Positions 1-64,000 of a stretch of 64,000 nucleotides of DNA are shown here, piece by piece. The notes below the pieces were generated by a model that was not told the DNA's origin, did no database searches, and saw nothing but the letters and a program-made list of their open reading frames with translations. The DNA is from an uncultured Candidatus Micrarchaeota archaeon (GTDB taxonomy: Archaea > Micrarchaeota > Micrarchaeia > Micrarchaeales > Micrarchaeaceae): positions 201,546-265,545 of the forward strand of contig CAVUGN010000002.1 of NCBI GenBank assembly GCA_963741095.1. The letters are read 5' to 3'. Numbering within the stretch: position 1 is the stretch's first letter; the number at the start of each line of letters is the position of its first letter. The position numbers were made by a program, and so were the translations under genes.

Positions 1-63
1 TCCTGCGCACATCGCAAGGGATAAATATATTGGGAGCGTTGTAGAGAGCAAGGGGGTGCACGG

Positions 64-3000
64 ATGAAGAACCTTTTGCGCATTTCGTTCTTTCTGCTGC
101 TATCGCTGCTGGCCCTGTCATCGGTTTCAAAGATTTCCGTGGCTGCACCGGGAATAATGGTGCCCTACTACATAGACCTGTCAAATTCGGCATCGCTCAA
201 TGAGCTTATCTCGGCGCACACCAGCAATCCCTCCGTGCCCATGATAGTCATAGTCAATCTGGGCAATCCTGGCGGCCCAGGCACCTCATCAAGCCCAACA
301 TCCCTTTCGGCAATACAGCAGATGCAGAATTCCGGCATAACGGTCGTGGGGTACGTTGACACGGACTACGGCGCGATATCCCAAAGCACGGAAGAGACCG
401 AGATGCAGGAATGGAAAAGCTGGTACGGCGTGACCGGCATATTCTTCGATGAGATGGCTGCCAGCTCGGGCTATGAAACATATTACACCACGCTGACGTC
501 ATACGCAAAATCCACACTTGGAATGTCCCTTACGATAGGAAACCCCGGCGGACCCACACAGTCGAGCTACGTTCATACGGTCGACATCATAACAATATAC
601 GAATCTCCAGGCATGCCGAGCACCGGCAGTCTCAACACCTTCGGCGATCCCGCCAGCAACTTTGCACTCATCGCCTACGGCGTCCCTTCAGCGCCTTCCG
701 CTTCAACACTCAGCAGCTACTCACCGTACGTTAGCTACCTGTATGTCACAGATGCGAGCGGCGGCAATCCCTACGACGTACTGCCCTCATATTTTTCATC
801 AGAAGTTGCGGCGCTCAACACTGGCGGCGCCACCACCACGTCCACATCCTCTAGTTCATCATCCTCAACAATCGCGACCAATCCCTGCACCACATGCGAG
901 GACAACTGCCTGGCTGGCTGCGGCAGCGACATCGGCTGCGCCACCAACTGCGGCGGAGGCGCCGGCGAAACGTGCTATGCTGCTTGCAGCAGCGGCACCA
1001 CCGCTCCCACAACCACGATTCCAACCGATCCATGCACCGCCTGCGAAGACAATTGCCTGTCGGGCTGCGGCAGCAACATCGGTTGCGCTACAAACTGCGG
1101 CGGCGGCCCGGGCGAGACGTGTTATAATGCCTGCGGCACCACAACCGTGCCCACAACCACTATTCCAACCGATTCATGCACCGCCTGCGAGGACAACTGC
1201 CTTGCGGACTGCGGCAGCGACCTTGGTTGTGCTGCGAGTTGCGGTGGCAGCTTCGGCGAGACGTGCTATGTCGCCTGTGGCAGCACTGTAACTTCGATCC
1301 CTACAACAACCATTCCCCAGGGCCAGTCTGGAACATGCGTCGGCGGCGATCCTACCAGCCCCTGCACCTTCCTCGACGCTGTGGAATCATCCACCACCTA
1401 CGATGGGGCTGGAGGGGGAACGATAGTGCAATTGCCTCCAAACACAAATCCGAGCCCGTTGCCGATAATAAGCGAGGTCCTGCAGCAGAACGCGCAGGAC
1501 GCCCAATTCCTCCTGACCTGCCCCAACAACCCAGATGCTTCGCAGACGTTGGAGTACCTCACCTCGGATCTGCCCGGCCAGACGTCCTACATAATGGGCG
1601 ACAAATGCCTCGCCGAAAGCGCGCCGCTTCAGACATCGGTCGCGCGGCAGATAGTGGTCTCATGGTCCGGCTATGTGCCCGCGAGCTCGACCGCATCGGT
1701 CGCGTTTGACAATCTCGCCATCGGGGCGGTGAGCAATCTGGCCTATTCCGGCGGCTCCGATACGAACGGGAACAGAAACTACAATCTATCAAACGGTTAT
1801 GACTCTGCTTCGTACATATCCGGCCAGGTGCCAGCCAGCCCGCAGTACGGCATCTGGACATGGAATGCGGAGTACGCCAACTTAGCGGCTGTAAATGCGG
1901 GCCTGTCTGCTCTCCAGACTCCGGACGCACTGACGAACCTTCAGATACTCGACATCAACCAGCACCAGTTCTCCGGAAATCCGTTGTACTGCAAGAGCAC
2001 GCTCGAATACACCTCTCCATGCGGCGCAACGACCACAAGCACATCAAGCATCGGCTCCACCACGACGACCTCCTCCACCTATGGTCCCTGCGGTGAATAC
2101 AGCGTATCCTACATAGATCCCACCACGGGGGAGATAACCTGCGTGAGCGGCCATACTACCGCTCCGTTGCCGGTGAGGCAGTACCAACCGGTCAACTCTG
2201 TCGCGCCAGCTTCGGTCAACGCCTCGAACCTCCACACACCGAAAACAATGGCTAACGTGGGCGACGATTCTGGCGGTGGGGATTGTGTCAGTGATGCCGT
2301 TCCAGATTGCGGTGGGAATCCATACTACGTGCGCAGTCTGGTCCCGACAAACTACTACTGGAGTTGCAGCTATCTTTACAACTATCAGGTGAACGCGGAG
2401 GTCAGCAACCTCGGCAACACCCAGATACCTGTGCCGGTGCAGACCGCCACGCTGCCGCAAAAGCCCTACCTGCTCATGAACAACTTCCCCTACGGCGGTT
2501 TCGTCGAACAAAGTCTGCCAGGCTCTTGCTCGGATCTGGATCTCTTCCACGGAACTCCCTGCGACGACTGGACCAAAATATCGAGCTCGGCCACCCTTTA
2601 TCTGGCGAACGGCAAAAAGTACGGGGTGAACGTCTATGTCGATCCCGCGGATCCAAGCAACTACTGGACAGTCTATTCGACCAGCTGGTTCGGCTATATC
2701 GGCTTCAGCCTCCATACCGGGTTCGTCCCGATCACAAGCCTGACGTACAAATCCGTGGGTGCGCTGCCCTACCTGCTGTACAACATATCCATGCCCGCGG
2801 AAATCGGTGCAATCAACAACAGAGAGGAATACCTCAATCTGTCGTACGACATCTACAGCCCGCACAACTATCTCGACCCGGCAAATTACCTAGAACCGTT
2901 GCCATTGTCGACGGATTCCGGCTTATTTGCGGCGTACAAGAGTGGCAGTGCAACCGATCTTGGCATCTTCCCGTCAAACATGCTATCGCTCTCGAATCCG

Positions 3001-6000
3001 TACGTGGCGGGCCTGGACGAGGCTGTGACCAGCTTCCTGAGCTCGATTATCAACCTGCCTGCCGGCCTTTCGTCCTTGGCCATCTTCGGCTCAAATGTCA
3101 GGGTGGGCAACTATTACACCGGCGTACTGGCAAACCCGATATACCTGTCGGCGGCGCCGAACGATTACATATACGCGCTGACGTCCGCAGAGCCCTGCAC
3201 GTTCTGGATACTCGGCTGCAACCAGCACATATACCTCTACACCATGCGCTTCATACCCGCGGGCGACCTTAACCTGACGAACAACCAGCCGAACGCGCTA
3301 GGCCCCATAACCTGCGCAGATTCCTCGACCTGCCCCGATGCCTGGAATGCCCTGTGGACCAGTTCATCCGGCTACTGGGCAAACTCGCTCCGCGAGCAGT
3401 CGCAGAACCTCTACGTGACGAACGTTTACCCGATCAGCTCCACCGGCTCATCGTTCTGGGCGAGCGGCAACTGGCAGCATGATGCCGCAAACAACAATCC
3501 ATCCATAGCGCCGACGGCGGTCACGACCGATTATGACGATGACCTGTTCATGCTCGGCTGCGACAACGGCAGCTGCAGCAACTTCAAGTTCGCGGAAATG
3601 ATTCCGGGCGCCGGAGGAGGCAATTACATATACGATGCCGGCCAAACGCCGGCCGGTTTCAAGGCCACCGGCGAGCTCGCCGCAGACCCGGACGGGCAGT
3701 ACGTGTACGTCGCCGGCGAGAACTACGGCAACGTCCTAGTGTACGGCACGCCACCGAATTCAAACTTCATCTATCTGTCGAGCGTGCCGCTGTCGTTTTC
3801 AAATCCAGCCTACAATTTCAACGTGGTGTCCTATCTAGCCAGCGGCGGCCCGTTCGGCAACGCGCTCATCGCCAGCGCCTACTCCAACATTGCCGGGGTC
3901 AACGACGTCTCGTCAAACCACCACCCCCTGGCCATAAGCGAGTATGACGGTTTCCTGTACGTCCTTGACAATTGGACATTCAAAGTGCCAGTAAACGTGA
4001 ACGGCGCACTGGAGGAGATGAGCTCTGCGATACTGCTAGTGAGAGCCTTCACCGAAAACGGCATGGAGGTGCCGATAGACGGATCATCAATGAATTATCT
4101 GGTTCCGGCATTCGGGGGCGCGGTAAGCACCACGACCGGCGTATCTGTGCCACAGGGAGGTTGGGCTCCGTACGGATGGCCTATCTCCGCGAACATAATG
4201 GTCACTCCCTTTGCGCCCGATGGCGGCGCCGTACCGACCCACATATCCTACTGCGCGGCAGGCTGCACCTACTCGCCGAACACGATAAGCACGGGCTATC
4301 CGCCGATAGGTCCTGCCATAAGCGAGGATGGGCGCATCGCGGAGTCCGGCAAAAATGCGGACCTCGGCTTTTCCACGGACTTCAACGGCACTTCATACAT
4401 GATAGCGCACGACTACAACTGGGTTGACGGCGTTCCAGGCGTCTCGACCTGCTCTTCCTGTTCGTCGTCGTACACCGAATTGCTGTCGTTCAAACTCAAC
4501 CTGCTCAACTACACGACGCTGTCGTACGGGGCCAATTCGCCATACACCTGCTACATCGGCGGCAACACCGTCGTGTATCCTAGCACGCCATGCACCTACG
4601 ACACCACCAGCAACATAGTGGACATATACGCGCCCATACTCGGCGTGCCCAGCTCATTCGACTATGTCGAGAGCGAGGGGTCGCCGCAGCAGTTCACTTC
4701 GATCACCGGCCTGCTCACTTCAAGCGTGCCCGGCGGCGTCGACACCAGCCAGTATAGCGGCAAGGCCACGCAGCAGCCCATCACCGCTTCCTGCGTCGAC
4801 GGCACCACCGGCGAGAGCACAGGCACGCCCCTATGCGCCAGGAGCAGCGAAACTCCGGCCTGCGCCAGCTCCACAACCCTGTCCTGCACCTCTGGCGGAA
4901 CGCCCACCTGCCCCTCCGGGGCTCCAACCTGCACCGATGTGACCACCAACATATTCTGCTCGAACGGGGACCAGGGCGCGGTTCCGACCTGCGCCGATTT
5001 AAGCAACCCCACCTGCGTTTCAACCGGCGGATCCACCAACAAGCCGGAATGCGCGGACAAAAGCGCGCCACTCTGCACCCCGACTGATCCCAACCAGCCC
5101 CTGGGGACTGCGGAGTGCAGCACCCAGGTGCAGCCCCTTTGCCCCGACGGCACCACCCTTCCATCGTGCAACACGGAAACTGATCCGTCCAACGCGCCGC
5201 AGTGCAACACCGGCCTGCAGGTCCAGTGCCCATCCGGCCTGAGCGCGACGCCATGCGCTTCGCCTGGCAGCGCGCCGACCTGCCTGTCCCTCAACACCCT
5301 GCCCCCTCCGCCCGGCGGCACCGGCGTCTCCGCGATCATGAACACCTATGTCAACAGCGTGATAACCGGCTACCTTCTAGTGCCTTACCACTACACCTAC
5401 CAGATGTGGCAGCAGTGGTCCCCAGATCCGATTCCAACAGGGTCCGTGTACTCCTCGTACAGCTTCAACCCGGGCGATGACGTGATGGTAAACGGTGCCC
5501 TTCCGGGAGACGATTTCTCTGGCACGCTGTGCCCACCGTTCACGCTCCCGCCCCCTGTGCCCGCACCCAACGCAGGGGTAGCGACCCTGACTGATCAAGC
5601 CAATACCATCTACACGATGAACCAGGTCAACATGCAGAGCAACTACCTGCAGGACGACATACAGGGTGGGGACACCTACCTGCAACTTGGTGAGCTCTCG
5701 CAGATCAACCAGGCCTATTACACCTCAAATCTTTCCGATGCTGGGACGGTCACGTATCCGGACCTAAGCTACAACATATTCACCAACAGGTGGTACGGGG
5801 AGATGTTCGTAAACCAGACCATCGGCCCACAGAATTTTGTGCCGGTGGTGCTTGCCGGCGCACAGGTCATGAACGCGGTGCAGACCGACAACTACTGGCT
5901 TGAAGACTACGTGCAGCAGGAAGCAAACGGCCAGACCTTCCCTGCCTATGCGGCCCAGGATGTCCTGCCTTTGGCAAGCCCGAAAATAGGCGCGGACTGC

Positions 6001-7266
6001 GGAGGCACGGGATGCCCGGCTAACTACTACTACGATCCCCTGCTTTCTCCCCTGTCCAGCGCGCTCACCTACGCAAATTCGATGCAGCCCAGCATCATAC
6101 CAGTCTTCCAGCTCTTCGCCCAGTCGTCGTACCTCTACGGCCTCGACCTCGACCTGAGCCTGAATCCGAACATCTACGGCTACAACCGGCTCGTCTACAC
6201 CTTTGTCGACAGCTTCAACAACATCATAACCGCGCCGCTCGACGCAGACCTCGCCAACATAGCCACAGTCACCGCCTCGGTGCAGACGACGACCAATCCG
6301 CTCAACGCGAACGAGACCAACGTCATAGTCTCGGGCACCGCGATGTACACGCTGCCCTCCGGGATGCAGCCCCTGCCTGCCGGTTCGCCGATATACCTCT
6401 ACTACGACACCAACATCAACTTTTACAACAGCATAGTCAGCCCAGCAGACTCCGATCCGACGAACTACTACCAGTATTCGCTCCAGTGCGCCTTCTCCAC
6501 AAGCCTACAGGCCTGCCAGTTAGCCAATCCGCTATCGACATTGACGCAGCCTGCCGGCGCCACAAACCCGAAGACCTTCGGCCCAATCGAAGCCAACGTG
6601 ATCACCTTCCAGACCCAGTACGATTACAACGCAGTCGACTACCGGGCGGGCAACCCGCTGGCCGGCACCACTGTGCCCCAATGCGCTGCGACGCCAAGCA
6701 GCCTCCTGGACCTGCCGGCCTGCCTGCTGAACAGGGCCAAATGCGAGTGCAACATCAACGGCGACTACGGCCTGGATCCGATACGGTCCGACCCCTACAA
6801 TGCCAAACTTGACGAGTACTGCGAGCCAGTGTACGACGACGGCAACGGCATCTTCACCTCGCAGATAGGGCTTGTCGCGATCGCCAACACGCTGCCTGAC
6901 GGCACGTTCAACGCCGTCTTCGACACCTGCGGCTCCGGCACGCCCTCGATAGTTGCACAGTACTACGGCTACCCGCCGCCAGAGCCGCTGCCTGTCTTCC
7001 AGCCCTCGCTGCCCTACTCGGCCAACGCCTTCCTCTTCGAAGTGCCGCCCTCCGGCTTCGTGACCTCGAACGAATTCAACTACGCGTACTCTCCTGCCTC
7101 GCAGTCGGCATCCTTCAACATAGGCAGCTACGCCCTGCCGTTCGGCGACGTGGACCCGGCAGCGCTCATGCTTGCAGCGTTGGCGCTGCTGATCATATCC
7201 TACGCAAAGCGCGCCACGCAAAAACCCTCCGGAAAGGCGCAAACGGACGATGTGAACAAGGATTAA
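64..7266 (+). CDS. Giant (2400 aa) secreted, membrane-anchored surface protein with N-terminal spherulin-4/GH135-like domain, Cys-rich repeats and propeller-like segments
   Basis: N-terminal signal peptide. Residues ~30-250 carry spherulin-4 hallmarks (VPYY, IVN.G.GPG, VVGYV.T.YG, GIFFDEM, GNPG, TIYE). Thr/Ser linkers, Cys-rich repeats, and a C-terminal hydrophobic helix followed by a basic tail. Confidence 0.8.
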   Translation: MKNLLRISFFLLLSLLALSSVSKISVAAPGIMVPYYIDLSNSASLNELISAHTSNPSVPMIVIVNLGNPGGPGTSSSPTSLSAIQQMQNSGITVVGYVDTDYGAISQSTEETEMQEWKSWYGVTGIFFDEMAASSGYETYYTTLTSYAKSTLGMSLTIGNPGGPTQSSYVHTVDIITIYESPGMPSTGSLNTFGDPASNFALIAYGVPSAPSASTLSSYSPYVSYLYVTDASGGNPYDVLPSYFSSEVAALNTGGATTTSTSSSSSSSTIATNPCTTCEDNCLAGCGSDIGCATNCGGGAGETCYAACSSGTTAPTTTIPTDPCTACEDNCLSGCGSNIGCATNCGGGPGETCYNACGTTTVPTTTIPTDSCTACEDNCLADCGSDLGCAASCGGSFGETCYVACGSTVTSIPTTTIPQGQSGTCVGGDPTSPCTFLDAVESSTTYDGAGGGTIVQLPPNTNPSPLPIISEVLQQNAQDAQFLLTCPNNPDASQTLEYLTSDLPGQTSYIMGDKCLAESAPLQTSVARQIVVSWSGYVPASSTASVAFDNLAIGAVSNLAYSGGSDTNGNRNYNLSNGYDSASYISGQVPASPQYGIWTWNAEYANLAAVNAGLSALQTPDALTNLQILDINQHQFSGNPLYCKSTLEYTSPCGATTTSTSSIGSTTTTSSTYGPCGEYSVSYIDPTTGEITCVSGHTTAPLPVRQYQPVNSVAPASVNASNLHTPKTMANVGDDSGGGDCVSDAVPDCGGNPYYVRSLVPTNYYWSCSYLYNYQVNAEVSNLGNTQIPVPVQTATLPQKPYLLMNNFPYGGFVEQSLPGSCSDLDLFHGTPCDDWTKISSSATLYLANGKKYGVNVYVDPADPSNYWTVYSTSWFGYIGFSLHTGFVPITSLTYKSVGALPYLLYNISMPAEIGAINNREEYLNLSYDIYSPHNYLDPANYLEPLPLSTDSGLFAAYKSGSATDLGIFPSNMLSLSNPYVAGLDEAVTSFLSSIINLPAGLSSLAIFGSNVRVGNYYTGVLANPIYLSAAPNDYIYALTSAEPCTFWILGCNQHIYLYTMRFIPAGDLNLTNNQPNALGPITCADSSTCPDAWNALWTSSSGYWANSLREQSQNLYVTNVYPISSTGSSFWASGNWQHDAANNNPSIAPTAVTTDYDDDLFMLGCDNGSCSNFKFAEMIPGAGGGNYIYDAGQTPAGFKATGELAADPDGQYVYVAGENYGNVLVYGTPPNSNFIYLSSVPLSFSNPAYNFNVVSYLASGGPFGNALIASAYSNIAGVNDVSSNHHPLAISEYDGFLYVLDNWTFKVPVNVNGALEEMSSAILLVRAFTENGMEVPIDGSSMNYLVPAFGGAVSTTTGVSVPQGGWAPYGWPISANIMVTPFAPDGGAVPTHISYCAAGCTYSPNTISTGYPPIGPAISEDGRIAESGKNADLGFSTDFNGTSYMIAHDYNWVDGVPGVSTCSSCSSSYTELLSFKLNLLNYTTLSYGANSPYTCYIGGNTVVYPSTPCTYDTTSNIVDIYAPILGVPSSFDYVESEGSPQQFTSITGLLTSSVPGGVDTSQYSGKATQQPITASCVDGTTGESTGTPLCARSSETPACASSTTLSCTSGGTPTCPSGAPTCTDVTTNIFCSNGDQGAVPTCADLSNPTCVSTGGSTNKPECADKSAPLCTPTDPNQPLGTAECSTQVQPLCPDGTTLPSCNTETDPSNAPQCNTGLQVQCPSGLSATPCASPGSAPTCLSLNTLPPPPGGTGVSAIMNTYVNSVITGYLLVPYHYTYQMWQQWSPDPIPTGSVYSSYSFNPGDDVMVNGALPGDDFSGTLCPPFTLPPPVPAPNAGVATLTDQANTIYTMNQVNMQSNYLQDDIQGGDTYLQLGELSQINQAYYTSNLSDAGTVTYPDLSYNIFTNRWYGEMFVNQTIGPQNFVPVVLAGAQVMNAVQTDNYWLEDYVQQEANGQTFPAYAAQDVLPLASPKIGADCGGTGCPANYYYDPLLSPLSSALTYANSMQPSIIPVFQLFAQSSYLYGLDLDLSLNPNIYGYNRLVYTFVDSFNNIITAPLDADLANIATVTASVQTTTNPLNANETNVIVSGTAMYTLPSGMQPLPAGSPIYLYYDTNINFYNSIVSPADSDPTNYYQYSLQCAFSTSLQACQLANPLSTLTQPAGATNPKTFGPIEANVITFQTQYDYNAVDYRAGNPLAGTTVPQCAATPSSLLDLPACLLNRAKCECNINGDYGLDPIRSDPYNAKLDEYCEPVYDDGNGIFTSQIGLVAIANTLPDGTFNAVFDTCGSGTPSIVAQYYGYPPPEPLPVFQPSLPYSANAFLFEVPPSGFVTSNEFNYAYSPASQSASFNIGSYALPFGDVDPAALMLAALALLIISYAKRATQKPSGKAQTDDVNKD
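883..1278 (+). repeat. Three tandem intragenic copies of a ~35-aa, 8-Cys module (CxxCEDNCLxxCGSxxGCAxxCGGxxGETCYxAC) separated by Thr-rich linkers
   Basis: Visible in both protein and DNA, with copies at about 883-987, 1030-1134 and 1174-1278. Confidence 0.9.
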
Positions 7267-7271
7267 ATGCG

Positions 7272-7817
7272 CTACACGCGCCTCAAGAACTCTTCAAGAA
7301 TCACATTGAGGCTGTCCTTCGCATGGCGGATCGGATCGGGCATCGAGTTCTGCACCAGCCAGTACTCATCGCAGAAAGCCGGCAGGCGGTTGTTCATGCG
7401 GGAATTCAGGGCCTCCTTGCTGATCGTCGAGGCGATTATGAGGTAAAAGCCATCGCCGTACCTGAGCCTGAACCTGTGGTATTTGTCCACGGCGATGTGT
7501 ATCTCATCATCGGTGAGCGTGGACATGGAGTGCGGCTCTATGATCACGCGTTTGCCATCGACCCTCAACTCGGTCACGAAATCCGGTACGTAATGGTCAA
7601 CCTCATGCAGGACATTCAGGTGCATGATGAACGGCTCATAATAAGTCTTTATTCTGTGCTGCCGCAGACAATCCATGAATGCATATTCGTAGCCGGTGGT
7701 AACGCTGGTCTTTGCGGATATCGGCGTGATAAATCCCATATCGAGCAGCGTTTTCGCTTCGTCCGTGCTTAGAATATGCGTTCTTGCGTGATGCACCGCT
7801 TCGTGGCACTTCGTCAT
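7272..7817 (-). CDS. Hypothetical protein, probable PD-(D/E)xK nuclease-like fold (~181 aa)
   Basis: The 3' part of the 353-aa ORF, with likely start MTKCHE at 7817 because the upstream part overlaps aIF-5A. Motif YEP...HYVPDFV...RVIIEPH. Confidence 0.5.
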   Translation of the reverse strand: MTKCHEAVHHARTHILSTDEAKTLLDMGFITPISAKTSVTTGYEYAFMDCLRQHRIKTYYEPFIMHLNVLHEVDHYVPDFVTELRVDGKRVIIEPHSMSTLTDDEIHIAVDKYHRFRLRYGDGFYLIIASTISKEALNSRMNNRLPAFCDEYWLVQNSMPDPIRHAKDSLNVILEEFLRRV

Positions 7818-8000
7818 GCGAATACCTTTTTCATCCGATAAGCCATCAATTAAAATAATACTTATACCTGCCTGATCCGTGGAATACGGCGCATTTCCGG
7901 CAGTTTGCGTCCTGCACCGCAACCGCTGCGCCCATGCCGAGAAGGTGTAAGCTATATATACTTTCTTTAACAATTTAATCCAATTTCTCTGGTTGTTCAA

Positions 8001-8402
8001 ATGGCTGACGATATAACCCCAGTGCCAATGAAGGACATGCGCGTTGGCAGGTTCCTGATGATAGACGGCATAGCGTGCAGGGTCGTGGACATAGACATAA
8101 GCTCGCCGGGCAAGCACGGATCCGCGAAGATGAGGATAACCGGCATAGGCATCTTCGACGGGCAGAAGAAGACACTTCTGACGCCCAGCCACTCTGACGG
8201 CGAGGCGCCGGTCATAAAGAAGACCAAGGCACAGGTCGTCTCGGTCGGCGAGAAAACGGCGCAGCTCATGGATTCGGAGAGCTTCGAGATATACGAGCTG
8301 CCGATCATAGAGGAATTGGCGGGCAAGCTGCATCCGGGCAACGAGGTGGAAGTGATAGAGGCGACGGGCAGGAGGGCAATGGCAAGGATACTAGGGGGTT
8401 AA
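8001..8402 (+). CDS. eif5A: Translation factor aIF-5A
   Basis: SSPGKHGSAK hypusine-site motif. Confidence 0.97.
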   Translation: MADDITPVPMKDMRVGRFLMIDGIACRVVDIDISSPGKHGSAKMRITGIGIFDGQKKTLLTPSHSDGEAPVIKKTKAQVVSVGEKTAQLMDSESFEIYELPIIEELAGKLHPGNEVEVIEATGRRAMARILGG

Positions 8403-8403
8403 C

Positions 8404-8748
8404 ATGGAATTGAGCATAACATCAAACAAGGAGAACAAGCTGTTGGGAAGAAGAGAGATCGAGTTCAACGTGGTTCAGGAGAGCAGCACCCCATCAAAGA
8501 ACGAGATAAAGGCGGAGCTGTGCAAGAAGCTCAACCTGGATCCCGATTCCGTGATAGTGGTCAAGATGGACCAGAGCACCGGAGTCAAGCAGGGCCGCGG
8601 TGTCGCGCACGCTTATCCTTCGAAGGAGATGGTCGAGAAGTTCGAGCCCGCTTATCTTGTAAACAGGATGAAGGGCATAAAGGGCGCCAAGGTCGCAAAG
8701 GAGAAGAAGGGACCGACCGCGAAGAAGGAGGCTCCGGCTGAGAAGTGA
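8404..8748 (+). CDS. rps24e: 30S ribosomal protein S24e
   Basis: ENKLLGRREI...TPS N-terminal motif; directly upstream of rps27ae. Confidence 0.92.
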   Translation: MELSITSNKENKLLGRREIEFNVVQESSTPSKNEIKAELCKKLNLDPDSVIVVKMDQSTGVKQGRGVAHAYPSKEMVEKFEPAYLVNRMKGIKGAKVAKEKKGPTAKKEAPAEK

Positions 8749-8753
8749 TTCGA

Positions 8754-8903
8754 ATGGCCGACAAAAAAGACGCGAAGAAAGCCAAAGCCTACAAGGCTGG
8801 CAAGATGTGCCCGAAGTGCAACTCAAGGATGGCCGAGCATTCCGACCGCTACACGTGCGGCAGGTGCAGCTACACTGAGTTCAAGCATGTTGCAAAGCAA
8901 TGA
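8754..8903 (+). CDS. rps27ae: 30S ribosomal protein S27ae (eS31), 49 aa, absent from the ORF track
   Basis: Manual translation MADKKDAKKAKAYKAGKMCPKCNSRMAEHSDRYTCGRCSYTEFKHVAKQ shows the CPKC...MAEH.DR..CG.C zinc ribbon; SD-like AAGTGAT upstream. Confidence 0.93.
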   Translation: MADKKDAKKAKAYKAGKMCPKCNSRMAEHSDRYTCGRCSYTEFKHVAKQ

Positions 8904-9594
8904 TGTAGTGGCATCCAAACGAAAGAGCAAGGCGAAGAGCAAGGGCAGCAGCAAACTCGTCAGGTACGCATTCTATTCGATAACAGTATTCATTGCGATT
9001 GTGGGGTGGTTCGTGCTCGGGGAACTCTACCTGCACGGGCTGATCACCCAGACCGCCTTCACCGCCGACGCTTCCATAGAGCTGTCCCTGTTCTTCCCGT
9101 TCATAGTGTTCTCGTACCTGCTGGCGAAGAAAAACAAGCTAAAGAACATAGTCAACGATCTCGGCCTTTCAAGGAAGAGCCTGACGCTCAAGAACATCCT
9201 TATCGGCATATTTCTCTTTGGCCTCATACTGCTTTCGGAGTTCCTCATAGGCCTGTTCACCACGGTGACTGGAATACAGCTGCCGACCAACGTGAGCGCG
9301 GTGCTGGCCGGCATGCCCATCTATTTCCTGGTCTTCACTTTCCTCATAGCGCCGATAGACGAAGAGATACTGTTCAGGGGTTTCCTCGTGCCGCGTCTGG
9401 GCATAGTCGAGAGCGCCCTGCTGTTCGCGCTGCCGCACCTGCTCACATACGCCTCCTGGTCCGAGTTCGTAGCGGCCTTCGTGTTCGGCATCCTTGCGGG
9501 CTACTTCTTCAAGAAGCAAAAGTCGCTGTACATAACCATCCTCGCCCATCTGCTTGTCAATTTCCTGACTATAGCGGCGATGATGCTGCTGTGA
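8887..9594 (+). CDS. CPBP/CAAX-family intramembrane metalloprotease
   Basis: EEILFRG, FALPH and AHLLVN motifs; multiple TM helices. Start uncertain. Confidence 0.9.
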   Translation: MLQSNDVVASKRKSKAKSKGSSKLVRYAFYSITVFIAIVGWFVLGELYLHGLITQTAFTADASIELSLFFPFIVFSYLLAKKNKLKNIVNDLGLSRKSLTLKNILIGIFLFGLILLSEFLIGLFTTVTGIQLPTNVSAVLAGMPIYFLVFTFLIAPIDEEILFRGFLVPRLGIVESALLFALPHLLTYASWSEFVAAFVFGILAGYFFKKQKSLYITILAHLLVNFLTIAAMMLL

Positions 9595-10298
9595 TGGCCG
9601 TGGCCCTTATAGACGTAGCCCTGATGGAGCCCAAGTACCAGGTCAACCTCGGCTACATCGCAAGAGTAATGAAGAACTTCGGGGTGGAGAGGCTGTACCT
9701 GATAAACCCGAGGTGCAACTACAAGGGCAAGGAGGCCATAAAATATTCGAAGCACGCCCACTCGCTGCTCGAGCATGCCAGGCTGCCGAAGAGCATAGCC
9801 GAGGCGACGAAGGGCGCGTTTGTCATCGGGACGACCGGCCTATGGAGCAAGACGGACAAGTCCTTCCACAACGTCTACAGCCTGCAGAACTCCGGACGCC
9901 TGCTAAGGAACGCGGGCCGCAGAAAGAAGGTGGTGCTGCTGATAGGCAGGGACGACACCGGATTGAGCAAGAACGAGCTGCGGGAGTGCGACGCTACGAT
10001 ATTCATCGGAGCCAGCAGGGACTACCCGGTTCTGAACATCTCGCACGCGCTGGCGATAATGCTCTACGAGCTGACCAGAATGAGCTACGGCAAGGAGTAC
10101 GAATTCATGGACTCGCTCTACGCGGATGCCAAGCGCCAGAGGATGGTCCTCCTGCTCTTCAAAAGGATGATAAAAGGCAACAAATCGATAAGGGACAAGG
10201 AATCCGTGGCGATGGCGTTCAAGCACGTCCTCAGCAGATCCGCTCCGACGAGGAAGGAGGCGAATGCGATCTCGATAGCGCTTGCGGGGGCGCGCTAA
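9594..10298 (+). CDS. trmJ: TrmJ/SpoU-family tRNA/rRNA 2'-O-methyltransferase
   Basis: EPKYQVNLGYIARVMKNFG, GRDDTGL and YPVLNISHA motifs. True start is the ATG at 9594 (TGATG overlap), not 9006. Confidence 0.88.
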   Translation: MAVALIDVALMEPKYQVNLGYIARVMKNFGVERLYLINPRCNYKGKEAIKYSKHAHSLLEHARLPKSIAEATKGAFVIGTTGLWSKTDKSFHNVYSLQNSGRLLRNAGRRKKVVLLIGRDDTGLSKNELRECDATIFIGASRDYPVLNISHALAIMLYELTRMSYGKEYEFMDSLYADAKRQRMVLLLFKRMIKGNKSIRDKESVAMAFKHVLSRSAPTRKEANAISIALAGAR

Positions 10299-10370
10299 CG
10301 GCGTGCAGCGAAAGCGCCGACTAGGAAAACAAAAAAGGAAAAGAACCAAGGAATGGATGAAGCAGGCGCT

Positions 10371-10745
10371 TTACTTCGACGGCGCCCTCTTCGTCTTTAC
10401 GATCTTTATCTTGCCAGGGGTCAGCAGTATCTTCTCTGCGTCGAGCCTCGCAATGTCTCCGTCAATCTTCTCCGCATAGCCCTTCAGGTCGTCGACAACG
10501 CTCTTGAGCGTGTTCGGCCTCTTGGCCATCTCGGTTATGTTAAGCAGGACGATGTTGCCTGTGCTCAATTCCTTCTTGATGAGATCGACGTCGGTCTGCT
10601 GCTGCAGCGAGACCGGCTTGACATAATGGTCTGCAGGTTCGTGCATCACGTCGACATCTTCCATCTCTGCCGCGTTCATGTACTCCTCCAAGTTTATTTC
10701 CTTGGACACGCCTAAGGTCTTCCCTAGCTTATCAAAAATGCTCAT
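10371..10745 (-). CDS. sepF: Cell division protein SepF (archaeal type)
   Basis: KELSTGNIVLLNI...IDGDIARL...ILLTP..IKI is the typical archaeal SepF core. Confidence 0.9.
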   Translation of the reverse strand: MSIFDKLGKTLGVSKEINLEEYMNAAEMEDVDVMHEPADHYVKPVSLQQQTDVDLIKKELSTGNIVLLNITEMAKRPNTLKSVVDDLKGYAEKIDGDIARLDAEKILLTPGKIKIVKTKRAPSK

Positions 10746-10919
10746 TTTTTCACCTTTTCCGTCGCCTTTAACTAGTATGGTATATCATTTTTAAATACTT
10801 TCGTGTTTTGCGGAGCACCTCAACGTAAATGTGCGCCCCAGTCAAAACCCCGAAATAGAAGGCGAAATGCGGGCGCGCAAATAGAAAACATTAAAATACT
10901 GCGCTGAAATATAGTCCCG

Positions 10920-11276
10920 ATGATAAAGGTAATGCGGGTTTATGTGCGCGCCGATATTACCGACGGCATACGGATTCTTGTTGATAGGTTGTGGCCTCGA
11001 GGAATAAGGAGGAACACTCCCAACGTCGACATATGGCTGAAGGACGTTGCCCCCTCAACGGAACTGAGGAAATGGTTCGCGCACGACCTCCGAAGGTGGA
11101 AGTCCTTCAAGTCGAGATACCTGAAGGAACTGGAGGAGAACAAGGCGGTCGCCAATCTTCTGCAGGTCATAAGGTCAACTGACACCGTAACCCTAGTCTA
11201 CGCGACGAAGGACGAGAAGCACAACAACGCCGAGGTTCTGCGCGAGTTCCTCAAGAGGAAATTCAAGATAGAATAA
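10920..11276 (+). CDS. DUF488/YeaO-family protein
   Basis: RILVDRLWPRG, W.KDVAPSTELRKWF and HNNA motifs. Confidence 0.9.
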   Translation: MIKVMRVYVRADITDGIRILVDRLWPRGIRRNTPNVDIWLKDVAPSTELRKWFAHDLRRWKSFKSRYLKELEENKAVANLLQVIRSTDTVTLVYATKDEKHNNAEVLREFLKRKFKIE

Positions 11277-11289
11277 GGATTAGTCCGGT

Positions 11290-11673
11290 GTGCCATTGAG
11301 ATACCTGATACTAGACACGAGCTCGATGCTCTTCGGATTCTCCAACAACAGGAACGTGTTTGACCTTGCTATCGGCGAATTCCCAAGCCACAGGCCGCTG
11401 GTTTCCATCGGCATAGTGAACGAATTGATGGGGCTGTCGCAGAACAAGGGCAAAAAAGGCGCCTGCGCCAGGGTGGCGCTCGCCGAGATAAGAGCTAAAA
11501 AGATTGAGATTGATAATATAAACAGGGCAGACGGCTGGATACTTGAAAAAGCAAGGCGGAACAGGGGCTCTGTCGTCGTGACGAACGACACACCGCTCGC
11601 AAAAAAACTGTTGCGTTTCGGAACCACGGTGCTTAAGATGTCCAGAAGCGGCATGCTAAGAAGTGCTCGGTGA
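11290..11673 (+). CDS. PIN-domain protein (Fcf1/Utp24-like)
   Basis: ILDTS...EL...ADGWI...VVTND acidic PIN motif; conserved position upstream of rpoE1. Confidence 0.8.
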   Translation: MPLRYLILDTSSMLFGFSNNRNVFDLAIGEFPSHRPLVSIGIVNELMGLSQNKGKKGACARVALAEIRAKKIEIDNINRADGWILEKARRNRGSVVVTNDTPLAKKLLRFGTTVLKMSRSGMLRSAR

Positions 11674-12266
11674 ATTTTTTGTACTACATATATAGCGTAA
11701 AAGACAGGTTCAAGCTGCCTCCGGAAAGTCTCGCGGAGGACATAGAGTCGGTGGCAGCGAAGGTGCTGAGGCGAAAGTACGAGGGCGCCATAGACAAGGA
11801 CATAGGAGTCATAGTGGCGATATTCAACGTGAGGGGCGTCAGCGACGGCATCCTCTACCCTGGAGATCCGTCGACGCACCACGATGTCGAGTTTGACGTT
11901 CTGTCGTTCATGCCGGGCGTCGAGGAGATAGTGAACGGGGAGGTGACCGAGATAGCTGAATTCGGCGCCTTCGTGAGGATAGGCCCGATCGACGGGCTAG
12001 TGCACGTCTCACAGATAACCAACGACTTCCTTTCGTTCGACAGGAAATCTCAGGCGTTCGTATCAAAGCGCAGCGGAAGGTCACTGAAGAAGGGCGACAC
12101 CGTGTTCGCGAAGATATCGACGATAAGCATGAAGAACAGCGTAAAGGATTCGAAGATAGCGCTAACGATGAAGCCAGAGGGTCTTGGCAAGCCCGAATGG
12201 GCCGGCGAGGACGAGAAGTCCAAGGCAAGGTACGGAAAGGGAGGCAAGGGAAGAGGAAGGAGATGA
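11670..12266 (+). CDS. rpoE1: RNA polymerase subunit Rpo7 (E')
   Basis: S1 domain FGAFVRIGPIDGLVHVSQI and C-terminal LTMK.EGLGK.EW. Confidence 0.96.
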   Translation: MNFLYYIYSVKDRFKLPPESLAEDIESVAAKVLRRKYEGAIDKDIGVIVAIFNVRGVSDGILYPGDPSTHHDVEFDVLSFMPGVEEIVNGEVTEIAEFGAFVRIGPIDGLVHVSQITNDFLSFDRKSQAFVSKRSGRSLKKGDTVFAKISTISMKNSVKDSKIALTMKPEGLGKPEWAGEDEKSKARYGKGGKGRGRR

Positions 12267-12270
12267 TAAC

Positions 12271-12462
12271 ATGGAAGAAAAAGCGTGCAAAAACTGCAGA
12301 CTGGTGATAAGCCACGGAGACACATGCCCGAGCTGCGGCTCGAAGGAGCTCACGACCAAATGGGGCAGCCCGGTGATCATACTCAACGCGGAGAAGTCAG
12401 ACATAGCGAAGAAGCTGGGATTAAAGATGAACAGCACTTACGCAGTCAACATAAGCACCTGA
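12271..12462 (+). CDS. spt4: Transcription elongation factor Spt4 (RpoE'')
   Basis: MEEKACKNC...CPSCGS..LT..W....II...KS.IAKKLG; start at the ATG at 12271. Confidence 0.93.
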   Translation: MEEKACKNCRLVISHGDTCPSCGSKELTTKWGSPVIILNAEKSDIAKKLGLKMNSTYAVNIST

Positions 12463-12466
12463 CGGG

Positions 12467-13180
12467 TCATTCCTTCTTTTCGGCGCTCTCTTTCGGCATG
12501 TCGTATTCCTCTTCGACCTTCACCTTTTGCACCTTCAGGTTCGCGAAGATGGAAGCTACGAGGTTCGCCTTGGCTATGAAATAATCAGCGTCCTTCTTTA
12601 CGGAATTGTTGAACGAGACCGTCACTGTTCCATTGGCCTCTTCGATCTTTGTCGGGCTTGCGCCGTAGCTCTTGCCCAACCCTTCGACCTTCTCCTTGTC
12701 GGACGTGAGCGCCCTGACGACCTTCACCTCATAAATGACATCCCTGCCAGCGTATGGGTGGTTGGCGTCGACCACGACCCTGCCGGAGTTTATGCTCTTC
12801 ACGATGACCGGCATGTTGTCTATGTTAACCTGCATTCCCACGTACGGAGTTATGTCGTTCTTCCTGAACCCGGCGATGGGCATCACCCTCACTAGCTCCT
12901 CGTTCCTGCTGCCGAACGCCTCATCAGGCTTGAAGGTGAACTTCTTCTGCTCGTTGAGGCCCATCGAATGCAGGGCCTTGTCCAGCCCGCTTATCACGCT
13001 GTTGGCTCCAAGAACCACCAGTGTGGGCCCGTAACGGGTTTCCTTATGGTATATGTTGGCGTCCTTCGCCTTCTGCTCCTCGGTCGTAGCGACAAGCGTG
13101 TTGTCAACCGCGTCCCACATGCTGTAGTCTATTTCCAGGAAGTCTCCATCCTTAAAGGTCATCTTATCACTATCGGACAT
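12467..13180 (-). CDS. slyD: FKBP-type peptidyl-prolyl isomerase (long archaeal SlyD type)
   Basis: GLDKAL..M, P.EAFG.R and VVVD.NHP.AG motifs; likely start MSDSDK at 13180. Confidence 0.9.
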   Translation of the reverse strand: MSDSDKMTFKDGDFLEIDYSMWDAVDNTLVATTEEQKAKDANIYHKETRYGPTLVVLGANSVISGLDKALHSMGLNEQKKFTFKPDEAFGSRNEELVRVMPIAGFRKNDITPYVGMQVNIDNMPVIVKSINSGRVVVDANHPYAGRDVIYEVKVVRALTSDKEKVEGLGKSYGASPTKIEEANGTVTVSFNNSVKKDADYFIAKANLVASIFANLKVQKVKVEEEYDMPKESAEKKE

Positions 13181-13287
13181 CTGACGAGCGCCGCAATGCG
13201 CGGCGAACCGCAAGTGCCAGTAGTGGTTATCTAAAAGCAATGTTTTTAAAGCTTTCCAAGCCATATTATCGCTGATAAGGCGATCAA

Positions 13288-13833
13288 ATGAAGCAAAAGA
13301 CAGTTTTGAAGGCGCAGAGCGCCATGGAATACCTGATGACGTACGGTTGGGCAATCCTGATCATCTCGGTGGTCTTGGGTGCGCTGTTCTCCCTTGGAGT
13401 GTTCAGTGGAGCATCTCTAATCGGAACCACCTGCGTCGCAAGTCCAGGATACTACTGCAGCGGTGTTACCTACTCGCACAGCACGGGCAACATACTGTTC
13501 ACGATAGGCCAGAGCACCGGTCTGAACTGGGTAAACACAGCATTCATATATGCACCTCAGGGAACTGCATCCACCACCAACGCCCCATCAGTGACGTTCG
13601 CAAACGATATCGGTGGTCTTTATTCCGGCCAGCAGACGACCATCTCATGGGGTGTGTCCTCAACCAGCACCGCTGTCGGAACAATAACCGCGGGAACAAT
13701 CTGGGCGTGCTACACAACTACATCTAGTGGTAACGCTATCGCGGGCGCAGTGCAGGCTGCAGGCTCATGCAATGCAATAGCCAACACCGTCTACTATGTG
13801 CAGATTGCAACTCTGACCGCAAAGGCTGTCTAA
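13288..13833 (+). CDS. Type IV pilin-like protein 1 (class III signal peptide)
   Basis: KAQ/SAMEYLMTYGWAILII: basic leader, cleavage site and hydrophobic helix; 4 Cys. Confidence 0.88.
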   Translation: MKQKTVLKAQSAMEYLMTYGWAILIISVVLGALFSLGVFSGASLIGTTCVASPGYYCSGVTYSHSTGNILFTIGQSTGLNWVNTAFIYAPQGTASTTNAPSVTFANDIGGLYSGQQTTISWGVSSTSTAVGTITAGTIWACYTTTSSGNAIAGAVQAAGSCNAIANTVYYVQIATLTAKAV

Positions 13834-13869
13834 TCACAGGCAGCCTTTTTCTTTTCTTTTTTATTTTTC
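13821..13869 (+). terminator. Hairpin plus U-tract terminator after pilin 1
   Basis: AAAGGCTG...CAGCCTTT inverted repeat spanning the stop codon, followed by a long T tract. A near-identical copy follows pilin 2. Confidence 0.7.
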
Positions 13870-13973
13870 AACCTCAGCGTGAGGCATGAGCAACCAAACA
13901 ATTGGCGTTCTCGCAGCAAAAAGGGAAGTATTTATATCTTTGGTTTGTTATATCAAGCGAATAAGGTGTATTT

Positions 13974-14504
13974 ATGAATAAGCATCCTAAGGCGCAGAGC
14001 GCCATGGAATACCTGATGACGTACGGCTGGGCGATCCTGATCATCTCGGTGGTCTTGGGTGCGCTGTTCTCCCTTGGAGTGTTCAGTGGAGCATCTCTAA
14101 TCGGAACCACCTGCGTCGCAAGTCCAGGCTTTTACTGCAGCGGTGTGACCTACTCGCACAGCACAGGAAACGTACTGGTCACGATAGGCCAGAGCACGGG
14201 CACGAACTGGGCATCTTCGGCATTCATATATGCCACTCAGGGATCCGCTTCCAGTGCAGGCATACCTACCGTACTGTTCGCAAACGCACTGCCATCCGGT
14301 CTTTATTCCGGCCAGCAGTCAACCATCTCATGGGGTGTATCCTCGACCAGCACCGCTGTCGGAACAATAACCGCGGGAACGATCTGGGCATGCTATGAAG
14401 TGGGAACTTCGGGTAACACCGTTGGTGTGGCTTCGGGATCATGCACAGGAACAGGCACGATATACTACGTGCAGATTGCAACTCTGACTGCAAAGGCTGT
14501 CTAA
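13974..14504 (+). CDS. Type IV pilin-like protein 2
   Basis: Same class III signal; paralogue of pilin 1. TTTATATC TATA-like box at 13931 and AGGTG SD. Confidence 0.88.
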   Translation: MNKHPKAQSAMEYLMTYGWAILIISVVLGALFSLGVFSGASLIGTTCVASPGFYCSGVTYSHSTGNVLVTIGQSTGTNWASSAFIYATQGSASSAGIPTVLFANALPSGLYSGQQSTISWGVSSTSTAVGTITAGTIWACYEVGTSGNTVGVASGSCTGTGTIYYVQIATLTAKAV

Positions 14505-14541
14505 TTACAGGCAGCCTTTTTCCTTTCTTTTTTATTTTTTA
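14492..14541 (+). terminator. Hairpin plus U-tract terminator after pilin 2
   Basis: AAAGGCTG...CAGCCTTT followed by a T tract; duplicate of the element after pilin 1. Confidence 0.7.
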
Positions 14542-14635
14542 TACCCCAGCCAGGGGCATGGGCAATCCTTTCCTGCTGGTGCAAAAGAAGCATTTATATC
14601 CTTTTAGTGTCGTGTTATAACAAAAAGGCGGCAAC

Positions 14636-15187
14636 ATGCTTACGAGTACAAAAGCCCAGAGCGCCATGGAATACCTGATGACGTACGGTTGGGCAATCCT
14701 GATAATAGCCGTGGTCCTGGGCGCGCTGTTCTCCATAGGGGTATTCGGCGGATCCTCCTTCGTCGGGACTTCGTGCGTCGCAAGCCCAGGATTCTACTGT
14801 GGAGGCATAACCTACTCGCACAGCACGGGCAACATGGTCATCATGATAGGCCAGAACACCGGTGCGCTATGGGGCACGGTGGCGTTTCTGTACGCGCCTC
14901 AGGGAACCGCTTCGACTGTCAACGCCCCGTCGGTGATGTTCGCGAATGCGCTTGCTCCTCCGACCGGCTTCTATTCCGGTCAGATCTACGGATTGTATTG
15001 GCCCGTATCTGCGCCAGGCACTGCTGTTGGCGCAACGACCTCAGGTGCCGTCTGGGCATGCTACACGATAGTAAGCCCTGGACTGACTAGCGGAATGCTC
15101 ATGACCACCTATTCCGGCTCATGCACTGCGGGCACAAACACGGTGTACTACGCGCAGATGGCGACCCTGACTGCAAAGGCAAGCTAG
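14636..15187 (+). CDS. Type IV pilin-like protein 3
   Basis: Same class III signal; more diverged paralogue with its own TTTATATC box at ~14593. Confidence 0.88.
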   Translation: MLTSTKAQSAMEYLMTYGWAILIIAVVLGALFSIGVFGGSSFVGTSCVASPGFYCGGITYSHSTGNMVIMIGQNTGALWGTVAFLYAPQGTASTVNAPSVMFANALAPPTGFYSGQIYGLYWPVSAPGTAVGATTSGAVWACYTIVSPGLTSGMLMTTYSGSCTAGTNTVYYAQMATLTAKAS

Positions 15188-15201
15188 CCAATCAATCCTG
15201 A

Positions 15202-16125
15202 TTACTTTTTCTTGGATTGCAGCTCTGCCTTCATCCTCAGAACTTCCGAGAGCTCATCTGCGCTCAGCAAAGGCTTCCTCATTCTTGCAGAATCATCGGT
15301 TGCCAGCCTCGGGCACGCTGTGTTAACGAAGGCATCGAACTCCATCATGTTGTTAAGCGATTCGAAGTCGAAGGTGTTCGCGACAACAATCTCGGCATCG
15401 AACCCCGCGCTCTCTATCATATGTTTCAGTGTTTTTGCCAGGTCCAGGTTAAACTGCCCTGTCTTAGTGCTAAGCATAATTGCAAATCTCTTCGCGTCGA
15501 TCGCGCTAAGCATCCTGCCCTTCTTTTTCTTTGCGTACACCTCTCTTTGCGCATCGATCCTATCCATCTTGTTCAGGAACGGGTCTGCGACGAAGAAAGG
15601 CTTCGTTGTCGCGATCAGCGCGCCCAACGGATGAAAGATCCCGCCGCCGAAATAGACAAAGGCATCGACCTTCTCGTTGATGCTTGCAGCGCTGCCCGCA
15701 TCGCAGCCCAACACCTGCCCCTCATTTTTTGCAGGGCCGTAGGGCTTGCCTATCAATACCGTCTTTCCGTTTTTCTCATAAAAAGCCTTGATATCATTCA
15801 GCTGGTGCACGTGCTGTATCGTTGTGATGATGCCGATGGCATCGAATTCCTTGAGCGCATCCAGAGAATTTTTGATGATATCCAGCGGCGCGTCGACATG
15901 GTACTCGACGTACTCGACATTGAAACCGGCGCTCTTGAACTCGCAATGGCCGAAATGAATGAGCTTGTCAGCCTTTATCGCCCTTGCCTCGTCAAGAGCG
16001 AGGTCGCAGGCGCCGAAGGTCGGCGATGCGGATATGAAGACCTCGTTGCCCTCGCTCTCGAGCGCTTTCGCATGCCTGAGCGCCTCCTGCTTAAGCCCTT
16101 CGGGAAACTGCAATAGAATGCGCAT
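15202..16125 (-). CDS. dph2: Diphthamide biosynthesis radical-SAM enzyme Dph2
   Basis: LQFPEGLK, GACD, HFGH, GQVLGC and TACPR (three Fe-S cysteines). Confidence 0.95.
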   Translation of the reverse strand: MRILLQFPEGLKQEALRHAKALESEGNEVFISASPTFGACDLALDEARAIKADKLIHFGHCEFKSAGFNVEYVEYHVDAPLDIIKNSLDALKEFDAIGIITTIQHVHQLNDIKAFYEKNGKTVLIGKPYGPAKNEGQVLGCDAGSAASINEKVDAFVYFGGGIFHPLGALIATTKPFFVADPFLNKMDRIDAQREVYAKKKKGRMLSAIDAKRFAIMLSTKTGQFNLDLAKTLKHMIESAGFDAEIVVANTFDFESLNNMMEFDAFVNTACPRLATDDSARMRKPLLSADELSEVLRMKAELQSKKK

Positions 16126-16161
16126 GAACTTACCTGAACCTAAAAATGCAAAAAGAGGGCA

Positions 16162-16701
16162 TCAAAGTTTCGGCATTACCTTCTCGACCGCCTTTACCTT
16201 GTAGGTGCCCGAAAGCTTTGCCGTCGATCTCCTCAGCGCCTTCACCGCGACTTCGCGGTTCGCCTTCATCGTCTGAAGCATGAATATCGGCTGGTTCTCC
16301 TTTATCCTGGCTGCAACAGCGACCGGCCTTCCGAACGAGAGGCTCATTCCCCTTGAGGTTCGGTCTGCACCGGCAGCAGTGGACATCTTGTGCTCCCTTA
16401 TGACGTTGTGCGGGAAGACCAGCACCTTTAGCGAATAATCCAAAGGTATGTTATTCTCAAGGTACTTGTTGATGAGCTGCCTTGCGGACTCTATCGCGTT
16501 GGAGCGAAGCTGAAGCGATTGCTGCGGCCTGAGCGTCAATTCTAGGTCATATGTGTCCTTGCGCACGCCCATGTTGAAGACCAACAGGCTGGTGTGCGGC
16601 AGTGCCCTGACGTAATTCTTCCTTGGTTTCCTGAGTGAGTACCTCGACCAAGGCTGCGAAGTGATGTCCCTGCAGGTCCTGGCGGGTCTAAGTCTAGCCA
16701 T
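16162..16701 (-). CDS. rpl10e: 50S ribosomal protein L10e (uL16)
   Basis: MARLRPARTCR, FPH.VIREHKM..AGADR.S.GM..SFGRP. Confidence 0.95.
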   Translation of the reverse strand: MARLRPARTCRDITSQPWSRYSLRKPRKNYVRALPHTSLLVFNMGVRKDTYDLELTLRPQQSLQLRSNAIESARQLINKYLENNIPLDYSLKVLVFPHNVIREHKMSTAAGADRTSRGMSLSFGRPVAVAARIKENQPIFMLQTMKANREVAVKALRRSTAKLSGTYKVKAVEKVMPKL

Positions 16702-16876
16702 AATAAACACTAAAGTAGTAGTATACTATTTTGCCAACAAAGATATAAAAAGATGCCGTAAACCAATGGGGCAGATGCTGCCGACATCGTTGCGGTGCGA
16801 TACTGAGTGAGAAATTCTCTGTTGCGGGACTACTCTATTTTTATAGTTTCTCAGTGTCAACATATCAGGTGGTTGC

Positions 16877-17914
16877 ATGGATATGTTGGAAAGCGCTCTG
16901 AGCAATGAAAATTCTTCGGAAGACATGTTCAAAGCAAGAATCATGGTGTGCGGCGCAGGCGGCGGAGGCTCAAACACCATAAACAGGCTCAGCAAGATGG
17001 GCGTCATCGGGGCAAGCCTGATGGCAGTCAACACCGATGCAAAGCACCTCAACGGCATGGATCCATCTATCAAGCGCATTCTCATCGGCGGCGCACTCAC
17101 GCGCGGCCTGGGAGCAGGCGGATTCCCCGAGATAGGGGCAAAGGCCGCAGAGTATTCGAGATCTGAAATAGACAGCGCACTGAGAGGCTGCAATCTTCTC
17201 TTCCTCACCGCGGGCATGGGTGGCGGAACGGGCACCGGAGCGGCGCCGATAATCGCGGACGCCGCAAAGAAGAACGGTGCGATAGTCATAGGCATAATAA
17301 CATTCCCGTTCAGGCTGGAGCGTGTAAGATTGGAAGTGGCAAAGAAGGGAATAGCCGAGCTCAGCAAGAACTGCGACACCCTGATAGTCATAGACAACCA
17401 GAGGCTCGCCGACGTCTATCCGAACCTCGCATTGGAACAGGCGTTCAAGGTTGCGGACGAAGTCGCGTCAAGGGCGGTGAAGGGCATAGCCGAGACGATA
17501 AATACGCCAAGCTTCATAAACATAGACTTCGCCGACATCAGAAGCATAATGAACAGGGGCGGAATAGCCATGATAAGCGTCGGGGAGGGCAAGGGCTCGA
17601 ACAAGGTCAACGACGTCGTCAGGGAAACGCTCAGCAACAAGCTTCTTGACGTGAATTATGAAGGCACAAAAGGCATTCTGCTGCACATACGCGGCGGAGA
17701 GGACCTCACACTGGGAGAGGCTAACGAGATAGCAGGCAGGCTGACAGAACAGGCCGCGCCGAACGCAAACGTCATATGGGGCGCAAGAATAGATCCCGCA
17801 TACAACGGCAGGGTAGAAGTGATAGCGATATTCACCGGCGTCTCAAGCTCGCAGATACTCTCCGGAAAGACCGCCGAGAACGAGGCACAAGATTTCGGGC
17901 TCGGCTCGATGTGA
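16877..17914 (+). CDS. ftsZ: Cell division protein FtsZ (paralogue A)
   Basis: GAGGGGSN, NTD, GMGGGTGTG signature and T7 loop INIDFAD. Confidence 0.96.
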   Translation: MDMLESALSNENSSEDMFKARIMVCGAGGGGSNTINRLSKMGVIGASLMAVNTDAKHLNGMDPSIKRILIGGALTRGLGAGGFPEIGAKAAEYSRSEIDSALRGCNLLFLTAGMGGGTGTGAAPIIADAAKKNGAIVIGIITFPFRLERVRLEVAKKGIAELSKNCDTLIVIDNQRLADVYPNLALEQAFKVADEVASRAVKGIAETINTPSFINIDFADIRSIMNRGGIAMISVGEGKGSNKVNDVVRETLSNKLLDVNYEGTKGILLHIRGGEDLTLGEANEIAGRLTEQAAPNANVIWGARIDPAYNGRVEVIAIFTGVSSSQILSGKTAENEAQDFGLGSM

Positions 17915-17933
17915 GCGCGGGAATTATCGTCAA

Positions 17934-18776
17934 CTAAAATGCCGTACGCCCAAGCAAATCCCTCACGCTGTCCGATTTGGCGTGATCAATCGCTTTCTTG
18001 CCTAGATTATCAGTCATATTGATATCGGCTCCGTTGCGCATCAACATCTCAACAAGCTCCTTTCTATCAGCGTTTGCAGCCATCATCAGCGCCGTGAAGT
18101 TGCTATAAGTCTTCGCATTAACATCGGCTCCGGCGCGTATCAATGGCTCTACAGCCTCTCCTCTGGCTTCATGCGAGCCGTACATGATCGCCGTCCTTCC
18201 CCAAACATCCTTCATATCAACGTCAGCTCCTCTGCCTATCAATATCTCGGCAACCCTCTTGCGATCATAATAAGCGGCCAACATCAGCGCCGTCAATCCC
18301 TTCTTATTCTTCAAATCAAGATCGGCCCCGTGGCTTATTAACGCTTTGACGCCCTCTTCATTATCTTCAGACGTGGCCTTCATCAGCGCCGTATCCCCAT
18401 CCTTATCACCAAGGTTTGCATCTGCCCCGCCATTCAGCAGTATCCTCAGGGTCTCGATGTATTTTCTGTTCATCGAAACCCACATCAGCGCAGTCATATC
18501 CTCGGGGTCCCTCACATTCACGTTCGCCCCTTTTTGTATCAGTTCACCAACCCTGTCGTTATCTATGTTGGGCAGCATCACTTCCCTGATCAGTTCTCTT
18601 CCCAGCTTCTTTGCTTCATCCTCGCTGACGACTAGTTTCCCCGCGCACTCCCTTAACCTCGCGATTTTATTGTCGATTGCTGCGCCTGATGGCCCTTCGG
18701 TCTGCCTGACGAACGCCTTGATCTCCTCCACCCTCTGCGGAGTCATCCTTCCGTCCCTGTTCGCGCCGGTTTCCAT
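17934..18776 (-). CDS. Ankyrin-repeat protein
   Basis: About 6 repeats of G.TALM.A......V..LI..GAD.N after a ~60-aa non-repeat N-terminus. Confidence 0.93.
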   Translation of the reverse strand: METGANRDGRMTPQRVEEIKAFVRQTEGPSGAAIDNKIARLRECAGKLVVSEDEAKKLGRELIREVMLPNIDNDRVGELIQKGANVNVRDPEDMTALMWVSMNRKYIETLRILLNGGADANLGDKDGDTALMKATSEDNEEGVKALISHGADLDLKNKKGLTALMLAAYYDRKRVAEILIGRGADVDMKDVWGRTAIMYGSHEARGEAVEPLIRAGADVNAKTYSNFTALMMAANADRKELVEMLMRNGADINMTDNLGKKAIDHAKSDSVRDLLGRTAF

Positions 18777-18777
18777 C

Positions 18778-19737
18778 TCACATACCTTTCATTGCGTCCT
18801 TGAGCATCTTTTTTATGGCTTTATCATCCGTCTGGTTTATGGTCCTCCTACCCGAACGGTCCTTTAACGTCGCATCCGCACCGTTTTTCAACAACACCGC
18901 GACAACCTTGCTATGCTCATGAGCAGCTGCCCACATCAGTGCGGTCATGCCTGTGCGATCACGAATATCTATATCCGCTTGGCTGTTTAGCAACATCTCC
19001 GCAACCTCACAATGACCTTCTTTTGCCGCCCGTATCAATGCAGTCTTGTGCGTATCATCCTGCATGTCCACATTTGCGCCGCCGCGTATCAATCTCTCGA
19101 CAACCGCCTTTTTGCCCTGTGATGACGCCCACATAAGTGCGGTGCCGCCCGCTCTATCCCTCAATTCTGTATCTGCGCCATCGCCTATCAGAATATCAAC
19201 AACGTCCACGTGGCCGTTTTGCGAAGCCCACATCATTGCCGTCATCCCCGTCATATCCCTCAAATCCGGATTACTGGGTGGTTCCAACATCTCTACAATA
19301 TCTGTGAATCCACGCGCGGAGGCGTGCATTAGCGCCGTCATCCTCTTGTTGTCCTCCGCGTTCACATCCATCAAGCGTGGAACGAACAGCAGCAGGAGCT
19401 CCACGACATCCTTGTGGTTGTTGCACGAAGCCTTCATCAGCGCCGTCTGGCCCGCTTTATCCTTCGCATTCAAGTCGGCCCCTTTGTTTATCAGCTTCTT
19501 GATCTTATCGATGTCTATAATCTTCTTTTTTGCCTCGTTGATGAGCTGCATCCCCCATGTCTGCTCGTTTTCTTCCTTTGCAATAGACTCCCTTAATCTA
19601 ATTTTCATGCCCTCGATCTGTTTGCCGATCGGATGACCAGGAGTTTCATCTATCCCTCTCAGATAAGCCCTTAGCGCGTCCACTCTCGCTACGGTTATCC
19701 TTCCGTCGTTTGCCGCGCTCTCAGATTTCCCGACCAT
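18778..19737 (-). CDS. Ankyrin-repeat protein (tandem paralogue)
   Basis: About 7 ankyrin repeats; 1-nt gap to the downstream paralogue. Confidence 0.93.
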   Translation of the reverse strand: MVGKSESAANDGRITVARVDALRAYLRGIDETPGHPIGKQIEGMKIRLRESIAKEENEQTWGMQLINEAKKKIIDIDKIKKLINKGADLNAKDKAGQTALMKASCNNHKDVVELLLLFVPRLMDVNAEDNKRMTALMHASARGFTDIVEMLEPPSNPDLRDMTGMTAMMWASQNGHVDVVDILIGDGADTELRDRAGGTALMWASSQGKKAVVERLIRGGANVDMQDDTHKTALIRAAKEGHCEVAEMLLNSQADIDIRDRTGMTALMWAAAHEHSKVVAVLLKNGADATLKDRSGRRTINQTDDKAIKKMLKDAMKGM

Positions 19738-19867
19738 GAATCCAACCTATCTCAATGATAGTCCATTTTGCCAGATATATATGGACTGCTTTTGGGTTCG
19801 TTTTGCGACGTAAATGCGTTCTTCGGCAAAACAACAGAATCAGACACCAAACCCTCTTTATGTGAAG

Positions 19868-22177
19868 TTAGGGCTCCACGACCTTGGTGTGGCCGTTGCT
19901 GTCCTTGTCCCTCTCTAATTGGTAGATACGCGCGGCGCTGACCTGCTTCAGCTCGCTCTCGTGGGTTATCACGAAGACCTGCTCCACCACCTTAGGCAGC
20001 GAGTCCCCCAACATCTCAACGAACTTCGCTATGCCGTTCTCGTCTATGTTGTGTGTCGGCTCGTCGAGTATCAGCCATTTCAGATTCGGCACCACCACCA
20101 TGGCGAACGCTATCCTCATAGCAAGGCATGCCATGCTACGCTCGCCGCCGCTTGCCATGCCGTCCACCTCCGACCATTTTGCCTCCTCTCCGTTCAAGGT
20201 GCGGGCCTCTAGTTTGTAATCATCCTTGCCCGCCTCGAGCCTTATGCCGCTGTAATCGGCGTAGGGGTATATCTCAGACCAGATGCTCTGCATCATACTG
20301 TTTATCGATGTTATGAGCCTGTTCCTAAGCATGCCTTCAGTATCTACAAGAGCGCTCTTGAACTTGTTCATCTCGCCGACCTGCTGCCTCCTCTTCTCCA
20401 CCCTTTCCTTTATCTGGTTTATGTTGGCAATCTGTTTCGCCTTCTCCTCTATCTGCGTGTCCACGCTTGCAAGGTACCTCTTACCGCTCTCAATCTTCGA
20501 ATTGACCTCGCTGAGACGTGAGCTCTCCTTTGTTATCCTATCCTGGAGCTCGTAGAGCGCGCTCTCGTCGACCTTCGTCGCTGCCAATCCCTCCTTCTTA
20601 GTTACAAGGAGCTCAGAATCCTTCTTGACCTCCAATTCGTGGCTCTGCCTCCTCTTCGCCGCTTCAAGATCGGTGTCGAGCGACTTTATATCCTTTCTAA
20701 TTATTTCAAGCTCCGCCTCCGCCTTTTCGATGTCCTTCGAGAATATCGCCGATGCCTTCCTCGAGACTTCGGCCCTCTCGGTCGCCCTTTTAACCAATTC
20801 CTCGATGCCCTTGTAATCCTCCAGCTTCTTGCTCGACAGCAGCAGCGCGTTGCGCTCCTTCGTCGCAACCTCTATCCTGGCGGCCAATTCGGCCACGGCC
20901 TTGGAAGACCGGTCTATGCTGCTTGAAATTTCTGCCGAAAGCGCAACCTTGCCCTTCAACAATCTGTGCCTCAGCTCGTCGTCCAACTCGCGCTCGCAGA
21001 CCGGGCACTTGCTCACCTCTTTGCTCAGCTCGTCGACGCTCTTCTCGAGCTCTTGCCTGCTGCCCTTCAATGCCGCAAGATCCTTCCTGAGCTCTTGGAG
21101 CGTGTCATCGTCTTTCTTCAGCGCTTTCTCAATCGAAGAGAGGTCCTTGCCCTTCATCTTATCAAGAATCTGGTCGCGCTCCTTCACCTTTGCGAGGCCG
21201 CTCTTCAATTCCGCTTCTGCCTGGGCTGCTTCCCTAATTGCAGCGTCTCCTTTTGCCTTCTGGCTTTTGAGTTCCGCAATCGCCGTTTTCTCCTTTTCGC
21301 CAGACTCCTTCCTGTCCTTCTCGAGTTTATCAGGCCCGTGCGGCACCACAGTCTTCTCTATCTCCTTCTTCAGCGTGAGTATCCTGCTTTCCAACTCTGC
21401 AACTTCCTTTGACAGCTTTGTCCTCTTCTCGTAACTCAACTTTAGCTCAGCCAGCTCCTTTTTGCGCTTCTCCATGCCCTCCTTTGCGATGACCGCCTCC
21501 TTGCCCAGCACCGCCTGCTCCTTCACTACGGTTTCCTTCTCCTTTGACAGCGCCTCCAACTGTTTCTTGGATTCGTCCACGTCCATTTGCGTCAGGGTCT
21601 GCTCCTCTCCGCTTATCAGGGATTTCATCCAGTTGATCAGCGATGTGGCATTGACCTCAGCATTGGCGAACCTGTCAAGACCCAGCATTTGGTCTATCTG
21701 CCTCTTCCTGTCGCCCTTCGGCAGTTCAAGGAAATAATCGAGCCTGTTCTGTTCGGAATAGACCACCCTTGAGAAGGTGTCGTAATCGACGCTAAGCAGC
21801 CTCTCTATCTCCTCGTTCACCCTCTCGGGCTGCGCCTGTATATAGGATCCGTTCTTCTCCAGCTTCGCGGTCGTGCCCTGCTCCCGCGTTATCTTCCTCG
21901 TCACCGTGTAGGAGTCGTCGCCGCTGGTGAAATTCACTTTCACGGTCGCTTCGTTCTCCTGGTCTGGTTTGTTAAGTATAAGTCCGTCAAGGCTAGTGCG
22001 CCTGTGCACCAGAGCAGGAAAGGTTCCGAACAATCCGAAAGAAAGGGCATCCATGACCGAGCTCTTGCCTGCTCCCATTATGCCTATGAGTACGTTAACC
22101 CCCTTCTGGAAGCCGAGCACGTTGTGCTTATGGCTTCTCCAGTTAACCAGCTCTATGGAGCTTATCACGTAAACCAC
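19868..22177 (-). CDS. rad50: Rad50/SbcC-type SMC ATPase
   Basis: Walker A G.MGAGKSS, long coiled coil with CPVC zinc hook, SGGE signature, LILDEPT Walker B and ITH. Confidence 0.88.
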   Translation of the reverse strand: MVYVISSIELVNWRSHKHNVLGFQKGVNVLIGIMGAGKSSVMDALSFGLFGTFPALVHRRTSLDGLILNKPDQENEATVKVNFTSGDDSYTVTRKITREQGTTAKLEKNGSYIQAQPERVNEEIERLLSVDYDTFSRVVYSEQNRLDYFLELPKGDRKRQIDQMLGLDRFANAEVNATSLINWMKSLISGEEQTLTQMDVDESKKQLEALSKEKETVVKEQAVLGKEAVIAKEGMEKRKKELAELKLSYEKRTKLSKEVAELESRILTLKKEIEKTVVPHGPDKLEKDRKESGEKEKTAIAELKSQKAKGDAAIREAAQAEAELKSGLAKVKERDQILDKMKGKDLSSIEKALKKDDDTLQELRKDLAALKGSRQELEKSVDELSKEVSKCPVCERELDDELRHRLLKGKVALSAEISSSIDRSSKAVAELAARIEVATKERNALLLSSKKLEDYKGIEELVKRATERAEVSRKASAIFSKDIEKAEAELEIIRKDIKSLDTDLEAAKRRQSHELEVKKDSELLVTKKEGLAATKVDESALYELQDRITKESSRLSEVNSKIESGKRYLASVDTQIEEKAKQIANINQIKERVEKRRQQVGEMNKFKSALVDTEGMLRNRLITSINSMMQSIWSEIYPYADYSGIRLEAGKDDYKLEARTLNGEEAKWSEVDGMASGGERSMACLAMRIAFAMVVVPNLKWLILDEPTHNIDENGIAKFVEMLGDSLPKVVEQVFVITHESELKQVSAARIYQLERDKDSNGHTKVVEP

Positions 22178-22238
22178 CGGCAGGCATTATGTACATTAAG
22201 GACGTGCAGATTTATTAGACAAGCAGGCGTGAAAAAGA

Positions 22239-22487
22239 TCAGAGCAGGCTTTCCTCCTCAACCTCGACCTCCCGTACCCCGTCTATCTTCTTCAGGGCTT
22301 CCTCCACGTTCGATGACGCCTTGTCGACGTCCTCGAAGGTGAAGAGCACTCGAATGACCTTGATGCCGAACGCGACCTCATCGGCCTGGATGCCGGCGGG
22401 CTTGAGCTGCTCCTTTATGTTGCTCATCGCCTTTTCCAGTGCGCCGTCGTTCGGATAGACCTTGAATATTATCCCGATTTTTCCCAT
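22239..22487 (-). CDS. ef1b: Elongation factor aEF-1beta
   Basis: KVYP...EVAFGIK...VEEAL..IDGV.EVEV; downstream of a DUF1610 zinc-finger gene as is usual in archaea. Confidence 0.92.
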   Translation of the reverse strand: MGKIGIIFKVYPNDGALEKAMSNIKEQLKPAGIQADEVAFGIKVIRVLFTFEDVDKASSNVEEALKKIDGVREVEVEEESLL

Positions 22488-22661
22488 CTATGGCCCCTGG
22501 AACGCGCACGTCCCGCACTTGTATTCGTTCGATATCTCCCTGCAGTGCTTGCACCTTATTATCGCGTCCTTTCCGCATGACGGGCACTTGAACTCAGTGT
22601 ACTCACTGGTCATCCTGCCGCATGAGATACAGACTTTTCCCGGTAGAACTCTTGCTATCAA
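22488..22661 (-). CDS. DUF1610/HVO_2753-like zinc-finger protein (57 aa), absent from the ORF track
   Basis: Manual translation (M)IARVLPGKVCISCGRMTSEYTEFKCPSCGKDAIIRCKHCREISNEYKCGTCAFQGP has four CxxC motifs and a terminal F.GP; TTG start after AGGTGA. Confidence 0.9.
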   Translation of the reverse strand: MIARVLPGKVCISCGRMTSEYTEFKCPSCGKDAIIRCKHCREISNEYKCGTCAFQGP

Positions 22662-22676
22662 ATCACCTAAGTGTAA

Positions 22677-24566
22677 TCATCTGCGCCTTCTCCTCTTGTT
22701 AGGACGTGCTGCCCTCCTTCTAGTGACTTTTGGAGCCTTGCGCCTTACCTCTCTTCTATTCTGTTTGGAAGCAGACCTTTTTATCAGTATCGCTATCATG
22801 GTGAGCACGGCCGCAAACGTCAGGATCGCGAAGACCAGCACCATCACCACCAGCTTCTCTATCTCCTCGAGCTGGGCGACGATCTCGATCAGGGCGGAAT
22901 TCTGCAGCGGGGTGCCCGTGCCGGAGCTTGTCGAAGGCACGCCGTTCTGGTATATCAGCTTCATGTCCGAGCCGACATGCTGCGCGAGCAGCGCAGACGT
23001 GTACGCCTCTACGGCATTGCTGTGCGCCTGGGTCGAATTGACGGACTCTCCGGCCTCGTAGGCATAGAACTGCGCCTCCTTCGCGAATTCGGTGGCCCAG
23101 ACCCCGTAGGTCGAGTTGGAATCCTGCGCCAGCGCCTGCGCCGCGCTCAGCAGCTGCTGGGTGCTCGCCGTGTCGCCGTAAATGGAGCTGTTGGATATCG
23201 CAAAGTCGTAATCCGCTCCGAGTATTGCAAGCGGATAGTTGTTGCTCTTGTAGGCCTGCTGCGCCACGTCATAGTACATGCCCGGATAGCCGTACTGGAC
23301 GTCCCTGTTGAGCCTGTCCATCGCTATGCTGGACAGTGCCGGTGCGAAGGTTATCGGTGTGCCTGTAGAGCTGGCGAAGTAGCCGTAGGTGAAGCCTGCC
23401 GCGTTGCACCATCCCTTCGCCTCAGTGCCGACATACACCTCGTTCAGAACAGTGTCCGTGTCGGTTGCCGAGGTGTTGTATGAAGACAGCGTCTGGTTTA
23501 TCGTGTAGGTGCCCCACTCCTGCCTAAGCTCCGCGCCCATCAAGTATTCGTAATTGTTCGTTGTGAACTGCGGCTGCACGAGCGACGAGCAGAAGGTTTC
23601 CGTGTTCTCCAAACTCGAGAGCGTCTGGCTCTTGGTGGTGTCATGCGCGTCGAAATACTCCGCGTTCAGGTAATCCAGGAAGGCCTCGTTCGCCGCGGTG
23701 TAGAAATAGCCGCGATCCATCGTCTGGGCGCTCTGCCCGAGGGCCTGTGAAAGCTGCTGGCTTATGCTGCCGAATTTTGTCCCGCCCAGCAGGCCTATCG
23801 CGTCCCTGGTGTTGGCTATGGTGTAGTTCGCCAGCGCCGCGAAGGCGCTCTCGTTGCACTGATTAGAGCATGTCGCGCTGGCTTCCGGAAGATTGTCGAC
23901 GCTGTAATTGGTGCTGACATTGTACGCGAACTGGTGCGATGTGACGTTTATGCCCGGGGTGAAGGCGAAGACAGAGGCCTGCACTATGTTGGCGGCCTGC
24001 ACCAGTGGTATCCCGAATTCGGTCTGGATCAGCAGGTAGAGCTTCGACTCGCCGCTGTAGGTGGCATCGGGCACCAGGGCAAAGCGCTTGCCCGCCTGTG
24101 CTGCTGCGGCTACCTTGTTGTACACGCCGCCCACTTCTCCTATGGATCCGTCGCTGCCTATCGTGCCTGTGACCGCGAAATCGCTGCTCAGCTTCCTGTT
24201 GCTGAGCGCGGATATCGCCAACAGGGTCAATGCGGCTCCGCCGCTCGGCCCGCTGACATCAGTGTTCAGGTCCTCTATGGTGTAAGCAAAATTGTAACTT
24301 TTGAAATCGAGCCCAAGATAGTTCGCCGCGTACTGCGCTGCGGTCTGCGCCGATTGCAGCGTGTCGGACCCGACCGTGGCCGGCCCCGAAACGGTCACGT
24401 TGCCGATGCCGCTGCTCACAGTGAGGTTTATCGTGACCAACGAGCCAGTGCTGTTGGGTATGACCGCCACCGACGATATGGATGCTGTGCCGACGGTGTA
24501 CGCGCTCGCGCAGCCCACCGCAATCATTGAAACCAGTATCGCAACCAGGAGATATTTTCCCATCAT
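22677..24566 (-). CDS. Exported, membrane-anchored Lon-like (S16) Ser-Lys protease without ATPase domain
   Basis: Signal peptide, VSGPSGGAA (catalytic Ser), VTGTI, VGGVYNK (catalytic Lys), C-terminal TM and Arg-rich tail. Confidence 0.85.
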   Translation of the reverse strand: MMGKYLLVAILVSMIAVGCASAYTVGTASISSVAVIPNSTGSLVTINLTVSSGIGNVTVSGPATVGSDTLQSAQTAAQYAANYLGLDFKSYNFAYTIEDLNTDVSGPSGGAALTLLAISALSNRKLSSDFAVTGTIGSDGSIGEVGGVYNKVAAAAQAGKRFALVPDATYSGESKLYLLIQTEFGIPLVQAANIVQASVFAFTPGINVTSHQFAYNVSTNYSVDNLPEASATCSNQCNESAFAALANYTIANTRDAIGLLGGTKFGSISQQLSQALGQSAQTMDRGYFYTAANEAFLDYLNAEYFDAHDTTKSQTLSSLENTETFCSSLVQPQFTTNNYEYLMGAELRQEWGTYTINQTLSSYNTSATDTDTVLNEVYVGTEAKGWCNAAGFTYGYFASSTGTPITFAPALSSIAMDRLNRDVQYGYPGMYYDVAQQAYKSNNYPLAILGADYDFAISNSSIYGDTASTQQLLSAAQALAQDSNSTYGVWATEFAKEAQFYAYEAGESVNSTQAHSNAVEAYTSALLAQHVGSDMKLIYQNGVPSTSSGTGTPLQNSALIEIVAQLEEIEKLVVMVLVFAILTFAAVLTMIAILIKRSASKQNRREVRRKAPKVTRRRAARPNKRRRRR

Positions 24567-24624
24567 CGTATCGTCCCATTTATTTTTGAATTAAAGTATA
24601 AAAGCCTATTGATGTTTCACTGCC

Positions 24625-25584
24625 TCATTTCAGGTTTTCAAGCTTCGTCGAGTTTATCCAGAGCCTGTTGAACCGCTCCTCGGCCTCCCGGTGGTTGATG
24701 CTGACTATGTGCTCGCTCTTCCTGTTTATGATGTTCAATGGGGGTATCTTGTAGGCCGTGCTGCTGTCGATGAGCATGCGCTCGTGCTGCTCGTTCGCGT
24801 CGCTGTCGCTCAGGACCTTCAGCTCGAAAGCGATGCCCTTGTTGCCGAGCTCGTTCCTGAAGTCGCTGTAGCTCCGCATGAACTCGTTGCCGAGCCGGTC
24901 GCGCTTCGCCAGCACAGAGACGCTCTTGCACCTCTCGAGATTCCCGTTGAGCAGCCTCGACAGGTTCTCCAGCCCGTTCGCGTCGAAGTGCATGTCCAGT
25001 ATCTTCAGGTCGCCCTCCAATTTCGACATCAGCCTCTTCGAGAGGATCATCACGTTCGTGTAGGGCGTCTGCGGGTCTATGCTTATCGGCCTAGCTGCCC
25101 TTGCCGCACTGGGCTTCCTGCGCACCTCGACAAAAAGGTACGCCCCGATCAGGAAGGGGATTATTCCTCCAAGATAGGATATCGCGAATATGAGGTAGCC
25201 GAAGTTGACCATGGTCTCGATTATCGCGGTCGCGACAATCACCATCAGTGATGAGAGCGCCAGCGCGGCGGCGCTGAGGACCATGCGCGATCTGGAAAAG
25301 AGCCACATCGCCCCAATAGTGAACACTATGATGGCGAACGGCAGCATCATGAACGTAAGATACAGCGCGACGGTCAGTGTCGTGGACTGCGATATCAGCG
25401 ACACTATCGAAGAGGTGGGGCTGATGTTGTAGGCGCCTATTATGCCTAGGGCTTCGTGGTAGGATCCAACAGAGAAGGCGAGCTTCTCCATGAAATGGCA
25501 CGCTGAGAGTATCGATAGTGTGCCGCCTGCCAGCGCCAGCAGCGGCATCAGCTGTTCCTTGCTTATCCTGGCCATCGTTACCAA
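24625..25584 (-). CDS. Membrane protein (4 TM) with C-terminal PLD-like domain
   Basis: Hydrophobic N-terminal half; the C-terminus has ILDMHFD...QHERMLID, resembling the IxDxY...HDRxxxxD PLD-like fold. Confidence 0.55.
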   Translation of the reverse strand: MVTMARISKEQLMPLLALAGGTLSILSACHFMEKLAFSVGSYHEALGIIGAYNISPTSSIVSLISQSTTLTVALYLTFMMLPFAIIVFTIGAMWLFSRSRMVLSAAALALSSLMVIVATAIIETMVNFGYLIFAISYLGGIIPFLIGAYLFVEVRRKPSAARAARPISIDPQTPYTNVMILSKRLMSKLEGDLKILDMHFDANGLENLSRLLNGNLERCKSVSVLAKRDRLGNEFMRSYSDFRNELGNKGIAFELKVLSDSDANEQHERMLIDSSTAYKIPPLNIINRKSEHIVSINHREAEERFNRLWINSTKLENLK

Positions 25585-25620
25585 TTCTACGTTAAAACTT
25601 AAAGCATGTAGCCTTTGTGT

Positions 25621-26604
25621 TCAAAGCAGCATCAGTCCGTAGTAGGCGAGCAGCGCGATCACTATGCCTGCGAGGAGCAGAGGTATCGCGGGCAGCGCCT
25701 TCTTGTACCTCCTGAGCACGAGCATGTTCAGCATCAGGCCCAGCACGGACCCGAAGACGACCACGAAGCTCAGCACGAAGTTGAGGTTGACCTTGTACGC
25801 TGCGACCGCAAGCATCAGCGGCACCGCCAGGTCGCCGGTTCCAAGCGCGGTCATCGCCGGCATGAGCGCCATGTTCTCCCTTGTCAGCTTGTCGACAAGG
25901 CCACCCTGCTTTTCAAGCGCAGGCTTGTTCTTCGCGTACTCCTTCTGCTCCTTGGGGGTGAGGTAGCTCATCGGAACAGCCTTCGTCTCCCTGACCATTA
26001 TCAAAAAGGAGAGGTTGTTCTGCACCGCCATGTCGCCCAGGGCTATCATGTGCTTCGTTATGAAGACCGCTATGAAGTCGTAGACCCCGAGCAGGGCCAT
26101 GAAGACGAGCGCGAGCGGGAAGCTGAAGCTCAACCCCAGCGCCACTCCAACGCCGGCGCTCGCTATTATCGCTGTAGTGTTCCTCAATCTCGGCATCCTG
26201 TTCTTGGCTACGACAAGTGCTATCGCAGGTATCAGCGCGGCGAGGAAGTACCAGATGCTGCCCGAGCCGAATATGCCGGACTGCGCCGAGCCCGCAAGCA
26301 CCGCGACTATGATCGAGAAGACTATGAAAGAGGACAGCAGGACTATGGCGCCCTCGAACACAACGAAGAGCTTCTTGCCCTTGTACACCTTGAATATCAA
26401 CAACAGCACTACGGAGAAGACCACTATGTAGACGATGTAGAACAGCGCATTGACCGGCGACGATATGACCTGGGCGCTGGTTATCTCCTGGTAGGTCGCG
26501 CCGCTGAAGAGCGGGATGGAAAGCAGAAGGCCGAGGAACTGCACGATCATGAACATCGTCAGTATCTGAGCGAGCTGCCTGAACTCTATCACTTTCGGCG
26601 GCAA
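25621..26604 (-). CDS. Presenilin/SPP-family intramembrane aspartyl protease (A22)
   Basis: YDFIAV, LGTGD and LPAIP motifs; ~9 TM. Confidence 0.92.
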   Translation of the reverse strand: MPPKVIEFRQLAQILTMFMIVQFLGLLLSIPLFSGATYQEITSAQVISSPVNALFYIVYIVVFSVVLLLIFKVYKGKKLFVVFEGAIVLLSSFIVFSIIVAVLAGSAQSGIFGSGSIWYFLAALIPAIALVVAKNRMPRLRNTTAIIASAGVGVALGLSFSFPLALVFMALLGVYDFIAVFITKHMIALGDMAVQNNLSFLIMVRETKAVPMSYLTPKEQKEYAKNKPALEKQGGLVDKLTRENMALMPAMTALGTGDLAVPLMLAVAAYKVNLNFVLSFVVVFGSVLGLMLNMLVLRRYKKALPAIPLLLAGIVIALLAYYGLMLL

Positions 26605-26751
26605 GAAACCACTCTATCATTTACGCAAAAGCATTTAATAAACAGCGAGGCTGTGACCCGCATTGCAAGCCTTTTTCACGCCGAATACGACATCTGACGA
26701 AGCGAATTAAACTTATATATATCTGGAAACGTTCATGGATAATGACACGGT

Positions 26752-26958
26752 GTGTCAAAAAGCGATAATATGGAAATAAATAACGTTGGATCTTCTGTTG
26801 CAAAGTATACTGCGGCCGTTGTGGCAATCGGTGTAGTTGATACCTTGATTTGCGCTGGAGTAAAGGTGGTATTTCATCCACCAAGCAATGTCATTGATCA
26901 TCTTGCTTTAGGAATCGGCATAGGCGCTGGAGGAATGTTCGCGCTGCTAAGGAAATGA
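26752..26958 (+). CDS. Small hypothetical membrane protein
   Basis: 68-aa ORF with two hydrophobic stretches; TTATATAT box at ~26713. Start uncertain. Confidence 0.45.
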   Translation: MSKSDNMEINNVGSSVAKYTAAVVAIGVVDTLICAGVKVVFHPPSNVIDHLALGIGIGAGGMFALLRK

Positions 26959-26983
26959 GCCAACATCGCTGCCGCTAAGCCTT

Positions 26984-27020
26984 TAAAAAAGAAAAAAAGA
27001 GGGCAGACCTTTCGGTCTGC
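26984..27020 (-). terminator. Terminator of the ftsZ-ftsZ operon
   Basis: On the minus strand, a perfect GCAGACC-GAAA-GGTCTGC hairpin right after the stop, followed by T tracts. Confidence 0.75.
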
Positions 27021-27021
27021 T

Positions 27022-28032
27022 TTATATCATCTCTATGCCAGAAACGAAGCTCGTGTCTACAACCGCGTCGCGGTCGATCTTTGCGGTCCCAAATCTCGGC
27101 TTCACGCCCGTGACTATGGACATGACCTTTATCTGGTCGCCCATCTCGGGTATCAGCCTTGCGCCGAATATCACGTTCGCCTTTGCGTCAAGGTTGTCCG
27201 TGACACCAGAGCCGACGCGCGTCGCCTCCTCTATGGTCAGGGAGTCGCTGCCGGTGACGTGGACCATCGCGCTCTTCGCGCCTTCAAGATCAACGTCAAG
27301 CATCGGGTGGTTCAGAGTAGACTTTATCGCCTTCTCTACCCTGTCTGAGCCATGGCCGTAGCCAAGGTTTATGACAGCAGTGCCCGCATCGCGCATGACC
27401 GATCTCACGTCAGCGAAGTCGAGGTTTATCAGGCTCGGAAGCATTATCGTGTCTGCGATTCCGCGCACCGCGTTGGTCGCGATGCTGTCTATCAGCTCGA
27501 AAGACTTCTCGATCTGAAGGTTGGGCGCATAGCTCATAAGCCTGTCGTTCTCGATCACTATCGTAGTGTCGGCGTTCTTGCTCAACTGCTGCAGGCTCCA
27601 GTCTGCCTTGACCTTCCTGCTCCTCTCAAGCGAGAACGGGTAGGTGACGAAAGCGACGACCAGAGAGCCCTGCTCCTTCGCGAGCTGGGCGACGACCGAG
27701 GCTCCTCCGCCTCCTGTTCCTCCGCCCATTCCTGCGCAGACGAAGACCATGTCATAGCCGGAGATGACATTCCTGATCTCCTCCCTGCTAGCGTCAGCGG
27801 CCTTCATTCCCAGTTCCGGGAATCCGCCTGCACCGAGCCCTCTTGTCAGCTCCTTTCCTATCAGCATGCGGGTGTCGGCCCTTATGGTGTTGAGATGCTT
27901 CGCGTCCGTGTTGAGCGCTATTGTCCTGGCGCTCTTTATGCCGCTCTTGTAGAGTCTGTTGACCAGGTTTGATCCCTGGCCTCCTATCCCTACCACTGCC
28001 AGTTTCGCGACGAATGAATCCATATCTTCCAT
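27022..28032 (-). CDS. ftsZ: FtsZ paralogue C (divergent signature)
   Basis: NTD, LTRGLGAGG and INLDFAD present, but the signature reads GGGTGGG and the N-loop GGQG. Confidence 0.92.
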   Translation of the reverse strand: MEDMDSFVAKLAVVGIGGQGSNLVNRLYKSGIKSARTIALNTDAKHLNTIRADTRMLIGKELTRGLGAGGFPELGMKAADASREEIRNVISGYDMVFVCAGMGGGTGGGGASVVAQLAKEQGSLVVAFVTYPFSLERSRKVKADWSLQQLSKNADTTIVIENDRLMSYAPNLQIEKSFELIDSIATNAVRGIADTIMLPSLINLDFADVRSVMRDAGTAVINLGYGHGSDRVEKAIKSTLNHPMLDVDLEGAKSAMVHVTGSDSLTIEEATRVGSGVTDNLDAKANVIFGARLIPEMGDQIKVMSIVTGVKPRFGTAKIDRDAVVDTSFVSGIEMI

Positions 28033-28044
28033 TCAAACACCCTA

Positions 28045-29097
28045 TTAACCAACCATCTCAAGGTCGCCGTATTGTGGCTCCTTCTTCTCTCCTAGCTTGC
28101 CCACAATGCTCGCTCCCTTGACCCCGCAGACTATCGCGACTATCTCTATCTGGTCGTCGTAGCCCGGCATCAGCCTAGCGCCCCACTTTATGTTGGCCTT
28201 CTGGTCCATGCGCTCCGTTATTATCTCTCCGGCCTTTATCGCATCGCCTATGGTCATCGATGCTCCTCCAGAGATGTGTATCAATGCTCCCGAAGCTCCC
28301 TCGAAGTCAACATCAAGCAGCCTGTTCTTCAGCACCGATTCCGCCGCAAGGCCCACCTTGTCGGTTCCCTTGCCGCTTCCGACAGCGATGAAGCCGACTC
28401 CGCCGCCGCCCATTATGCTTCTGACATCGGCAAAGTCTATGTTTATCAGGCTTGGCTGGGTTATTGTCCACACCAGTCCGCCTATTGCTTTTGCCATGAC
28501 CTCGTCCGCAAGCGCGAACGCGTCGTTCATCGGCAGGTTAGGCACCAGCTTAACCAACCTGTTGTTGTCCAATATGATTACGCTGTCGCTGAAGTTCCTG
28601 AGCTTCGCGATGCCCTCCTCGGCCTTTACCTTTCTCACTCTCTCGAGGTCGAACGGGTAGGTTACCATTGCAACAACGATCGCTCCCTGCTCCTTCGCGA
28701 TCTGTGCCGCTATCGGAATGGAACCAGTTCCGGTTCCGCCTCCCATACCGCAGCATAGGAATGCTATCTGTGCACCAGAGAAGATGTTTTCAAGCGCCTG
28801 CCTGTCCATCTCCGCAGCCTTTGCGCCCAAATTCGGGTCTCCGCCCGCACCCAGACCCCTTGTCAAGGTCTTTCCGATAAGCACCTTCTTTATGCGCTCG
28901 TCGATTATCTTGAAGTGCTGCGCATCCGTGTTAACAGCATAGAATTCCGTGCCCTTCACGCCGACTTTTATCAATCGGTTCACTATGTTGCATCCTGCGC
29001 CACCCAAACCCACAGTAACAATCTTTATTTCCGTGGAGCTGAATTGCTCATCCGCGTCCTTCGTCTGACCTAATACTTCACTTACCATGTCGCTCAT
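28045..29097 (-). CDS. ftsZ: FtsZ paralogue B
   Basis: GLGGAGCN, GMGGGTGTG and INIDFAD; likely start MSDMVS at 29097. Confidence 0.95.
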   Translation of the reverse strand: MSDMVSEVLGQTKDADEQFSSTEIKIVTVGLGGAGCNIVNRLIKVGVKGTEFYAVNTDAQHFKIIDERIKKVLIGKTLTRGLGAGGDPNLGAKAAEMDRQALENIFSGAQIAFLCCGMGGGTGTGSIPIAAQIAKEQGAIVVAMVTYPFDLERVRKVKAEEGIAKLRNFSDSVIILDNNRLVKLVPNLPMNDAFALADEVMAKAIGGLVWTITQPSLINIDFADVRSIMGGGGVGFIAVGSGKGTDKVGLAAESVLKNRLLDVDFEGASGALIHISGGASMTIGDAIKAGEIITERMDQKANIKWGARLMPGYDDQIEIVAIVCGVKGASIVGKLGEKKEPQYGDLEMVG

Positions 29098-29466
29098 CTG
29101 ATCGCCAGTGAAATTTAATCTGATAACCTTTAAATGCTTTATGTTTTTTTCTGTGTTAATGGCTGTCTTGAAGTAAAGGGGCTCAGAATGACTTTTTCCA
29201 CCTTTTATTGTAGTAAAATACACGACGAGTGGGTTAGAGAAAAGGGCATTTTCATTTACTTAAGTAATGAAAAAATCACTCTACTACTGTAATATTACAT
29301 TATTCCATGCTCCCAATCTGCAGTTTCATCAGCCAAACAGCAACAGCCTAAAAACGAACAAAAATATTTTAATGCACGCCTTTTTTGCAGTTCCATGCCC
29401 CCAAAAAGTGTAACATTATTTAAATACTGCCTTGGATAATGTCTTGAAACACAAGCTCGTGATGAC

Positions 29467-30732
29467 ATGGTCGAAGAACTAAACCCTTTCAAAATAGCAC
29501 AGAGCCAGTTGGACGAAGCTGCAGGCATAATGGGCCTCGACAAACAGGCCCACGCGATACTCAGGGAGCCGATGAGAACCGTGGTCGCAAACATACCCGT
29601 CAAGATGAGAAACGGAACCACAAAGACCTTCACCGGCTTCCGCGTCATGTACAACAACGCAAGAGGGCCGGGGAAGGGGGGAATCCGTTTTCACCCGCAG
29701 GAGAATCTCGACACGGTCAAAGCACTCTCCGCATGGATGACCTGGAAATGTTCGCTTGCAAACATACCGTTCGGCGGTGCGAAGGGCGGAGTCATCTGCG
29801 ACACCAAGACAATGAACCCGCAGGAACTCGAGAACCTTTCAAGAGCGTATCTTCGCGCATTCAAAAACGTCATCGGCCCGAACATAGACGTTCCTGCACC
29901 TGATGTCTACACCACGCCGCAGATAATGGCGTGGATGATGGACGAGTACAGCCGAATGGCTGGACAAGATGAATTCGGAATGATAACCGGGAAGCCTCTA
30001 GAAATCTGGGGCTCTGAAGGCCGGTTCGATTCTACCGCATTGGGTGGCATGTATGTTCTCAGGGAAGCAGCAAAGCTGAAGAAGATGAACCTGAAGAATG
30101 CAAAAGTTGTGGTGCAAGGGTTCGGCAACGCCGGAACCTTCGCCTTCGACCTTTCGACGAAGATGTTCGGCGCGAAGGTCGTTGCGATAAGCGACTCGAC
30201 CGGCGGGGTGTACTCGGAAAAGGGTCTCGATTACGCCAAGCTGAAAAAAGCAAAGGATGAGACTGGCAGCGTTCAGGGCTACAAAGGAGCGCAGAGCGTG
30301 ACCAACGAGGAACTTCTGGAGCTCGATGCGGATGTGCTGATACCTGCGGCTATAGAGAACCAGATAACACAGAAGAACGCGAGCAAGATAAACGCAAAAA
30401 TACTACTGGAGCTTGCGAACGGCCCGGTCACCCCTTCAGCAGATGAGATACTGATCCAAAATGGCGTTTTCGACCTGCCTGATTTCCTGGTAAATTCCGG
30501 GGGTGTGATAGTCTCATACTTCGAGTGGGCGCAGAACAGGGGCGGATACTACTGGCGCGAGGACGAAGTCTACAACAAGCTGGACACGATAATAACGAAG
30601 TCCTTCAACGACATGATCCGGACGCAGAAGGATTACGCGGGCAAGGGCAAAAAGATAAGCCCGAGGATGGCTGCCTACATAATCGCAGTGGGCAGAGTCG
30701 CCAGCGCGATGAAGGTCAGAGGCTGGTACTGA
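29467..30732 (+). CDS. gdhA: Glutamate dehydrogenase (Glu/Leu/Phe/Val family)
   Basis: GPGKGGIRF, PFGGAKGG, DVPAPD, QGFGNAG and NSGGVIVSYFEW. Confidence 0.96.
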   Translation: MVEELNPFKIAQSQLDEAAGIMGLDKQAHAILREPMRTVVANIPVKMRNGTTKTFTGFRVMYNNARGPGKGGIRFHPQENLDTVKALSAWMTWKCSLANIPFGGAKGGVICDTKTMNPQELENLSRAYLRAFKNVIGPNIDVPAPDVYTTPQIMAWMMDEYSRMAGQDEFGMITGKPLEIWGSEGRFDSTALGGMYVLREAAKLKKMNLKNAKVVVQGFGNAGTFAFDLSTKMFGAKVVAISDSTGGVYSEKGLDYAKLKKAKDETGSVQGYKGAQSVTNEELLELDADVLIPAAIENQITQKNASKINAKILLELANGPVTPSADEILIQNGVFDLPDFLVNSGGVIVSYFEWAQNRGGYYWREDEVYNKLDTIITKSFNDMIRTQKDYAGKGKKISPRMAAYIIAVGRVASAMKVRGWY

Positions 30733-31300
30733 CACCCTTCTTGGAAAGGAACTTTTTCACACTGCGCATCAGCTTGGCCGATGTGGTGCGGTCCGTAAAC
30801 AGTATGCGGAACCATCCGGTGTAAGTTTCGGGATTCTTGCTGACATCATCCTTCAGGAATTCCATGGTGGCCCACTTCCAGTCCTTCGCCTCTTCTGGGC
30901 TCGGTTCGGGCTCGCCATCGTACATGCCGAACATCACGTGGTCGAACTCCCATTCGGTCAGGCCGTTGCCGACCGCGGTCTTGTAAATGAACGAAAATAC
31001 CTCTTCCATCTCGCAGTCGAAGCCCATCTCCTGCTCCAATCGGCGATGCGCTGCATCTACGGCGCTCTCGCCCTTGAACGGGTGCGAGCAGCAGGTGTTG
31101 GTCCATAAACCCTGAGAATGGTACTTGGTTTCTGCCCTCTGCTGGAGCATGGTCTGGCCTTCTTTGTTGAATACGAATACGGATATCGCCCGGTGCAGAG
31201 TGCCGCCGTTCTGGTGCGCCTTCATTTTTTCCTCCAGGCCAACCTCGTTGTCGTGATCGTCGACGAGAAGCACCATCTGCTTGACGTTCTCCTTTGCCAT
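30716..31300 (-). CDS. idi: Isopentenyl-diphosphate delta-isomerase, type 1 (Nudix)
   Basis: LHRAISVF, LQQRA..K, WTNTCCSHP and E.E.DHV. Confidence 0.95.
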   Translation of the reverse strand: MAKENVKQMVLLVDDHDNEVGLEEKMKAHQNGGTLHRAISVFVFNKEGQTMLQQRAETKYHSQGLWTNTCCSHPFKGESAVDAAHRRLEQEMGFDCEMEEVFSFIYKTAVGNGLTEWEFDHVMFGMYDGEPEPSPEEAKDWKWATMEFLKDDVSKNPETYTGWFRILFTDRTTSAKLMRSVKKFLSKKGVSTSL

Positions 31301-31349
31301 CCTAGCACCAATTTACACTGGGCAGGCAAAAACTAAAAAGCTGCGCAAG

Positions 31350-31371
31350 TACAACGACGCAAGTCGTTGTA
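31350..31371. promoter_or_regulatory. Perfect 9-bp inverted repeat in the divergent idi / transfer-operon intergenic region
   Basis: TACAACGAC-GCAA-GTCGTTGTA. Confidence 0.55.
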
Positions 31372-31495
31372 TCCATGCGCTACTCCACGCAGTAATGACT
31401 AATTAATTGCATAGATACGAATATTTAAATATTTATCTGAGTAAAATAGTTATACTAAAGTAAAAGATGAAGTAGCTGATTACATAAAGAATGTT

Positions 31496-31867
31496 TTGTG
31501 GGTGAGTGAATTGGGATATGGATACAAAATCGCAAAGTACGTAACGATACCTCTGATGGCATTGGCGCTCTCAACCAGGAGCGTCACTGCGGCGTCCGCG
31601 CCCGTGGTGTCTGAGATAAACAGCATAAAGTTGGTACTCATGCAGGTTGGACCGGCACTGAGCGCAGTGCTCTTTGTGCTTGCCGGCATATTCTATGCTA
31701 TAGGCCAGATGCTGCCGCCCGACAAAAAGGCAAATTTCCATACCGCGGCAGTCAACATAATAATTGGCGCTGTGGTTGTCGGTGCGCTGAGCGTTGCGTC
31801 GACTTCGCTTGCCATTGCTTCTACGCATTTGATCGGGAACCTGACCGCAATCAATTCAAGCATCTAA
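31496..31867 (+). CDS. VirB2/TrbC/CedA1-like pilin
   Basis: Leader peptide, then two hydrophobic helices joined by a short basic loop (LAGIFYAIGQMLPPDKKANFHTAAVNIIIG). Start may be the TTG at 31511. Confidence 0.65.
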   Translation: MWVSELGYGYKIAKYVTIPLMALALSTRSVTAASAPVVSEINSIKLVLMQVGPALSAVLFVLAGIFYAIGQMLPPDKKANFHTAAVNIIIGAVVVGALSVASTSLAIASTHLIGNLTAINSSI

Positions 31868-31879
31868 CAAGGTTTCTAC

Positions 31880-32929
31880 ATGAGCGGCGTTGGCATCTAT
31901 GGCGTGTCCGTAGGCATAATAGCAATAATGCTTGCGGTCTCGGGCATTGTTCTTGGCCTAGGATATGCGCTTGACGACAAAAGGCTGAAGGAATTCGGGC
32001 GCGACGAGCTGCTCCAATCCCTGATAAACGGCGCGATAGTCGGCTTCCTCTTCGTGGCATTCGGCAGTTCCGGATTCTTCACGCTTCTGGTGAACTCGCT
32101 CGCGAGCAGCCAATCCGTTGTGGCCTCGTGCCCTGCGTCAATCAATGCAAACTACGCCATATGCTTCGCCTACAACTACCTCGTCGGCGTCTCCCCGGTC
32201 CGCATAAACGGGGCAAGCTACCCCTCCCTGATGGATGTGTCTTTGCCGTTGCTCGTTGGCGTATCCGCCTCTTACACCGCGCTTAGCCTCATAGGATCCA
32301 TGCAATTCAGTATCGGGGTGTTCAGCATAAGCCTGACGAGTGCGCTTTCGCCGCTTCTGACGCAACTCAGCTACCTGATGAACGTGCTTACCTTCGCAAT
32401 AACCGGCATAGAGGTGCAGGCAATACTGCTCGAGTTCATAGCAATAACCGCGGTGCCCGTGCTGTTGCCCGTGGGCATCGCGCTCAGGGCGCTGTACCTC
32501 ACACGGAAGCTCGGCGGCGCGATGATAGCGATCACCATAGGGCTTTTCGGCGTCTTCCCACTGACGTACCTGCTCAACGCCGGGCTCACAAACAGCTATT
32601 TCAACACCACAAGCGCGTCCACCACCGATTCGCTTATCTCAAGCCTTGGCACAATGAATGACAACCTTATGAACACAGTGTCCAGCGCAAGCACCTCGCA
32701 GAACAGCACGGTGCGCAACGGCATGCTAAATTCATTGTCGGGCACCATAAGCGGGCTGATGGGCGGCGCCGAGACAATCATAAAGGAACTCCTAAACGTT
32801 ATCGCCTTCCTGATAATCGACATCTTCTTCCTCCCGGTTTTCAGCCTTATACTCACCGCGATATCTATCAGGGAATTCGCAAGGATACTCGGCTCAGAGG
32901 TGTCCTTCGGGAAACTGTTCATATACTAG
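31880..32929 (+). CDS. Polytopic membrane protein, CedA/VirB6-like
   Basis: Multiple TM helices, N-terminal LGYAL....LKEFG.DEL.Q, and PVGIALRAL..TRKLGGAMIA..IG...VFP, which recalls the CedA/VirB6 conserved segment. Lies between the pilin and the ATPase. Confidence 0.6.
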   Translation: MSGVGIYGVSVGIIAIMLAVSGIVLGLGYALDDKRLKEFGRDELLQSLINGAIVGFLFVAFGSSGFFTLLVNSLASSQSVVASCPASINANYAICFAYNYLVGVSPVRINGASYPSLMDVSLPLLVGVSASYTALSLIGSMQFSIGVFSISLTSALSPLLTQLSYLMNVLTFAITGIEVQAILLEFIAITAVPVLLPVGIALRALYLTRKLGGAMIAITIGLFGVFPLTYLLNAGLTNSYFNTTSASTTDSLISSLGTMNDNLMNTVSSASTSQNSTVRNGMLNSLSGTISGLMGGAETIIKELLNVIAFLIIDIFFLPVFSLILTAISIREFARILGSEVSFGKLFIY

Positions 32930-32936
32930 TGGTCGC

Positions 32937-33659
32937 TTGAACGATGTGATCTTTTATGGAATGCTTGCCGCGGTGCTGATCCTATCATTGTCAAGCCTCC
33001 TGAGCCTTAACGTCTTCCTGATCGCACTGAGCCTGTTGGCCGTGCTTACGTTGATCCTGACGCAAAAACTTTGGTTCGTGGTCGAGGCCTTGGTGTTCAA
33101 GCACACAAGCCTCATACAAGTGCTTGGCGATCAGCAACTGAGCGGAGACCGTTCGGCCGCCATAAGGCGGGCGAAGGGCGGGTTTGTTGCAACAACAATG
33201 GCCCTCCTCAGGGGCGATGCCCGGGAGAATGTGGACCGGGAAAAGATAGAGGCGATAATAGCGCACCTGAACTACCCATTCCGGTTTGTGCTTGACGTAA
33301 AACGGCTTGACGCAAACAAACTACTCGATAAGCTCCAAACCAAAAGAAGCCTCAAGGAGATAGCCCTTTCAAAAATGAGCGCAAACGGTCCGAGCGCCGC
33401 AAAAATGAGCGCGATCAAGCGTGAGATAGAAGAGATAGAGCGGGACATAAGCAACATAAGCGCGAGCACGCCCGTGAGCCTTGCAAGGTACATAGCCACC
33501 AGCGCAAAATCCGAAAGCCGATTTGCAGCAGAAGAGCATGCAAAATCCCAGATAAGGGCACTTGCAAGCGAATTCGGCACGCTGCTCAACTCGGAGGCTC
33601 AAATATTGGCTGGCACCGACCTGCTGGAATGCCTTGAAATCGATTCGATGGTCCGATGA
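32937..33659 (+). CDS. Membrane-anchored protein with coiled coil, coupled to the downstream ATPase
   Basis: Two N-terminal TM helices, soluble domain with heptad segment, ATGA overlap with the next gene. Confidence 0.7.
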   Translation: MNDVIFYGMLAAVLILSLSSLLSLNVFLIALSLLAVLTLILTQKLWFVVEALVFKHTSLIQVLGDQQLSGDRSAAIRRAKGGFVATTMALLRGDARENVDREKIEAIIAHLNYPFRFVLDVKRLDANKLLDKLQTKRSLKEIALSKMSANGPSAAKMSAIKREIEEIERDISNISASTPVSLARYIATSAKSESRFAAEEHAKSQIRALASEFGTLLNSEAQILAGTDLLECLEIDSMVR

Positions 33660-35038
33660 GCGCAAACTTCATATCCAATTCGGGCGTTGTCGCGGGATGC
33701 GTGTGCATGTCTGCAATGTCTGAGCCGCAAGCAGAGCAAAGCGAAGCTGGGGTGTACCTGGGCAACACAAAGATCTATCGCACGCCCTTCTATCTGGACA
33801 CAACAAAATTGGTAAACCCCCACGTGGTGGTGCTCGGGATGTCCGGCTCCGGAAAGACCTACCTCCTGAAAAGCATCGTGGCAAGAAGCCGGATGTACAA
33901 TTCAACAAGAGTTCTTGTGGTGGATTGGAACGGGGAATACAAGGAGCTTGTGTCCTTCCTGGGCGGCAAGACGCTACGGCTGGGTGCGGATTCGCGCATG
34001 AACATGTTTGAACTATTCGATGTCGGAAAAGACAAAGGCGCCAGGGCCGTACTCGATGCAATGGACAAGATAGTCAGATTCAACCGAAAAGAGCGCGCAA
34101 TCGTATACCGGTTTATGCTCGATTCAACAAAAAGCGCGAATGCGGCTCTGAACCTAAAAATGCTGATAAAGCAGCTCAATGTCGATCCACAGAACACCTA
34201 TGCCGATTCAAAGCTTAGGCAGCTTATGGGAAATCCCCTTTTTGCCGACCACACCAATTTCGACATCAAGAGCATTCTGGACGGGGTTACCAGCATAGAC
34301 CTCTCCGGTTTAAAGGATGACGGGCAAAGGGGCGAGGTGGCCAGGGCCGTACTCGGCATACTGATCAGGGCGATGCATCGTTCAGAAATGACCAGCTCTG
34401 CCAGGACCCTCATAGTGCTCGACGAGGGGTGGCGCCTGCTTGGAGATTCGGAAGAAGTTTCAACCCTATTCAGGGAGGGACGAAAGTACGGGTTTGGCCT
34501 TGCAATTGCAACCCAACTGGCAAAGGATGTGAACAACGAAGCGATGGCAAACGCGGCTTTTATCGCCATTTTCAAGCTCCAGAGCGGCGAGGATTATGAC
34601 CTATTGACCGAGGCTGGAATCATATCCGGAAACGACATCCCGCTATTGTCTGGATTGGACGTGGGCAAATGCATGATCCGCCTGGCGAAGAAAGAATCTT
34701 CAGAAGATGCAAGAAAATTTCTCATGGGCAGGATAGAAGGTGTGCACACTGAAATTTACAATCTTGTGTGTGAGCGTATGGACATCTCTGTTTCAGGAAG
34801 AAAATTCCTCGAGGAGACGGAAAGGCTGACTGCAAACATCGAAACAAAAAGCAGGATAATCGATTTTGCGAACGAGAATGGGCGAAACATCGATCTAACC
34901 GCTTTGGTAAAGTTAACGCTCCGATTGGGCATGAAACGGCCCGAAATAGTGCCGTACTTGAAGGCGCTGGGGGTGGACGACCTATCAATAATCAAATCGT
35001 GTGAGGCAGCCGATTTTGCGGCTCTAGAATTCATGTGA
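33656..35038 (+). CDS. HerA/VirB4/CedB-family ATPase
   Basis: NPHVVVLGMSGSGKT, VDWNGEY, LIVLDEGW, REGRKYG and IATQ. Confidence 0.9.
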   Translation: MSANFISNSGVVAGCVCMSAMSEPQAEQSEAGVYLGNTKIYRTPFYLDTTKLVNPHVVVLGMSGSGKTYLLKSIVARSRMYNSTRVLVVDWNGEYKELVSFLGGKTLRLGADSRMNMFELFDVGKDKGARAVLDAMDKIVRFNRKERAIVYRFMLDSTKSANAALNLKMLIKQLNVDPQNTYADSKLRQLMGNPLFADHTNFDIKSILDGVTSIDLSGLKDDGQRGEVARAVLGILIRAMHRSEMTSSARTLIVLDEGWRLLGDSEEVSTLFREGRKYGFGLAIATQLAKDVNNEAMANAAFIAIFKLQSGEDYDLLTEAGIISGNDIPLLSGLDVGKCMIRLAKKESSEDARKFLMGRIEGVHTEIYNLVCERMDISVSGRKFLEETERLTANIETKSRIIDFANENGRNIDLTALVKLTLRLGMKRPEIVPYLKALGVDDLSIIKSCEAADFAALEFM

Positions 35039-35042
35039 TGCC

Positions 35043-35723
35043 GTGGAAAATGACAATACGCTGATATGCGGCGCTTTTCATGCTCGTGCAGAGCCGCGCA
35101 GCTCCCTCATTGACATACGAAACGCTATGAAAGGCATGCCGGAAGCGAAACACACCTCAACGGGCACAAGAATGTTATACTCCATCGGAGTGGCTGGCGA
35201 CCGAAATGCACCAGAAGCGATGCTAGAACTGGCGCCCAAAGGGATAACCTTTACCTTCTATTTCAAAGAACCAAATCATCGTGTGTATAAACACAACCTG
35301 CTTCGATTCCTTTCGATCCTGGCGTACTTGAAAGACGAATACTCCGTGGACATCAGCGAAATCTACGGTTATGTGATAGAAGCACTGAGATACGAAGATT
35401 ACACGTTGACACAAGAAGCCGCCAGCATCGTCTACCAACCGAACGAACGCATGGACGTGCTTAACCGTGTGAACGTTTCGCTATCCCACGAGCTTTCATT
35501 GAAAAACGAGCGCATCAGAACGATGGACAAGCAGCTTGCTGCATACTTCTCTTTTAGCAAAAAGCTGATCCAAAAACTTTCAGTAAGCTGCAGCAGCGCG
35601 TCCCCCAACACAAATGAAATATTGAAAATTGCCGGAATAGATGAGGGTCTCGCAAAAGATATTCTACTGTTGATCGATGGAAACATCGGTGGCGACAAAA
35701 AAGATGGCGATAAACATGATTAA
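35043..35723 (+). CDS. Hypothetical protein with C-terminal coiled coil
   Basis: 226-aa ORF filling the operon, 4 nt after the ATPase stop. Confidence 0.7.
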   Translation: MENDNTLICGAFHARAEPRSSLIDIRNAMKGMPEAKHTSTGTRMLYSIGVAGDRNAPEAMLELAPKGITFTFYFKEPNHRVYKHNLLRFLSILAYLKDEYSVDISEIYGYVIEALRYEDYTLTQEAASIVYQPNERMDVLNRVNVSLSHELSLKNERIRTMDKQLAAYFSFSKKLIQKLSVSCSSASPNTNEILKIAGIDEGLAKDILLLIDGNIGGDKKDGDKHD

Positions 35724-36420
35724 TCTTGACTTCATGCTCTATGCTGCAAGTCCAAACGCGTACAATGGCAGTTATTACGCGCTACTGATACCAATCGGTG
35801 CAATAATCTTCTTATTAATCAAGGAGATGTCCGATTTTGATTCGGTAAACAAAGGAATATCAATTCGAACCTGTTGCGAAGCAGAACACGCCGAAGTGAT
35901 CAAAGTCGACAAGAAACTCTTCCAAGCCGTTCTGAATCGCACCAAAAGACTAGACGATGGTACGCTTGCCGTTAAAGATATGGCCGTGAACCTTGGCACA
36001 TTCGCCAACACGATGTCTGCAGAAATAGGGGCGACCTCCCGTACAGATCCGATCCGATACACAAAACTGATAAAAAACTGCAACAAGGTCGTACATGGAA
36101 ACCTAATCTGCTTTTCGGATACGCCCTACCTGGAAGCCAATGCAAGATCATACTATGACTGGGCAATCAAAAACAGCACGATAAAAATAAAAAAGAGATC
36201 GAACGCCAAAAATTTCCTAGATTCGTGCGGATTTGTATGCTATGCTGAACTTTGCCAGGATTCGATCAGACCCGGGGCAAAAACAAAAGATGTGAAGATA
36301 GGCGTCCTAAACAAAGCGGAGTTAGGCGCCATGTCCTGTTTAGAAAGCTTATACGACAAGGGTAGTGCATTGCTGTTGTTGCAGAAACTAAACAAAACAG
36401 TGCAGGTGATTAACTGCTGA
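35677..36420 (+). CDS. Hypothetical single-TM protein
   Basis: YYALLIPIGAIIFLLI helix followed by a soluble domain; start possibly the ATG at 35716. Confidence 0.65.
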   Translation: METSVATKKMAINMINLDFMLYAASPNAYNGSYYALLIPIGAIIFLLIKEMSDFDSVNKGISIRTCCEAEHAEVIKVDKKLFQAVLNRTKRLDDGTLAVKDMAVNLGTFANTMSAEIGATSRTDPIRYTKLIKNCNKVVHGNLICFSDTPYLEANARSYYDWAIKNSTIKIKKRSNAKNFLDSCGFVCYAELCQDSIRPGAKTKDVKIGVLNKAELGAMSCLESLYDKGSALLLLQKLNKTVQVINC

Positions 36421-36602
36421 ACTTTGCGAAATATTTTGCTAAGATTGGGCTTTCCATTGCCCTGTTGCTGTTTAATGCTGGTGCCATATCCCTTCTATCC
36501 GGCCATACCCTGGGAGTCAAGCCCCTCAACTCGTTAGCCACGAACATTCTCCTCGGAGCAACAATACTTACTGCATTTTCAACGCTTGCCTTTATTCTGT
36601 GA
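36414..36602 (+). CDS. Small 2-TM protein (62 aa) with apparent CTG start, absent from the ORF track
   Basis: The open frame LLNFAKYFAKIGLSIALLLFNAGAISLLSGHTLGVKPLNSLATNILLGATILTAFSTLAFIL fills the gap between its neighbours; strong AGGTGAT SD just before it. Confidence 0.55.
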   Translation: MLNFAKYFAKIGLSIALLLFNAGAISLLSGHTLGVKPLNSLATNILLGATILTAFSTLAFIL

Positions 36603-36606
36603 TGGT

Positions 36607-36897
36607 ATGCTAAAAAATGTGAAATCATTCTATGCAAAAAACAACGCATACGAGATGTTATTCGCATCGTTCACTGCAGGCATAACTGCGTTTTTCATGA
36701 TTTTTGGCATCACGAAACTTGCAGGATTCCAACCAACCCCCTTCATCGGATATTTTGCCTCAATTGTTTTGCTTCTTGTCATCCTTTCCACCGCATCAGC
36801 GTCAACAAGAAAAGCGTTTGTCATACCAAGAGCATCCAAAGTCCTGCTGCTCGCCACGCTTTCAATATCCCTCATAATATTCCACGCGATAATATGA
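36607..36897 (+). CDS. Small 3-TM membrane protein
   Basis: Three hydrophobic segments; ATG at 36607; ATGA overlap with the next ATPase. Confidence 0.65.
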   Translation: MLKNVKSFYAKNNAYEMLFASFTAGITAFFMIFGITKLAGFQPTPFIGYFASIVLLLVILSTASASTRKAFVIPRASKVLLLATLSISLIIFHAII

Positions 36898-39179
36898 CAA
36901 ACAAACTGCTTTTTTACCAATTTTCCACAATGCCTTCAAAAGGTATTGAAAAGGACAAGTTTTTTGCTGGAATTGGCAAAAAAGAGTTCATCCTGGTTTA
37001 CGACACAACAAACCGCACTACTCTCATGGGCATCCCAGAAGATATAGCAGAAGATAAGATCGAAGAACTTCAGAAAATAATTCCTGGCATGACCATGGAA
37101 AAGAGCAACAACCCTATCGGGGAATCGCAACTACTTGACGCAATATCTTTTTATAAAAAGCCGAAAGAGCAAATAACTTATGATGTGCCTGACCCTCACG
37201 ATATCCACGACGTTTTTGAGCTTGCACGCGGTGATTTTCTCGCGGTAGCATTCATACCTGTTAGCGATAAAGAACTAGACCAAACAAAAAACTATCTTGA
37301 GAAAACGCTAAGCAGAAGGAACGTGAAGGAAACCTACTCCGTAATAAAGAATTCGCTTCAATCACGTGTAAACGTTTCATCACAGCGGGACATGTTTATT
37401 GAATCAGAAGAGGCCGTAATGCTCAACGACGTGCTAGAGTCGATTAACAATGCAGTACTAACCAAAAGCCCAATCTATAAACCTTTTTTTATAGTGCCCT
37501 ATGGTCCAAGCAAAGTCCGCGAATTCATAAGTACGAGGTTCCTTATACTTGATACCTACGAAAGCAATGATTCATTAGAGTTGCTATTGTCGAAGCTGAT
37601 TAACAAGAAGTCTTTCCCTCTCGGATTAGAGCATCTCAAACCCCTACTTGATCCATACGGCGCTCAGAAGCTTAGCTATGCCCTACCAACAATGATGCCT
37701 ACCCCAAGAAGCGGGATAGCGGTGGGCACATTCATGAAAGACGGGGCTGTAGATACCCCTCTCGATATCAAGATAGAACCATCCACGATAAATCTCGGTT
37801 TTATCATAACTGGTTTACCTGGCTCCGGCAAAACAACCGAAGCCATGGCAATAATCGATACTCTATTAAATGAAAAAAACAGGCCGCGGGTGGTCGTAAT
37901 AACTCCAACCACTGAATGGGATAAATTTGCTATTTCACATGGCATGTACCTGATCAAACTATACGATGACAAAACTCCAATAAATCTTTTCAGAAAGCCA
38001 CCGTGCATAAACCGGGAAAAATTCTACGAGAGTCTTGCAACGGTGCTTTCTAGTGCGTCTAATGCTGGTCCATACCAAAACCCTATGGAAAAATGTATGC
38101 TTAATGCTTTTAGGAAAATTTATGCGAAAGAAGAGGAACCCGACCCAGTAGCAGTGTATGAAGAAATAGAAAATTCAATAATAGAATTGCATGCAAAAAG
38201 GACCAATACGGGTGTGAAATACACAAAACATGGGGAAAACATACGATCCGCACTCGAAAATCTAAGAAGCATACTATGCAGGCCCGAATTTTCTGTGCAG
38301 TCTGGCATAAAAATCGAAGACCTATTGAGTAGTGGAGTTATCTACAACATATCGAGCGCAAGTGGTACAACAAGAGCGTACCTGTATGCACTCCTCCTGA
38401 ATCAGATTTATGCAATAACCTCTAGTCTCGATGCAAAAGGCGACGGCGAATTAAGGTTGCTGGTCTGTCTCGAAGAAGCCCAGACGATGTTCAGTGACAA
38501 GGACTCTGCCGCAGTAGTAGACATAAAACAGCGAATACAGGATTTCAGAAGGCAGGGGGTGGGGCTGATGATATTAACACACAACGTCAATGACATAGAT
38601 TCTGGAGTAAGACGATTATGCCAATTGAAACTCTACCTAAAACAAGCATCTGATGTTGCAGTAGTTGCATCAAAGGATCTTGTATTTACGTACGCTAATG
38701 AAGATGATGTCACATTGAAATTAAAACTGCTTGATTCTAGAATCGGAGCATTCAGTTACATTACAAAGTCGGGCTTAGAAAAAATGACGCAGGACACAAT
38801 ATTCATCCGGACTAAAGAGTACAACAACAAGAGTGATAAATCCTATGAAAATCCATTAGATTTGCTATTAAAAAATAATCTATTTAAATTATCCTGCAAA
38901 CTAGATGTGATTGTGCATATAGCTGTAGATAGAACTAATGAGAATGCTTGCCGAATTGCGGCGTCAATGTGCACTTTAAAATTTAGATATCTGGGTGAAG
39001 TGATAGCAGAGCATTCAATCGAAATGAACCGGGATATAATACAACCCTTGTTTGAGGGTAAAACATACAAAATCCAGATATTAGATAAAAAAGGAAAAAC
39101 CATGAAAGAATTTGATCTAAAAGTCAAAGATAAAATATTCATCACAGTATCCGAAGACCGGATTAATATAAACAACTGA
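36894..39179 (+). CDS. Second HerA/VirB4/VirD4-superfamily ATPase (761 aa)
   Basis: ITGLPGSGKT Walker A, LVCLEEAQ Walker B variant, DFRRQG and ILTH. Confidence 0.82.
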   Translation: MTNKLLFYQFSTMPSKGIEKDKFFAGIGKKEFILVYDTTNRTTLMGIPEDIAEDKIEELQKIIPGMTMEKSNNPIGESQLLDAISFYKKPKEQITYDVPDPHDIHDVFELARGDFLAVAFIPVSDKELDQTKNYLEKTLSRRNVKETYSVIKNSLQSRVNVSSQRDMFIESEEAVMLNDVLESINNAVLTKSPIYKPFFIVPYGPSKVREFISTRFLILDTYESNDSLELLLSKLINKKSFPLGLEHLKPLLDPYGAQKLSYALPTMMPTPRSGIAVGTFMKDGAVDTPLDIKIEPSTINLGFIITGLPGSGKTTEAMAIIDTLLNEKNRPRVVVITPTTEWDKFAISHGMYLIKLYDDKTPINLFRKPPCINREKFYESLATVLSSASNAGPYQNPMEKCMLNAFRKIYAKEEEPDPVAVYEEIENSIIELHAKRTNTGVKYTKHGENIRSALENLRSILCRPEFSVQSGIKIEDLLSSGVIYNISSASGTTRAYLYALLLNQIYAITSSLDAKGDGELRLLVCLEEAQTMFSDKDSAAVVDIKQRIQDFRRQGVGLMILTHNVNDIDSGVRRLCQLKLYLKQASDVAVVASKDLVFTYANEDDVTLKLKLLDSRIGAFSYITKSGLEKMTQDTIFIRTKEYNNKSDKSYENPLDLLLKNNLFKLSCKLDVIVHIAVDRTNENACRIAASMCTLKFRYLGEVIAEHSIEMNRDIIQPLFEGKTYKIQILDKKGKTMKEFDLKVKDKIFITVSEDRININN

Positions 39180-39235
39180 TGCAACCCCATAAATTTGCAA
39201 GAGTATTTATATTTATCAGTTGATATATTAATCAG

Positions 39236-39535
39236 TTGATTAATATGTACCCAAAAACAACCGTAATCTTCAAACCCAGATTGATTGATCGGTCGCCACG
39301 TTTAGAGACAATATTGATGATAGAATCGATGCTTTACTTACACCGAAGTGATAAAACTATAACTCAAATTTGGAGATTGTTGCCAAAGAAAGTTATGTGG
39401 ACCACCTTCACAACAGTTTTAAAATACCTGGAACATTCTGGTAAAATCTATGTTGAAAAAGACAAAACCATAACATGGCTCTGGGATCCAAAAGGCGTGG
39501 AAAAATTCAAGAAAAGTAAGTTAGTGATAAAATAA
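39236..39535 (+). CDS. Winged-HTH protein, putative antitoxin
   Basis: SPRLETILMIE...QIWRLLPKKVMW.TF..VL.YLE.SGKI; stop overlaps the following toxin-like frame. Confidence 0.7.
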   Translation: MINMYPKTTVIFKPRLIDRSPRLETILMIESMLYLHRSDKTITQIWRLLPKKVMWTTFTTVLKYLEHSGKIYVEKDKTITWLWDPKGVEKFKKSKLVIK

Positions 39536-39882
39536 ACGACAATAGAATAAAAAAAGTTAGTTTTGCAGATGAAAAACTTCTTAATGCATTTAATAAACTC
39601 AAAACTGGCAAATTCGAAGACAAAAAATTAGCGTCCGAAATAAACGACGTTATCAATAAACTCAAAGAAGACCCTCTTTGTGGTATTGAAATAGCAAAAC
39701 TATTGTGGCCTATAAAATATATACGAGAATATGATATAAAAAATCTGAAAAAGTATAATCTACGGAATGGGTGGGGATTAATGTATACCGTTAAAGAAGA
39801 TCCGGTAGAAATTATATCCATAATACTAGAATGGCTGGATCACAAAAATTATGAAAGACGATTTGGTTATAAAAGTCATTAA
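39532..39882 (+). pseudogene. RelE/ParE-like toxin frame (116 codons) with ATA start; pseudogene or non-canonical start
   Basis: Manual translation INDNRIKKVSFADEKLLNAFNKLKTGKFEDKKLASEINDVINKLKEDPLCGIEIAKLLWPIKYIREYDIKNLKKYNLRNGWGLMYTVKEDPVEIISIILEWLDHKNYERRFGYKSH resembles the archaeal RelE-like family as I recall it. Confidence 0.65.
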
Positions 39883-39898
39883 CCAATAACAATCAAAA

Positions 39899-41335
39899 TC
39901 AGCCTTTCGCGACGCCCATCGGGACTAATTTAGCAACGATATCAGAGATCTTCGCGCCTTCTATACTGTTTACCACATCATCCACGTTCTTGTAAGCCCA
40001 CTCAGCCTCTTCACTGACGAGCCTGATGTTCCTGACACGCAATTCTATACCTTTGCTCTTCAGATCGTCCAATATCCTCGATACAGGTATCTCCCTCTGT
40101 GCCTGGTGCCTTGACATAACCCTTCCCGAGCCATGGCATGACGAGCCGAACGTCTCCTTCATCGCCTCGTCCCTGCCCGCAAGGACGTAGCTTGCGGTGC
40201 CCATGCTGCCCGGTATGATCACCGGCTGGCCATACTGCCTGTAATCCGCTGAAATCTCATTCCTTCCGGGCCCGAACGCCCTTGTCGCCCCCTTCCTGTG
40301 CACATAAAGCTTCATGCGCTTGCCATCGACGTCGTGCTCCTCCAACTTAACTATGTTGTGCGTAACGTCATACACCAGCTCCATGCCGAGCGCGTCGGCA
40401 CTCTTGCCGAACACCTCAGCGAAGCTCTTCCTTATCGAGTTCGTCATTATCTGCCTGTTCACGAATGCGAAATTGACCGCGGATTTCATCGCTTTGAGAT
40501 AATCGTCCGCCTCCTTCGTGTTTGCGTAAGCGTAAACCAACTCTGGATCTGGCGGTATTATGTTATTCTTCGCCTGATAATCCGCAAATATCCGTAGGTA
40601 GTCGCTGCAGACCTGATGGCCGAAGCCTCTGGAGCCGCTGTGAACGAGTATGACCACATTGCCCTTCTCGAGTCCGAACGCCTTCGCGTCCCTTTCGTTT
40701 AGTACGCTATCGACCTTCTGGACCTCAAGGAAATGATTTCCTGCGCCAAGCGTGCCGAGCTCATGGGTCCCTCTCTTCGCTGCAAAGGGACTGACCTTGC
40801 TTATGTCTGCGCCTGGCATACAGCCACGCTCCTCAATGTGCTCAACATCCTCCTTGAAGCCGAATCCTTTGTCTATTATGTACTGTACTCCTTCGCTGCA
40901 GACCTTCTCGAGATCATTCTTCGTGAAACCAAGGTTTATCCTGCTGCCCACTCCGCTAGGTATGTTCTTGAACAGCGTGTCCATGAGCTGCGAAAGCTTC
41001 GGCTTTACCTCCTCCACTTTCAAATCGGTTCTTATCAGCCTTACCCCGCAGTTTATGTCGTAGCCGACGACTCCAGGCGATATTATGCCGTTCTCCGCAT
41101 CGAAAGCCGCAACCCCCCCAACCGGAAAGCCGTAGCCCTCGTGTGCGTCCGGCATCAGGAGCATGTGCTTAACTATCGATGGCAGCGAAGCCGCGTTCAT
41201 CGCCTGCTTGAGCGTCCTGTCCTTGCCTATGGTGTTGGCTACTTTTTCGTTTGCGTATATGTGAACGGGCACCTTCATGCCCGGCTGCGCTTCGGTGCCA
41301 ACCTCCCACAAGAAGTCGCTTATCTTGTTTGCCAT
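39899..41335 (-). CDS. rtcB: RNA-splicing ligase RtcB
   Basis: MPDAHEGYGFPVGG, GYDINCGVR, GNHFLE, HSGSRG, HRKGATR and SCHGSGR. Confidence 0.97.
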   Translation of the reverse strand: MANKISDFLWEVGTEAQPGMKVPVHIYANEKVANTIGKDRTLKQAMNAASLPSIVKHMLLMPDAHEGYGFPVGGVAAFDAENGIISPGVVGYDINCGVRLIRTDLKVEEVKPKLSQLMDTLFKNIPSGVGSRINLGFTKNDLEKVCSEGVQYIIDKGFGFKEDVEHIEERGCMPGADISKVSPFAAKRGTHELGTLGAGNHFLEVQKVDSVLNERDAKAFGLEKGNVVILVHSGSRGFGHQVCSDYLRIFADYQAKNNIIPPDPELVYAYANTKEADDYLKAMKSAVNFAFVNRQIMTNSIRKSFAEVFGKSADALGMELVYDVTHNIVKLEEHDVDGKRMKLYVHRKGATRAFGPGRNEISADYRQYGQPVIIPGSMGTASYVLAGRDEAMKETFGSSCHGSGRVMSRHQAQREIPVSRILDDLKSKGIELRVRNIRLVSEEAEWAYKNVDDVVNSIEGAKISDIVAKLVPMGVAKG

Positions 41336-41405
41336 GGAAATATCTACTTACGATTGCGTAATCATAAGAATTACGGCGGGAAGCTATTAATAAGTGCACC
41401 TGCCC

Positions 41406-43352
41406 TCAGTGCCTTATGGGCAGGTCGATCAACGTCTTCCCATCAGAATAGGCATACCTGCCTGTGCCGTCTATATTCCTGCGTTCCACGTAGAACCCTT
41501 CCGGCAGTATCCCATCCTTCATGAGTTTCCTTTGTTTCTCTATCAGGTCGAGCCCATCCACTTTTCTGTGCCTTATGGCTTCACCCCTGATCAAGTGAGC
41601 ATACAGTTCAAGATATTGGCCATGTTTTATCTTGTTTTCGGTGTCTATACTCACAACCAGGCGGTCCTTGACTACCTCCTGCGTTGCGACTATGCGCATG
41701 ACCGATGCCTGTGCCATCGCGCCGCTGCCGTAATAACACACGGCGCACGTCTTCGGCTTGTCCAAACCGGTTTTCAGCGCAGCATTCTGCAACAGACTCG
41801 CCAAAGCAACGAATGTAGCGCCCGAATAAGAGTTACCGACTATGGATGGAAGTTTCAGCGCCTCATTCAGACGTATCCTCTTGATGAATGCCTTGCATTC
41901 ATCCTGCGCCCTCACATCACTCAGCCATTGCCAATAACTCGTTATGTCGGAGTCCTTGTCAATGTGATCGACTATCTCGTCCTCATTCCTGATGCCTGTT
42001 GAAGAATTGCGGTTGAATTCATACAACTTATCGTCAAGCATATCCGTCAATTTCTTGTAGCCGGCCAGAGGCTCTTTGCCGATAACCCTTCCTGGCTCAC
42101 CTGGGATTTTACTTGGAACAACCCTCTTCCCAATCTCATCAAGCAGTTTTGGGTCCTTGAGTCTCAAGTAATGCACGAACAGCGATCCTGCAAATTTCTT
42201 CGCCTGCATCGGGAAAGGTACATGGCTTACAAAATAATCAATGCATTCTACAAGGTCTCTACCGTTGTTTTTGTATTCCTTCTCAAGAGCTTCGACGACT
42301 TTTGCAACCATAAGCACATACGTCTTTTCGGAGAAAGTTCCATGTACAAAAGGCATCTCCTCACCAAATTTCGTAAAGTCCGGCATGGACATGTGCCTGA
42401 ATTTGCTCTCACCCATTACAACTGCAAGTTCCGGATTTTTTGTGACCCACAATAGCGTTGCCGCAGCGCCCTGTGTAGAATCCGCACCTGCGGCTCTCTT
42501 GGAATCGTAGATTGCAGTATCCGAAGTAATGACGAGCGCAGAGCAATTTTCGCCCCTATCTATCGCCGCATGCACGTTATTCACGGCCTGCGTCAGAGCT
42601 ATTCCTCCACCCGCGCAGGCATAAGTAATCGGTACTGGCTGTGCCCCTTTCATCATTTGTATAATCTTCATCTGTATGCTTTTAGGATCCTGATCCTCCA
42701 TCAGAAGTTTAGAATACACCATCTGTAGCGCTGTGGTAAGTTCCGGTTTGCTTCTGTCCGGATTGCTCTCGGTCGCATAATATATGTACCTTATCGGTTG
42801 CTCCTCCAGCTCGTTCATTGCTTCCTTGCTCGATGTCGCATTCTTGATGAACTGGTATACTGCGTTTGCCGCATAAGTCGCATTGCCCTCCGCGTAGCCT
42901 GGAAGTTTTGTATTTTCAATGCCCAAGCCATCTCTTATCAAGCCAGCCTCAACTTTCTTCACCGTATGCAATACTCCATCGGGGTTTTTCACCGGTTCTA
43001 TCGACTTTACCCACTCCGGAGTCACCAACCCTTTCGTAACCATATCCTCGAGCACTTTATTCAACTCTGCTCTTGAAAAGGTGTTCTCCACCACTTCGAC
43101 AAGCTCCGCCCGGATGCCATCAACAACGTACTTCATCGCATTCTTATTTTGCCCCATAACTCCCAAGGCAATTCCTGCAAGACCACCATAACAGAGTATG
43201 CTGTTGTTGTCCATCCTATGCAGATGATTGACAACCTCGTTCTGCATGTTCCTTATGGTGATTGCTTGCGCAAGCTCTTCTGGTGATATGCTAAGAGTGG
43301 GGGTCGTCACGACCATCCTGTCAATTCCAACGGGGACTGATTTCTCTGCCAT
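41406..43352 (-). CDS. HMG-CoA synthase-like protein, unusually long (~648 aa)
   Basis: VGID, ATES..D.SKP, YACAGG (catalytic Cys), SDTAIYD, TQGAAA, SHVPF, VGNSYSGA and YGSGA, with several large insertions. Confidence 0.8.
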   Translation of the reverse strand: MAEKSVPVGIDRMVVTTPTLSISPEELAQAITIRNMQNEVVNHLHRMDNNSILCYGGLAGIALGVMGQNKNAMKYVVDGIRAELVEVVENTFSRAELNKVLEDMVTKGLVTPEWVKSIEPVKNPDGVLHTVKKVEAGLIRDGLGIENTKLPGYAEGNATYAANAVYQFIKNATSSKEAMNELEEQPIRYIYYATESNPDRSKPELTTALQMVYSKLLMEDQDPKSIQMKIIQMMKGAQPVPITYACAGGGIALTQAVNNVHAAIDRGENCSALVITSDTAIYDSKRAAGADSTQGAAATLLWVTKNPELAVVMGESKFRHMSMPDFTKFGEEMPFVHGTFSEKTYVLMVAKVVEALEKEYKNNGRDLVECIDYFVSHVPFPMQAKKFAGSLFVHYLRLKDPKLLDEIGKRVVPSKIPGEPGRVIGKEPLAGYKKLTDMLDDKLYEFNRNSSTGIRNEDEIVDHIDKDSDITSYWQWLSDVRAQDECKAFIKRIRLNEALKLPSIVGNSYSGATFVALASLLQNAALKTGLDKPKTCAVCYYGSGAMAQASVMRIVATQEVVKDRLVVSIDTENKIKHGQYLELYAHLIRGEAIRHRKVDGLDLIEKQRKLMKDGILPEGFYVERRNIDGTGRYAYSDGKTLIDLPIRH

Positions 43353-43505
43353 AATATCACTACGACTTAATCTATTCACTATTTAAATGTCGTTCTGGCA
43401 TTAGTCAATTGTCGTAGTACACCGAAAAAGTGGAAAACAAGGAAAAGATTGCGATTGGGCGCCCAAACAAAAGAGCAAATCCCAATCGCGCCATAGATCG
43501 CCCGC

Positions 43506-44072
43506 TCACAACGACACGCTCAGCCTGGAAAGGTAAGCCCAGACCTTGCTGTCGTCGAACCACGCGTTTGTCAGCACCTCTTTGTCCAGCAGCGGCGTGA
43601 CCACCAGTATGAACGCGCACGTTGTGAGCAGGTGCATCGCGGTGAACGGTATCTGGCCTATGAATGCTGCCTGGAAGGTCATCCCGAACATGAGCGGCGT
43701 AGCCAAAACTCCAGTGACAAAGTCGAAGGCCAGCACCCCAAGAATGCCGCAGCCCAGATACGTCTTTATCCCTACCTTGTCTTTGTTCTTGAAGTAATAA
43801 TGGAATGCGAGCCCTATCACTCCGTAAGTGACGGCAGTAACCAGCGTCCAGGATCCGAGCAGGTTTGTGATGAAATCAAACGAGACCATCGTTATGAACG
43901 GAAATATGAACGAGGTCAGCGCCGAGCTCCTTTTCGAATAGGGCAGCGCCATCGACATTATGGGGTCGTTGTTCGGTATTATCCTAAGCAATCGTATCCC
44001 GTTGGCTATCAGGATGGACAGTACCATCCTGATCTTGTTGCTGTTGCTCATCCTCTTGTTCGGTTTTTCCAT
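43506..44072 (-). CDS. ECF-transporter S-component-like membrane protein, probable corrinoid uptake
   Basis: About 6 TM in 188 aa; RLL..IPN..PI...AL motif of CbrT/DUF6580-like S components; directly downstream of a cobalamin riboswitch. Confidence 0.7.
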   Translation of the reverse strand: MEKPNKRMSNSNKIRMVLSILIANGIRLLRIIPNNDPIMSMALPYSKRSSALTSFIFPFITMVSFDFITNLLGSWTLVTAVTYGVIGLAFHYYFKNKDKVGIKTYLGCGILGVLAFDFVTGVLATPLMFGMTFQAAFIGQIPFTAMHLLTTCAFILVVTPLLDKEVLTNAWFDDSKVWAYLSRLSVSL

Positions 44073-44149
44073 ATCATCTCCATTCTAGATTTTTTATCGT
44101 AACGGCTCGTTGCAAATCCCTGAGAAAGTGGATGCGAAGACTTCCAGTT

Positions 44150-44157
44150 AAAAAAAA
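44150..44157 (-). terminator. T8 tract in the riboswitch leader (candidate attenuator)
   Basis: Eight consecutive T on the minus strand between the aptamer and the start codon. Confidence 0.45.
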
Positions 44158-44183
44158 GGCCATTCAGCGTTTCCATCTCTACC

Positions 44184-44308
44184 ATGCTCGTGGGCATATA
44201 CCGGACCCAGGCAGACTGGCTTACCCATTATGGGATTACAGTTGCGGCACAGCAGTGGATTTTCACCACTTTCCCCTGACTTCCACTGGATCTGAACCCA
44301 GTTGTCCG
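44184..44308 (-). ncRNA. Cobalamin riboswitch
   Basis: Minus strand reads CGGAC...GGTT...AGGGGAA-AGTGG-TGAAAAT-CCACT-GCTGTGCCGC-AACTGTAA-TCCCATAATGGGT-AAGCCAG-TCTGCCTGG-GTCCG. This gives the GGGAA junction, the T-loop hairpin, the GCnACTG and AGCCAG B12 motifs, a closing stem and a downstream ATGC-CCACGA-GCAT hairpin. Confidence 0.88.
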
Positions 44309-44388
44309 TTAATTAGCCTTCATAAACAATATCTATAAAACTATCTCCGCTCCGCGGAACACAAAAAGAGTCGTAACTAAGCGACAGA

Positions 44389-44462
44389 CGCCCCTGCCGG
44401 GATTTGAACCCGGATCACAGGCTCCGGAAGCCCGCGTTCTATCCAAGTTATACCACAAGGGC
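44389..44462 (-). tRNA. tRNA-Arg(CCG)
   Basis: Cloverleaf with GCCCTTG/CAGGGGC acceptor stem, CGGGC-TTCCGGA-GCCTG anticodon arm and TTCAAAT T loop; no intron, CCA not encoded. Confidence 0.95.
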
Positions 44463-44496
44463 AGAAGACCGAAGACACCATCTGACAAGAATGTTA

Positions 44497-44570
44497 CGCC
44501 CTTGTCGGGATTTGAACCCGAATCACAGGCTCCGCAAGCCCGTGTTCTATCCAAGTTATACTACAAGGGC
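44497..44570 (-). tRNA. tRNA-Arg(GCG)
   Basis: Cloverleaf with GCCCTTG/CAAGGGC acceptor stem, CGGGC-TTGCGGA-GCCTG anticodon arm and TTCAAAT T loop. Confidence 0.95.
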
Positions 44571-44638
44571 ACAAAGATTTTAATATGCCTTATGCTTTAT
44601 ACACTTTACACATTAATGCTTTAAAGTCCGCTGATTTG

Positions 44639-45679
44639 ATGGTCCATACCTACCTGACGCTGATCATTCCTGCAATCTGCACATTCATAATAACGATCAT
44701 CACCATGCTCTTCATCAAATCCTACATGCTCGAGTCCGGAGTCACAATAATAGACCACAACAAGAGAAGGAAGACCGTGCTGCCGAGCGGCGGAGGCGTC
44801 GCGGTCGCCTTCGGCTTCACTGCCGGCATGCTTGTCTACATATTCGGCAGTAGCTTCTCGTTCTACACGCCTGTTGCCTCGTTGGAATACCTATTCGCCA
44901 CCGTGCTTTCGGTCATGCTGATAGCCTTCGGCGGGTTCTTGGACGACATCAACGTGAAGAAGGAGATGACAAAGACAACTGACATGATGGACACCCACAA
45001 AGGGCTGCACCAGTGGCAGAAGCCTCTTCTTTCACTGATAGGCGCGATACCTCTGATCGCAATAAACGCAGGCGTCTCAACCATAAGAATACCCTTCCTG
45101 GGCGCGTTCAACTTCGGCATACTCTACCCGCTTGTCATAATACCGCTCGCGATCGTATTTTCGGCAAATGCGTTCAACCTGCTTGGCGGCTTCGACGGGA
45201 TCTCTTCAGGCTGCGGATTGATAATGAGCCTAAGCATGCTGGTGTACAGCCTTGTCTTTGGCACTTACACCGGTGCTTTGGTGTCGGGAATACTTTTTGC
45301 GGCGATACTTGCCTTCATGTTCTTCAATCTTTATCCGGCGAAGGTGATAGGCGGCGACAGCTTCTCCTACTGCGTGGGCGGGGCGCTCGTGGCTGTAATG
45401 ATAATAGGCAACATGGAATCATTCGGTTTCGTGATCCTGGTTCCTTTCATAATAGAGTTCCTTCTGCATGCGAGGCGGAAATTCAACGTCACCGACCTCG
45501 GGAAAAGGAGAAGCGATGGCACCTTCGAGGCGCCTTACGGCAAAAAGATATACAGCTGGACGCATCTGATCATGAACCTCAGGCACCAGAAGGAATGGGA
45601 AGTATCACTATACATGTGGTGCATAGAATTGGGCTTCGTGGCACTGGCTTTTGCGATGAAGCTGCTCTTACTGCTCTAG
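44639..45679 (+). CDS. Polyprenyl-phosphate GlcNAc-1-P transferase (GPT/MraY family, AglH-like)
   Basis: P.GGG, GFLDD, NAFNLLGGFDG and N.YPAKV..GD; ~10 TM; likely start MVHTY at 44639. Confidence 0.88.
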   Translation: MVHTYLTLIIPAICTFIITIITMLFIKSYMLESGVTIIDHNKRRKTVLPSGGGVAVAFGFTAGMLVYIFGSSFSFYTPVASLEYLFATVLSVMLIAFGGFLDDINVKKEMTKTTDMMDTHKGLHQWQKPLLSLIGAIPLIAINAGVSTIRIPFLGAFNFGILYPLVIIPLAIVFSANAFNLLGGFDGISSGCGLIMSLSMLVYSLVFGTYTGALVSGILFAAILAFMFFNLYPAKVIGGDSFSYCVGGALVAVMIIGNMESFGFVILVPFIIEFLLHARRKFNVTDLGKRRSDGTFEAPYGKKIYSWTHLIMNLRHQKEWEVSLYMWCIELGFVALAFAMKLLLLL

Positions 45680-46015
45680 CATGCGCACTTGGACGAGCTC
45701 GTCCAGCCTCTGCATCCTGGCCTTTCTGCTGCTGACGATCCTTTTAGGCCGCTGCCTCAGGGCGTGCGCTCTTATGCTCGGGCGTCTGGCTCCGATCCTT
45801 CCTCCATTGTGCTGCGCAAGCTCTATGTCCGAGCTGTCTATCAGGCTCTTCCTGCCCGCATAGCTGGCGTACATGCTTGCCTCATCGACCAACTCCTTGA
45901 CCGTGTCCTCTATCTCCTTCTCAAGGCTTATCACCGCCTTCTCGTTGATCCGCTCGGCTCCAGCTTCCCTAAGGAATTGTTCAATATCATAAAGGCTGAA
46001 CTCTCTCTTCTTCAT
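45668..46015 (-). CDS. Archaeal histone-fold protein with Arg-rich C-terminal extension
   Basis: AGAERI..A...L.........A...A.YAGRKS.I...DIELA HMf-like fold followed by a 48-aa tail. Confidence 0.85.
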   Translation of the reverse strand: MKKREFSLYDIEQFLREAGAERINEKAVISLEKEIEDTVKELVDEASMYASYAGRKSLIDSSDIELAQHNGGRIGARRPSIRAHALRQRPKRIVSSRKARMQRLDELVQVRMLEQ

Positions 46016-46224
46016 AACTTACCCACCAAGGGAATCATTATCCCAAGTAAACGCTATAAATAGCCCTGTTTTCTCCCGATTAGTGGCACTCCTGCTGCGC
46101 TGCAACCGAGTCTGAAAGTGAACCTTTATATATCTTAATCTAATTCCAGCCCGCATTGCTCCGTTCAGGTTCTTACGCGTTCATCGTGGCTGGGTTTTTT
46201 ACTGTTTTCAGCCACTATAATACC

Positions 46225-47079
46225 ATGATAAAGCTGGGTTTCCACATGTCCATCGCCGGCTCCGTGGCGAACGCGCCAAGAGCAGCCGCAGAGATGGGTT
46301 ACGGCGACTTCCAGATGTTCACAACCAGCGCGAGAGCGTGGGCGAACACGCAGATACCTGAAAAGGACCGCCTTGAATTCATCGAGCTGAACAAGAAGCA
46401 CTCATTGACCCCTTTTGCACACATACCATACCTGTGCAACGTAGCATCGACAAATCCATTGGTGTATGAAAAGAGCAAGGCGATGCTGATCGACAACATA
46501 AGGAACTGCATGTCCCTTGAGATTGGCGGCTTGGTGATACATCTCGGCTCGCATCTGGGCAAAGGCGCAAAGTACGGCATCGAGAATGTCTGCAATGCCC
46601 TCAGCTATGCGCTTGACCGGACGAGCAAGGTCGAGATACTTCTTGAGAACACCTCCGGTTACAAGAACAGCGTCGGATCGAAGCTTGATGAGATCGGCAC
46701 CATAATAGACCGCCTGGGCAGCGACCGCATCGGCGTCTGTTTCGATACGTGCCACGCATTTGCCGCGGGCTACGATCTTAGGACCAAAGGCGAAGTTGAA
46801 AGAGTGGCGGACGAGTTCATTTCGCACATCGGCGCAAAGAAACTCAGGCTCATACACCTTAACGATGCCAAATTCCCGCTTGGCAGCGGCCTAGACCGCC
46901 ACTGGAACATCGGGAAGGGTCACATAGGCAGGGATGGATTCGTAAACTTCTTCCAAAACAAGCTTTTCGGCCACGGCTTCTTCGTTCTTGAGACGCCAAT
47001 GAGCGAGGACGGCAACAGCGAGACGGACATGGCTGAGACAAAGAGCATAATAAAGGCGGCAACCGGAGTCAGCCCATAA
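46225..47079 (+). CDS. nfo: Endonuclease IV
   Basis: LGFHMSIAG, H.PYL.N, LLEN, CFDTCHAFAAG, HLND, DRH..IG.G.IG and LETP. Confidence 0.95.
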   Translation: MIKLGFHMSIAGSVANAPRAAAEMGYGDFQMFTTSARAWANTQIPEKDRLEFIELNKKHSLTPFAHIPYLCNVASTNPLVYEKSKAMLIDNIRNCMSLEIGGLVIHLGSHLGKGAKYGIENVCNALSYALDRTSKVEILLENTSGYKNSVGSKLDEIGTIIDRLGSDRIGVCFDTCHAFAAGYDLRTKGEVERVADEFISHIGAKKLRLIHLNDAKFPLGSGLDRHWNIGKGHIGRDGFVNFFQNKLFGHGFFVLETPMSEDGNSETDMAETKSIIKAATGVSP

Positions 47080-48067
47080 CAAAGACAAAATGCAGGAGCG
47101 CGTAGGCGATCACAACAACCATTGCAAGGCTGACGTTGTCATCAAGCTTTATATCAACACTCTCAACAATCGCGAGCAGCGCGCCCAAACCAATCGCCGT
47201 AAAACCTATAAGCGGATAACCCAACAACGCGGTCACAAGGAAAAAAGCAAGACTTCCAAAGACGCTCTTTTTCTTGTTGTACGGCAGTTTCACTTGATCA
47301 AAATTGACGCCCACGATGGTCGCTATCGAATCCGCAAAAAATAGCGTTACAAGGCCGAACATCATGAACGCCTGATTGCTCACGAAACCCACCATCATCG
47401 CGGTGCCTGCGGCCATGTACAACGCGCCCGAACCATAAACAACCCCGGAACGCTCCAATCTAGAGTCCAGGATCCTGTACACGCCTCTGAGCCTCCTTTC
47501 GCTTGAAAGGTCGTTGACAACGTAACCAAGGATTATCAGTGCGAACACGATCGCGACGGCGGTGCTGGACTTCAGGAATATGAGTATGGCCAATACCACC
47601 AAACCCAGCGCTATTTGTATTATATCCCGGTGCACCTCCTTGGCTTTATCCTTGTTCACCGTCTTCATCCCTCTTTTCTGAAGGCTGTCCCGATAGACCA
47701 AGCCGTACATGGTCGAGAGGCCGAACACACCCACCGGCGCGAATCCGCCGAAATTGCCGTAGCAATAGACCAGAAAGCCCACGAGCATCAGCACCGTTAG
47801 CGCGATGAACGCCTTCGGCCTTAGCATGTACATCTGCACGAGCACGGTTGCGAGGAGTGCAATGCCATACTCTATCCCAAGAAGGTAATAGCCTCCAGCA
47901 AGCTGCTGTTGCCATAGAAGATAGATCGCAGACACCGTAACGATGGCCGCAAGCGCGGGCAGCAGGTCCATTGCCCTTTTCTTTGCCACGAGCCATGCGA
48001 AGTAGGCTGACGACGAGACGAGCGCAGCCGCAAAGAAGATCAAGGAATAAGCGATGTCCATAATCAT
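47069..48067 (-). CDS. Dolichol/phytol kinase-like membrane protein (CTP-dependent)
   Basis: E.HR..I, ADS.AT.VG, KKS..GSLAFF and DDN motifs. Confidence 0.8.
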   Translation of the reverse strand: MIMDIAYSLIFFAAALVSSSAYFAWLVAKKRAMDLLPALAAIVTVSAIYLLWQQQLAGGYYLLGIEYGIALLATVLVQMYMLRPKAFIALTVLMLVGFLVYCYGNFGGFAPVGVFGLSTMYGLVYRDSLQKRGMKTVNKDKAKEVHRDIIQIALGLVVLAILIFLKSSTAVAIVFALIILGYVVNDLSSERRLRGVYRILDSRLERSGVVYGSGALYMAAGTAMMVGFVSNQAFMMFGLVTLFFADSIATIVGVNFDQVKLPYNKKKSVFGSLAFFLVTALLGYPLIGFTAIGLGALLAIVESVDIKLDDNVSLAMVVVIAYALLHFVFVMG

Positions 48068-48084
48068 GCATGGGTTGTTTTCGT

Positions 48085-49044
48085 TTATAAGCGTTGATGT
48101 GCTGCGTTATCCTTGTTGTGCAGGTACTCCTCGACTATCTCCTTCGCGGCTTTTTCATAACCAACTTTCGGTTCGAAACCCAGCTCCCTCTTCGCCTTGG
48201 AGATGTCGAAAGTCCTGTTGTCCGTTATCCTTGTAATGTGCTCCGGCACCAGCCTCGACTTTTTGCCGGTCATCCTGGCCTCAAACATCCTATAGTACGC
48301 CAGAGTTTTTGCGACCGTTTTGGGGATCTTCTTCTTGGGTGATTCAACTTTCAAGTACTTTGCGAGCAGCGAGAGCAACTCGCTCTGCGTCATGATCTCT
48401 TTCCCTCCGACGAGATACGCCTCGCCTGGCTTGCCACTGTCCTTCGCCAGCAGCAGCGCTTCGATAAGGTCGCTTATGTGTATCCACTGTATCCTGTTCT
48501 CCCCGTTTCCTATCAGCTGCATGCGTCCCTTCTCAAGTTGCGACAGGACAAAATCGAAGCCCTGGTCGAAACCATGGCCGAATATCGGGGGCGACCTGAT
48601 CACCATGCCTCCCTTCTGCAAGACCATCTTCTCGGCCATCATCTTTGTCTTCCCATAGTAGCTGTGGGGATTGTACCCTGTCGTCTCGTTCGCGGGGTTC
48701 TCTTTCATGTTCTTACCGTAGACCCCCGTGGTGGACAGATAAATGAACTTCTTTCCGTCGAAGTGCTCAAGAAGGACTTTGGTCCCAATGACATTCACAT
48801 TGTACATGACCTCGTCCGGAACCGGAAAATAATCAACAATCGCTGCCAGGTGGTAGACGACATCAACGTCCTTCATCGCCCTTTCCACTGTTTCCGTATC
48901 GAGGATGTCTCCCTGCACCACCTCGATGCCTTCCAGCTTTGCGCCCTCCCTTTTTTCCAACGCCCTGACCTTCTCCTTCCTCTCCAGCAATGCCGCGACA
49001 AGCGCGCTGCCCACACGGCCCATAGAACCAGTTACAAGTATCAT
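48085..49044 (-). CDS. NAD-dependent epimerase/dehydratase (extended SDR)
   Basis: ILVTGSMGRVG, YHLAA, NV.GT and YGKTK; start MILVTG at 49044. Confidence 0.92.
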   Translation of the reverse strand: MILVTGSMGRVGSALVAALLERKEKVRALEKREGAKLEGIEVVQGDILDTETVERAMKDVDVVYHLAAIVDYFPVPDEVMYNVNVIGTKVLLEHFDGKKFIYLSTTGVYGKNMKENPANETTGYNPHSYYGKTKMMAEKMVLQKGGMVIRSPPIFGHGFDQGFDFVLSQLEKGRMQLIGNGENRIQWIHISDLIEALLLAKDSGKPGEAYLVGGKEIMTQSELLSLLAKYLKVESPKKKIPKTVAKTLAYYRMFEARMTGKKSRLVPEHITRITDNRTFDISKAKRELGFEPKVGYEKAAKEIVEEYLHNKDNAAHQRL

Positions 49045-49073
49045 AAGATTACCCTGGCATGCGCGCGCATGCC

Positions 49074-50924
49074 CTACACTATCAGTATAACCCAGGCCGC
49101 AACTATAAAACCAAGCGCTGCGAGTATCGGCACGAGCACCCTCGCCATCTCGATCACCGAAGCCGCAACGACCGTCAGCCTTTCCTTCACGTTTGGGCCC
49201 CACACCATGAACTCCTTCATCACGTCCCTCTTGTGGTAGACGCTGACCGGCGCCACGTCAAGCATCGCCTTCTCGACCACCTCGTCGACCGCATCCATGA
49301 GCCTCTTCCGGTTCACGTGCCTCCCTAGCACGTTGCCCTCTATCGCCCCGGGCGAATTAACCGCATGGGTGTCCGTGGTGTACACCTCGACGTCAGTCCT
49401 GAACTTCCTCTTGACGTGCTCCACTATATCATTCCTCAAATTCGGAAGCATGTTGTTGCAGTTGAACTGCAGCATGGTGTACTTGAATCCATTGAACGAG
49501 AACACCGCTGCATTGAGGTTGCCTTCGGCAAGATCTCGCGGTCTGCCCAGCCGGTTGTAAAGTTCTGTGCTGTAAGCGCCAACCCGTATGCCGCTGCTCT
49601 TGTGCTGCGGCTTTCCTGAAAGCGCTATCGCCTTTTCATACTCACCGACAATGGGCGAATCAGGATTGACGCAGTCCAGTTCATTTTTCGGCGCGGTTTC
49701 GTACCTGGAGTTGTGCGCATCTATCAGTATGGCCGCATCGGTGCCCTGCTCTATTATGCCCTTAAACAGATAGGCAACTTCCGGAGCGATATCCTCTGTA
49801 ACGTGCGGCGCCCTTGTCAGCGTGACGAGCTGTATGTTGTCCAGCCACAGCCTTATGGCAAAAGAGTTCCCGTACTTTGACCGCGAGAAGAGCATCCCAG
49901 GGCCTTTAGCGGCCTTCACCGCGCTTTTGACGCTGTTGTCAAAGGTGCTCTGGAACCGGCCGAACTGGTTTATCGATATCGGATTGTGATCGAGGTTCAC
50001 CGGCTTGTGCATCACGAAGGTCACTGCATGGTACTTCAGCATGGAGTGCTTCTCAAGCATGAATGGGAAATTGCTGCCCGCAATGGTGCCGGAAGGCCCA
50101 TAGTGTATGTCCGGCGCGAAGAATATCACCTTTATCCTGCCGCTCTTGTCCTTCATGACCACGGTGTCTGTGCTTATGTCCGTGGGCACCCCAAGCTTGC
50201 CGCCGAACGTGGTGGATATGTTTATATCGAAGAGCCAGTTCTGCATCATCTGCGATACCGCTTCGAGCCCGTGGAAGCCGCCCAGCCCCTTTTCTATAGG
50301 CTTGTCGAACACGAACAGTATGGCGTAGGTCACCACGAGGAAGACGAAGATGCCCGCGTACAGCTTTATGAGAAGTATGTACAACGGGGTCGAGAAGGAA
50401 AATATGAAGGTGCTGTAAGGTATGTAGAGCAGTATGTTGAGGGTCGGCTGAATGAGCGCGAGCAGTATCGCCTTCTTCTTCTGCCCGAGCACGAACTTCG
50501 CGGCGAAGACCCACCACGCGAATATGCTTGCATCCCCGACAAGTATGACCACGCTGGCTATGGTGTACGCGTTGCCGAAAGCGTAGGCCGCACTGCCAAG
50601 CAGTATGAAAAGGGAATACACCACCGTACCTATCATGGTGAGGAAGAACACGTACTTCAGGGCAACGTAGCGCTTCAGCGCCTTGAAGACTATTATCGTC
50701 AGCAGCGTGGGCAGAGTTATTATGAGGATGCCCGTTGTGGTGCCGTTGACTATCACATAGGACAGCCTCGTGCCCACCGTTTTGATGTTGAGCAGGGCCA
50801 CGGCCGTCATCCCTATCGCAAGGCTGAAGAAGATAAGAAGCACGAAAAGCGCAGACGCTTTGGGTATGCTCCTGTAGAAGAACGGGTTCACTTCCTTGAA
50901 GAAATCTCTATACTTTGAGGGCAT
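49074..50924 (-). CDS. DUF2070-family membrane protein
   Basis: N-terminal TM bundle; P.IH.GP...GS, IDAHN, NNM and TTDTH.VN motifs. Confidence 0.85.
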   Translation of the reverse strand: MPSKYRDFFKEVNPFFYRSIPKASALFVLLIFFSLAIGMTAVALLNIKTVGTRLSYVIVNGTTTGILIITLPTLLTIIVFKALKRYVALKYVFFLTMIGTVVYSLFILLGSAAYAFGNAYTIASVVILVGDASIFAWWVFAAKFVLGQKKKAILLALIQPTLNILLYIPYSTFIFSFSTPLYILLIKLYAGIFVFLVVTYAILFVFDKPIEKGLGGFHGLEAVSQMMQNWLFDINISTTFGGKLGVPTDISTDTVVMKDKSGRIKVIFFAPDIHYGPSGTIAGSNFPFMLEKHSMLKYHAVTFVMHKPVNLDHNPISINQFGRFQSTFDNSVKSAVKAAKGPGMLFSRSKYGNSFAIRLWLDNIQLVTLTRAPHVTEDIAPEVAYLFKGIIEQGTDAAILIDAHNSRYETAPKNELDCVNPDSPIVGEYEKAIALSGKPQHKSSGIRVGAYSTELYNRLGRPRDLAEGNLNAAVFSFNGFKYTMLQFNCNNMLPNLRNDIVEHVKRKFRTDVEVYTTDTHAVNSPGAIEGNVLGRHVNRKRLMDAVDEVVEKAMLDVAPVSVYHKRDVMKEFMVWGPNVKERLTVVAASVIEMARVLVPILAALGFIVAAWVILIV

Positions 50925-50936
50925 CTAAACACAAAC

Positions 50937-51659
50937 CTATTTGCCGAATCTCCTCTTCCTCTTGGCGAAAACGTTCAACGCCCTGACCAGGTCCTCCCTC
51001 TCGAAGTCCGGCCAGTACTTCTTCGCGAAGTACAGCTCAGAATAGCTCGATTGAATGGGCAAGAATCCCGAGAGCCTCATCTCTCCGGACGTCCTTATTA
51101 TCAAGTCGACGTCCGGTATGGCCGCGGTCCTTATGTGCTGCCTGATAAATTCTTCGTCAACGCTGACCAGGCTGCGGTTCATGACTCCGCTGCACAGCTT
51201 CCTGAATGCGTAAAGAAGATCGTCCCTGCCACCATAGCCAACGAGTAGGTTTATCGTAAAGTCCTTGTAAGTCTTGGTCTTGTTCTCCAGATGCCTGAAC
51301 GCCTTTATCACCTTGACCGGCAGCACGCTCAGGTTGCCCACGATTATGACCTTCGCGCCATTCTTCCTGAGCGTCTCCAGGATCTTCGGATCATTGGCAA
51401 CGTTTATGTACACCTTGTACAACGCCGCGAGCTCGCTCTTGCTCCTGTTCCTTATGTTCTCGGTCGAGAGCGCCCAGACCGTCAGGGTCTTTATCCCGAA
51501 GCTCTTCGCCCACACGCTGAAATCCGCGAATTTCTTAGCCCCCCGGTCATAGCCTTTCAGGAGTTCGAACCGGTGCAGAAATGACCAGCGCCTGTTCCCG
51601 TCAGGTATGAGCGCGACGTGGCTGGGGACCGAACGCACTCTAGCACTAGATTTTACCAT
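50937..51659 (-). CDS. uppS: cis-prenyltransferase (UppS family)
   Basis: HVALIPDGNRRW, LSTEN..R, YGGR, DLIIRTSGE.RLSGF and RRFGK. Confidence 0.95.
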   Translation of the reverse strand: MVKSSARVRSVPSHVALIPDGNRRWSFLHRFELLKGYDRGAKKFADFSVWAKSFGIKTLTVWALSTENIRNRSKSELAALYKVYINVANDPKILETLRKNGAKVIIVGNLSVLPVKVIKAFRHLENKTKTYKDFTINLLVGYGGRDDLLYAFRKLCSGVMNRSLVSVDEEFIRQHIRTAAIPDVDLIIRTSGEMRLSGFLPIQSSYSELYFAKKYWPDFEREDLVRALNVFAKRKRRFGK

Positions 51660-51837
51660 TGGCGCACCACAAAACAGGTTTGTAGTCATTACTATTATCC
51701 AAGACTCTTTAAATAACTTATCCTGGGGCGAAACCGCGCCGTGGACACGACGTCTTTAAATAATTCTAACCGCCATGCGCAGGTATAAATATTTTCAAAA
51801 GAATGCATTAATGCAAGGGGCAAAATCTCTGGTTTGC

Positions 51838-53076
51838 ATGCAAAAGCAATACGATCTCTACGAGATCTCCTCGCTGCGGGAGATAATCGGCAACGACGAC
51901 GCCATTCGCAGATTGGTGGGTTTCTCCAGCGACATAGACGACGGGAAAACCAGGACGCCGCTCCTCATTTTCGGCCCTCCGGGCACCGGCAAAACCGCCG
52001 CAATCCACGCGCTTGCAAGGGAACGCGGATGGAACGTTGTCGAGCTCAACGCGAGCGACTACAGGGACCGGGAGAGCATAGAAAAGAACCTTGTTGCCGC
52101 ATCCAAATCGAGAACGCTGTTCCACGAGCGCAACCTCATACTGCTTGACGAGATAGACGAGCTCGCGCCACGTTTCGACAAGGGCGCCGGAGCCGCCATA
52201 GCCGGACTGATTGCAAACTCAAAGAACCCGGTCATACTGATAGCGAACGACATGTGGGACCAGAGCATATCCTTCCTCCGGGGGAAGGTAGAGCCCGTGG
52301 AGTTCAAGCGGCTTGCGCCACTCACGATAGCGAGGGTCATATCAAACATCTGCAAGAAATTCTCCATAACGCTTGACGCAGAGGTCGCGGACATAATAGC
52401 GAACAGGTCGAACGGGGACGCCAGGAGCGCGATCAACGACGTGTCGGTCATGATGGACTCGAAGGACGACATCACCGAGGTCATAGGCCTGAGGGACAGG
52501 AAGGTCGATGTCTTCAGGGTGCTGGACAAGATATTCCTCACTGATGCAAGCAGGGCGATGGATTCGCAGCTCAGGTCGATACCAAACACCGACCTCACCA
52601 ACGAGATGCTGATCAACTGGATAGACGAGAACGTGCCCAAGAGGTACGTGCGCAAGGAGGAGATGAAAAGGGCATTCGATTCCCTGTCGCGAGCATCGAT
52701 GTTCTCAACAAGGGCCGCCAGGTCGCAGTATTACACCTACTGGAGATACATGAACGTGTTCATGCTCAGCGGCGTCGCTCTGTCGAAGAAGGGCGCTCCG
52801 GAAACGCGGGAGCGCTACACCTTCCCTAAATTCATAAAGGATCTCAGCACCTCAAAGACCGAGCGCAGGAAAGAGATAGAGATCGCGGAGAAGCTGCAGA
52901 GGCACTTCCATTCCAGCGTGAGCAGCATAAGGAACAACGAGATGAGGGTGCTGGCAAAGATCATCAAGGGCATGCGGGCTGATGGCGTGGCCAAAGGAGA
53001 ACTTGAGGACGAGTTCATGCGGCGCTTCCAGCTCGACGAGAAGGAAGTGGAGTACGTTGCCGGAATGCACGGCTAA
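51838..53076 (+). CDS. rfcL: Replication factor C large subunit
   Basis: GPPGTGKT, ELNASD.R, LLDEID, GDARSAIND and WIDEN; start uncertain. Confidence 0.92.
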   Translation: MQKQYDLYEISSLREIIGNDDAIRRLVGFSSDIDDGKTRTPLLIFGPPGTGKTAAIHALARERGWNVVELNASDYRDRESIEKNLVAASKSRTLFHERNLILLDEIDELAPRFDKGAGAAIAGLIANSKNPVILIANDMWDQSISFLRGKVEPVEFKRLAPLTIARVISNICKKFSITLDAEVADIIANRSNGDARSAINDVSVMMDSKDDITEVIGLRDRKVDVFRVLDKIFLTDASRAMDSQLRSIPNTDLTNEMLINWIDENVPKRYVRKEEMKRAFDSLSRASMFSTRAARSQYYTYWRYMNVFMLSGVALSKKGAPETRERYTFPKFIKDLSTSKTERRKEIEIAEKLQRHFHSSVSSIRNNEMRVLAKIIKGMRADGVAKGELEDEFMRRFQLDEKEVEYVAGMHG

Positions 53077-54476
53077 ACCGCCTTCACGCCAAACTCGGTC
53101 AGCAGGGCCTTCATGACCTCCTGCGTTCCTTTCTCCCCGATCCTTATGCTCGCGGCCTCGCTGTGCCCTCCGCCTGAAAGCACATCTCCTGATTCTTTCA
53201 TCCTTTCTATAATCTCAAGAAGCCTGATCTTTTTTGATATGTCCCTGCTCTCCCTTATCGAGATGTAGTTGCCGTAGTGTATCACCGTTATGGTGCTGCC
53301 GTTGTTCAATGCCTCCATGTGCGCCTGCAGCTTCGAGCTGTACCTGCCCGGCAACGGATAACTGTAGCCAAGCTTCGCGATGTGGCTGAAGTCGAGCACG
53401 TGCACGTTCACCGGACCGCTCCTGTAGCTCCGTATGTTCTTCAATCCCACGTTCAGCGCCTCGTCGAGCAGCTTGGTCGCGAAGCCGAACACCTCCTCGA
53501 ACCTTTCATTGTCGTTGATTATGCTCTCCACCTGCTTCGGGGTCGTCCCCTGGCTGTCGTACCTGCTCTTCCCCGAGGTGAGGAAGTCCATGACCAAGGC
53601 CAGCTTGTACGCCCTTTTGTTGCCCAGATCGGCGTACTCGCTGTAGTCGCTTATCAGCGAAGACTGCTTCAGCAATTCAACGTCGACGTCGCTTATGACC
53701 TGCGCGAACACGCAGGTCAGCAGGCCTGCCGTGGTGTTCGAATCCCCGCCGAAGCCCCACGAATTCATGTAGTGCCTCGTGAGGTCTTTCGGGAACCCCT
53801 CATACGGCAGGTGATGGTCCAGCCACACCAGCTCGCACTGGTCCTTTATCCTGTTTATCGCGTCCATGCTCTCCGGCGACGTGCCGAAGTCGGTTATCAG
53901 CAGCAGCGGCTTCTCGATGCTCCTGTAGGAGCCGAAGAGCATGCCGTCCCCGTACATTGATTCGACGGTGTATGCTATGCTCCTGTTCATGTGCCACAGA
54001 ACGCTACGCTCGTTGACGAAGAGCTTCTCCTGCAGCGCCATGACCGACCTGTACAGCGCCGTGGCCCCGCTTGTCCCGTCGCCGTCGTTGTGGAACCTGA
54101 TGACCATCGGTGCGCCAGAGGCGAAGCAGCGTCCGAATGTCTTTGCGGCGTCGACGAGCCTGGGCATGGCCTTGGAAATGACGCCGCTGTACCTCTTGTC
54201 ATCAAGGCCTATCTTCTTCAGGTTTGCTTCTATGCCCATCCGGTCGACGAGCCTCCCCATCACCGCTTCATAATCGTCCTTGCCCGAGCCCTTTATCTCC
54301 ACATCGCCGCACACGTCCGCCTCGGCCATGTCAAACGATACCTTGTCGTAAAGATCAAGCACGAGCTTGCTCCTGATCTGGACAACCCGGTCGGAAACGA
54401 CGGTGTAGAGGTTATCGGCGGGCCTGACCGATGCCTTTATCGAAGAGACTATGCCATCCATTCGCCGTTTTTCCAT
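53073..54476 (-). CDS. DHH-family phosphoesterase (RecJ-like)
   Basis: HNDGDG, TDFG, LDHH and the C-terminal DHHA1 motif GGGH..AA. Confidence 0.85.
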   Translation of the reverse strand: MEKRRMDGIVSSIKASVRPADNLYTVVSDRVVQIRSKLVLDLYDKVSFDMAEADVCGDVEIKGSGKDDYEAVMGRLVDRMGIEANLKKIGLDDKRYSGVISKAMPRLVDAAKTFGRCFASGAPMVIRFHNDGDGTSGATALYRSVMALQEKLFVNERSVLWHMNRSIAYTVESMYGDGMLFGSYRSIEKPLLLITDFGTSPESMDAINRIKDQCELVWLDHHLPYEGFPKDLTRHYMNSWGFGGDSNTTAGLLTCVFAQVISDVDVELLKQSSLISDYSEYADLGNKRAYKLALVMDFLTSGKSRYDSQGTTPKQVESIINDNERFEEVFGFATKLLDEALNVGLKNIRSYRSGPVNVHVLDFSHIAKLGYSYPLPGRYSSKLQAHMEALNNGSTITVIHYGNYISIRESRDISKKIRLLEIIERMKESGDVLSGGGHSEAASIRIGEKGTQEVMKALLTEFGVKAV

Positions 54477-54505
54477 GCCATCAACTTTTCAATGCCGTGA
54501 GCAGA

Positions 54506-55618
54506 TCATGAAGTCTTGTTGCCGTTCGTGGCGCCGAAGTAGCACTGCTGCTCCTCGGTCGAATTGACGATGTACGAGCAGACGGTTGCGTTCGCGTATT
54601 TCACCGCGTAGGCGTTTATGCAGACCGACACATAATACTCGGAAGGCGCGAGCATGCATTTCGATACGTTCTTCGTGCTGGTGGCCTCGGAAGTGAGGAG
54701 ACCTGCTGTGCACAGGTCGCCGAGGCTGCTGTTCTGGCTCATCGCCACCGCACACGCATCCACGCCGCCCGTGGCGTTGACGGTTGCGTTGTTGTGGCTA
54801 AAAGCCATATCGCATTCATCTCTGAGCACGCCTCCGACCTGCGAGCACCCGGTGCTGTTGCCCGTGAGTACCGACAGGTAATAATTGCAGAAGTTCCGCG
54901 GCGAGGTGTTCAGGGACGCGTACTCCACCCTCATGCCGTTCGCGTAGCTCGTGAGATTGCTGTTCAGCATGAGCGACATCACGGTGTAATTGGTCACGTT
55001 CGGGAGGAAGGAGCAGTTGGCCATCGAGCCAGATTTCAGTGCGCTGCCGTAATAATGCAGGTACGTGCACTCTAGCCCGACGGTCTTGTTCCGTATGCTG
55101 TTGCAAAGCGCGAGGCTGCTGAACTTTCTTGCCTCGGACAGGTTGAACTCACATGACGACTGGTCGGTGTAGTTGAGCAGTTGGCAGTAGCTCTCATCCC
55201 CGGTGCTCATGCTCACGTTCAGCACGCAGTCTGGATAGTATGCGCTAGTGCTGTTCAATTCGTTGCACAGGCTTATGTTGCCCTCCGCTTCGGCTATGCC
55301 CTCCAGGCAGGAATACCGCTCATCCTGCGATGTTATGAGGCCGCATATCGGTACATTATCGGTTGTGCTTGCCAGTGCATGAAGGCACATGTCCCTCTGG
55401 TTCTGTATGAGTATGCCTGTGCACCTTCCAAGCGCGGACCCGCTGCCTCCGAAAACAAGCGCGACGATCGCGAGCAGCACGATGCCGACGGTGATCACCG
55501 CGAGGACGAGCCTAGTCTCATGCTCGCTCAGCATCCGGCCCTTCTCCTTGCTGTCTTCGGCTACCTCCTTGCCGTTATCGCCTCTTTCGAAGAAAGCGAC
55601 CATCGCATCATTGCTCAA
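54506..55618 (-). CDS. Single-TM protein with extracellular Cys-rich helical repeats
   Basis: One TM, then repeated C..(I/L).......C...(L/I)A.......C units and many N-x-S/T sequons. Confidence 0.8.
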   Translation of the reverse strand: MSNDAMVAFFERGDNGKEVAEDSKEKGRMLSEHETRLVLAVITVGIVLLAIVALVFGGSGSALGRCTGILIQNQRDMCLHALASTTDNVPICGLITSQDERYSCLEGIAEAEGNISLCNELNSTSAYYPDCVLNVSMSTGDESYCQLLNYTDQSSCEFNLSEARKFSSLALCNSIRNKTVGLECTYLHYYGSALKSGSMANCSFLPNVTNYTVMSLMLNSNLTSYANGMRVEYASLNTSPRNFCNYYLSVLTGNSTGCSQVGGVLRDECDMAFSHNNATVNATGGVDACAVAMSQNSSLGDLCTAGLLTSEATSTKNVSKCMLAPSEYYVSVCINAYAVKYANATVCSYIVNSTEEQQCYFGATNGNKTS

Positions 55619-56336
55619 TCGTGAAAACCTTGAAGCCGTGCGAGGTTATCTCATAGGGCGAGAGCGCCCAGCTGTGGTTGCTGCCTCTCATCTTCACGAC
55701 TTCCATCGTGAGGACCCTCTTGTCCTCCTGCCCGCTCTGGTACATCATTATCACTCCGTCAAAGATGAAGAACTCCTGGCTGAACCTGAGTTCCTCCCTC
55801 TCCGAAGTCATTATGTCGGAAGTCAGTATGGCCGTGACACCCAGCCTGCGCAGGTTCGATATCATCGCCACCATCGATCTCCTCCAGGAGAGCTTGTTGT
55901 TCATCATCAGCTTTATCACGGAGAGCGAGTCTATGGCCAGCACCTTCGCGTTGTTCGTCCTGATGACCCCCTCGATGTAGGAGACCATGTTGCCGAAGGA
56001 ATAATCATCCGGGTATGCCTGCGAAAAGACGTCGGAGGCCGGCTCCTTGCCATCCACAATGAAAAGTCCTTTCTTTATCAGTTCGTCCAGGTCTGTGAAT
56101 TCCACGAAGGTCTTCTTCACATTGTCCAGCAGCTTCGCCGGGTGCTCATCGAACGTTATGAACGCGACGGGTATCCCTTTCTTTGCGTTGCGGTAGAGTA
56201 TCTCAAACGACAGGAGCGTCTTGCCCGAACCTGGGCCACCGGCTATGATGGTCTGATTTCCAGCCGGAACCCCTCCAAAAAGTATGGAATCGAGCCCGAC
56301 AATCCCAGTCTTTACCTTCCCAGTTTCATCGCTCAT
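55608..56336 (-). CDS. Single-domain KaiC/RAD55-like ATPase
   Basis: KTGI.GLD..L.GG, GGPGSGKT, IDSLS and VVKMRGS.H. Confidence 0.92.
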   Translation of the reverse strand: MSDETGKVKTGIVGLDSILFGGVPAGNQTIIAGGPGSGKTLLSFEILYRNAKKGIPVAFITFDEHPAKLLDNVKKTFVEFTDLDELIKKGLFIVDGKEPASDVFSQAYPDDYSFGNMVSYIEGVIRTNNAKVLAIDSLSVIKLMMNNKLSWRRSMVAMISNLRRLGVTAILTSDIMTSEREELRFSQEFFIFDGVIMMYQSGQEDKRVLTMEVVKMRGSNHSWALSPYEITSHGFKVFTIEQ

Positions 56337-56453
56337 AACAAAACCCTTCGCGCCGACCCGCTATCGAAGAAGCTATGCCTGTATAAGTATATAAATATGG
56401 CGCTGAGAAATTGTGCTGATGTCGTTGATTCTCATCGTTCGGGGTGCCCTAGG

Positions 56454-57011
56454 ATGGAGCTGAGGGCCGGGGGCTTCAGGATAAGCCTGATGACGCTGCG
56501 CGCCGAAGACGCCAGCGACCTTGCCGGCCACGCCAGCGATCCGGAGATAACCCGCAACGTTGCGAGGTTCGGGGAATTTCCCTACCCCTACACCACAGAG
56601 AACGCCCTGTCGTTCATAGACTCCCTGCGAGAGAGGCAGTCTGCCGGCAGCGAGTTGCACTTCGGCATAACGCTCAAAGGCAGAACCATCGGCGCGTGCG
56701 CCCTCCTGAAAATCGATGGACAGAAGCACGGGGCGGAGATCGGCTATTGGATCGGAAGGAAATACTGGGGCATGGGCTATGCCAAAGAGGCCCTCATGCT
56801 CCTGCTCGGATTTGGTTTTTCCAAACTCGGTCTGAACACTGTATCCGCGCGAACCTTCAGATTCAATGAACGGTCCATAAAGCTCCTCAAATCAACGGGC
56901 TTCTCGGAAGAAGCTCCGGCCCCGGGCGAGCGGCATGACGACGAGCTGGAGTACCGCATCCACAAAAAGGATTACCTCAACCCGACCGGTTTCGAGGCGA
57001 TTGACGAATAG
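56454..57011 (+). CDS. GNAT acetyltransferase, RimJ/RimL type
   Basis: FPYPYT, AEIGYWIG..YWG.GYA.EA and N.RS..LL...GF; real start is the ATG at 56454. Confidence 0.9.
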   Translation: MELRAGGFRISLMTLRAEDASDLAGHASDPEITRNVARFGEFPYPYTTENALSFIDSLRERQSAGSELHFGITLKGRTIGACALLKIDGQKHGAEIGYWIGRKYWGMGYAKEALMLLLGFGFSKLGLNTVSARTFRFNERSIKLLKSTGFSEEAPAPGERHDDELEYRIHKKDYLNPTGFEAIDE

Positions 57012-57067
57012 GATGCGGTTTCTGGGGCAATTGATGCGCATCCTTTATATATCTTTAATCTGTAGAT

Positions 57068-57829
57068 TTGGTTTGTGGGTCTGTGAGGAAGAAGATCTTT
57101 TACATCGGCATCGCGATCTTTGTAATAGCCTTGATACTGTTCTTTGTATCCGGGACTCTTTACAGCAGCACGCTGTCCAGAGTGATCATAACAAAAAACT
57201 TGACGGTCAATAGCGGCGGATTCGCGTTCGCTCCGGTGGGAACGGGCGACGCCTCTCTGGTCGCAGTCTATGCCGCTTCGACCAACAACACGAACGTCTA
57301 TCTCTTCAACTCCAGCGCGTTCGGGCTGTGGAGCAGCCACATGACTGGCAACTATACCGCCAGCGGGCTTGCCTTTGCCCGCACGCTCGGCACAAGCAAC
57401 ACCGCGGTGATAAACGAAAACACCAGCGGCTCGCAGATAATACTCACGCAGGGGCCAAGCGACCTCGGGATCAACGGCTCGGTCATAGGGCTGGACCAAT
57501 TCAATGGCACGGCGTACGTTGTCATAGACAACAGCAAGGGGAGCTATTCCTCCAACACGGCACTGAAGGCGGTGGTATCCTATTTCAAGATGACCTCAGC
57601 GAATCTCAACACCTACGAGGAGATAGCGATAACGGAGCTGGTTGTGATTCTGGTGGGCATTGCGGGCATAATCCTGGCGGTGTACGGCGCAATAAAGAAG
57701 CCGCCAAGCCCTGCGGCCGAACCGGGCGCAAAAAGCGCGGCCGGGGATCCCTCCAGCAAGGAATATATAGATTCCTTGTACAAGAATGTCGATAAGTCGA
57801 AAGGGAAGAAGAAGGGAGATGGAAGTTAG
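57068..57829 (+). CDS. Hypothetical membrane protein (TM - extracellular beta domain - TM)
   Basis: Two TM helices flanking an Asn/Ser/Thr-rich domain. Confidence 0.7.
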   Translation: MVCGSVRKKIFYIGIAIFVIALILFFVSGTLYSSTLSRVIITKNLTVNSGGFAFAPVGTGDASLVAVYAASTNNTNVYLFNSSAFGLWSSHMTGNYTASGLAFARTLGTSNTAVINENTSGSQIILTQGPSDLGINGSVIGLDQFNGTAYVVIDNSKGSYSSNTALKAVVSYFKMTSANLNTYEEIAITELVVILVGIAGIILAVYGAIKKPPSPAAEPGAKSAAGDPSSKEYIDSLYKNVDKSKGKKKGDGS

Positions 57830-57852
57830 GAAGTGTTTGATCGGTTGATACG

Positions 57853-58545
57853 GTGGATGAACTCCGAGAGAAGATTGCGGGCGAGATAACCCTAGCGGAG
57901 AGCCCCGGCAGCGCCATGAAGAAGTGGAGGGAGCTCTTCGGCGTGACGCAGATAGAGCTCGCAAAGCAGATAAAGATCTCGACCTCCACGATAAGCGACT
58001 ACGAGAGCAACAGGAGGCTGAGCCCCGGCGTCGGCGTGATAAAAAGATTTGTCGAGGCGCTGTTCATCATAGACGAGGTCCACGGCGGCACCGTCAAGAA
58101 CGGCCTTGAGAGGATGTCGACCAAGTCGGAGGAAAAAGCGTCGTTCTACACGATACATGATTTCACGGCTCCGATAAGCGGATTGGATTTCAACAGAATA
58201 ATCGAAGGCAAGGTCATAGCGAACCCGAACTATCTCGATTCTATAAAGCTGTTCGGCTACACAAGGCTTGACAGCCTCAGGGTCATACTCGAACTGTCGC
58301 CAGCGGAATACCCGAAGCTCTTCGGCTCCACAACGGAGCGGGCGTTCATCTTCGAGCACGTCTCATCTGGAAGGTCGCCGCTGGTGGTGATAAGGGTCTC
58401 CCCGATAAAGCCGAAGGTGATAGTCATACACAACGTCACCACTGTCGACAAGCTTGCCATAAAGATAGCGCAGATCGAGAAGATACCTCTGCTTGTCACT
58501 AAGCTTGACATAGAAGAGGTCTACAAGAGACTCAGCAAGCTGTGA
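57853..58545 (+). CDS. XRE-HTH transcriptional regulator (COG1709 type)
   Basis: IAGEI.L..SPG..MKKWRE.F...Q.ELA, ISDYE..RR.SPG and VSSGRSP.V.IRV. Confidence 0.9.
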   Translation: MDELREKIAGEITLAESPGSAMKKWRELFGVTQIELAKQIKISTSTISDYESNRRLSPGVGVIKRFVEALFIIDEVHGGTVKNGLERMSTKSEEKASFYTIHDFTAPISGLDFNRIIEGKVIANPNYLDSIKLFGYTRLDSLRVILELSPAEYPKLFGSTTERAFIFEHVSSGRSPLVVIRVSPIKPKVIVIHNVTTVDKLAIKIAQIEKIPLLVTKLDIEEVYKRLSKL

Positions 58546-59286
58546 TCAGCCCCAGACATCGCACTTTATCTTTCCTTCCGGAATCCCCAAAGAGAGAAGC
58601 GCTTCCTTCATCGCCTTTGCGAAATTGAGCGGTCCGCACACGTAGGGCACGCGCTCCGCGAAGTCCGGCGCGCACTTCTTTATCATGTCCGCATCTATGT
58701 GGCCCGTCTGGCCAGTCCATCCATCCCCCTGCTGGGGGCGCGTCACGGTCACCACCGTATTCAGGTTGATGCGCTTGCCAAGCTCGGCCAGCTCGTCCTT
58801 CCTTATGATCTCATTCGGGTACTTCACGCTGTATAACATCGAAACGTCGTTGCCCGAGGACATGAGGTCTATCTCCCTGAGCATCGACATGAACGGGGCC
58901 AGGCCTGTCCCGCCGGCAAGGAAGAGCACCTTCTTATCCGCATTTGGTGCAAACTTGAACTGGCCGTATGGGCCCGTGAAATAGTACGCGTCGCCCACCT
59001 TCGCATTCTCCAACTTCGAGGTGAGCTTGCCGTGCACCATGCTTATGTAGAATTCGAGGAAGTCCTGGCTGGGCGCCGATGCGATCGAGAAGGCCCTTGC
59101 GGTCTTCTCCTTGGTCTGGGGATCCACATAGGCGACCATCACAAACATCCCCGGCTCGAATCCCATCTTCGACTTGTCCTGCGATTCGAACCTGAAAAGC
59201 ACCACGTCCGGAGTCTCCTTCAACATCTCCGTTATCGCGCACAACTTGTCGGTGAAATTTGTGGGTATCGCTGGCATGGCGGTCAC
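58546..59286 (-). CDS. Ferredoxin-NADP+ reductase-like FAD oxidoreductase
   Basis: RAFSIAS, GPYGQF, AGGTGLAPF and YVCGP. Confidence 0.92.
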   Translation of the reverse strand: MTAMPAIPTNFTDKLCAITEMLKETPDVVLFRFESQDKSKMGFEPGMFVMVAYVDPQTKEKTARAFSIASAPSQDFLEFYISMVHGKLTSKLENAKVGDAYYFTGPYGQFKFAPNADKKVLFLAGGTGLAPFMSMLREIDLMSSGNDVSMLYSVKYPNEIIRKDELAELGKRINLNTVVTVTRPQQGDGWTGQTGHIDADMIKKCAPDFAERVPYVCGPLNFAKAMKEALLSLGIPEGKIKCDVWG

Positions 59287-60005
59287 GCTATGAAATTCAT
59301 TATGATCTCATTGATCTTGTCCGGATGGGTGTAATGCGGGCTGTGCCCGGCTCCGTCTATTATCTCTAGCCTGCAGTTCTTTATCCCTTTGGCAAAGATG
59401 TTGGCGAACTTGCTGTCCAGTACCTTGTCGTTGCTGCCCCACACCACCACGGTCTGGGTGTCTATCTTTGCAAGGGTGTCAAGATCAAGCATGTCCTTGT
59501 CGGAGTCGACTATGCTCTTCAGCACATACTCCTTGTTGTCATTCACGGCCATGGCAGACTTCACCATTTCCTCCTTGTTGCTGTCGATGCCTTCCTCGGT
59601 CATCTCATCAAAAAATTTCTTCAATCCGGCCGGGTCCTCAAGAATTATTCCCCGGCTGGCAAAATGCTGGGCGGCATAATACGCTGCGACCCAACCTCCA
59701 TAGGAATGGCCGAACAGGTAACAGTCCTCGTCTATCAGCGCGATGAATTCCTTCAGCACTTGGGCCTGAACGTCAATAGTGTAATCTATCCTCGGAGCGT
59801 CCGACTTGCCGTGGCCCAGCAGGTCGATGAGATATATGTCAAGCTCTTTTGGCATGACCGTCATGAGCTTCGACCACACCTGTGAAGTCGCACCGAACCC
59901 ATGCAGGAAGATGATGGACTTGCCGCTTCCGCTGTGGTGCTTGTAGTACACTGCGCCGAACGAGGTGCTCTCCAATCCCTCTTCAAAATCTTTTTCGTAA
60001 TCCAT
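59283..60005 (-). CDS. Alpha/beta hydrolase
   Basis: FLHGFG, DLLGHG.S, GHSYGG nucleophile elbow, WG..D and AGH. Confidence 0.93.
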   Translation of the reverse strand: MDYEKDFEEGLESTSFGAVYYKHHSGSGKSIIFLHGFGATSQVWSKLMTVMPKELDIYLIDLLGHGKSDAPRIDYTIDVQAQVLKEFIALIDEDCYLFGHSYGGWVAAYYAAQHFASRGIILEDPAGLKKFFDEMTEEGIDSNKEEMVKSAMAVNDNKEYVLKSIVDSDKDMLDLDTLAKIDTQTVVVWGSNDKVLDSKFANIFAKGIKNCRLEIIDGAGHSPHYTHPDKINEIIMNFIA

Positions 60006-60024
60006 GCAATCCGCTCCTTATCCA

Positions 60025-61395
60025 TCACATTCTGATCTTATCCTCCTTTTTTACGTTGCTTTTGTTTTGAGTTTCTGTAAAATATACCTTGTTAGCTTCT
60101 AAATTTATGTCCCTTCTGTACTGCTCTCCCATAAAATGTATCCTATCAAGGTATTCATAAGCCTTCATTCTTGATCCCTGCGAGGTTTTATCAAGACCCA
60201 CAACATCAAGCACCCTACCACCATCAGTTATCAACAGCCCGTCTTTGAATTTAGTTCCAGCGTGAAATATAATAATATCTTTCGAAGGCGTTGATCCCGT
60301 TACGCCACTTATCGCTCTCCCTAGGTTACCTTTGTGATCAAAAGGATACCCCTTCGAGGCCATAACAACGCACGTTGCATTAAGCTCGTTGAAAATATCT
60401 TTGGATTTCACCCCGATACCGTGTCCGTTAGAGATAGAACGCATTTCGCTCAAGAGGTCAAAATTCAGTCTCGGTAATATTACCTGTGCCTCCGGATCCC
60501 CGAGTCTAGCGTTGAATTCTAGCACCATCGGTCCCTTTTCAGTTATCATCAATGCCACAAACAAGAAACCACTAAACCCTGTTTTTTCCACTGTAGGATA
60601 AACAACAGTCTTCATAACGCCGTCAATCAATTTGGGGTCAAACTCCGACGCTGGGGAATAAGCACCCATACTTCCTGTGTTGGGTCCTTTTCCACCATCA
60701 AGAAGCCGTTTATAATCAACCGCACTACCAATGTATGTTGCATTCTTGCCGTCGCATAGTGCAAACAATGACAACTCTTTACCGTAAAGTTTATCCTCCA
60801 CAATTATTCTATCGCCCGCCGAGCCGAATTTTTTTGCGTCCAAGATACTGAAGATCGCCGCTTCTGCCTCTTTTTCGGAAGAACATACGAAGACTCCCTT
60901 ACCCTCTGCCAGTCCATCCGCTTTTACCACAACATTCCATGCTTTACTCCTGGCATATCTGATCGCCGCTCCTGAATTTACAAACGTCTCAAAATCAGCA
61001 GTGGGTATTCCGTTGTCTCTCATGAACTGTTTCCCGTACCTCTTACTTGACTCAAGGAGTGCCTGCTGCGCCGTCGGCCCAAAAATCGGCAACCCCCTAG
61101 CGCGGAAATAATCTACTATCCCGTCCGCCAAAGGCTTATCCTGCCCCACTACGGTGAAACAGTCATGTTCACGCGCAAATTTATACAAAGCACCAAAGTC
61201 TTCAGGACCTATATTCACATTATGTTCAATTGTGCCCCCATTGCCTGGGGCGATGTAAACCTCACCAACAATGCTGCTTTTACTGCATGCCCATAGCAAT
61301 GCATGCTCTCTACCACCAGAGCCAACAACCAGCACATTTACTTTCTCAATGCCATTAAAGGAACTGTTTTCATCCCTCAATCCAACCGATACCAT
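60025..61395 (-). CDS. purD: Phosphoribosylamine--glycine ligase
   Basis: VVGSGGREHAL, APGNGG, VVKADGLAEGKGV, GPNTG.MGAYSP, EFNARLGDPE.Q and GGRVL. Confidence 0.95.
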   Translation of the reverse strand: MVSVGLRDENSSFNGIEKVNVLVVGSGGREHALLWACSKSSIVGEVYIAPGNGGTIEHNVNIGPEDFGALYKFAREHDCFTVVGQDKPLADGIVDYFRARGLPIFGPTAQQALLESSKRYGKQFMRDNGIPTADFETFVNSGAAIRYARSKAWNVVVKADGLAEGKGVFVCSSEKEAEAAIFSILDAKKFGSAGDRIIVEDKLYGKELSLFALCDGKNATYIGSAVDYKRLLDGGKGPNTGSMGAYSPASEFDPKLIDGVMKTVVYPTVEKTGFSGFLFVALMITEKGPMVLEFNARLGDPEAQVILPRLNFDLLSEMRSISNGHGIGVKSKDIFNELNATCVVMASKGYPFDHKGNLGRAISGVTGSTPSKDIIIFHAGTKFKDGLLITDGGRVLDVVGLDKTSQGSRMKAYEYLDRIHFMGEQYRRDINLEANKVYFTETQNKSNVKKEDKIRM

Positions 61396-61406
61396 TGATC
61401 CTCCTC

Positions 61407-62786
61407 CTATGGCTTCTTGTTGCTCTTGCCGTAGAAGAAGTGTATCGACCTTCCGAGCGCGGCCTCCGCCGCTTCTTGCACGGCCTCGCTGTAGGTCGGA
61501 TGCGGATGTATGGTGTCTGCAATGTCCTCAAGCGTCGCGCCCATCTCTATAGCAAGCGCAGCCTCAGATATCATCGCGTTCGCTTCGTCGGAGACGATCT
61601 CGATACCTTTTATCACATTCTCTTGATCGTAAGCAATCTTCACGAAGCCGTTTGTCGTGTCAAGTGCGATGCTCCTGCCAAGTGCGGTGAGCGGGAACTT
61701 GGTTATCCTTATGCCTTCGGATTCCTCCACGCTGCCAGCAATCGCTACCTCTGGATCGGAGAATATGACTGCCGGAACCACGAGGTTGTCGTACGAGGAG
61801 TTCTCTCCCGACGCAACCTCTGCCGCGACAACGCCCTGCCGAATGGCTTTATGCGCCAGCAGCGGCTGCCCGATCACGTCGCCGACTGCGAGTATGTTCG
61901 GGTCAGAAGTGCGCAGCGCGCTATCGACCTTTATGAATCCCTTTTCATCAAGCTGGACCTTGGTGTTCTCCAATCCAAGGCCCGTGGTGTACGGTGTCAA
62001 TCCCGTTGCCACGATTATCATTTCGGCTTCTATGGACTTTCCATCGCTCAGGGTCACCGAATTGGCGCCGTGCGATGCCGGGTTCACGCCGGTGTAAACA
62101 TCAATGTCAAGTTCCTTCATCTTCGCCTTTATCAGGTCCACGGCCTCTCTGTCGAACGTGCGCAGCACGTCCGATCTGGCGATGATGCTCACCTTGCTGC
62201 CGAGCTTCGCGTAGAGCGTGCCTATCTCGACCGCAACATAGCCTGCGCCCACAATCACGATCGATTTGGGTATGTGGTCCAGCATCAATGCTCCCTTGTA
62301 GTCTATCACATTGCCCCCGAACTCGAAGCCTGGCAGAACGGTGGGCTCGGAACCGGTCGCTATTATCGCCTTCTTGAAATCAAGCGAGGTGCCGTTCGTC
62401 AGCTGCAGGGTGCCGGAATTCAGGAAAGTGGCCTCGCCCTTTACGACTTCGATGCCGTTGGACTTGCAGAGGAATTCGACTCCTATCTCCAGCTTCCTCG
62501 ACACATCCATGCGCCATCCCAACATGCGCTTGGCGTCAAGGGACACGGAGCCTACATCGATGCCGAACTTCTGCGAATGTTGCGCCTCGTAGAATATGTC
62601 GGATATCTTTATCAGGACCTTCGAAGGTATGCAGGCATAGTTCAGGCAGTGGCCTCCCATCTTTTCCTTCTCTACCAGCGCGACATCCATGCCCAGCTCA
62701 GCCGCCCTTATGGCCGCGCAGTAACCGCCAACGCCTCCGCCGACCACTGCAAGATCCACACCTTCCGGCAGAGAGCCCATTACCAT
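61407..62786 (-). CDS. lpdA: Dihydrolipoamide dehydrogenase (E3)
   Basis: GGG.GGY..AIRAA, GGHCLNYACIPSK redox disulfide and HPHPT.SE. Confidence 0.95.
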   Translation of the reverse strand: MVMGSLPEGVDLAVVGGGVGGYCAAIRAAELGMDVALVEKEKMGGHCLNYACIPSKVLIKISDIFYEAQHSQKFGIDVGSVSLDAKRMLGWRMDVSRKLEIGVEFLCKSNGIEVVKGEATFLNSGTLQLTNGTSLDFKKAIIATGSEPTVLPGFEFGGNVIDYKGALMLDHIPKSIVIVGAGYVAVEIGTLYAKLGSKVSIIARSDVLRTFDREAVDLIKAKMKELDIDVYTGVNPASHGANSVTLSDGKSIEAEMIIVATGLTPYTTGLGLENTKVQLDEKGFIKVDSALRTSDPNILAVGDVIGQPLLAHKAIRQGVVAAEVASGENSSYDNLVVPAVIFSDPEVAIAGSVEESEGIRITKFPLTALGRSIALDTTNGFVKIAYDQENVIKGIEIVSDEANAMISEAALAIEMGATLEDIADTIHPHPTYSEAVQEAAEAALGRSIHFFYGKSNKKP

Positions 62787-62798
62787 GTTGTCAACCTT

Positions 62799-64000
62799 CT
62801 AAGCAAGAGATTCCAGGAAAGTGGCGTCCTGCAGGTACTTCATGATGGCGTTGCCGAACTTCACCGCTTCTGCGCCGTCCACCACCCTGTGGTCGAACGA
62901 TATCTCGAAAGGCAGGACTTTTCCTACAACCACCTGCCCGTCCTTCACCACGGGCATGTCCTTGATCATGTTTATGCCGAGTATCGCGGCTTCAGGATAG
63001 TTTATCATCGGTACTGATAGGAAGCCCCCTCCCAGGCTGCCGATGTTCGTTATCGTGAAAGAGCTGTCGCGCATCTCGTCCAGTGTGATGGTCATGTTCA
63101 TCACTTTTTCATGGAGTGCCTGTATCTCCTTTGCGATGTCTATCACGCCCTTCGTGTCCGCATCCTTTATCACGACAACCTTCAACCCATCGGGAGCTTC
63201 TGCCGCAAGGCCGATGTTGTAATACTTCTTCCTTATTATCTCCAGCTTCTCGTGGTCATAGCTGACATTGAAGTTCGGATTCTCCTTCAGTGCGGCTATC
63301 ACCGCCTTTATTATGAACGGAAAGAAGGTCAGCTTGACGTTGAGCGTGCTCAGTATGACCGGCTTTTCCTTCTGCACCACATTGAACAGCGCGGTTGCGT
63401 CTATAAGGTCCATGTGCACCGCCCTGGGTATGGTCCACGAAGCCTCCATGTTCCTTGCTATCGCCTTCCTTGTCTGTGTTAGCGGTATGCGCTCTATCTT
63501 GTCATCGTGCTGCGCCTCAAGGACTTCGGAGAATTTCGGCACCTGCTTAACGGGTACCGTCTGGTTGACCGCGCTCCTCACATCGTTCTCAAGAACCCGG
63601 CCGTTGGGCCCTGTGGCCGTAACTTTTGATATGTCAACGTTAAGATCATGCGCCAGCTTCCTGACCGCCGGAGTGGCCATTATCTCTTTCACCGCCGCAA
63701 CCTTTGGCTGTTGTGCCGTTGTCGATTGTGCCTGCGCGGTTGGCGCCGCCGCCTTTGCAACGACCGGTTGCACCGGTGCACCCGAACCTATTGCCGCCAG
63801 CTCCTGAGCTTCACCTATATAAGCAACCATATCGCCGACATGCACCGTGGTGTTCTCCGGTGCTGCTATCTTGACTATGCCGTCTATCGGCGAGGGCACG
63901 TTCACCACCGCTTTGTCTGTTTCTACCTGTACCAAGGTCTGGTCCTCCTTCACCCTGTCGCCGTCATTGACCAGCCACTTCCTTATGTGACCCTCGGTTA
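62799..64000 (-). CDS. Dihydrolipoamide acyltransferase (E2) of a 2-oxoacid dehydrogenase complex, 5' end truncated by the window
   Basis: Lipoyl motif VETDKA, E3-binding ATPAVRKLA...TGPNGRV and catalytic SFDHRVVDG; the frame continues past 64000. Confidence 0.93.
   Translation of the reverse strand, partial: TEGHIRKWLVNDGDRVKEDQTLVQVETDKAVVNVPSPIDGIVKIAAPENTTVHVGDMVAYIGEAQELAAIGSGAPVQPVVAKAAAPTAQAQSTTAQQPKVAAVKEIMATPAVRKLAHDLNVDISKVTATGPNGRVLENDVRSAVNQTVPVKQVPKFSEVLEAQHDDKIERIPLTQTRKAIARNMEASWTIPRAVHMDLIDATALFNVVQKEKPVILSTLNVKLTFFPFIIKAVIAALKENPNFNVSYDHEKLEIIRKKYYNIGLAAEAPDGLKVVVIKDADTKGVIDIAKEIQALHEKVMNMTITLDEMRDSSFTITNIGSLGGGFLSVPMINYPEAAILGINMIKDMPVVKDGQVVVGKVLPFEISFDHRVVDGAEAVKFGNAIMKYLQDATFLESLA

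Follow-up and report, generated by a model that had tools for sequence, protein, structure and literature searches.

The window, which is the whole stretch of 64,000 nucleotides that was analysed, contains a tight block of nine co-oriented genes on the plus strand (31496-39179), with spacings between neighbouring genes of -47 to +44 nt, i.e. from overlaps to gaps. The original prediction had described nine co-oriented, abutting or overlapping genes lying between idi and rtcB, and the coordinates in the ORF list confirm both statements. The features of the locus are as follows.

30716-31300, minus strand: idi, flank of the block
31401-31495, plus strand: AT-rich intergenic leader, in which 31424-31431 (TTTAAATA) form a TATA-like box (sequence inspection)
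31496-31867, plus strand: g1, predicted VirB2/TrbC-type pilin precursor, 123 aa (Pfam profiles, topology)
31880-32929, plus strand: g2, polytopic membrane protein, 349 aa; seven TM segments are predicted, and three helices are 50-66 residues long
32937-33659, plus strand: g3, 240 aa, an N-terminal pair of TM helices and a soluble part rich in coiled coil
33656-35038, plus strand: g4, soluble VirB4/CedB/HerA-clade ATPase, 460 aa (profiles, tblastn)
35043-35723, plus strand: g5, soluble protein, 226 aa, conserved in position
35677-36420, plus strand: g6, fast-evolving protein, 247 aa, one predicted TM segment (jackhmmer)
36414-36602, plus strand: g7a, hairpin of two membrane helices with a basic loop, 62 aa (translation, DNA)
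36586-36897, plus strand: g7b, small 3-TM protein, 103 aa as called, N-terminal motif MLxNVKxFYxK
36894-39179, plus strand: g8, VirB4/HerA-clade ATPase, 761 aa (AF2 model, Foldseek, hhalign)
39180-39898, plus strand: AT-rich tail adjoining the operon, GC 0.31-0.35 (composition)
39236-39535, plus strand: g9, small ORF in the tail, present in two loci
39703-39882, plus strand: g10, small ORF in the tail, present in one locus
39899-41335, minus strand: rtcB, other flank of the block

On its sequence the leader is a putative operon promoter; the promoter scan of this region used a bacterial consensus, which is uninformative for an archaeal locus. The GC content is 0.445-0.450 over 31200-31799. It declines along the operon, being 0.55 at g2 but 0.40 at g8, and reaches 0.31 at 39.2-39.8 kb (genome-wide mean 0.52), a drop that is absent from the original prediction. 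The tail with g9 and g10 lies outside the conserved operon, although adjacent to it, and neither ORF has a family match in Pfam, NCBIfam or PHROGs. Contigs from Logan, derived from soil runs in a single study, span 38520-39243 and 39401-40095 with zero differences. A hydropathy screen gave two TM segments in mature g1, seven in g2, two N-terminal ones in g3, one in g6 and three in g7b, and none in g4, g5 or g8; membrane proteins are encoded by five of the nine genes.

The pilin candidate g1 has a Sec-type leader ending in ...VTAAS followed by two hydrophobic helices (51-69 and 83-101 by hydropathy) with the connecting loop GQMLPPDKKANFHT. Its start codon is uncertain (TTG at 31496, GTG at 31502 or TTG at 31511). 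The copy in the window scores 22.1 bits against Pfam T4SS_pilin (E = 1.7e-4), under the cut-off of 26.6, and the scores of the orthologues against T4SS_pilin and TrbC/VirB2 are modest; nevertheless, 13 of 14 orthologues match the former family and seven of 14 the latter (E ≤ 0.01), and 25 columns of the alignment are invariant. The profile matches thus bear out the predicted VirB2-type pilin.

Both ATPases also proved to be of the HerA/VirB4 clade, as predicted. The best NCBIfam match of g4, which consists of an ATPase domain and a conserved C-terminal module of ~90 aa, is CedB (1.4e-23, restricted to model positions 239-522 of 590), followed by CD1110 VirB4-like (8.5e-18), TraC (3.3e-16), VirB4_CagE (1.2e-15) and CedD (1.7e-15), all with scores far under the curated cut-offs. 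Pfam gave DUF87 (2.3e-14) and AAA_10 (8.4e-10). Its best PDB profile matches are HerA proteins, several of them out of anti-phage complexes (HerA 8wiv, 2.1e-19; VirB4 4ag5, 1.6e-11). By tblastn, g4 has matches in 277 plasmid records, of which 168 are conjugative; where the top rows carry an annotation, it is VirB4-like or TraC, with the exception of one DUF5934. By the same method, g8 has no plasmid match. The larger g8 has an N-terminal region of ~275 aa and a β-rich C-terminal region of ~100 aa, and its AF2 model (pLDDT 89.2) is most similar in Foldseek to R388 TrwK/VirB4 chains (8rtd_O, 3.8e-14 over ~850 columns; also 7o42), in a near tie with HerA 4d2i (4.5e-13). The target-normalised TM-score to the VirB4 C-terminal domain 4ag5 is 0.68. 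Its orthologues match DUF87 (11/39), HerA_C (8/39) and AAA_10 (5/39) in Pfam, and hhalign shows g8 to be homologous to g4 (probability 97.6, E = 3.8e-12, 314 columns). Walker A, Walker B and a REGRKYG motif are invariant in the g4 alignment, as are Walker A, EE and arginine residues in that of g8, and the Walker and arginine-finger residues of both proteins are intact. As HerA structures score on par with VirB4 for g4 and g8, the ATPases alone are not proof of a role in secretion.

The original prediction of a CedA/VirB6-like channel was not demonstrated for g2. Profile searches of Pfam, NCBIfam and the PDB gave no match to g2, while its own profile search reached 2433 representative clusters at E ≤ 1e-3. 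Foldseek with the AF2 model (pLDDT 75) placed TrwI/VirB6 of plasmid R388 at ranks 1 and 2 (8rt9_F and 8rtd_L) among 350,542 chains, matches that are not significant given E values of 0.5-1.2, probabilities of ≤0.44 and TM-scores of 0.27-0.34. On the basis of this model, g2 is a candidate VirB6/CedA-like channel.

For g3, g5, g6, g7a and g7b, profile and structure-database searches detected no relatives of known family. The g3 alignment (32 sequences, mean identity 36%) returned only coiled-coil noise from the PDB and no Pfam family recurring in more than two of the 32 members; an Atlas lead to TraC-like/PrgI clusters scored just 0.77-0.79. The stop codon of g3 overlaps the start of g4 and that of g7b the start of g8, and both pairs appear to be translationally coupled; g3 is a candidate membrane adaptor of g4. 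Jackhmmer found g5 at 38 loci and g6 at 29, each with a mean identity of 21%, and neither has a match in Pfam, NCBIfam, PHROGs or the PDB, nor g5 in the Atlas. The ORF list calls g7a at 36465-36602, but its start is most likely the CTG at 36414, as in relatives, rather than the TTG at 36465; the start of g7b is most likely the ATG at 36607. Counterparts of g7a and of g7b by position occur in 34 of the 48 g8-holding loci each (ORF/hydropathy screen). There is no profile similarity between g7a and g1, and the likeness of g7b to VirB3 is one of size and of the slot before a VirB4-type gene alone.

The organism belongs to the DPANN archaea and is of the Micrarchaeota type, with a 94%-complete genome of 1.08 Mb, in line with the small DPANN archaeon originally proposed; the related loci are mainly titled Micrarchaeota (37/41; Marsarchaeota, 2/41). 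The block is no chance grouping: gene order is kept in relatives, with g1-g5...g8 colinear in 31 of the 48 g8-holding loci (29 once two duplicates of one contig are removed) across at least two families, and in some genomes g5-g8 are separate from g1-g4. The identity matrices of g2, g3, g5 and g8 correlate (r = 0.66-0.81, with none of 2000 permutations as high), and the two sister-family loci rank as most divergent, or close to it, for every gene found there. Strong g2 orthologues occur in 58/75 and 46/54 genomes of two families. Presence of the operon varies inside genera, and with a strong g2 match missing from the other 17/75 and 8/54 genomes, some of them 95-97% complete, the operon is either dispensable or has been gained and lost. 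A paralogous second locus on another contig has a g3-like gene directly before a g4-like gene, and its ATPase type is matched in 41/41 genomes, making it a better candidate for an essential role than the operon. We did not find the operon described in the literature.

Ced and Ted are described as DNA importers derived from VirB2, VirB6 and VirB4 (PMC9905601). The original prediction saw a Ced-type core in the first four genes, with CedB split into a TM part and an ATPase part. The split itself gains indirect support from the g3-like/g4-like adjacency repeated in the paralogous locus. Membership of Ced proper was rejected: g4 reaches 83 bits where the curated CedB cut-off is 700, and the homology between CedA N-terminus and CedA1 was looked for and not seen. 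By these sequence comparisons, the operon is not an equivalog of Ced. The second ATPase had been thought to go beyond Ced, a view that is outdated, as CedD is reported to be a second, essential Ced ATPase (PMC11868833), a precedent for a system with two.

The predicted lack of mobile-element genes also held. No integrase is present on the contig of the window (the only tyrosine recombinase of the genome is on contig C9), no direct repeats were found to bracket the block, the sole repeat candidate being a 30-nt pair of 73% identity inside gdh and g10, and the two families tested genome-wide, Pfam Relaxase and TrwC, were not found in the 94%-complete genome. Pfam and NCBIfam recognized no replication gene in the block and no DNA-processing or coupling-protein gene in the operon. 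The block is an inherited chromosomal operon and not a fresh mobile element. It is highly improbable that it is instead an integrated conjugative element or its decayed remnant, not owned by the host. The GC gradient relative to the genome mean, the two small orphan ORFs in the tail and the variable presence within genera would suit such an element, and the Mia14 paper speculates that genomic islands rich in membrane proteins are 'likely conjugative elements' (PMC5498576). However, besides the missing integrase, relaxase, repeats and replication gene, no tRNA adjoins the block (the closest are at 44387-44571), the order is colinear across families, the identity matrices are mutually consistent, the operon matches the GC content of its surroundings in most relatives and idi lies close to it in 11 loci.

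That the operon encodes a machine derived from a type IV secretion system (T4SS) is quite likely, and in our reading it joins Ced and Ted as the third lineage of type IV secretion machinery to have been domesticated in archaea. In the mechanism that we infer, g1 would be exported by Sec, its leader cleaved and the two-helix mature pilin kept in the membrane, where g2 would form the channel and the base of a pilus. The soluble ATPase g4 would be anchored at the membrane by g3, and the larger, VirB4-like g8 by g7a and g7b; together, the ATPases would drive pilin extraction, growth of the pilus and passage of macromolecules through the channel. Judging from Ced and Ted, which alone among the archaeal relatives have been studied, the likeliest cargo would be DNA that is imported from another cell, a tentative assignment to which we give clearly less than an even chance.

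The same machine could serve interaction with a host instead of DNA uptake from kin, as the micrarchaeal side of a conduit between cells; it would be either the cell's own pilus or a channel at which a tube coming from the host docks or is received, and would pass nucleotides, lipids, proteins or host DNA. We consider this unlikely, although far from negligible. A genome of this size is typical of host-dependent DPANN archaea, and cryo-ET of the micrarchaeote ARM-1 is described as showing thin filaments, tubes with an outer diameter of 6.7 nm and an inner one of 4.4 nm that reach the cytoplasm, and, in the envelope, a docking barrel of 21 nm; the components are, by the authors' own statement, unknown (10.1101/2024.05.20.594898). 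Parallels are reported from Patescibacteria, in which most T4SS clusters are without a relaxase and the T4SS of Saccharimonadia is essential for epibiotic growth (PMC12102498), and from nanohaloarchaeal giant proteins with a VirB4/TraG-like domain, for which a role in secretion into hosts has been proposed (PMC10266531). On the other hand, the ARM-1 authors place the origin of the tubes in the host (10.1101/2024.05.20.594898), several near-complete genomes of the family are without the operon, a poor match for a feeding organ that cells could not do without, the paralogous locus is the better candidate for an essential role, and neither an effector-like nor an adhesin gene is present in the operon.

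A pilus that serves adhesion or biofilm formation only, with ATPases for assembly and nothing translocated, would agree with the pilin being the only firmly assigned non-ATPase part, with the missing DNA-handling and coupling proteins and with the ARM-1 filaments (10.1101/2024.05.20.594898). It is nonetheless very unlikely: to our knowledge, every VirB2/VirB4 system studied translocates a substrate, Ced and Ted are described as doing so (PMC9905601), and two distinct ATPases with five further conserved genes exceed the known needs of pilus assembly. We find it hardly credible that the operon is instead a DNA translocase module of HerA type that works with membrane partners in, for instance, defence, repair or chromosome handling, its pilin match being fortuitous. 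The HerA matches of g4, the near tie for g8 and the modest pilin scores point that way, but two independent pilin families are matched with the right topology, known partners of HerA such as NurA or Sir2 are not encoded in the operon, g3 and g7b are coupled to the ATPases amid many membrane proteins, and the nearest plasmid relatives of g4 by sequence are VirB4 and TraC of conjugative plasmids.

The whole reading, that of a chromosomally inherited, relaxase-less T4SS descendant that is widespread in Micrarchaeota and works as proposed, seems to us about evenly balanced. The operon resembles a stripped-down bacterial conjugation machine, and in a tiny, probably host-dependent archaeon it may build a conduit for exchange with other cells.

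The nine genes that the original prediction read as a same-strand block between idi and rtcB are upheld as such by the ORF listing, in which neighbours abut or overlap, with a 4-base overlap at both the g3/g4 and the g7b/g8 junctions. The genes and their two flanks are as follows.

30716-31300, minus strand: idi, flanking the operon on its 5' side
31496-31867, plus strand: g1, 123 aa
31880-32929, plus strand: g2, 349 aa
32937-33659, plus strand: g3, 240 aa
33656-35038, plus strand: g4, 460 aa
35043-35723, plus strand: g5, 226 aa
35677-36420, plus strand: g6, 247 aa
36414-36602 as revised, plus strand: g7a, 62 aa from CTG 36414
36586-36897 as listed, plus strand: g7b, 103 aa, start probably ATG 36607
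36894-39179, plus strand: g8, 761 aa
39899-41335, minus strand: rtcB, flanking the operon on its 3' side

As listed, from TTG 36465, g7a is 45 aa long and shorter than its relatives. Its frame, which overlaps the stop of g6, is open from CTG 36414, immediately 3' of an in-frame TAA, and the reading from there, LLNFAKYFAKIG..., can be aligned to the MLxxxxY... starts seen in the relatives; to judge from this alignment, CTG 36414 appears to be the start, giving 62 aa as in the relatives. The start of g7b is probably ATG 36607, because its relatives begin MLxNVKxFYxK. The 195-nt AT-rich spacer 5' of g1, with a TATA-like TTTAAATA at 31424-31431, is a putative operon promoter; a promoter and terminator scan returned counts equal to those of shuffles, its consensus being bacterial and uninformative for an archaeon. 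A simple hydropathy screen predicts transmembrane (TM) helices as follows: two in mature g1, seven in g2, two in g3 (both N-terminal), three in g7b and a single one in g6; g4, g5 and g8 have none.

The product of g1 has a basic and hydrophobic leader ending in ...VTAAS, followed by two hydrophobic helices, and the loop between these helices, GQ-LPPDKKANFHT, is nearly invariant in the orthologue alignment. Pfam T4SS_pilin is found in 13 of 14 orthologues at E ≤ 0.01 (best E 7e-6) and TrbC/VirB2 in seven of the 14 at the same threshold (best E 4e-6); the window's own g1 scores 22.1 bits against T4SS_pilin, just under the curated cut-off of 26.6. On these family matches, together with the leader and the two-helix topology, we accept the earlier assignment of g1 as a predicted VirB2-type pilin. 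It resembles the processed pilins (TedC and bacterial VirB2) more closely than the unprocessed CedA1.

The two ATPases, g4 and g8, also belong where they had been placed, in the VirB4/HerA clade, for g4 by NCBIfam and a plasmid tblastn search and for g8 by Foldseek; both rank as VirB4-family ATPases, though all family matches are under the curated cut-offs and HerA scores alike. The first of them, g4, is a soluble P-loop ATPase with intact catalytic motifs (Walker A GMSGSGKT, Walker B LDEGW) and an invariant REGRKYG motif in the orthologue alignment. Its top NCBIfam match is CedB (1.4e-23, 83.4 bits) over model positions 239-522 of 590, the C-terminal ATPase part, followed by CD1110 VirB4-like, TraC, VirB4_CagE, CedD and HerA, all far under their cut-offs; the VirB4-family matches, CedB to VirB4_CagE, have E values of 1e-23 to 1e-15. 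A profile search against the PDB places HerA proteins first (2e-19), with the VirB4 C-terminal domain at 1.6e-11, and tblastn against plasmids matches 277 records, of which 168 are conjugative; where the top rows are annotated, they read VirB4-like or TraC except for one labelled DUF5934. Orthologues occur in a long form of 449-465 aa, to which the window's copy belongs, and a short form of 351-385 aa (eight of the 14 aligned orthologues) without ~100 residues after the Walker A region.

The predicted model of g8 is confident (pLDDT 89.2), with an N-terminal α/β region of ~275 aa and a C-terminal β-domain of ~100 aa. Its best Foldseek matches are the TrwK/VirB4 chains of R388 (3.8e-14 to 1.7e-13, over ~800-950 alignment columns), and Sulfolobus HerA ranks almost level (4.5e-13). 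Query-normalised TM-scores of only ~0.3 against both indicate that it is chiefly the ATPase domain that superposes; the isolated VirB4 C-terminal domain gives a target-normalised TM-score of 0.68. By sequence g8 matches only DUF87, HerA_C and AAA_10, each in 5-11 of 39 orthologues; tblastn against plasmids gave no match, and hhalign shows homology to g4 over 314 columns (probability 97.6). The g8 orthologues examined carry the public names 'hypothetical protein', 'DUF87 domain-containing protein', 'ATP-binding protein' and 'Cdc6-like AAA superfamily ATPase', and routine annotation therefore does not reveal the system. A complex prediction for g8 with g7b scored 0.00 against a mark of 0.32; it was run without controls and says nothing either way.

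Sequence searches with g2 (Pfam, NCBIfam and a PDB profile search) found no relatives outside its own family, which holds 2433 representative clusters at E ≤ 1e-3 and 75 at E ≤ 1e-30. Ten of these clusters are named 'hypothetical protein' or not at all, the one organism label being Micrarchaeota, and Pfam recognizes no family in ten distant or long members. The predicted model (pLDDT 75) has three very long helices, and its first and second Foldseek matches are both TrwI/VirB6 of R388, which at E values of 0.5 and 1.2 (probability 0.44 and 0.23, TM 0.27-0.34) are not significant; they are suggestive of, rather than evidence for, a VirB6-like channel. Four proteins of 1118-1457 aa (P0129, P0131, P0134 and P0139) carry a g2-like domain at the N-terminus, and Pfam matched no family in P0129, P0131 or P0134.

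Five further genes, g3, g5, g6, g7a and g7b, have no detectable relatives as variously searched in Pfam, NCBIfam, PHROGs, the PDB, the ESM Atlas and with hhalign. PDB profile searches with g3, g5 and g6, as with g1, gave hydrophobic or coiled-coil noise only, PHROGs matched none of the nine ORFs, the Atlas returned nothing for g5, and hhalign gave probabilities of ≤2% for each of g3 with g8, g5 with g8, g7a with g1 and g1 with g2. With g3 the Atlas returned the gene's own Microcaldota clusters at 0.92-0.96; a TraC-like/PrgI lead at 0.77-0.79 (clusters with 23-32% TraC-like and 14% PrgI members) was left unconfirmed by Pfam on 32 orthologues and was set aside. By a crude screen, 34 of the 48 loci with g8 have a small membrane ORF in the place of g7a, and 34 have one in the place of g7b.

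The source genome, G000, is 1.08 Mb in size and 94% complete. Searching the g8 alignment against one genome per species gave 41 loci, 37 of them titled Micrarchaeota, Micrarchaeia or Micrarchaeaceae (two among them 'uncultured archaeon' only); the others are two titled Marsarchaeota and two weak bacterial matches. Among 13 loci of relatives from two families of the same order, blastp finds g1-g4 in all 13 with their order kept, g5 in 12 and g8 in 11. Over all loci, jackhmmer finds a g8 ORF in 48 rows, of which 31 are colinear for g1-g2-g3-g4-g5...g8 (29 without two same-contig duplicates); gene order is thus conserved in relatives. Ten of the 17 non-colinear loci have less than 6 kb upstream of g8, and seven (L033, L035, L038, L043, L046, L053 and L066) are without g1-g4 despite at least 8 kb there. 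In four of five tested genomes without g1-g4 upstream of g8, g2 lies on another contig; the operon is thus made up of a g1-g4 module and a g5-g8 module, usually fused and sometimes apart. Two relatives have an additional pair of g5-like and g4-like genes on the opposite strand (L044:10129-11570 and L048:16581-18082), 8-10 kb downstream of g8.

Across the phylum, 266 of the 301 genomes surveyed have a match to the g2 profile at E ≤ 1e-5. Of the 75 genomes in the window's family, G000 counted, 58 have a strong orthologue (E ≤ 1e-40), as do 46 of the 54 in the sister family (57 of 74 and 45 of 53 without the unpublished genomes G054 and G202). Matches in other families are weaker, 1e-10 to 1e-65, with orthologue and paralogue indistinguishable, and three families have none or few (0/7, 0/5 and 2/15). 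The genomes without a strong match, 17 in the window's family and eight in the sister family, include some that are 95-97% complete in eight contigs and have congeners carrying the operon, so the operon is common but dispensable, or has been lost and regained. Five such genomes of the window's family have rtcB (5/5) and idi (3/5), always on different contigs, and no empty site is definable. The pairwise identity matrices of g2, g3, g5 and g8 agree (r 0.66-0.81, with 0 of 2000 permutations as high), which, as far as sequence identities go, shows a shared history for these genes; matrix agreement alone does not prove vertical descent.

GC content in G000 falls along the operon, from 0.55 in g2 to 0.50 in g4, 0.40 in g8 and 0.31 in a 700-nt tail (39.2-39.8 kb), the genome mean being 0.52; the profile is flat in most relatives. 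The gradient could have arisen by allelic replacement, with the distal part coming from a relative of lower GC. Short contigs from four soil DNA runs of one study are identical to the window and bridge 30660-31470, 38520-39243 and 39401-40095, so that the drop is not an obvious assembly chimera; these runs are possibly the source sample and hence not independent support. The AT-rich tail (39180-39898) is not conserved with the operon. It holds two orphan ORFs, g9 (99 aa, 39236-39535) and g10 (59 aa, 39703-39882), and two copies of ATCAGTTGAT lie at ~39215-39243, just 5' of g9.

Weaker matches to the g2 profile in G000 all fall on another contig, C1, beside a paralogue of g4, and define a second locus there.

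C1 ~1400-19257, minus strand: second locus (L077), outside the window and paralogous to the operon
C1 6958-7794, minus strand: g3-like protein, E 9e-12
C1 5395-6918, minus strand: g4-like ATPase of 507 aa, E 9e-38 to g4, NCBIfam CedD 8e-22

In order, the locus encodes five g2-like proteins with 6-8 TM helices, two proteins of 353 and 277 aa, the g3-like protein and the g4-like ATPase, and it also holds further membrane proteins; the order g2, g3, g4 is common to it and the operon. The repeated adjacency of g3 and g4 on C1 is the best evidence that the two may work as a pair. By our own tally, an ORF of 500-550 aa of the C1 ATPase type is present in all 41 genomes searched, operon-less ones included, and the C1 locus may be the more universal system. 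Upstream of it lie two tandem paralogues of 178 and 182 aa, 71% identical (L077:17514-18714), each with one N-terminal and two C-terminal predicted TM helices; they may be pilin-like, and the g1 profile does not match them.

Compared with the VirB/Trw T4SS inner-membrane complex of R388, with its VirB2 pilin, TrwM/VirB3, TrwK/VirB4 and TrwI/VirB6, which supplies the best structural matches of g8 (TrwK/VirB4) and of g2 (TrwI/VirB6, not significant), the operon has no recognisable VirB5, B7, B8, B9, B10, B11, VirD4 or relaxase. VirB3 directly precedes VirB4, and the small membrane protein g7b lies directly before g8 in the same manner, a likeness of position only, with no sequence support.

Two archaeal systems are closer in kind. 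Ted, of the Thermoproteales, comprises the TedC pilin, the TedA channel and the TedB ATPase in the available part of Beltran et al. (2023; PMC9905601) and, like the operon, is a chromosomal, relaxase-less archaeal T4SS derivative with a VirB2-like pilin, a polytopic protein, described there as VirB6-like, and a VirB4-like ATPase. The same text reports an apparently cleaved N-terminal signal sequence on the Ted pilin, which thus shares the cleavable-looking leader of g1, and conserved extra genes near Ted, a HerA-like helicase included; the likening of the operon to Ted is by description only. Unlike Ted, the operon has two VirB4/HerA-clade ATPases and five conserved genes without known relatives, and its lineage is DPANN rather than Thermoproteota.

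Ced, of the Sulfolobales, consists of CedA, CedA1/A2, CedB, CedD and CedE according to the available parts of PMC9905601 and PMC11868833. It offers two paralogous ATPases, CedB and CedD, both required for import (PMC11868833, available part), small two-helix membrane proteins, a polytopic channel and relaxase-free DNA import, and CedB is the best NCBIfam match of g4. The first four genes had been taken for a Ced-type core; as Ced proper, this fails. At 83.4 bits, g4 is no CedB equivalog (cut-off 700, NF041017), and it is without the TM and N-terminal parts of CedB. The leader of g1 looks cleavable, whereas Ced pilins are reported as unprocessed in the available text of PMC9905601, and the homology between the CedA N-terminus and CedA1 described there is not seen for g2 and g1 (hhalign 0.45%, a weak negative given shallow profiles of Neff 2.5). 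The operon also differs from Ced in having its genes all in one operon. The substance of the associated idea, that CedB had been split into a TM part and an ATPase part, is a pairing of g3 with g4, and this gains indirect support from their adjacency being repeated on C1. To judge by its sequences the operon is not a member of Ced; by analogy, it may work like Ced or Ted.

With the pilin and ATPase families assigned, the catalytic motifs intact and the operon structure conserved, the genes can be pictured as a minimal T4SS-type apparatus in which g1 would form a pilus, g2 would be the channel and g4 and g8 would be two VirB4-clade motors, which the small or bitopic partners g3, g7a and g7b would anchor to the membrane. 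Its substrate would most readily be DNA. Ced and Ted, the sole functional precedents in archaea, are DNA importers (PMC9905601, available text), and DNA uptake between cells is therefore ranked first among the readings; taken alone, it is a tentative choice by analogy, possible but short of probable. A host-directed conduit for other cargo is somewhat unlikely. It has parallels in two other groups. The T4SS of Patescibacteria/CPR, likewise ultra-small host-dependent cells, has VirB4 in most genomes, VirB2-like pilins nearby and most clusters without a relaxase, and co-option beyond conjugation has been proposed for it; it differs in being bacterial and inside MPF-FATA by VirB4 phylogeny (PMC12102498, available part). 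In nanohaloarchaea, another DPANN lineage with VirB4-family ATPases, giant 'SPEARE' proteins with VirB4/TraG-like ATPase domains are proposed to act in host-aimed secretion; there the ATPase domain is joined to a giant surface protein of Ig repeats, whereas the operon is compact and multi-gene, and the available part of the source mentions no pilin or VirB6-like gene for SPEARE (PMC10266531). The window also holds a 2400-aa ORF at 64-7266 on the plus strand; in nanohaloarchaea, VirB4-like ATPases are associated with giant surface proteins.

A decayed conjugative element is, in our view, very unlikely. The original prediction of no relaxase, integrase or att repeat near the operon is borne out: no repeat bracketing it was found, the nearest tRNAs are 5 kb off, the only tyrosine recombinase of G000 is on contig C9 rather than the operon's contig, and Pfam Relaxase and TrwC have no matches in the 94%-complete genome. 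No relaxase, coupling protein or replication gene of a conjugative element was found, nor an integrase with att sites; as archaeal conjugative elements may use unknown relaxases, this is a weak test. The context of the operon is chromosomal, not element-borne. An adhesion-only pilus is likewise given very little weight. Finally, HerA scores like VirB4 for both ATPases, which might then form a HerA module unrelated to secretion. In contrast to HerA-NurA repair and HerA defence modules, the partners of the operon's ATPases are membrane proteins, and no NurA, Sir2, DUF4297 or other HerA partner was found in the ten ORFs at E ≤ 1 in Pfam and NCBIfam. This is the least credible of the readings.

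The literature, supplements and subscription-only papers aside, yielded no account of a VirB2/VirB4-type operon from Micrarchaeota. Term look-ups in PMC8975820, PMC12892359, PMC4158269, PMC5498576, PMC13705601 and 10.1101/2024.05.20.594898 gave none either, and the text of PMC9905601, in its available part, mentions neither DPANN nor Micrarchaeota. The nearest prior statements, from the available parts of their sources, are the speculation on 'likely conjugative elements' for Mia14 (PMC5498576), the nanohaloarchaeal domains (PMC10266531) and the relaxase-less T4SS of Patescibacteria (PMC12102498). Five conserved families without known relatives travel with the VirB2/VirB4-type genes, and one of these, a small membrane protein, is in the VirB3 position; VirB3 and VirB8 homologues are stated to be absent in archaea in the available part of PMC11868833.

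The domesticated archaeal T4SS described so far are Ced in the Sulfolobales and Ted in the Thermoproteales, and the Micrarchaeota operon would extend them to DPANN, archaea for whose biology contact with other cells is central. Tubes and a docking barrel at the interface between Micrarchaeota and host have been imaged by cryo-ET, with protein components stated to be unknown in the available part of the report (10.1101/2024.05.20.594898). It would be an unlikely outcome in its entirety, but the operon may represent a third, independent branch of domesticated conjugation machinery in archaea, with two paralogous versions in each genome, that underlies the tubes, 'filamentous connections' and docking structures with hosts and serves as a feeding or DNA-uptake conduit, parallel to the Patescibacteria T4SS needed for epibiotic growth. 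The operon and the C1 locus together provide a short, concrete list of candidate genes for the tubes and docking barrel seen by cryo-ET.

Follow-up and report, generated by a model that had tools for sequence, protein, structure and literature searches.

Natural riboswitches are scarce in Archaea, and a stretch of DNA from an uncultured Candidatus Micrarchaeota archaeon in which a putative cobalamin riboswitch precedes a gene for a small membrane protein raises the question of whether such an element can be genuine and native to an archaeon and, if so, how it would act. A literature search returned, in the portions of the sources available to it, no description of an archaeal cobalamin riboswitch; such elements may already be catalogued in Rfam or in GenBank feature tables. 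Nothing on riboswitches in Micrarchaeota was found, with no matching paper among those on DPANN riboswitches as judged by their titles, and nothing was found on DUF6580, the family matched by the membrane protein. The locus was analyzed within a window of 64,000 nucleotides, meaning the whole stretch of DNA under study. The reading favored here, with a probability of roughly 60%, is that the window carries a functional compact cobalamin riboswitch that is native to Micrarchaeota, is transcribed from a TATA-box promoter, and serves as a translational OFF switch whose output is relayed through a leader at this locus.

An Rfam scan of the whole window gave a match to the Cobalamin family RF00174 that spanned the full model (positions 1-189) at 40.0 bits (gathering score 31.5, E 1.2e-6), along with two tRNAs and nothing else. 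The initial annotation had proposed a cobalamin aptamer at this position, and the significant covariance-model match bore this out. The core motifs that it named were all present, namely the P1 strands CGGAC and GUCCG, AGGGGAA, the P4/L4 hairpin GGUGAAAAUCC, GCAACUGUAA, and AAGCCAG. Judged by its covariance-model score, the element is a genuine member of the RF00174 cobalamin riboswitches. A second RF00174 copy, scoring 36 bits, was present in the same 1.08-Mb Micrarchaeota genome. In P6, the window aptamer has 2 nt in place of 58 model positions and the second copy has 4 nt. Compact, or class II, cobalamin riboswitches are defined by the absence of the P6 peripheral extension seen in class I, and the window aptamer appears to be class II-like in this respect. 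The features of the locus are collected in Table 1.

Table 1. Positions of the riboswitch, its expression platform, and neighboring features in the window.
Feature	Position	Strand	Description
TATA-like box TTTATA	44334..44339	-	25 nt upstream of P1
Cobalamin riboswitch aptamer	44187..44324	-	RF00174 score and covariation; compact, without P6 extension
P1	44308-44304/44206-44202	-	CGGAC with GUCCG
P2	44302-44297/44290-44285	-	Aptamer helix
P3	44278-44275/44211-44208	-	Aptamer helix
P4	44270-44266/44258-44254	-	Hairpin GGUGAAAAUCC, P4/L4
P5 with L5 loop	44251-44243	-	Aptamer helix and loop
L5 loop UGCCG	44245..44249	-	Proposed partner of P13 loop; invariant in 24/24 aligned copies
P6	44241-44216	-	Aptamer helix
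P13 expression-platform hairpin	44182..44193	-	CCA stem, CGAGCA loop, UGG stem
Leader ORF, 42 codons	44048..44176	-	AUG 44176-44174, 5 nt past P13
T8 tract (U8 in RNA)	44150..44157	-	Inside leader ORF, 25 nt past P13
SD-like GGAGAUGAU	44073..44081	-	Directly before transporter AUG; weak match to 16S anti-Shine-Dalgarno tail
DUF6580 membrane protein, 188 aa	43506..44072	-	PF20221 match, predicted ECF S-component fold

Twenty-six distinct archaeal copies of the element were gathered, all in Micrarchaeota records, and together with the RF00174 match in the source genome they place a riboswitch in a DPANN archaeon, as had been claimed. RF00174 was matched in 4 of 151 genomes of a phylum sample, all four from one order, in 6 of 61 genomes of relatives, and in 7 of 14 control genomes, all seven of them bacteria. 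When the order to which the source genome belongs was scanned with our own covariance model, R1, copies were found in 13 of 151 genomes. Covariation was assessed mainly on a MAFFT alignment of 24 archaeal copies, an alignment not fitted to structure. Pairing was observed in 96.1% of its cells, against 27-39% when partners were slid, and both partners changed in 13 pairs, whereas shuffled alignments gave 5.2 on average and the observed value was reached in 0 of 500 shuffles. The both-side changes were distributed over P1 (4 of 5 pairs), P2 (3/5), P3 (2/4), P4 (2/5), and P6b (2/5), and neither P5 nor P6a varied across the 24 aligned copies. P1, P2, P3, P4, and P6 covary among the archaeal copies, so that the survey of DPANN genomes suggested earlier yielded compensatory changes in five helices. 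When RNAalifold was run on the MAFFT alignment, P4 came out in the wrong register and spurious pairs appeared, and the structure was therefore taken from the Rfam alignment and the covariation instead.

The surroundings of the element are archaeal. It lies within a 265-kb contig with archaeal genes (RtcB, a histone-fold protein, and two archaeal-type tRNA-Arg genes). A TATA-like hexamer stands 72-82 nt ahead of the conserved core in 23 of the 26 archaeal copies, and no sigma-70-like promoter was found between positions 43300 and 44700. Both the TTTATA hexamer and the T8 run reported earlier for the window were found where expected. Transcription is predicted to start about 0-3 nt before P1, at 44308-44311.

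The genes that follow the 26 copies form a set with a common theme. By family assignment or close similarity, 21 of the 26 are B12-related: DUF6580 proteins are encoded at seven loci, PF02310 B12-binding proteins at 11 (seven above the Pfam cut-off and four below it, at E <= 8e-5), a PduO-type adenosyltransferase at two, and a Peripla_BP_2 (BtuF-like) binding protein at one; four genes were without a Pfam match and one fell outside the scan. In the 151 genomes of the order, five of six strong DUF6580 homologues have a riboswitch directly upstream, and one DUF6580 gene (genome G145) has none. The initial annotation had anticipated a class II ribonucleotide reductase elsewhere in the genome as a consumer of B12, and NrdJ was indeed identified on the same contig as the riboswitch (TIGR02504, 555 bits, cut-off 400). 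NrdJ was found in all six DUF6580-bearing genomes (the source and five more). The source genome also encodes a PduO adenosyltransferase and three B12-radical-SAM proteins. Searches of this genome, which is 94% complete, found no CbiQ/EcfT, FecCD, or Peripla_BP_2, and the DUF6580 protein appears to be the sole recognizable B12 importer that it encodes.

The expression platform is the most uniform part of the archaeal family. The CACGAGCATGG of P13 was present in 26 of 26 copies, and an ATG followed the hairpin within 7 nt in 25 of them, at a spacing of 4-7 nt. This ATG directly opened a long ORF in 19 copies and a leader ORF in six. An invariant hairpin with a start codon so close to it fits occlusion of translation initiation by a kissing loop, and the conserved platform probably points to control at that step. 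Bacterial-type relatives carry the same CGAGCA loop on other stems (CCUU/AAGG, ACCU/AGGU, GUCC/GGAC), and in a model-fitted alignment all three P13 pairs changed on both sides, with the variation coming from the bacterial-type sequences only. The loop L5 (UGCCG) and the P13 loop, read as CG(A)GCA, could form five pairs with the A bulged. Because both loops are invariant in the archaeal set, this contact is without covariation support, and the retrieval pattern fixed L5, so the bacterial relatives carry no test of L5-P13 covariation. Other registers are possible, pairing CACG with UGUG or GCAUGG with CUGUGC; the first of these had been put forward originally, and it can indeed form, but it is neither the sole nor the best-supported register. 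In the minimum free energy fold, the P13 region pairs with the 3' strand of P4 and not as the P13 hairpin. Sequestration of a Shine-Dalgarno sequence was considered as the core of the mechanism and rejected, as complementarity was weak both at the platform starts (mean -3.3 kcal/mol, with -6 reached in 2 of 25) and genome-wide (-3.7 before the first ATG of long ORFs versus -3.0 at internal control sites).

In the proposed mechanism, binding of a corrinoid would allow the aptamer to capture P13, with L5 (UGCCG) kissing the CGAGCA loop of that hairpin. The captured hairpin would keep a folded structure 4-7 nt ahead of the start codon and exclude the small ribosomal subunit, so that high B12 would switch expression off. 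In most members of the family the blocked start codon would be that of the regulated gene itself. In the window the start codon opens only the 42-codon leader ORF, and control is therefore probably relayed through translation of the leader. At low B12 the leader would be translated and the mRNA completed and used. At high B12 transcription of the untranslated leader would tend to end at U8 or beyond it, and the transporter start would not be supplied with ribosomes. The DUF6580 importer, apparently independent of any ECF module, would then supply corrinoid to the AdoCbl-dependent NrdJ, to PduO, and to the B12-radical-SAM enzymes.

The leader ORF of the window crosses T8 and stops 25 nt inside the transporter gene, in a different frame; relative to the platform start codon, the transporter start lies 104 nt downstream. 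Leader ORFs occupy the equivalent position in five other loci (L024, L026, L027, L037, and L041), and in all of these except L026 the stop codon of the leader touches or overlaps the start codon of the main ORF (TGAATG in three, ATGA in one). The T8 tract is a possible archaeal termination signal that would be lineage-specific. Within 130 nt past the aptamer, a run of at least six T occurs in the window alone among the 26 archaeal copies, and within 130 nt past P13 a run of at least five T occurs only in L001 (T8) and L009 (T5, in coding sequence); no conserved U-tract past the aptamer was found across these homologues. There is no hairpin adjoining T8 upstream (z = 1.03 for the fold of 44055-44200), and no alternative pairing between the aptamer and T8 was found. 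No bacterial-type terminator was found at T8, a consensus scan having returned three unrelated sites where 1.6 were expected. The original proposal of ligand-dependent attenuation at the U-tract finds no support as a general mechanism in these observations. A version in which corrinoid blocks initiation on the leader, so that transcription of the untranslated RNA ends at U8, would couple translation to termination in a way not described for Archaea, much as bacterial riboswitches can control Rho termination; it seems doubtful. If true, the window element and its 25 sister elements would make up an archaeal B12 regulon of native origin, organized around a CbrT-like importer acting alone and a family, not described before, of B12-binding proteins of 500-780 residues, some with a DnaJ domain.

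An alternative that dispenses with translation altogether is that the archaeal RNA polymerase halts at U8 once B12 is bound and so fails to reach the transporter gene. Archaeal transcription can terminate at oligo-U tracts alone, which would fit a stop at T8. Contigs from DNA runs X1, X2, and X5 span parts of the locus, and the T8 tract, with its distance of 25 nt from P13, recurs in an independent contig, from run X2, that covers 44106-44259 with zero differences. Runs of at least seven T in the long ORFs of the genome are rare on the sense strand (12, versus 72 antisense), which is no more than a hint of termination, given the roughness of the gene set and the confounding effect of codon usage. 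A further weak hint comes from RNA-library run X17 (share 0.07), in which the aptamer of a relative, separated from 44170-44279 by 6 differences and 3 gaps, is followed by seven consecutive U at the equivalent site; such contigs cannot show transcription, and this one continues beyond the tract, extending 90 nt past the aligned part. The confinement of the T tract to one copy in 26 argues against the alternative, as does the position of the regulated ORF, which begins 4-7 nt past P13 in 19 of the copies and leaves no room for a terminator. The tract has neither a hairpin before it nor an alternative pairing to the aptamer, and no way is known in which a kissing loop 25 nt upstream could alter intrinsic termination by the archaeal polymerase. 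On balance a purely transcriptional switch is unlikely.

It is also conceivable that the riboswitch of the window is a decoupled relic, cut off from the gene by a spacer and left in control of a meaningless short ORF, while the transporter is made constitutively by way of a ribosome-binding site of its own or a promoter in the spacer. None of the other 26 loci shares this spacer of about 100 nt (44073-44172), and the genome has no further copy of it. A mobile or repeated origin for it was rejected, since a blastn search with 44060-44190 as query, run on the genome and on every locus, returned only the query segment and chance words of 12-14 nt. The transporter AUG has the SD-like GGAGAUGAU, whose duplex with the anti-Shine-Dalgarno of the genome's own 16S 3' end was calculated at -4.2 kcal/mol, and about 20 nt before the AUG the sequence is A-rich. 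The distant start of the transporter gene, its own weak SD-like site, and a spacer with no significant structure make translation independent of the leader possible. The closest homologue of the protein (P0002, 84% identical) has an N-terminal extension starting MVM, as might be seen if the spacer in its organism were far shorter. Against decoupling stand an aptamer and P13 that are fully intact and score 159.6 bits with R1, among the best of the family, the leader ORFs of the five other loci, four with stop-start overlap, and the same platform-then-U-tract order that the X17 relative appears to have. We regard decoupling as quite improbable. That the element is an artefact, either a chance covariance-model match (the score is just 8.5 bits over the gathering score, and cobalamin riboswitches are overwhelmingly bacterial) or mis-binned bacterial DNA, is exceedingly unlikely and already contradicted by the archaeal genes on the contig around it, the archaeal TATA box with no sigma-70-like promoter found, the 26 covarying Micrarchaeota homologues, and the coherent B12-related regulon.

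Under the favored reading of a translational OFF switch, the controlled product would be a corrinoid importer. The match of the membrane protein to PF20221 (DUF6580) was marginal, at 28.7 bits against a cut-off of 27, with the homologues at L009, L032, and L038 scoring 29.9-33.6. The protein was modeled with AlphaFold2 (pLDDT 93, pTM 0.86), and a Foldseek search of the PDB with the model returned S-components at all of ranks 1-22 (FolT, ThiT, RibU, BioY, PanT, and others), with TM values of 0.46-0.73 and probabilities of 0.89-1.00, though with E-values of just 0.014-0.7. The model and these matches give a six-helix S-component fold, in agreement with the earlier description of the protein as ECF S-component-like. 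When a DUF6580 profile was searched against the PDB (E <= 10), the sole match, a weak one, was CbrT (6FNP chain A), at E 0.0047 and over nearly the full length; the motifs IPNxxP, GxWT, Y, and H are common to the two. Invariant residues of the DUF6580 protein include His147, Asp66, and Asp117. The DUF6580 protein is thus a candidate solitary corrinoid transporter of a CbrT-like kind. The initial annotation had suggested a solitary, BtuM-like transporter. The first part is plausible, since a search aimed specifically at EcfT, which gave matches in 11 of 14 control genomes, detected no PF02361 (CbiQ/EcfT) in the six DUF6580-bearing genomes; the source genome is 94% complete and the others 86-93%, so that an EcfT gene could sit in the missing parts. 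BtuM-like membership was not supported, as the profile search matched CbrT alone and no cysteine is invariant, or nearly so, among 51 DUF6580 homologues.

A covarying cobalamin family with archaeal promoters can now be recognized in Micrarchaeota, and it may offer a compact system for studying riboswitch control with archaeal transcription and translation machinery. It marks a probable B12-scavenging regulon in genome-reduced DPANN symbionts that would rely on AdoCbl for deoxyribonucleotides through NrdJ. It also points to DUF6580 as a candidate corrinoid importer independent of the ECF module and to an uncharacterized B12-binding protein family.

Class II naming and a role for the L5-L13 contact belong to the general description of cobalamin riboswitches, and the nearest known systems are the bacterial class II members (clan CL00101; RF00174, AdoCbl-variant). 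With these the window element has in common the P1-P6 core, the four-way junction, a T-loop-like L4, and the B12 box, as well as the missing P6 peripheral extension and a P13 placed at the translation start where it could kiss L5. The bacterial-type relatives L017, L018, L033, and L040 have an identical L5 and the same CGAGCA loop as the archaeal copies. The window element differs in its archaeal host, its TATA-box transcription, and its predicted start at P1; the region that would be sequestered in the archaeal copies has little Shine-Dalgarno complementarity, and 6 of 26 copies have a leader ORF. Hairpin-plus-U intrinsic terminators are found in the bacterial-type L033 and L040, whereas the archaeal copies are without them.

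BtuM, a solitary S-component-like cobalamin transporter of Proteobacteria with a hallmark cobalt-binding cysteine, resembles the proposed DUF6580 importer in its S-component fold, its B12 context, and its independence from an ECF module; there is no sequence match between them, and the BtuM cysteine is without a counterpart in the DUF6580 columns. CbrT, the cobalamin S-component of ECF-CbrT from Lactobacillus delbrueckii, is like DUF6580 in fold class, motifs, and B12 context, although the sequence similarity is remote. According to the available portion of its description, CbrT alone did not support growth in an assay with an E. coli tester deficient in B12 uptake and auxotrophic for methionine, and the ECF module was needed (PMC5997447), whereas in the DUF6580-bearing genomes (6/6) no EcfT was found. 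For the leader, the closest parallel is provided by the B12 riboswitches of Mycobacterium tuberculosis, which, in the accessible part of the report (PMC11260477), are coupled to translation of an upstream ORF. Their output passes through a short upstream ORF, as would that of the window, L024, L027, L037, and L041, but they belong to another aptamer subtype and another domain of life, and the leader ORF of the window ends inside the main gene and not at its start, its coupling being deduced from sequence. Among Archaea, the fluoride riboswitch of Thermococcus kodakarensis is presented, in the available text of PMC8241225, as the sole experimentally established example and is presumed to be translational. 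The window element, known from its sequence, would likewise be a natural archaeal switch, but with another ligand, another aptamer, and a host from another phylum.

Scanned in full with covariance models, the window gave three above-threshold matches: two tRNAs and a Cobalamin riboswitch (Rfam RF00174; 40.0 bits, where the gathering score is 31.5, with E 1.2e-6 over model positions 1-189). The initial annotation had proposed a B12 aptamer from sequence motifs and named the Rfam Cobalamin model as the check; the model agrees, and every motif it listed was located in the sequence (P1, AGGGGAA, GGUGAAAAUCC, GCAACUGUAA, AAGCCAG, T8 and TTTATA). The Rfam alignment of the window copy has 2 nt in place of 58 model positions in the P6 region, and the aptamer is a compact form without the peripheral extension. 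Two tandem tRNA-Arg genes lie on the same strand, directly upstream of the riboswitch promoter.

Features of the riboswitch locus, in window positions
Feature	Position	Strand	Basis
tRNA-Arg genes, anticodons CCG and GCG	44387-44463 and 44496-44571	-	
TTTATA	44334-44339	-	sequence
Cobalamin aptamer	44187-44324	-	covariance-model scan
P1, CGGAC with GUCCG	44308-44304 with 44206-44202	-	sequence
AGGGGAA motif	within aptamer	-	sequence
P4/L4 hairpin GGUGAAAAUCC	within aptamer	-	sequence
GCAACUGUAA and AAGCCAG motifs	within aptamer	-	sequence
L5 (loop of P5), UGCCG	44249-44245		
P13 hairpin, stem CCA/UGG, loop CGAGCA	44193-44182	-	sequence, kept in 26/26 archaeal copies
Platform AUG, opening a 42-codon leader ORF	44176-44174	-	sequence
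T8 run	44150-44157	-	sequence
DUF6580 ORF, 188 aa	43506-44072	-	Pfam, 28.7 bits against a cut-off of 27
657-residue protein	41406-43379	-	

The window belongs to a contig of 265 kb from genome G000 (1.08 Mb in 11 contigs, 94% complete). Homologues of the DUF6580 protein come from sources named Candidatus Micrarchaeota, Micrarchaeales and Diapherotrites, among others, and the same riboswitch core was found in records of Candidatus Micrarchaeota archaeon or uncultured archaeon. RF00174 matched 6 of 61 genomes of relatives and 4 of 151 in an even sample of the phylum, all from one order. Within that order our own model of the archaeal element, R1, matched 13 of 151 genomes (7 of the 83 of high quality), and only G000 carried two copies. 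The four archaea among 14 control genomes gave no match in the covariance-model search. A search with a 22-letter pattern for the core yielded 23 stretches from genome contigs (17 archaeal and five bacterial riboswitches and one Thermoanaerobaculia record) and 12 from metagenome contigs, six of them of archaeal type. The Thermoanaerobaculia record was rejected as a riboswitch, with nothing riboswitch-like around the core pattern and no R1 match. Removal of identical copies and addition of two from the R1 search of the order left 26 distinct archaeal copies.

Twenty-four archaeal copies were aligned with MAFFT without structure fitting, and P1-P6 and P13, the hairpin 3' of the aptamer, were laid out from the Rfam alignment. 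Standard pairs filled 96.1% of cells, against 27-39% with the partners slid by 1-3 columns. Both sides changed in 13 pairs against a shuffle mean of 5.2, and the observed value was reached by 0 of 500 shuffles. The covariation survey of the leader suggested at the outset was thereby positive, with covarying pairs in P1, P2, P3, P4 and inner P6. In P3, two compensatory events favour a four-pair register (CAGG with CCUG) over the one that the Rfam alignment draws. No variation occurs in the archaeal set in P5 and outer P6, nor in the P13 stem or the proposed kissing pairs, and these hence give no covariation signal there. A second alignment, with 40 matches in 35 distinct rows, includes bacterial-type sequences and, being fitted to our own model, leans towards the structure; of its 32 pairs, 24 changed on both sides, among them the three of P13.

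The sequence CACGAGCATGG follows the aptamer in all 26 archaeal copies. Bacterial-type relatives with an identical L5 carry the same P13 loop or a one-letter variant on different stems (CCUU/AAGG in L033, ACCU/AGGU in L040, GUCC/GGAC in L018, and, in L017, a stem of 7 bp with loop CGAGCU), and the loop is therefore the conserved part of P13. L5 could form five pairs with CG(A)GCA, one A being bulged, and this putative kissing register is favoured over the CACG with UGUG contact of the initial annotation. Two of these bacterial-type riboswitches, L033 and L040 from metagenome contigs, have both the identical L5 and the CGAGCA loop but lead into classical hairpin-plus-U terminators. Because it scores 103 bits with the archaeal model, L033 is a candidate for the bacterial lineage that gave the archaeal element.

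An ATG lies at most 7 nt 3' of the P13 hairpin in 25 of the 26 archaeal copies; the true start of L028 is 5 nt past P13. The platform ATG opens the long regulated ORF in 19 copies and a short leader ORF in six. One Micrarchaeota record (L023) has no ATG, GTG or TTG in the 40 nt past P13, and the frame of its B12-binding ORF continues intact; its start codon could be an unusual one or have mutated, or the sequence could contain an error. Of the 26 copies, 23 have a TATA-like hexamer 72-82 nt 5' of the core, placing it 24-25 nt ahead of P1, and a promoter scan at the locus found no sigma-70-like promoter. Under the usual archaeal geometry, which relates the position of the TATA box to the transcript start, this spacing implies a predicted start at the foot of the aptamer.

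Pfam scans covered 25 of the 26 loci. PF02310 B12-binding proteins of 400-780 aa occur at 11 (seven above the cut-off, four below it with E <= 8e-5), two of them with a C-terminal DnaJ domain. DUF6580 proteins occur at seven (four pass Pfam, three were assigned by 63-71% identity), PduO-type adenosyltransferases at two, and a BtuF-like Peripla_BP_2 protein with an Ig-like N-terminus at one; four loci were without a Pfam match. The second riboswitch of G000 (36 bits; contig C4:114792-117192, outside the window) precedes a 753-residue protein in which an N-terminal region of about 290 residues without assignment accompanies a B12-binding domain with a DxHxxG-like motif. Its homologues lie under the same switch at 10 other loci, and a role in B12 capture, storage or chaperoning is a guess. 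The class II ribonucleotide reductase anticipated elsewhere in the genome is present, NrdJ being found in G000 and in the five further DUF6580-bearing genomes; G000 also encodes a PduO adenosyltransferase and three B12-radical-SAM proteins. The presence of PduO under the same switch, together with NrdJ as an essential consumer, suggests that AdoCbl or corrinoids generally would be sensed.

We propose, with a probability of roughly 0.6, that the corrinoid-bound aptamer would take hold of P13 through an L5-L13 kissing contact, that the captured hairpin would occlude the start codon 4-7 nt downstream, and that genes of B12 acquisition and activation would thus be switched off, with the output in the window routed through the leader ORF. 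Attenuation at a U-tract terminator, put forward in the initial annotation, is not supported as a general mechanism: a T run of at least five within 130 nt past P13 occurs only in the window and in L009, whose T5 lies inside coding sequence. The window's T8 is confirmed by a contig of sequencing run X2, which spans 44106-44259 without a difference. It may matter locally, since long ORFs rarely carry T>=7 runs on their sense strand (12, compared with 72 antisense, by a crude measure). In a contig from RNA library X17 a relative's aptamer is followed by seven U at the matching position; as contigs cannot show transcription, this does no more than hint at a relative with the same arrangement. In fold and terminator analysis the window spacer had no hairpin ahead of T8, did not fold significantly (z 1.03) and formed no alternative pairing with the aptamer. 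Pure attenuation at U8 appears unlikely.

Under start occlusion, the window's response would pass through the leader ORF, which crosses T8 (encoding Leu-Phe-Phe there) and ends at 44048, 25 nt within the DUF6580 gene and in a different frame. The DUF6580 AUG is directly preceded by GGAGAUGAU, and the G000 16S rRNA ends in ...GAUCACCUUAA; the duplex energy between this tail and the sequence before the AUG is only -4.2 kcal/mol. Five other loci have leader ORFs. The leader stop adjoins the main start as TGAATG in L024, L027 and L041 and overlaps it as ATGA in L037, with a GGUG-type Shine-Dalgarno sequence at each main start. Given these stop-start contacts, the predicted relay via leader translation is a recurrent design among these archaeal riboswitches; we infer it for the window, where the geometry is looser. 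In the sample of 151 genomes from the order, six have strong DUF6580 homologues; the riboswitch lies directly 5' in five of these, and a plain promoter-like region takes its place in the sixth (G145). A decoupled relic no longer tied to the transporter gene is a distinctly improbable reading of the window.

Several further features of the leaders and the ribosome were observed. The leader peptides of L024, L027, L037 and L041 are 25-32 aa long, have a motif in common in their middle part (ARAAERI in L027 and L037, ARTAAPI in L041) and terminate where the leader stop and the main start overlap. T8 reads as C UUU UUU UUA, a classic slippery run. The transporter is read in frame -1 relative to the leader ORF, and a -1 slip would stop translation just short of the main start because a TAG in that frame (44085-44087) sits 12 nt 5' of the transporter AUG, purely as a sequence observation. 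The closest DUF6580 homologue (P0002, 84% identity) has a called N-terminus 10 residues longer, starting MVM, which would be platform-encoded if the hairpin's own ATG lay in frame about 11 codons ahead of the transporter start; close relatives may therefore have spacers of different length. The 16S rRNA match (G000 contig C1:98605-100598) spans 1994 nt against 1478 model positions, which puts about 500 additional nt, an intron or insertion, in the gene, and its 3' tail reads ...GAUCACCUUAA in place of the usual ...CCUCC.

As an aptamer this is an unremarkable example of a well-known class; a standard Rfam scan finds it, and it may therefore already be listed by database pipelines. Searches confined to the published literature found no report of an archaeal cobalamin riboswitch, no mention of DUF6580 and no paper that connects riboswitches with Micrarchaeota. 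What stands out is a known class in an unexpected host, with an archaeal-style platform that merits experimental work.

The 657-residue protein encoded directly downstream of the DUF6580 gene (126 nt between) has HMG-CoA synthase matches at residues 246-313 (under the Pfam cut-off) and 456-586, preceded by about 240 residues without a match. The DUF6580 protein itself was modelled with AlphaFold2 from 51 homologues (pLDDT 93, pTM 0.86) as six long helices followed by one at the C-terminus. The 22 best-ranked PDB matches from Foldseek were all ECF S-components (FolT, ThiT, RibU, BioY, PanT), with probability 0.89-1.00 and TM 0.46-0.73 and E-values of only 0.014-0.7. The absence of an ECF T subunit, first noted at the locus, extends to the genomes: EcfT (PF02361) was found in 0 of the 6 DUF6580-bearing genomes (86-94% complete), against control matches in 11 of 14. 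Since profile searches of G000 also gave no FecCD or Peripla_BP_2 match and a single DUF6580 gene, DUF6580 is its sole recognisable corrinoid-import candidate and seems to act without an ECF module. The DUF6580 profile matches one PDB sequence almost over its full length, 6FNP chain A (E 0.0047), the ECF-CbrT cobalamin transporter (PMC5997447). In the assay of that paper, solitary CbrT gave no growth support (PMC5997447).
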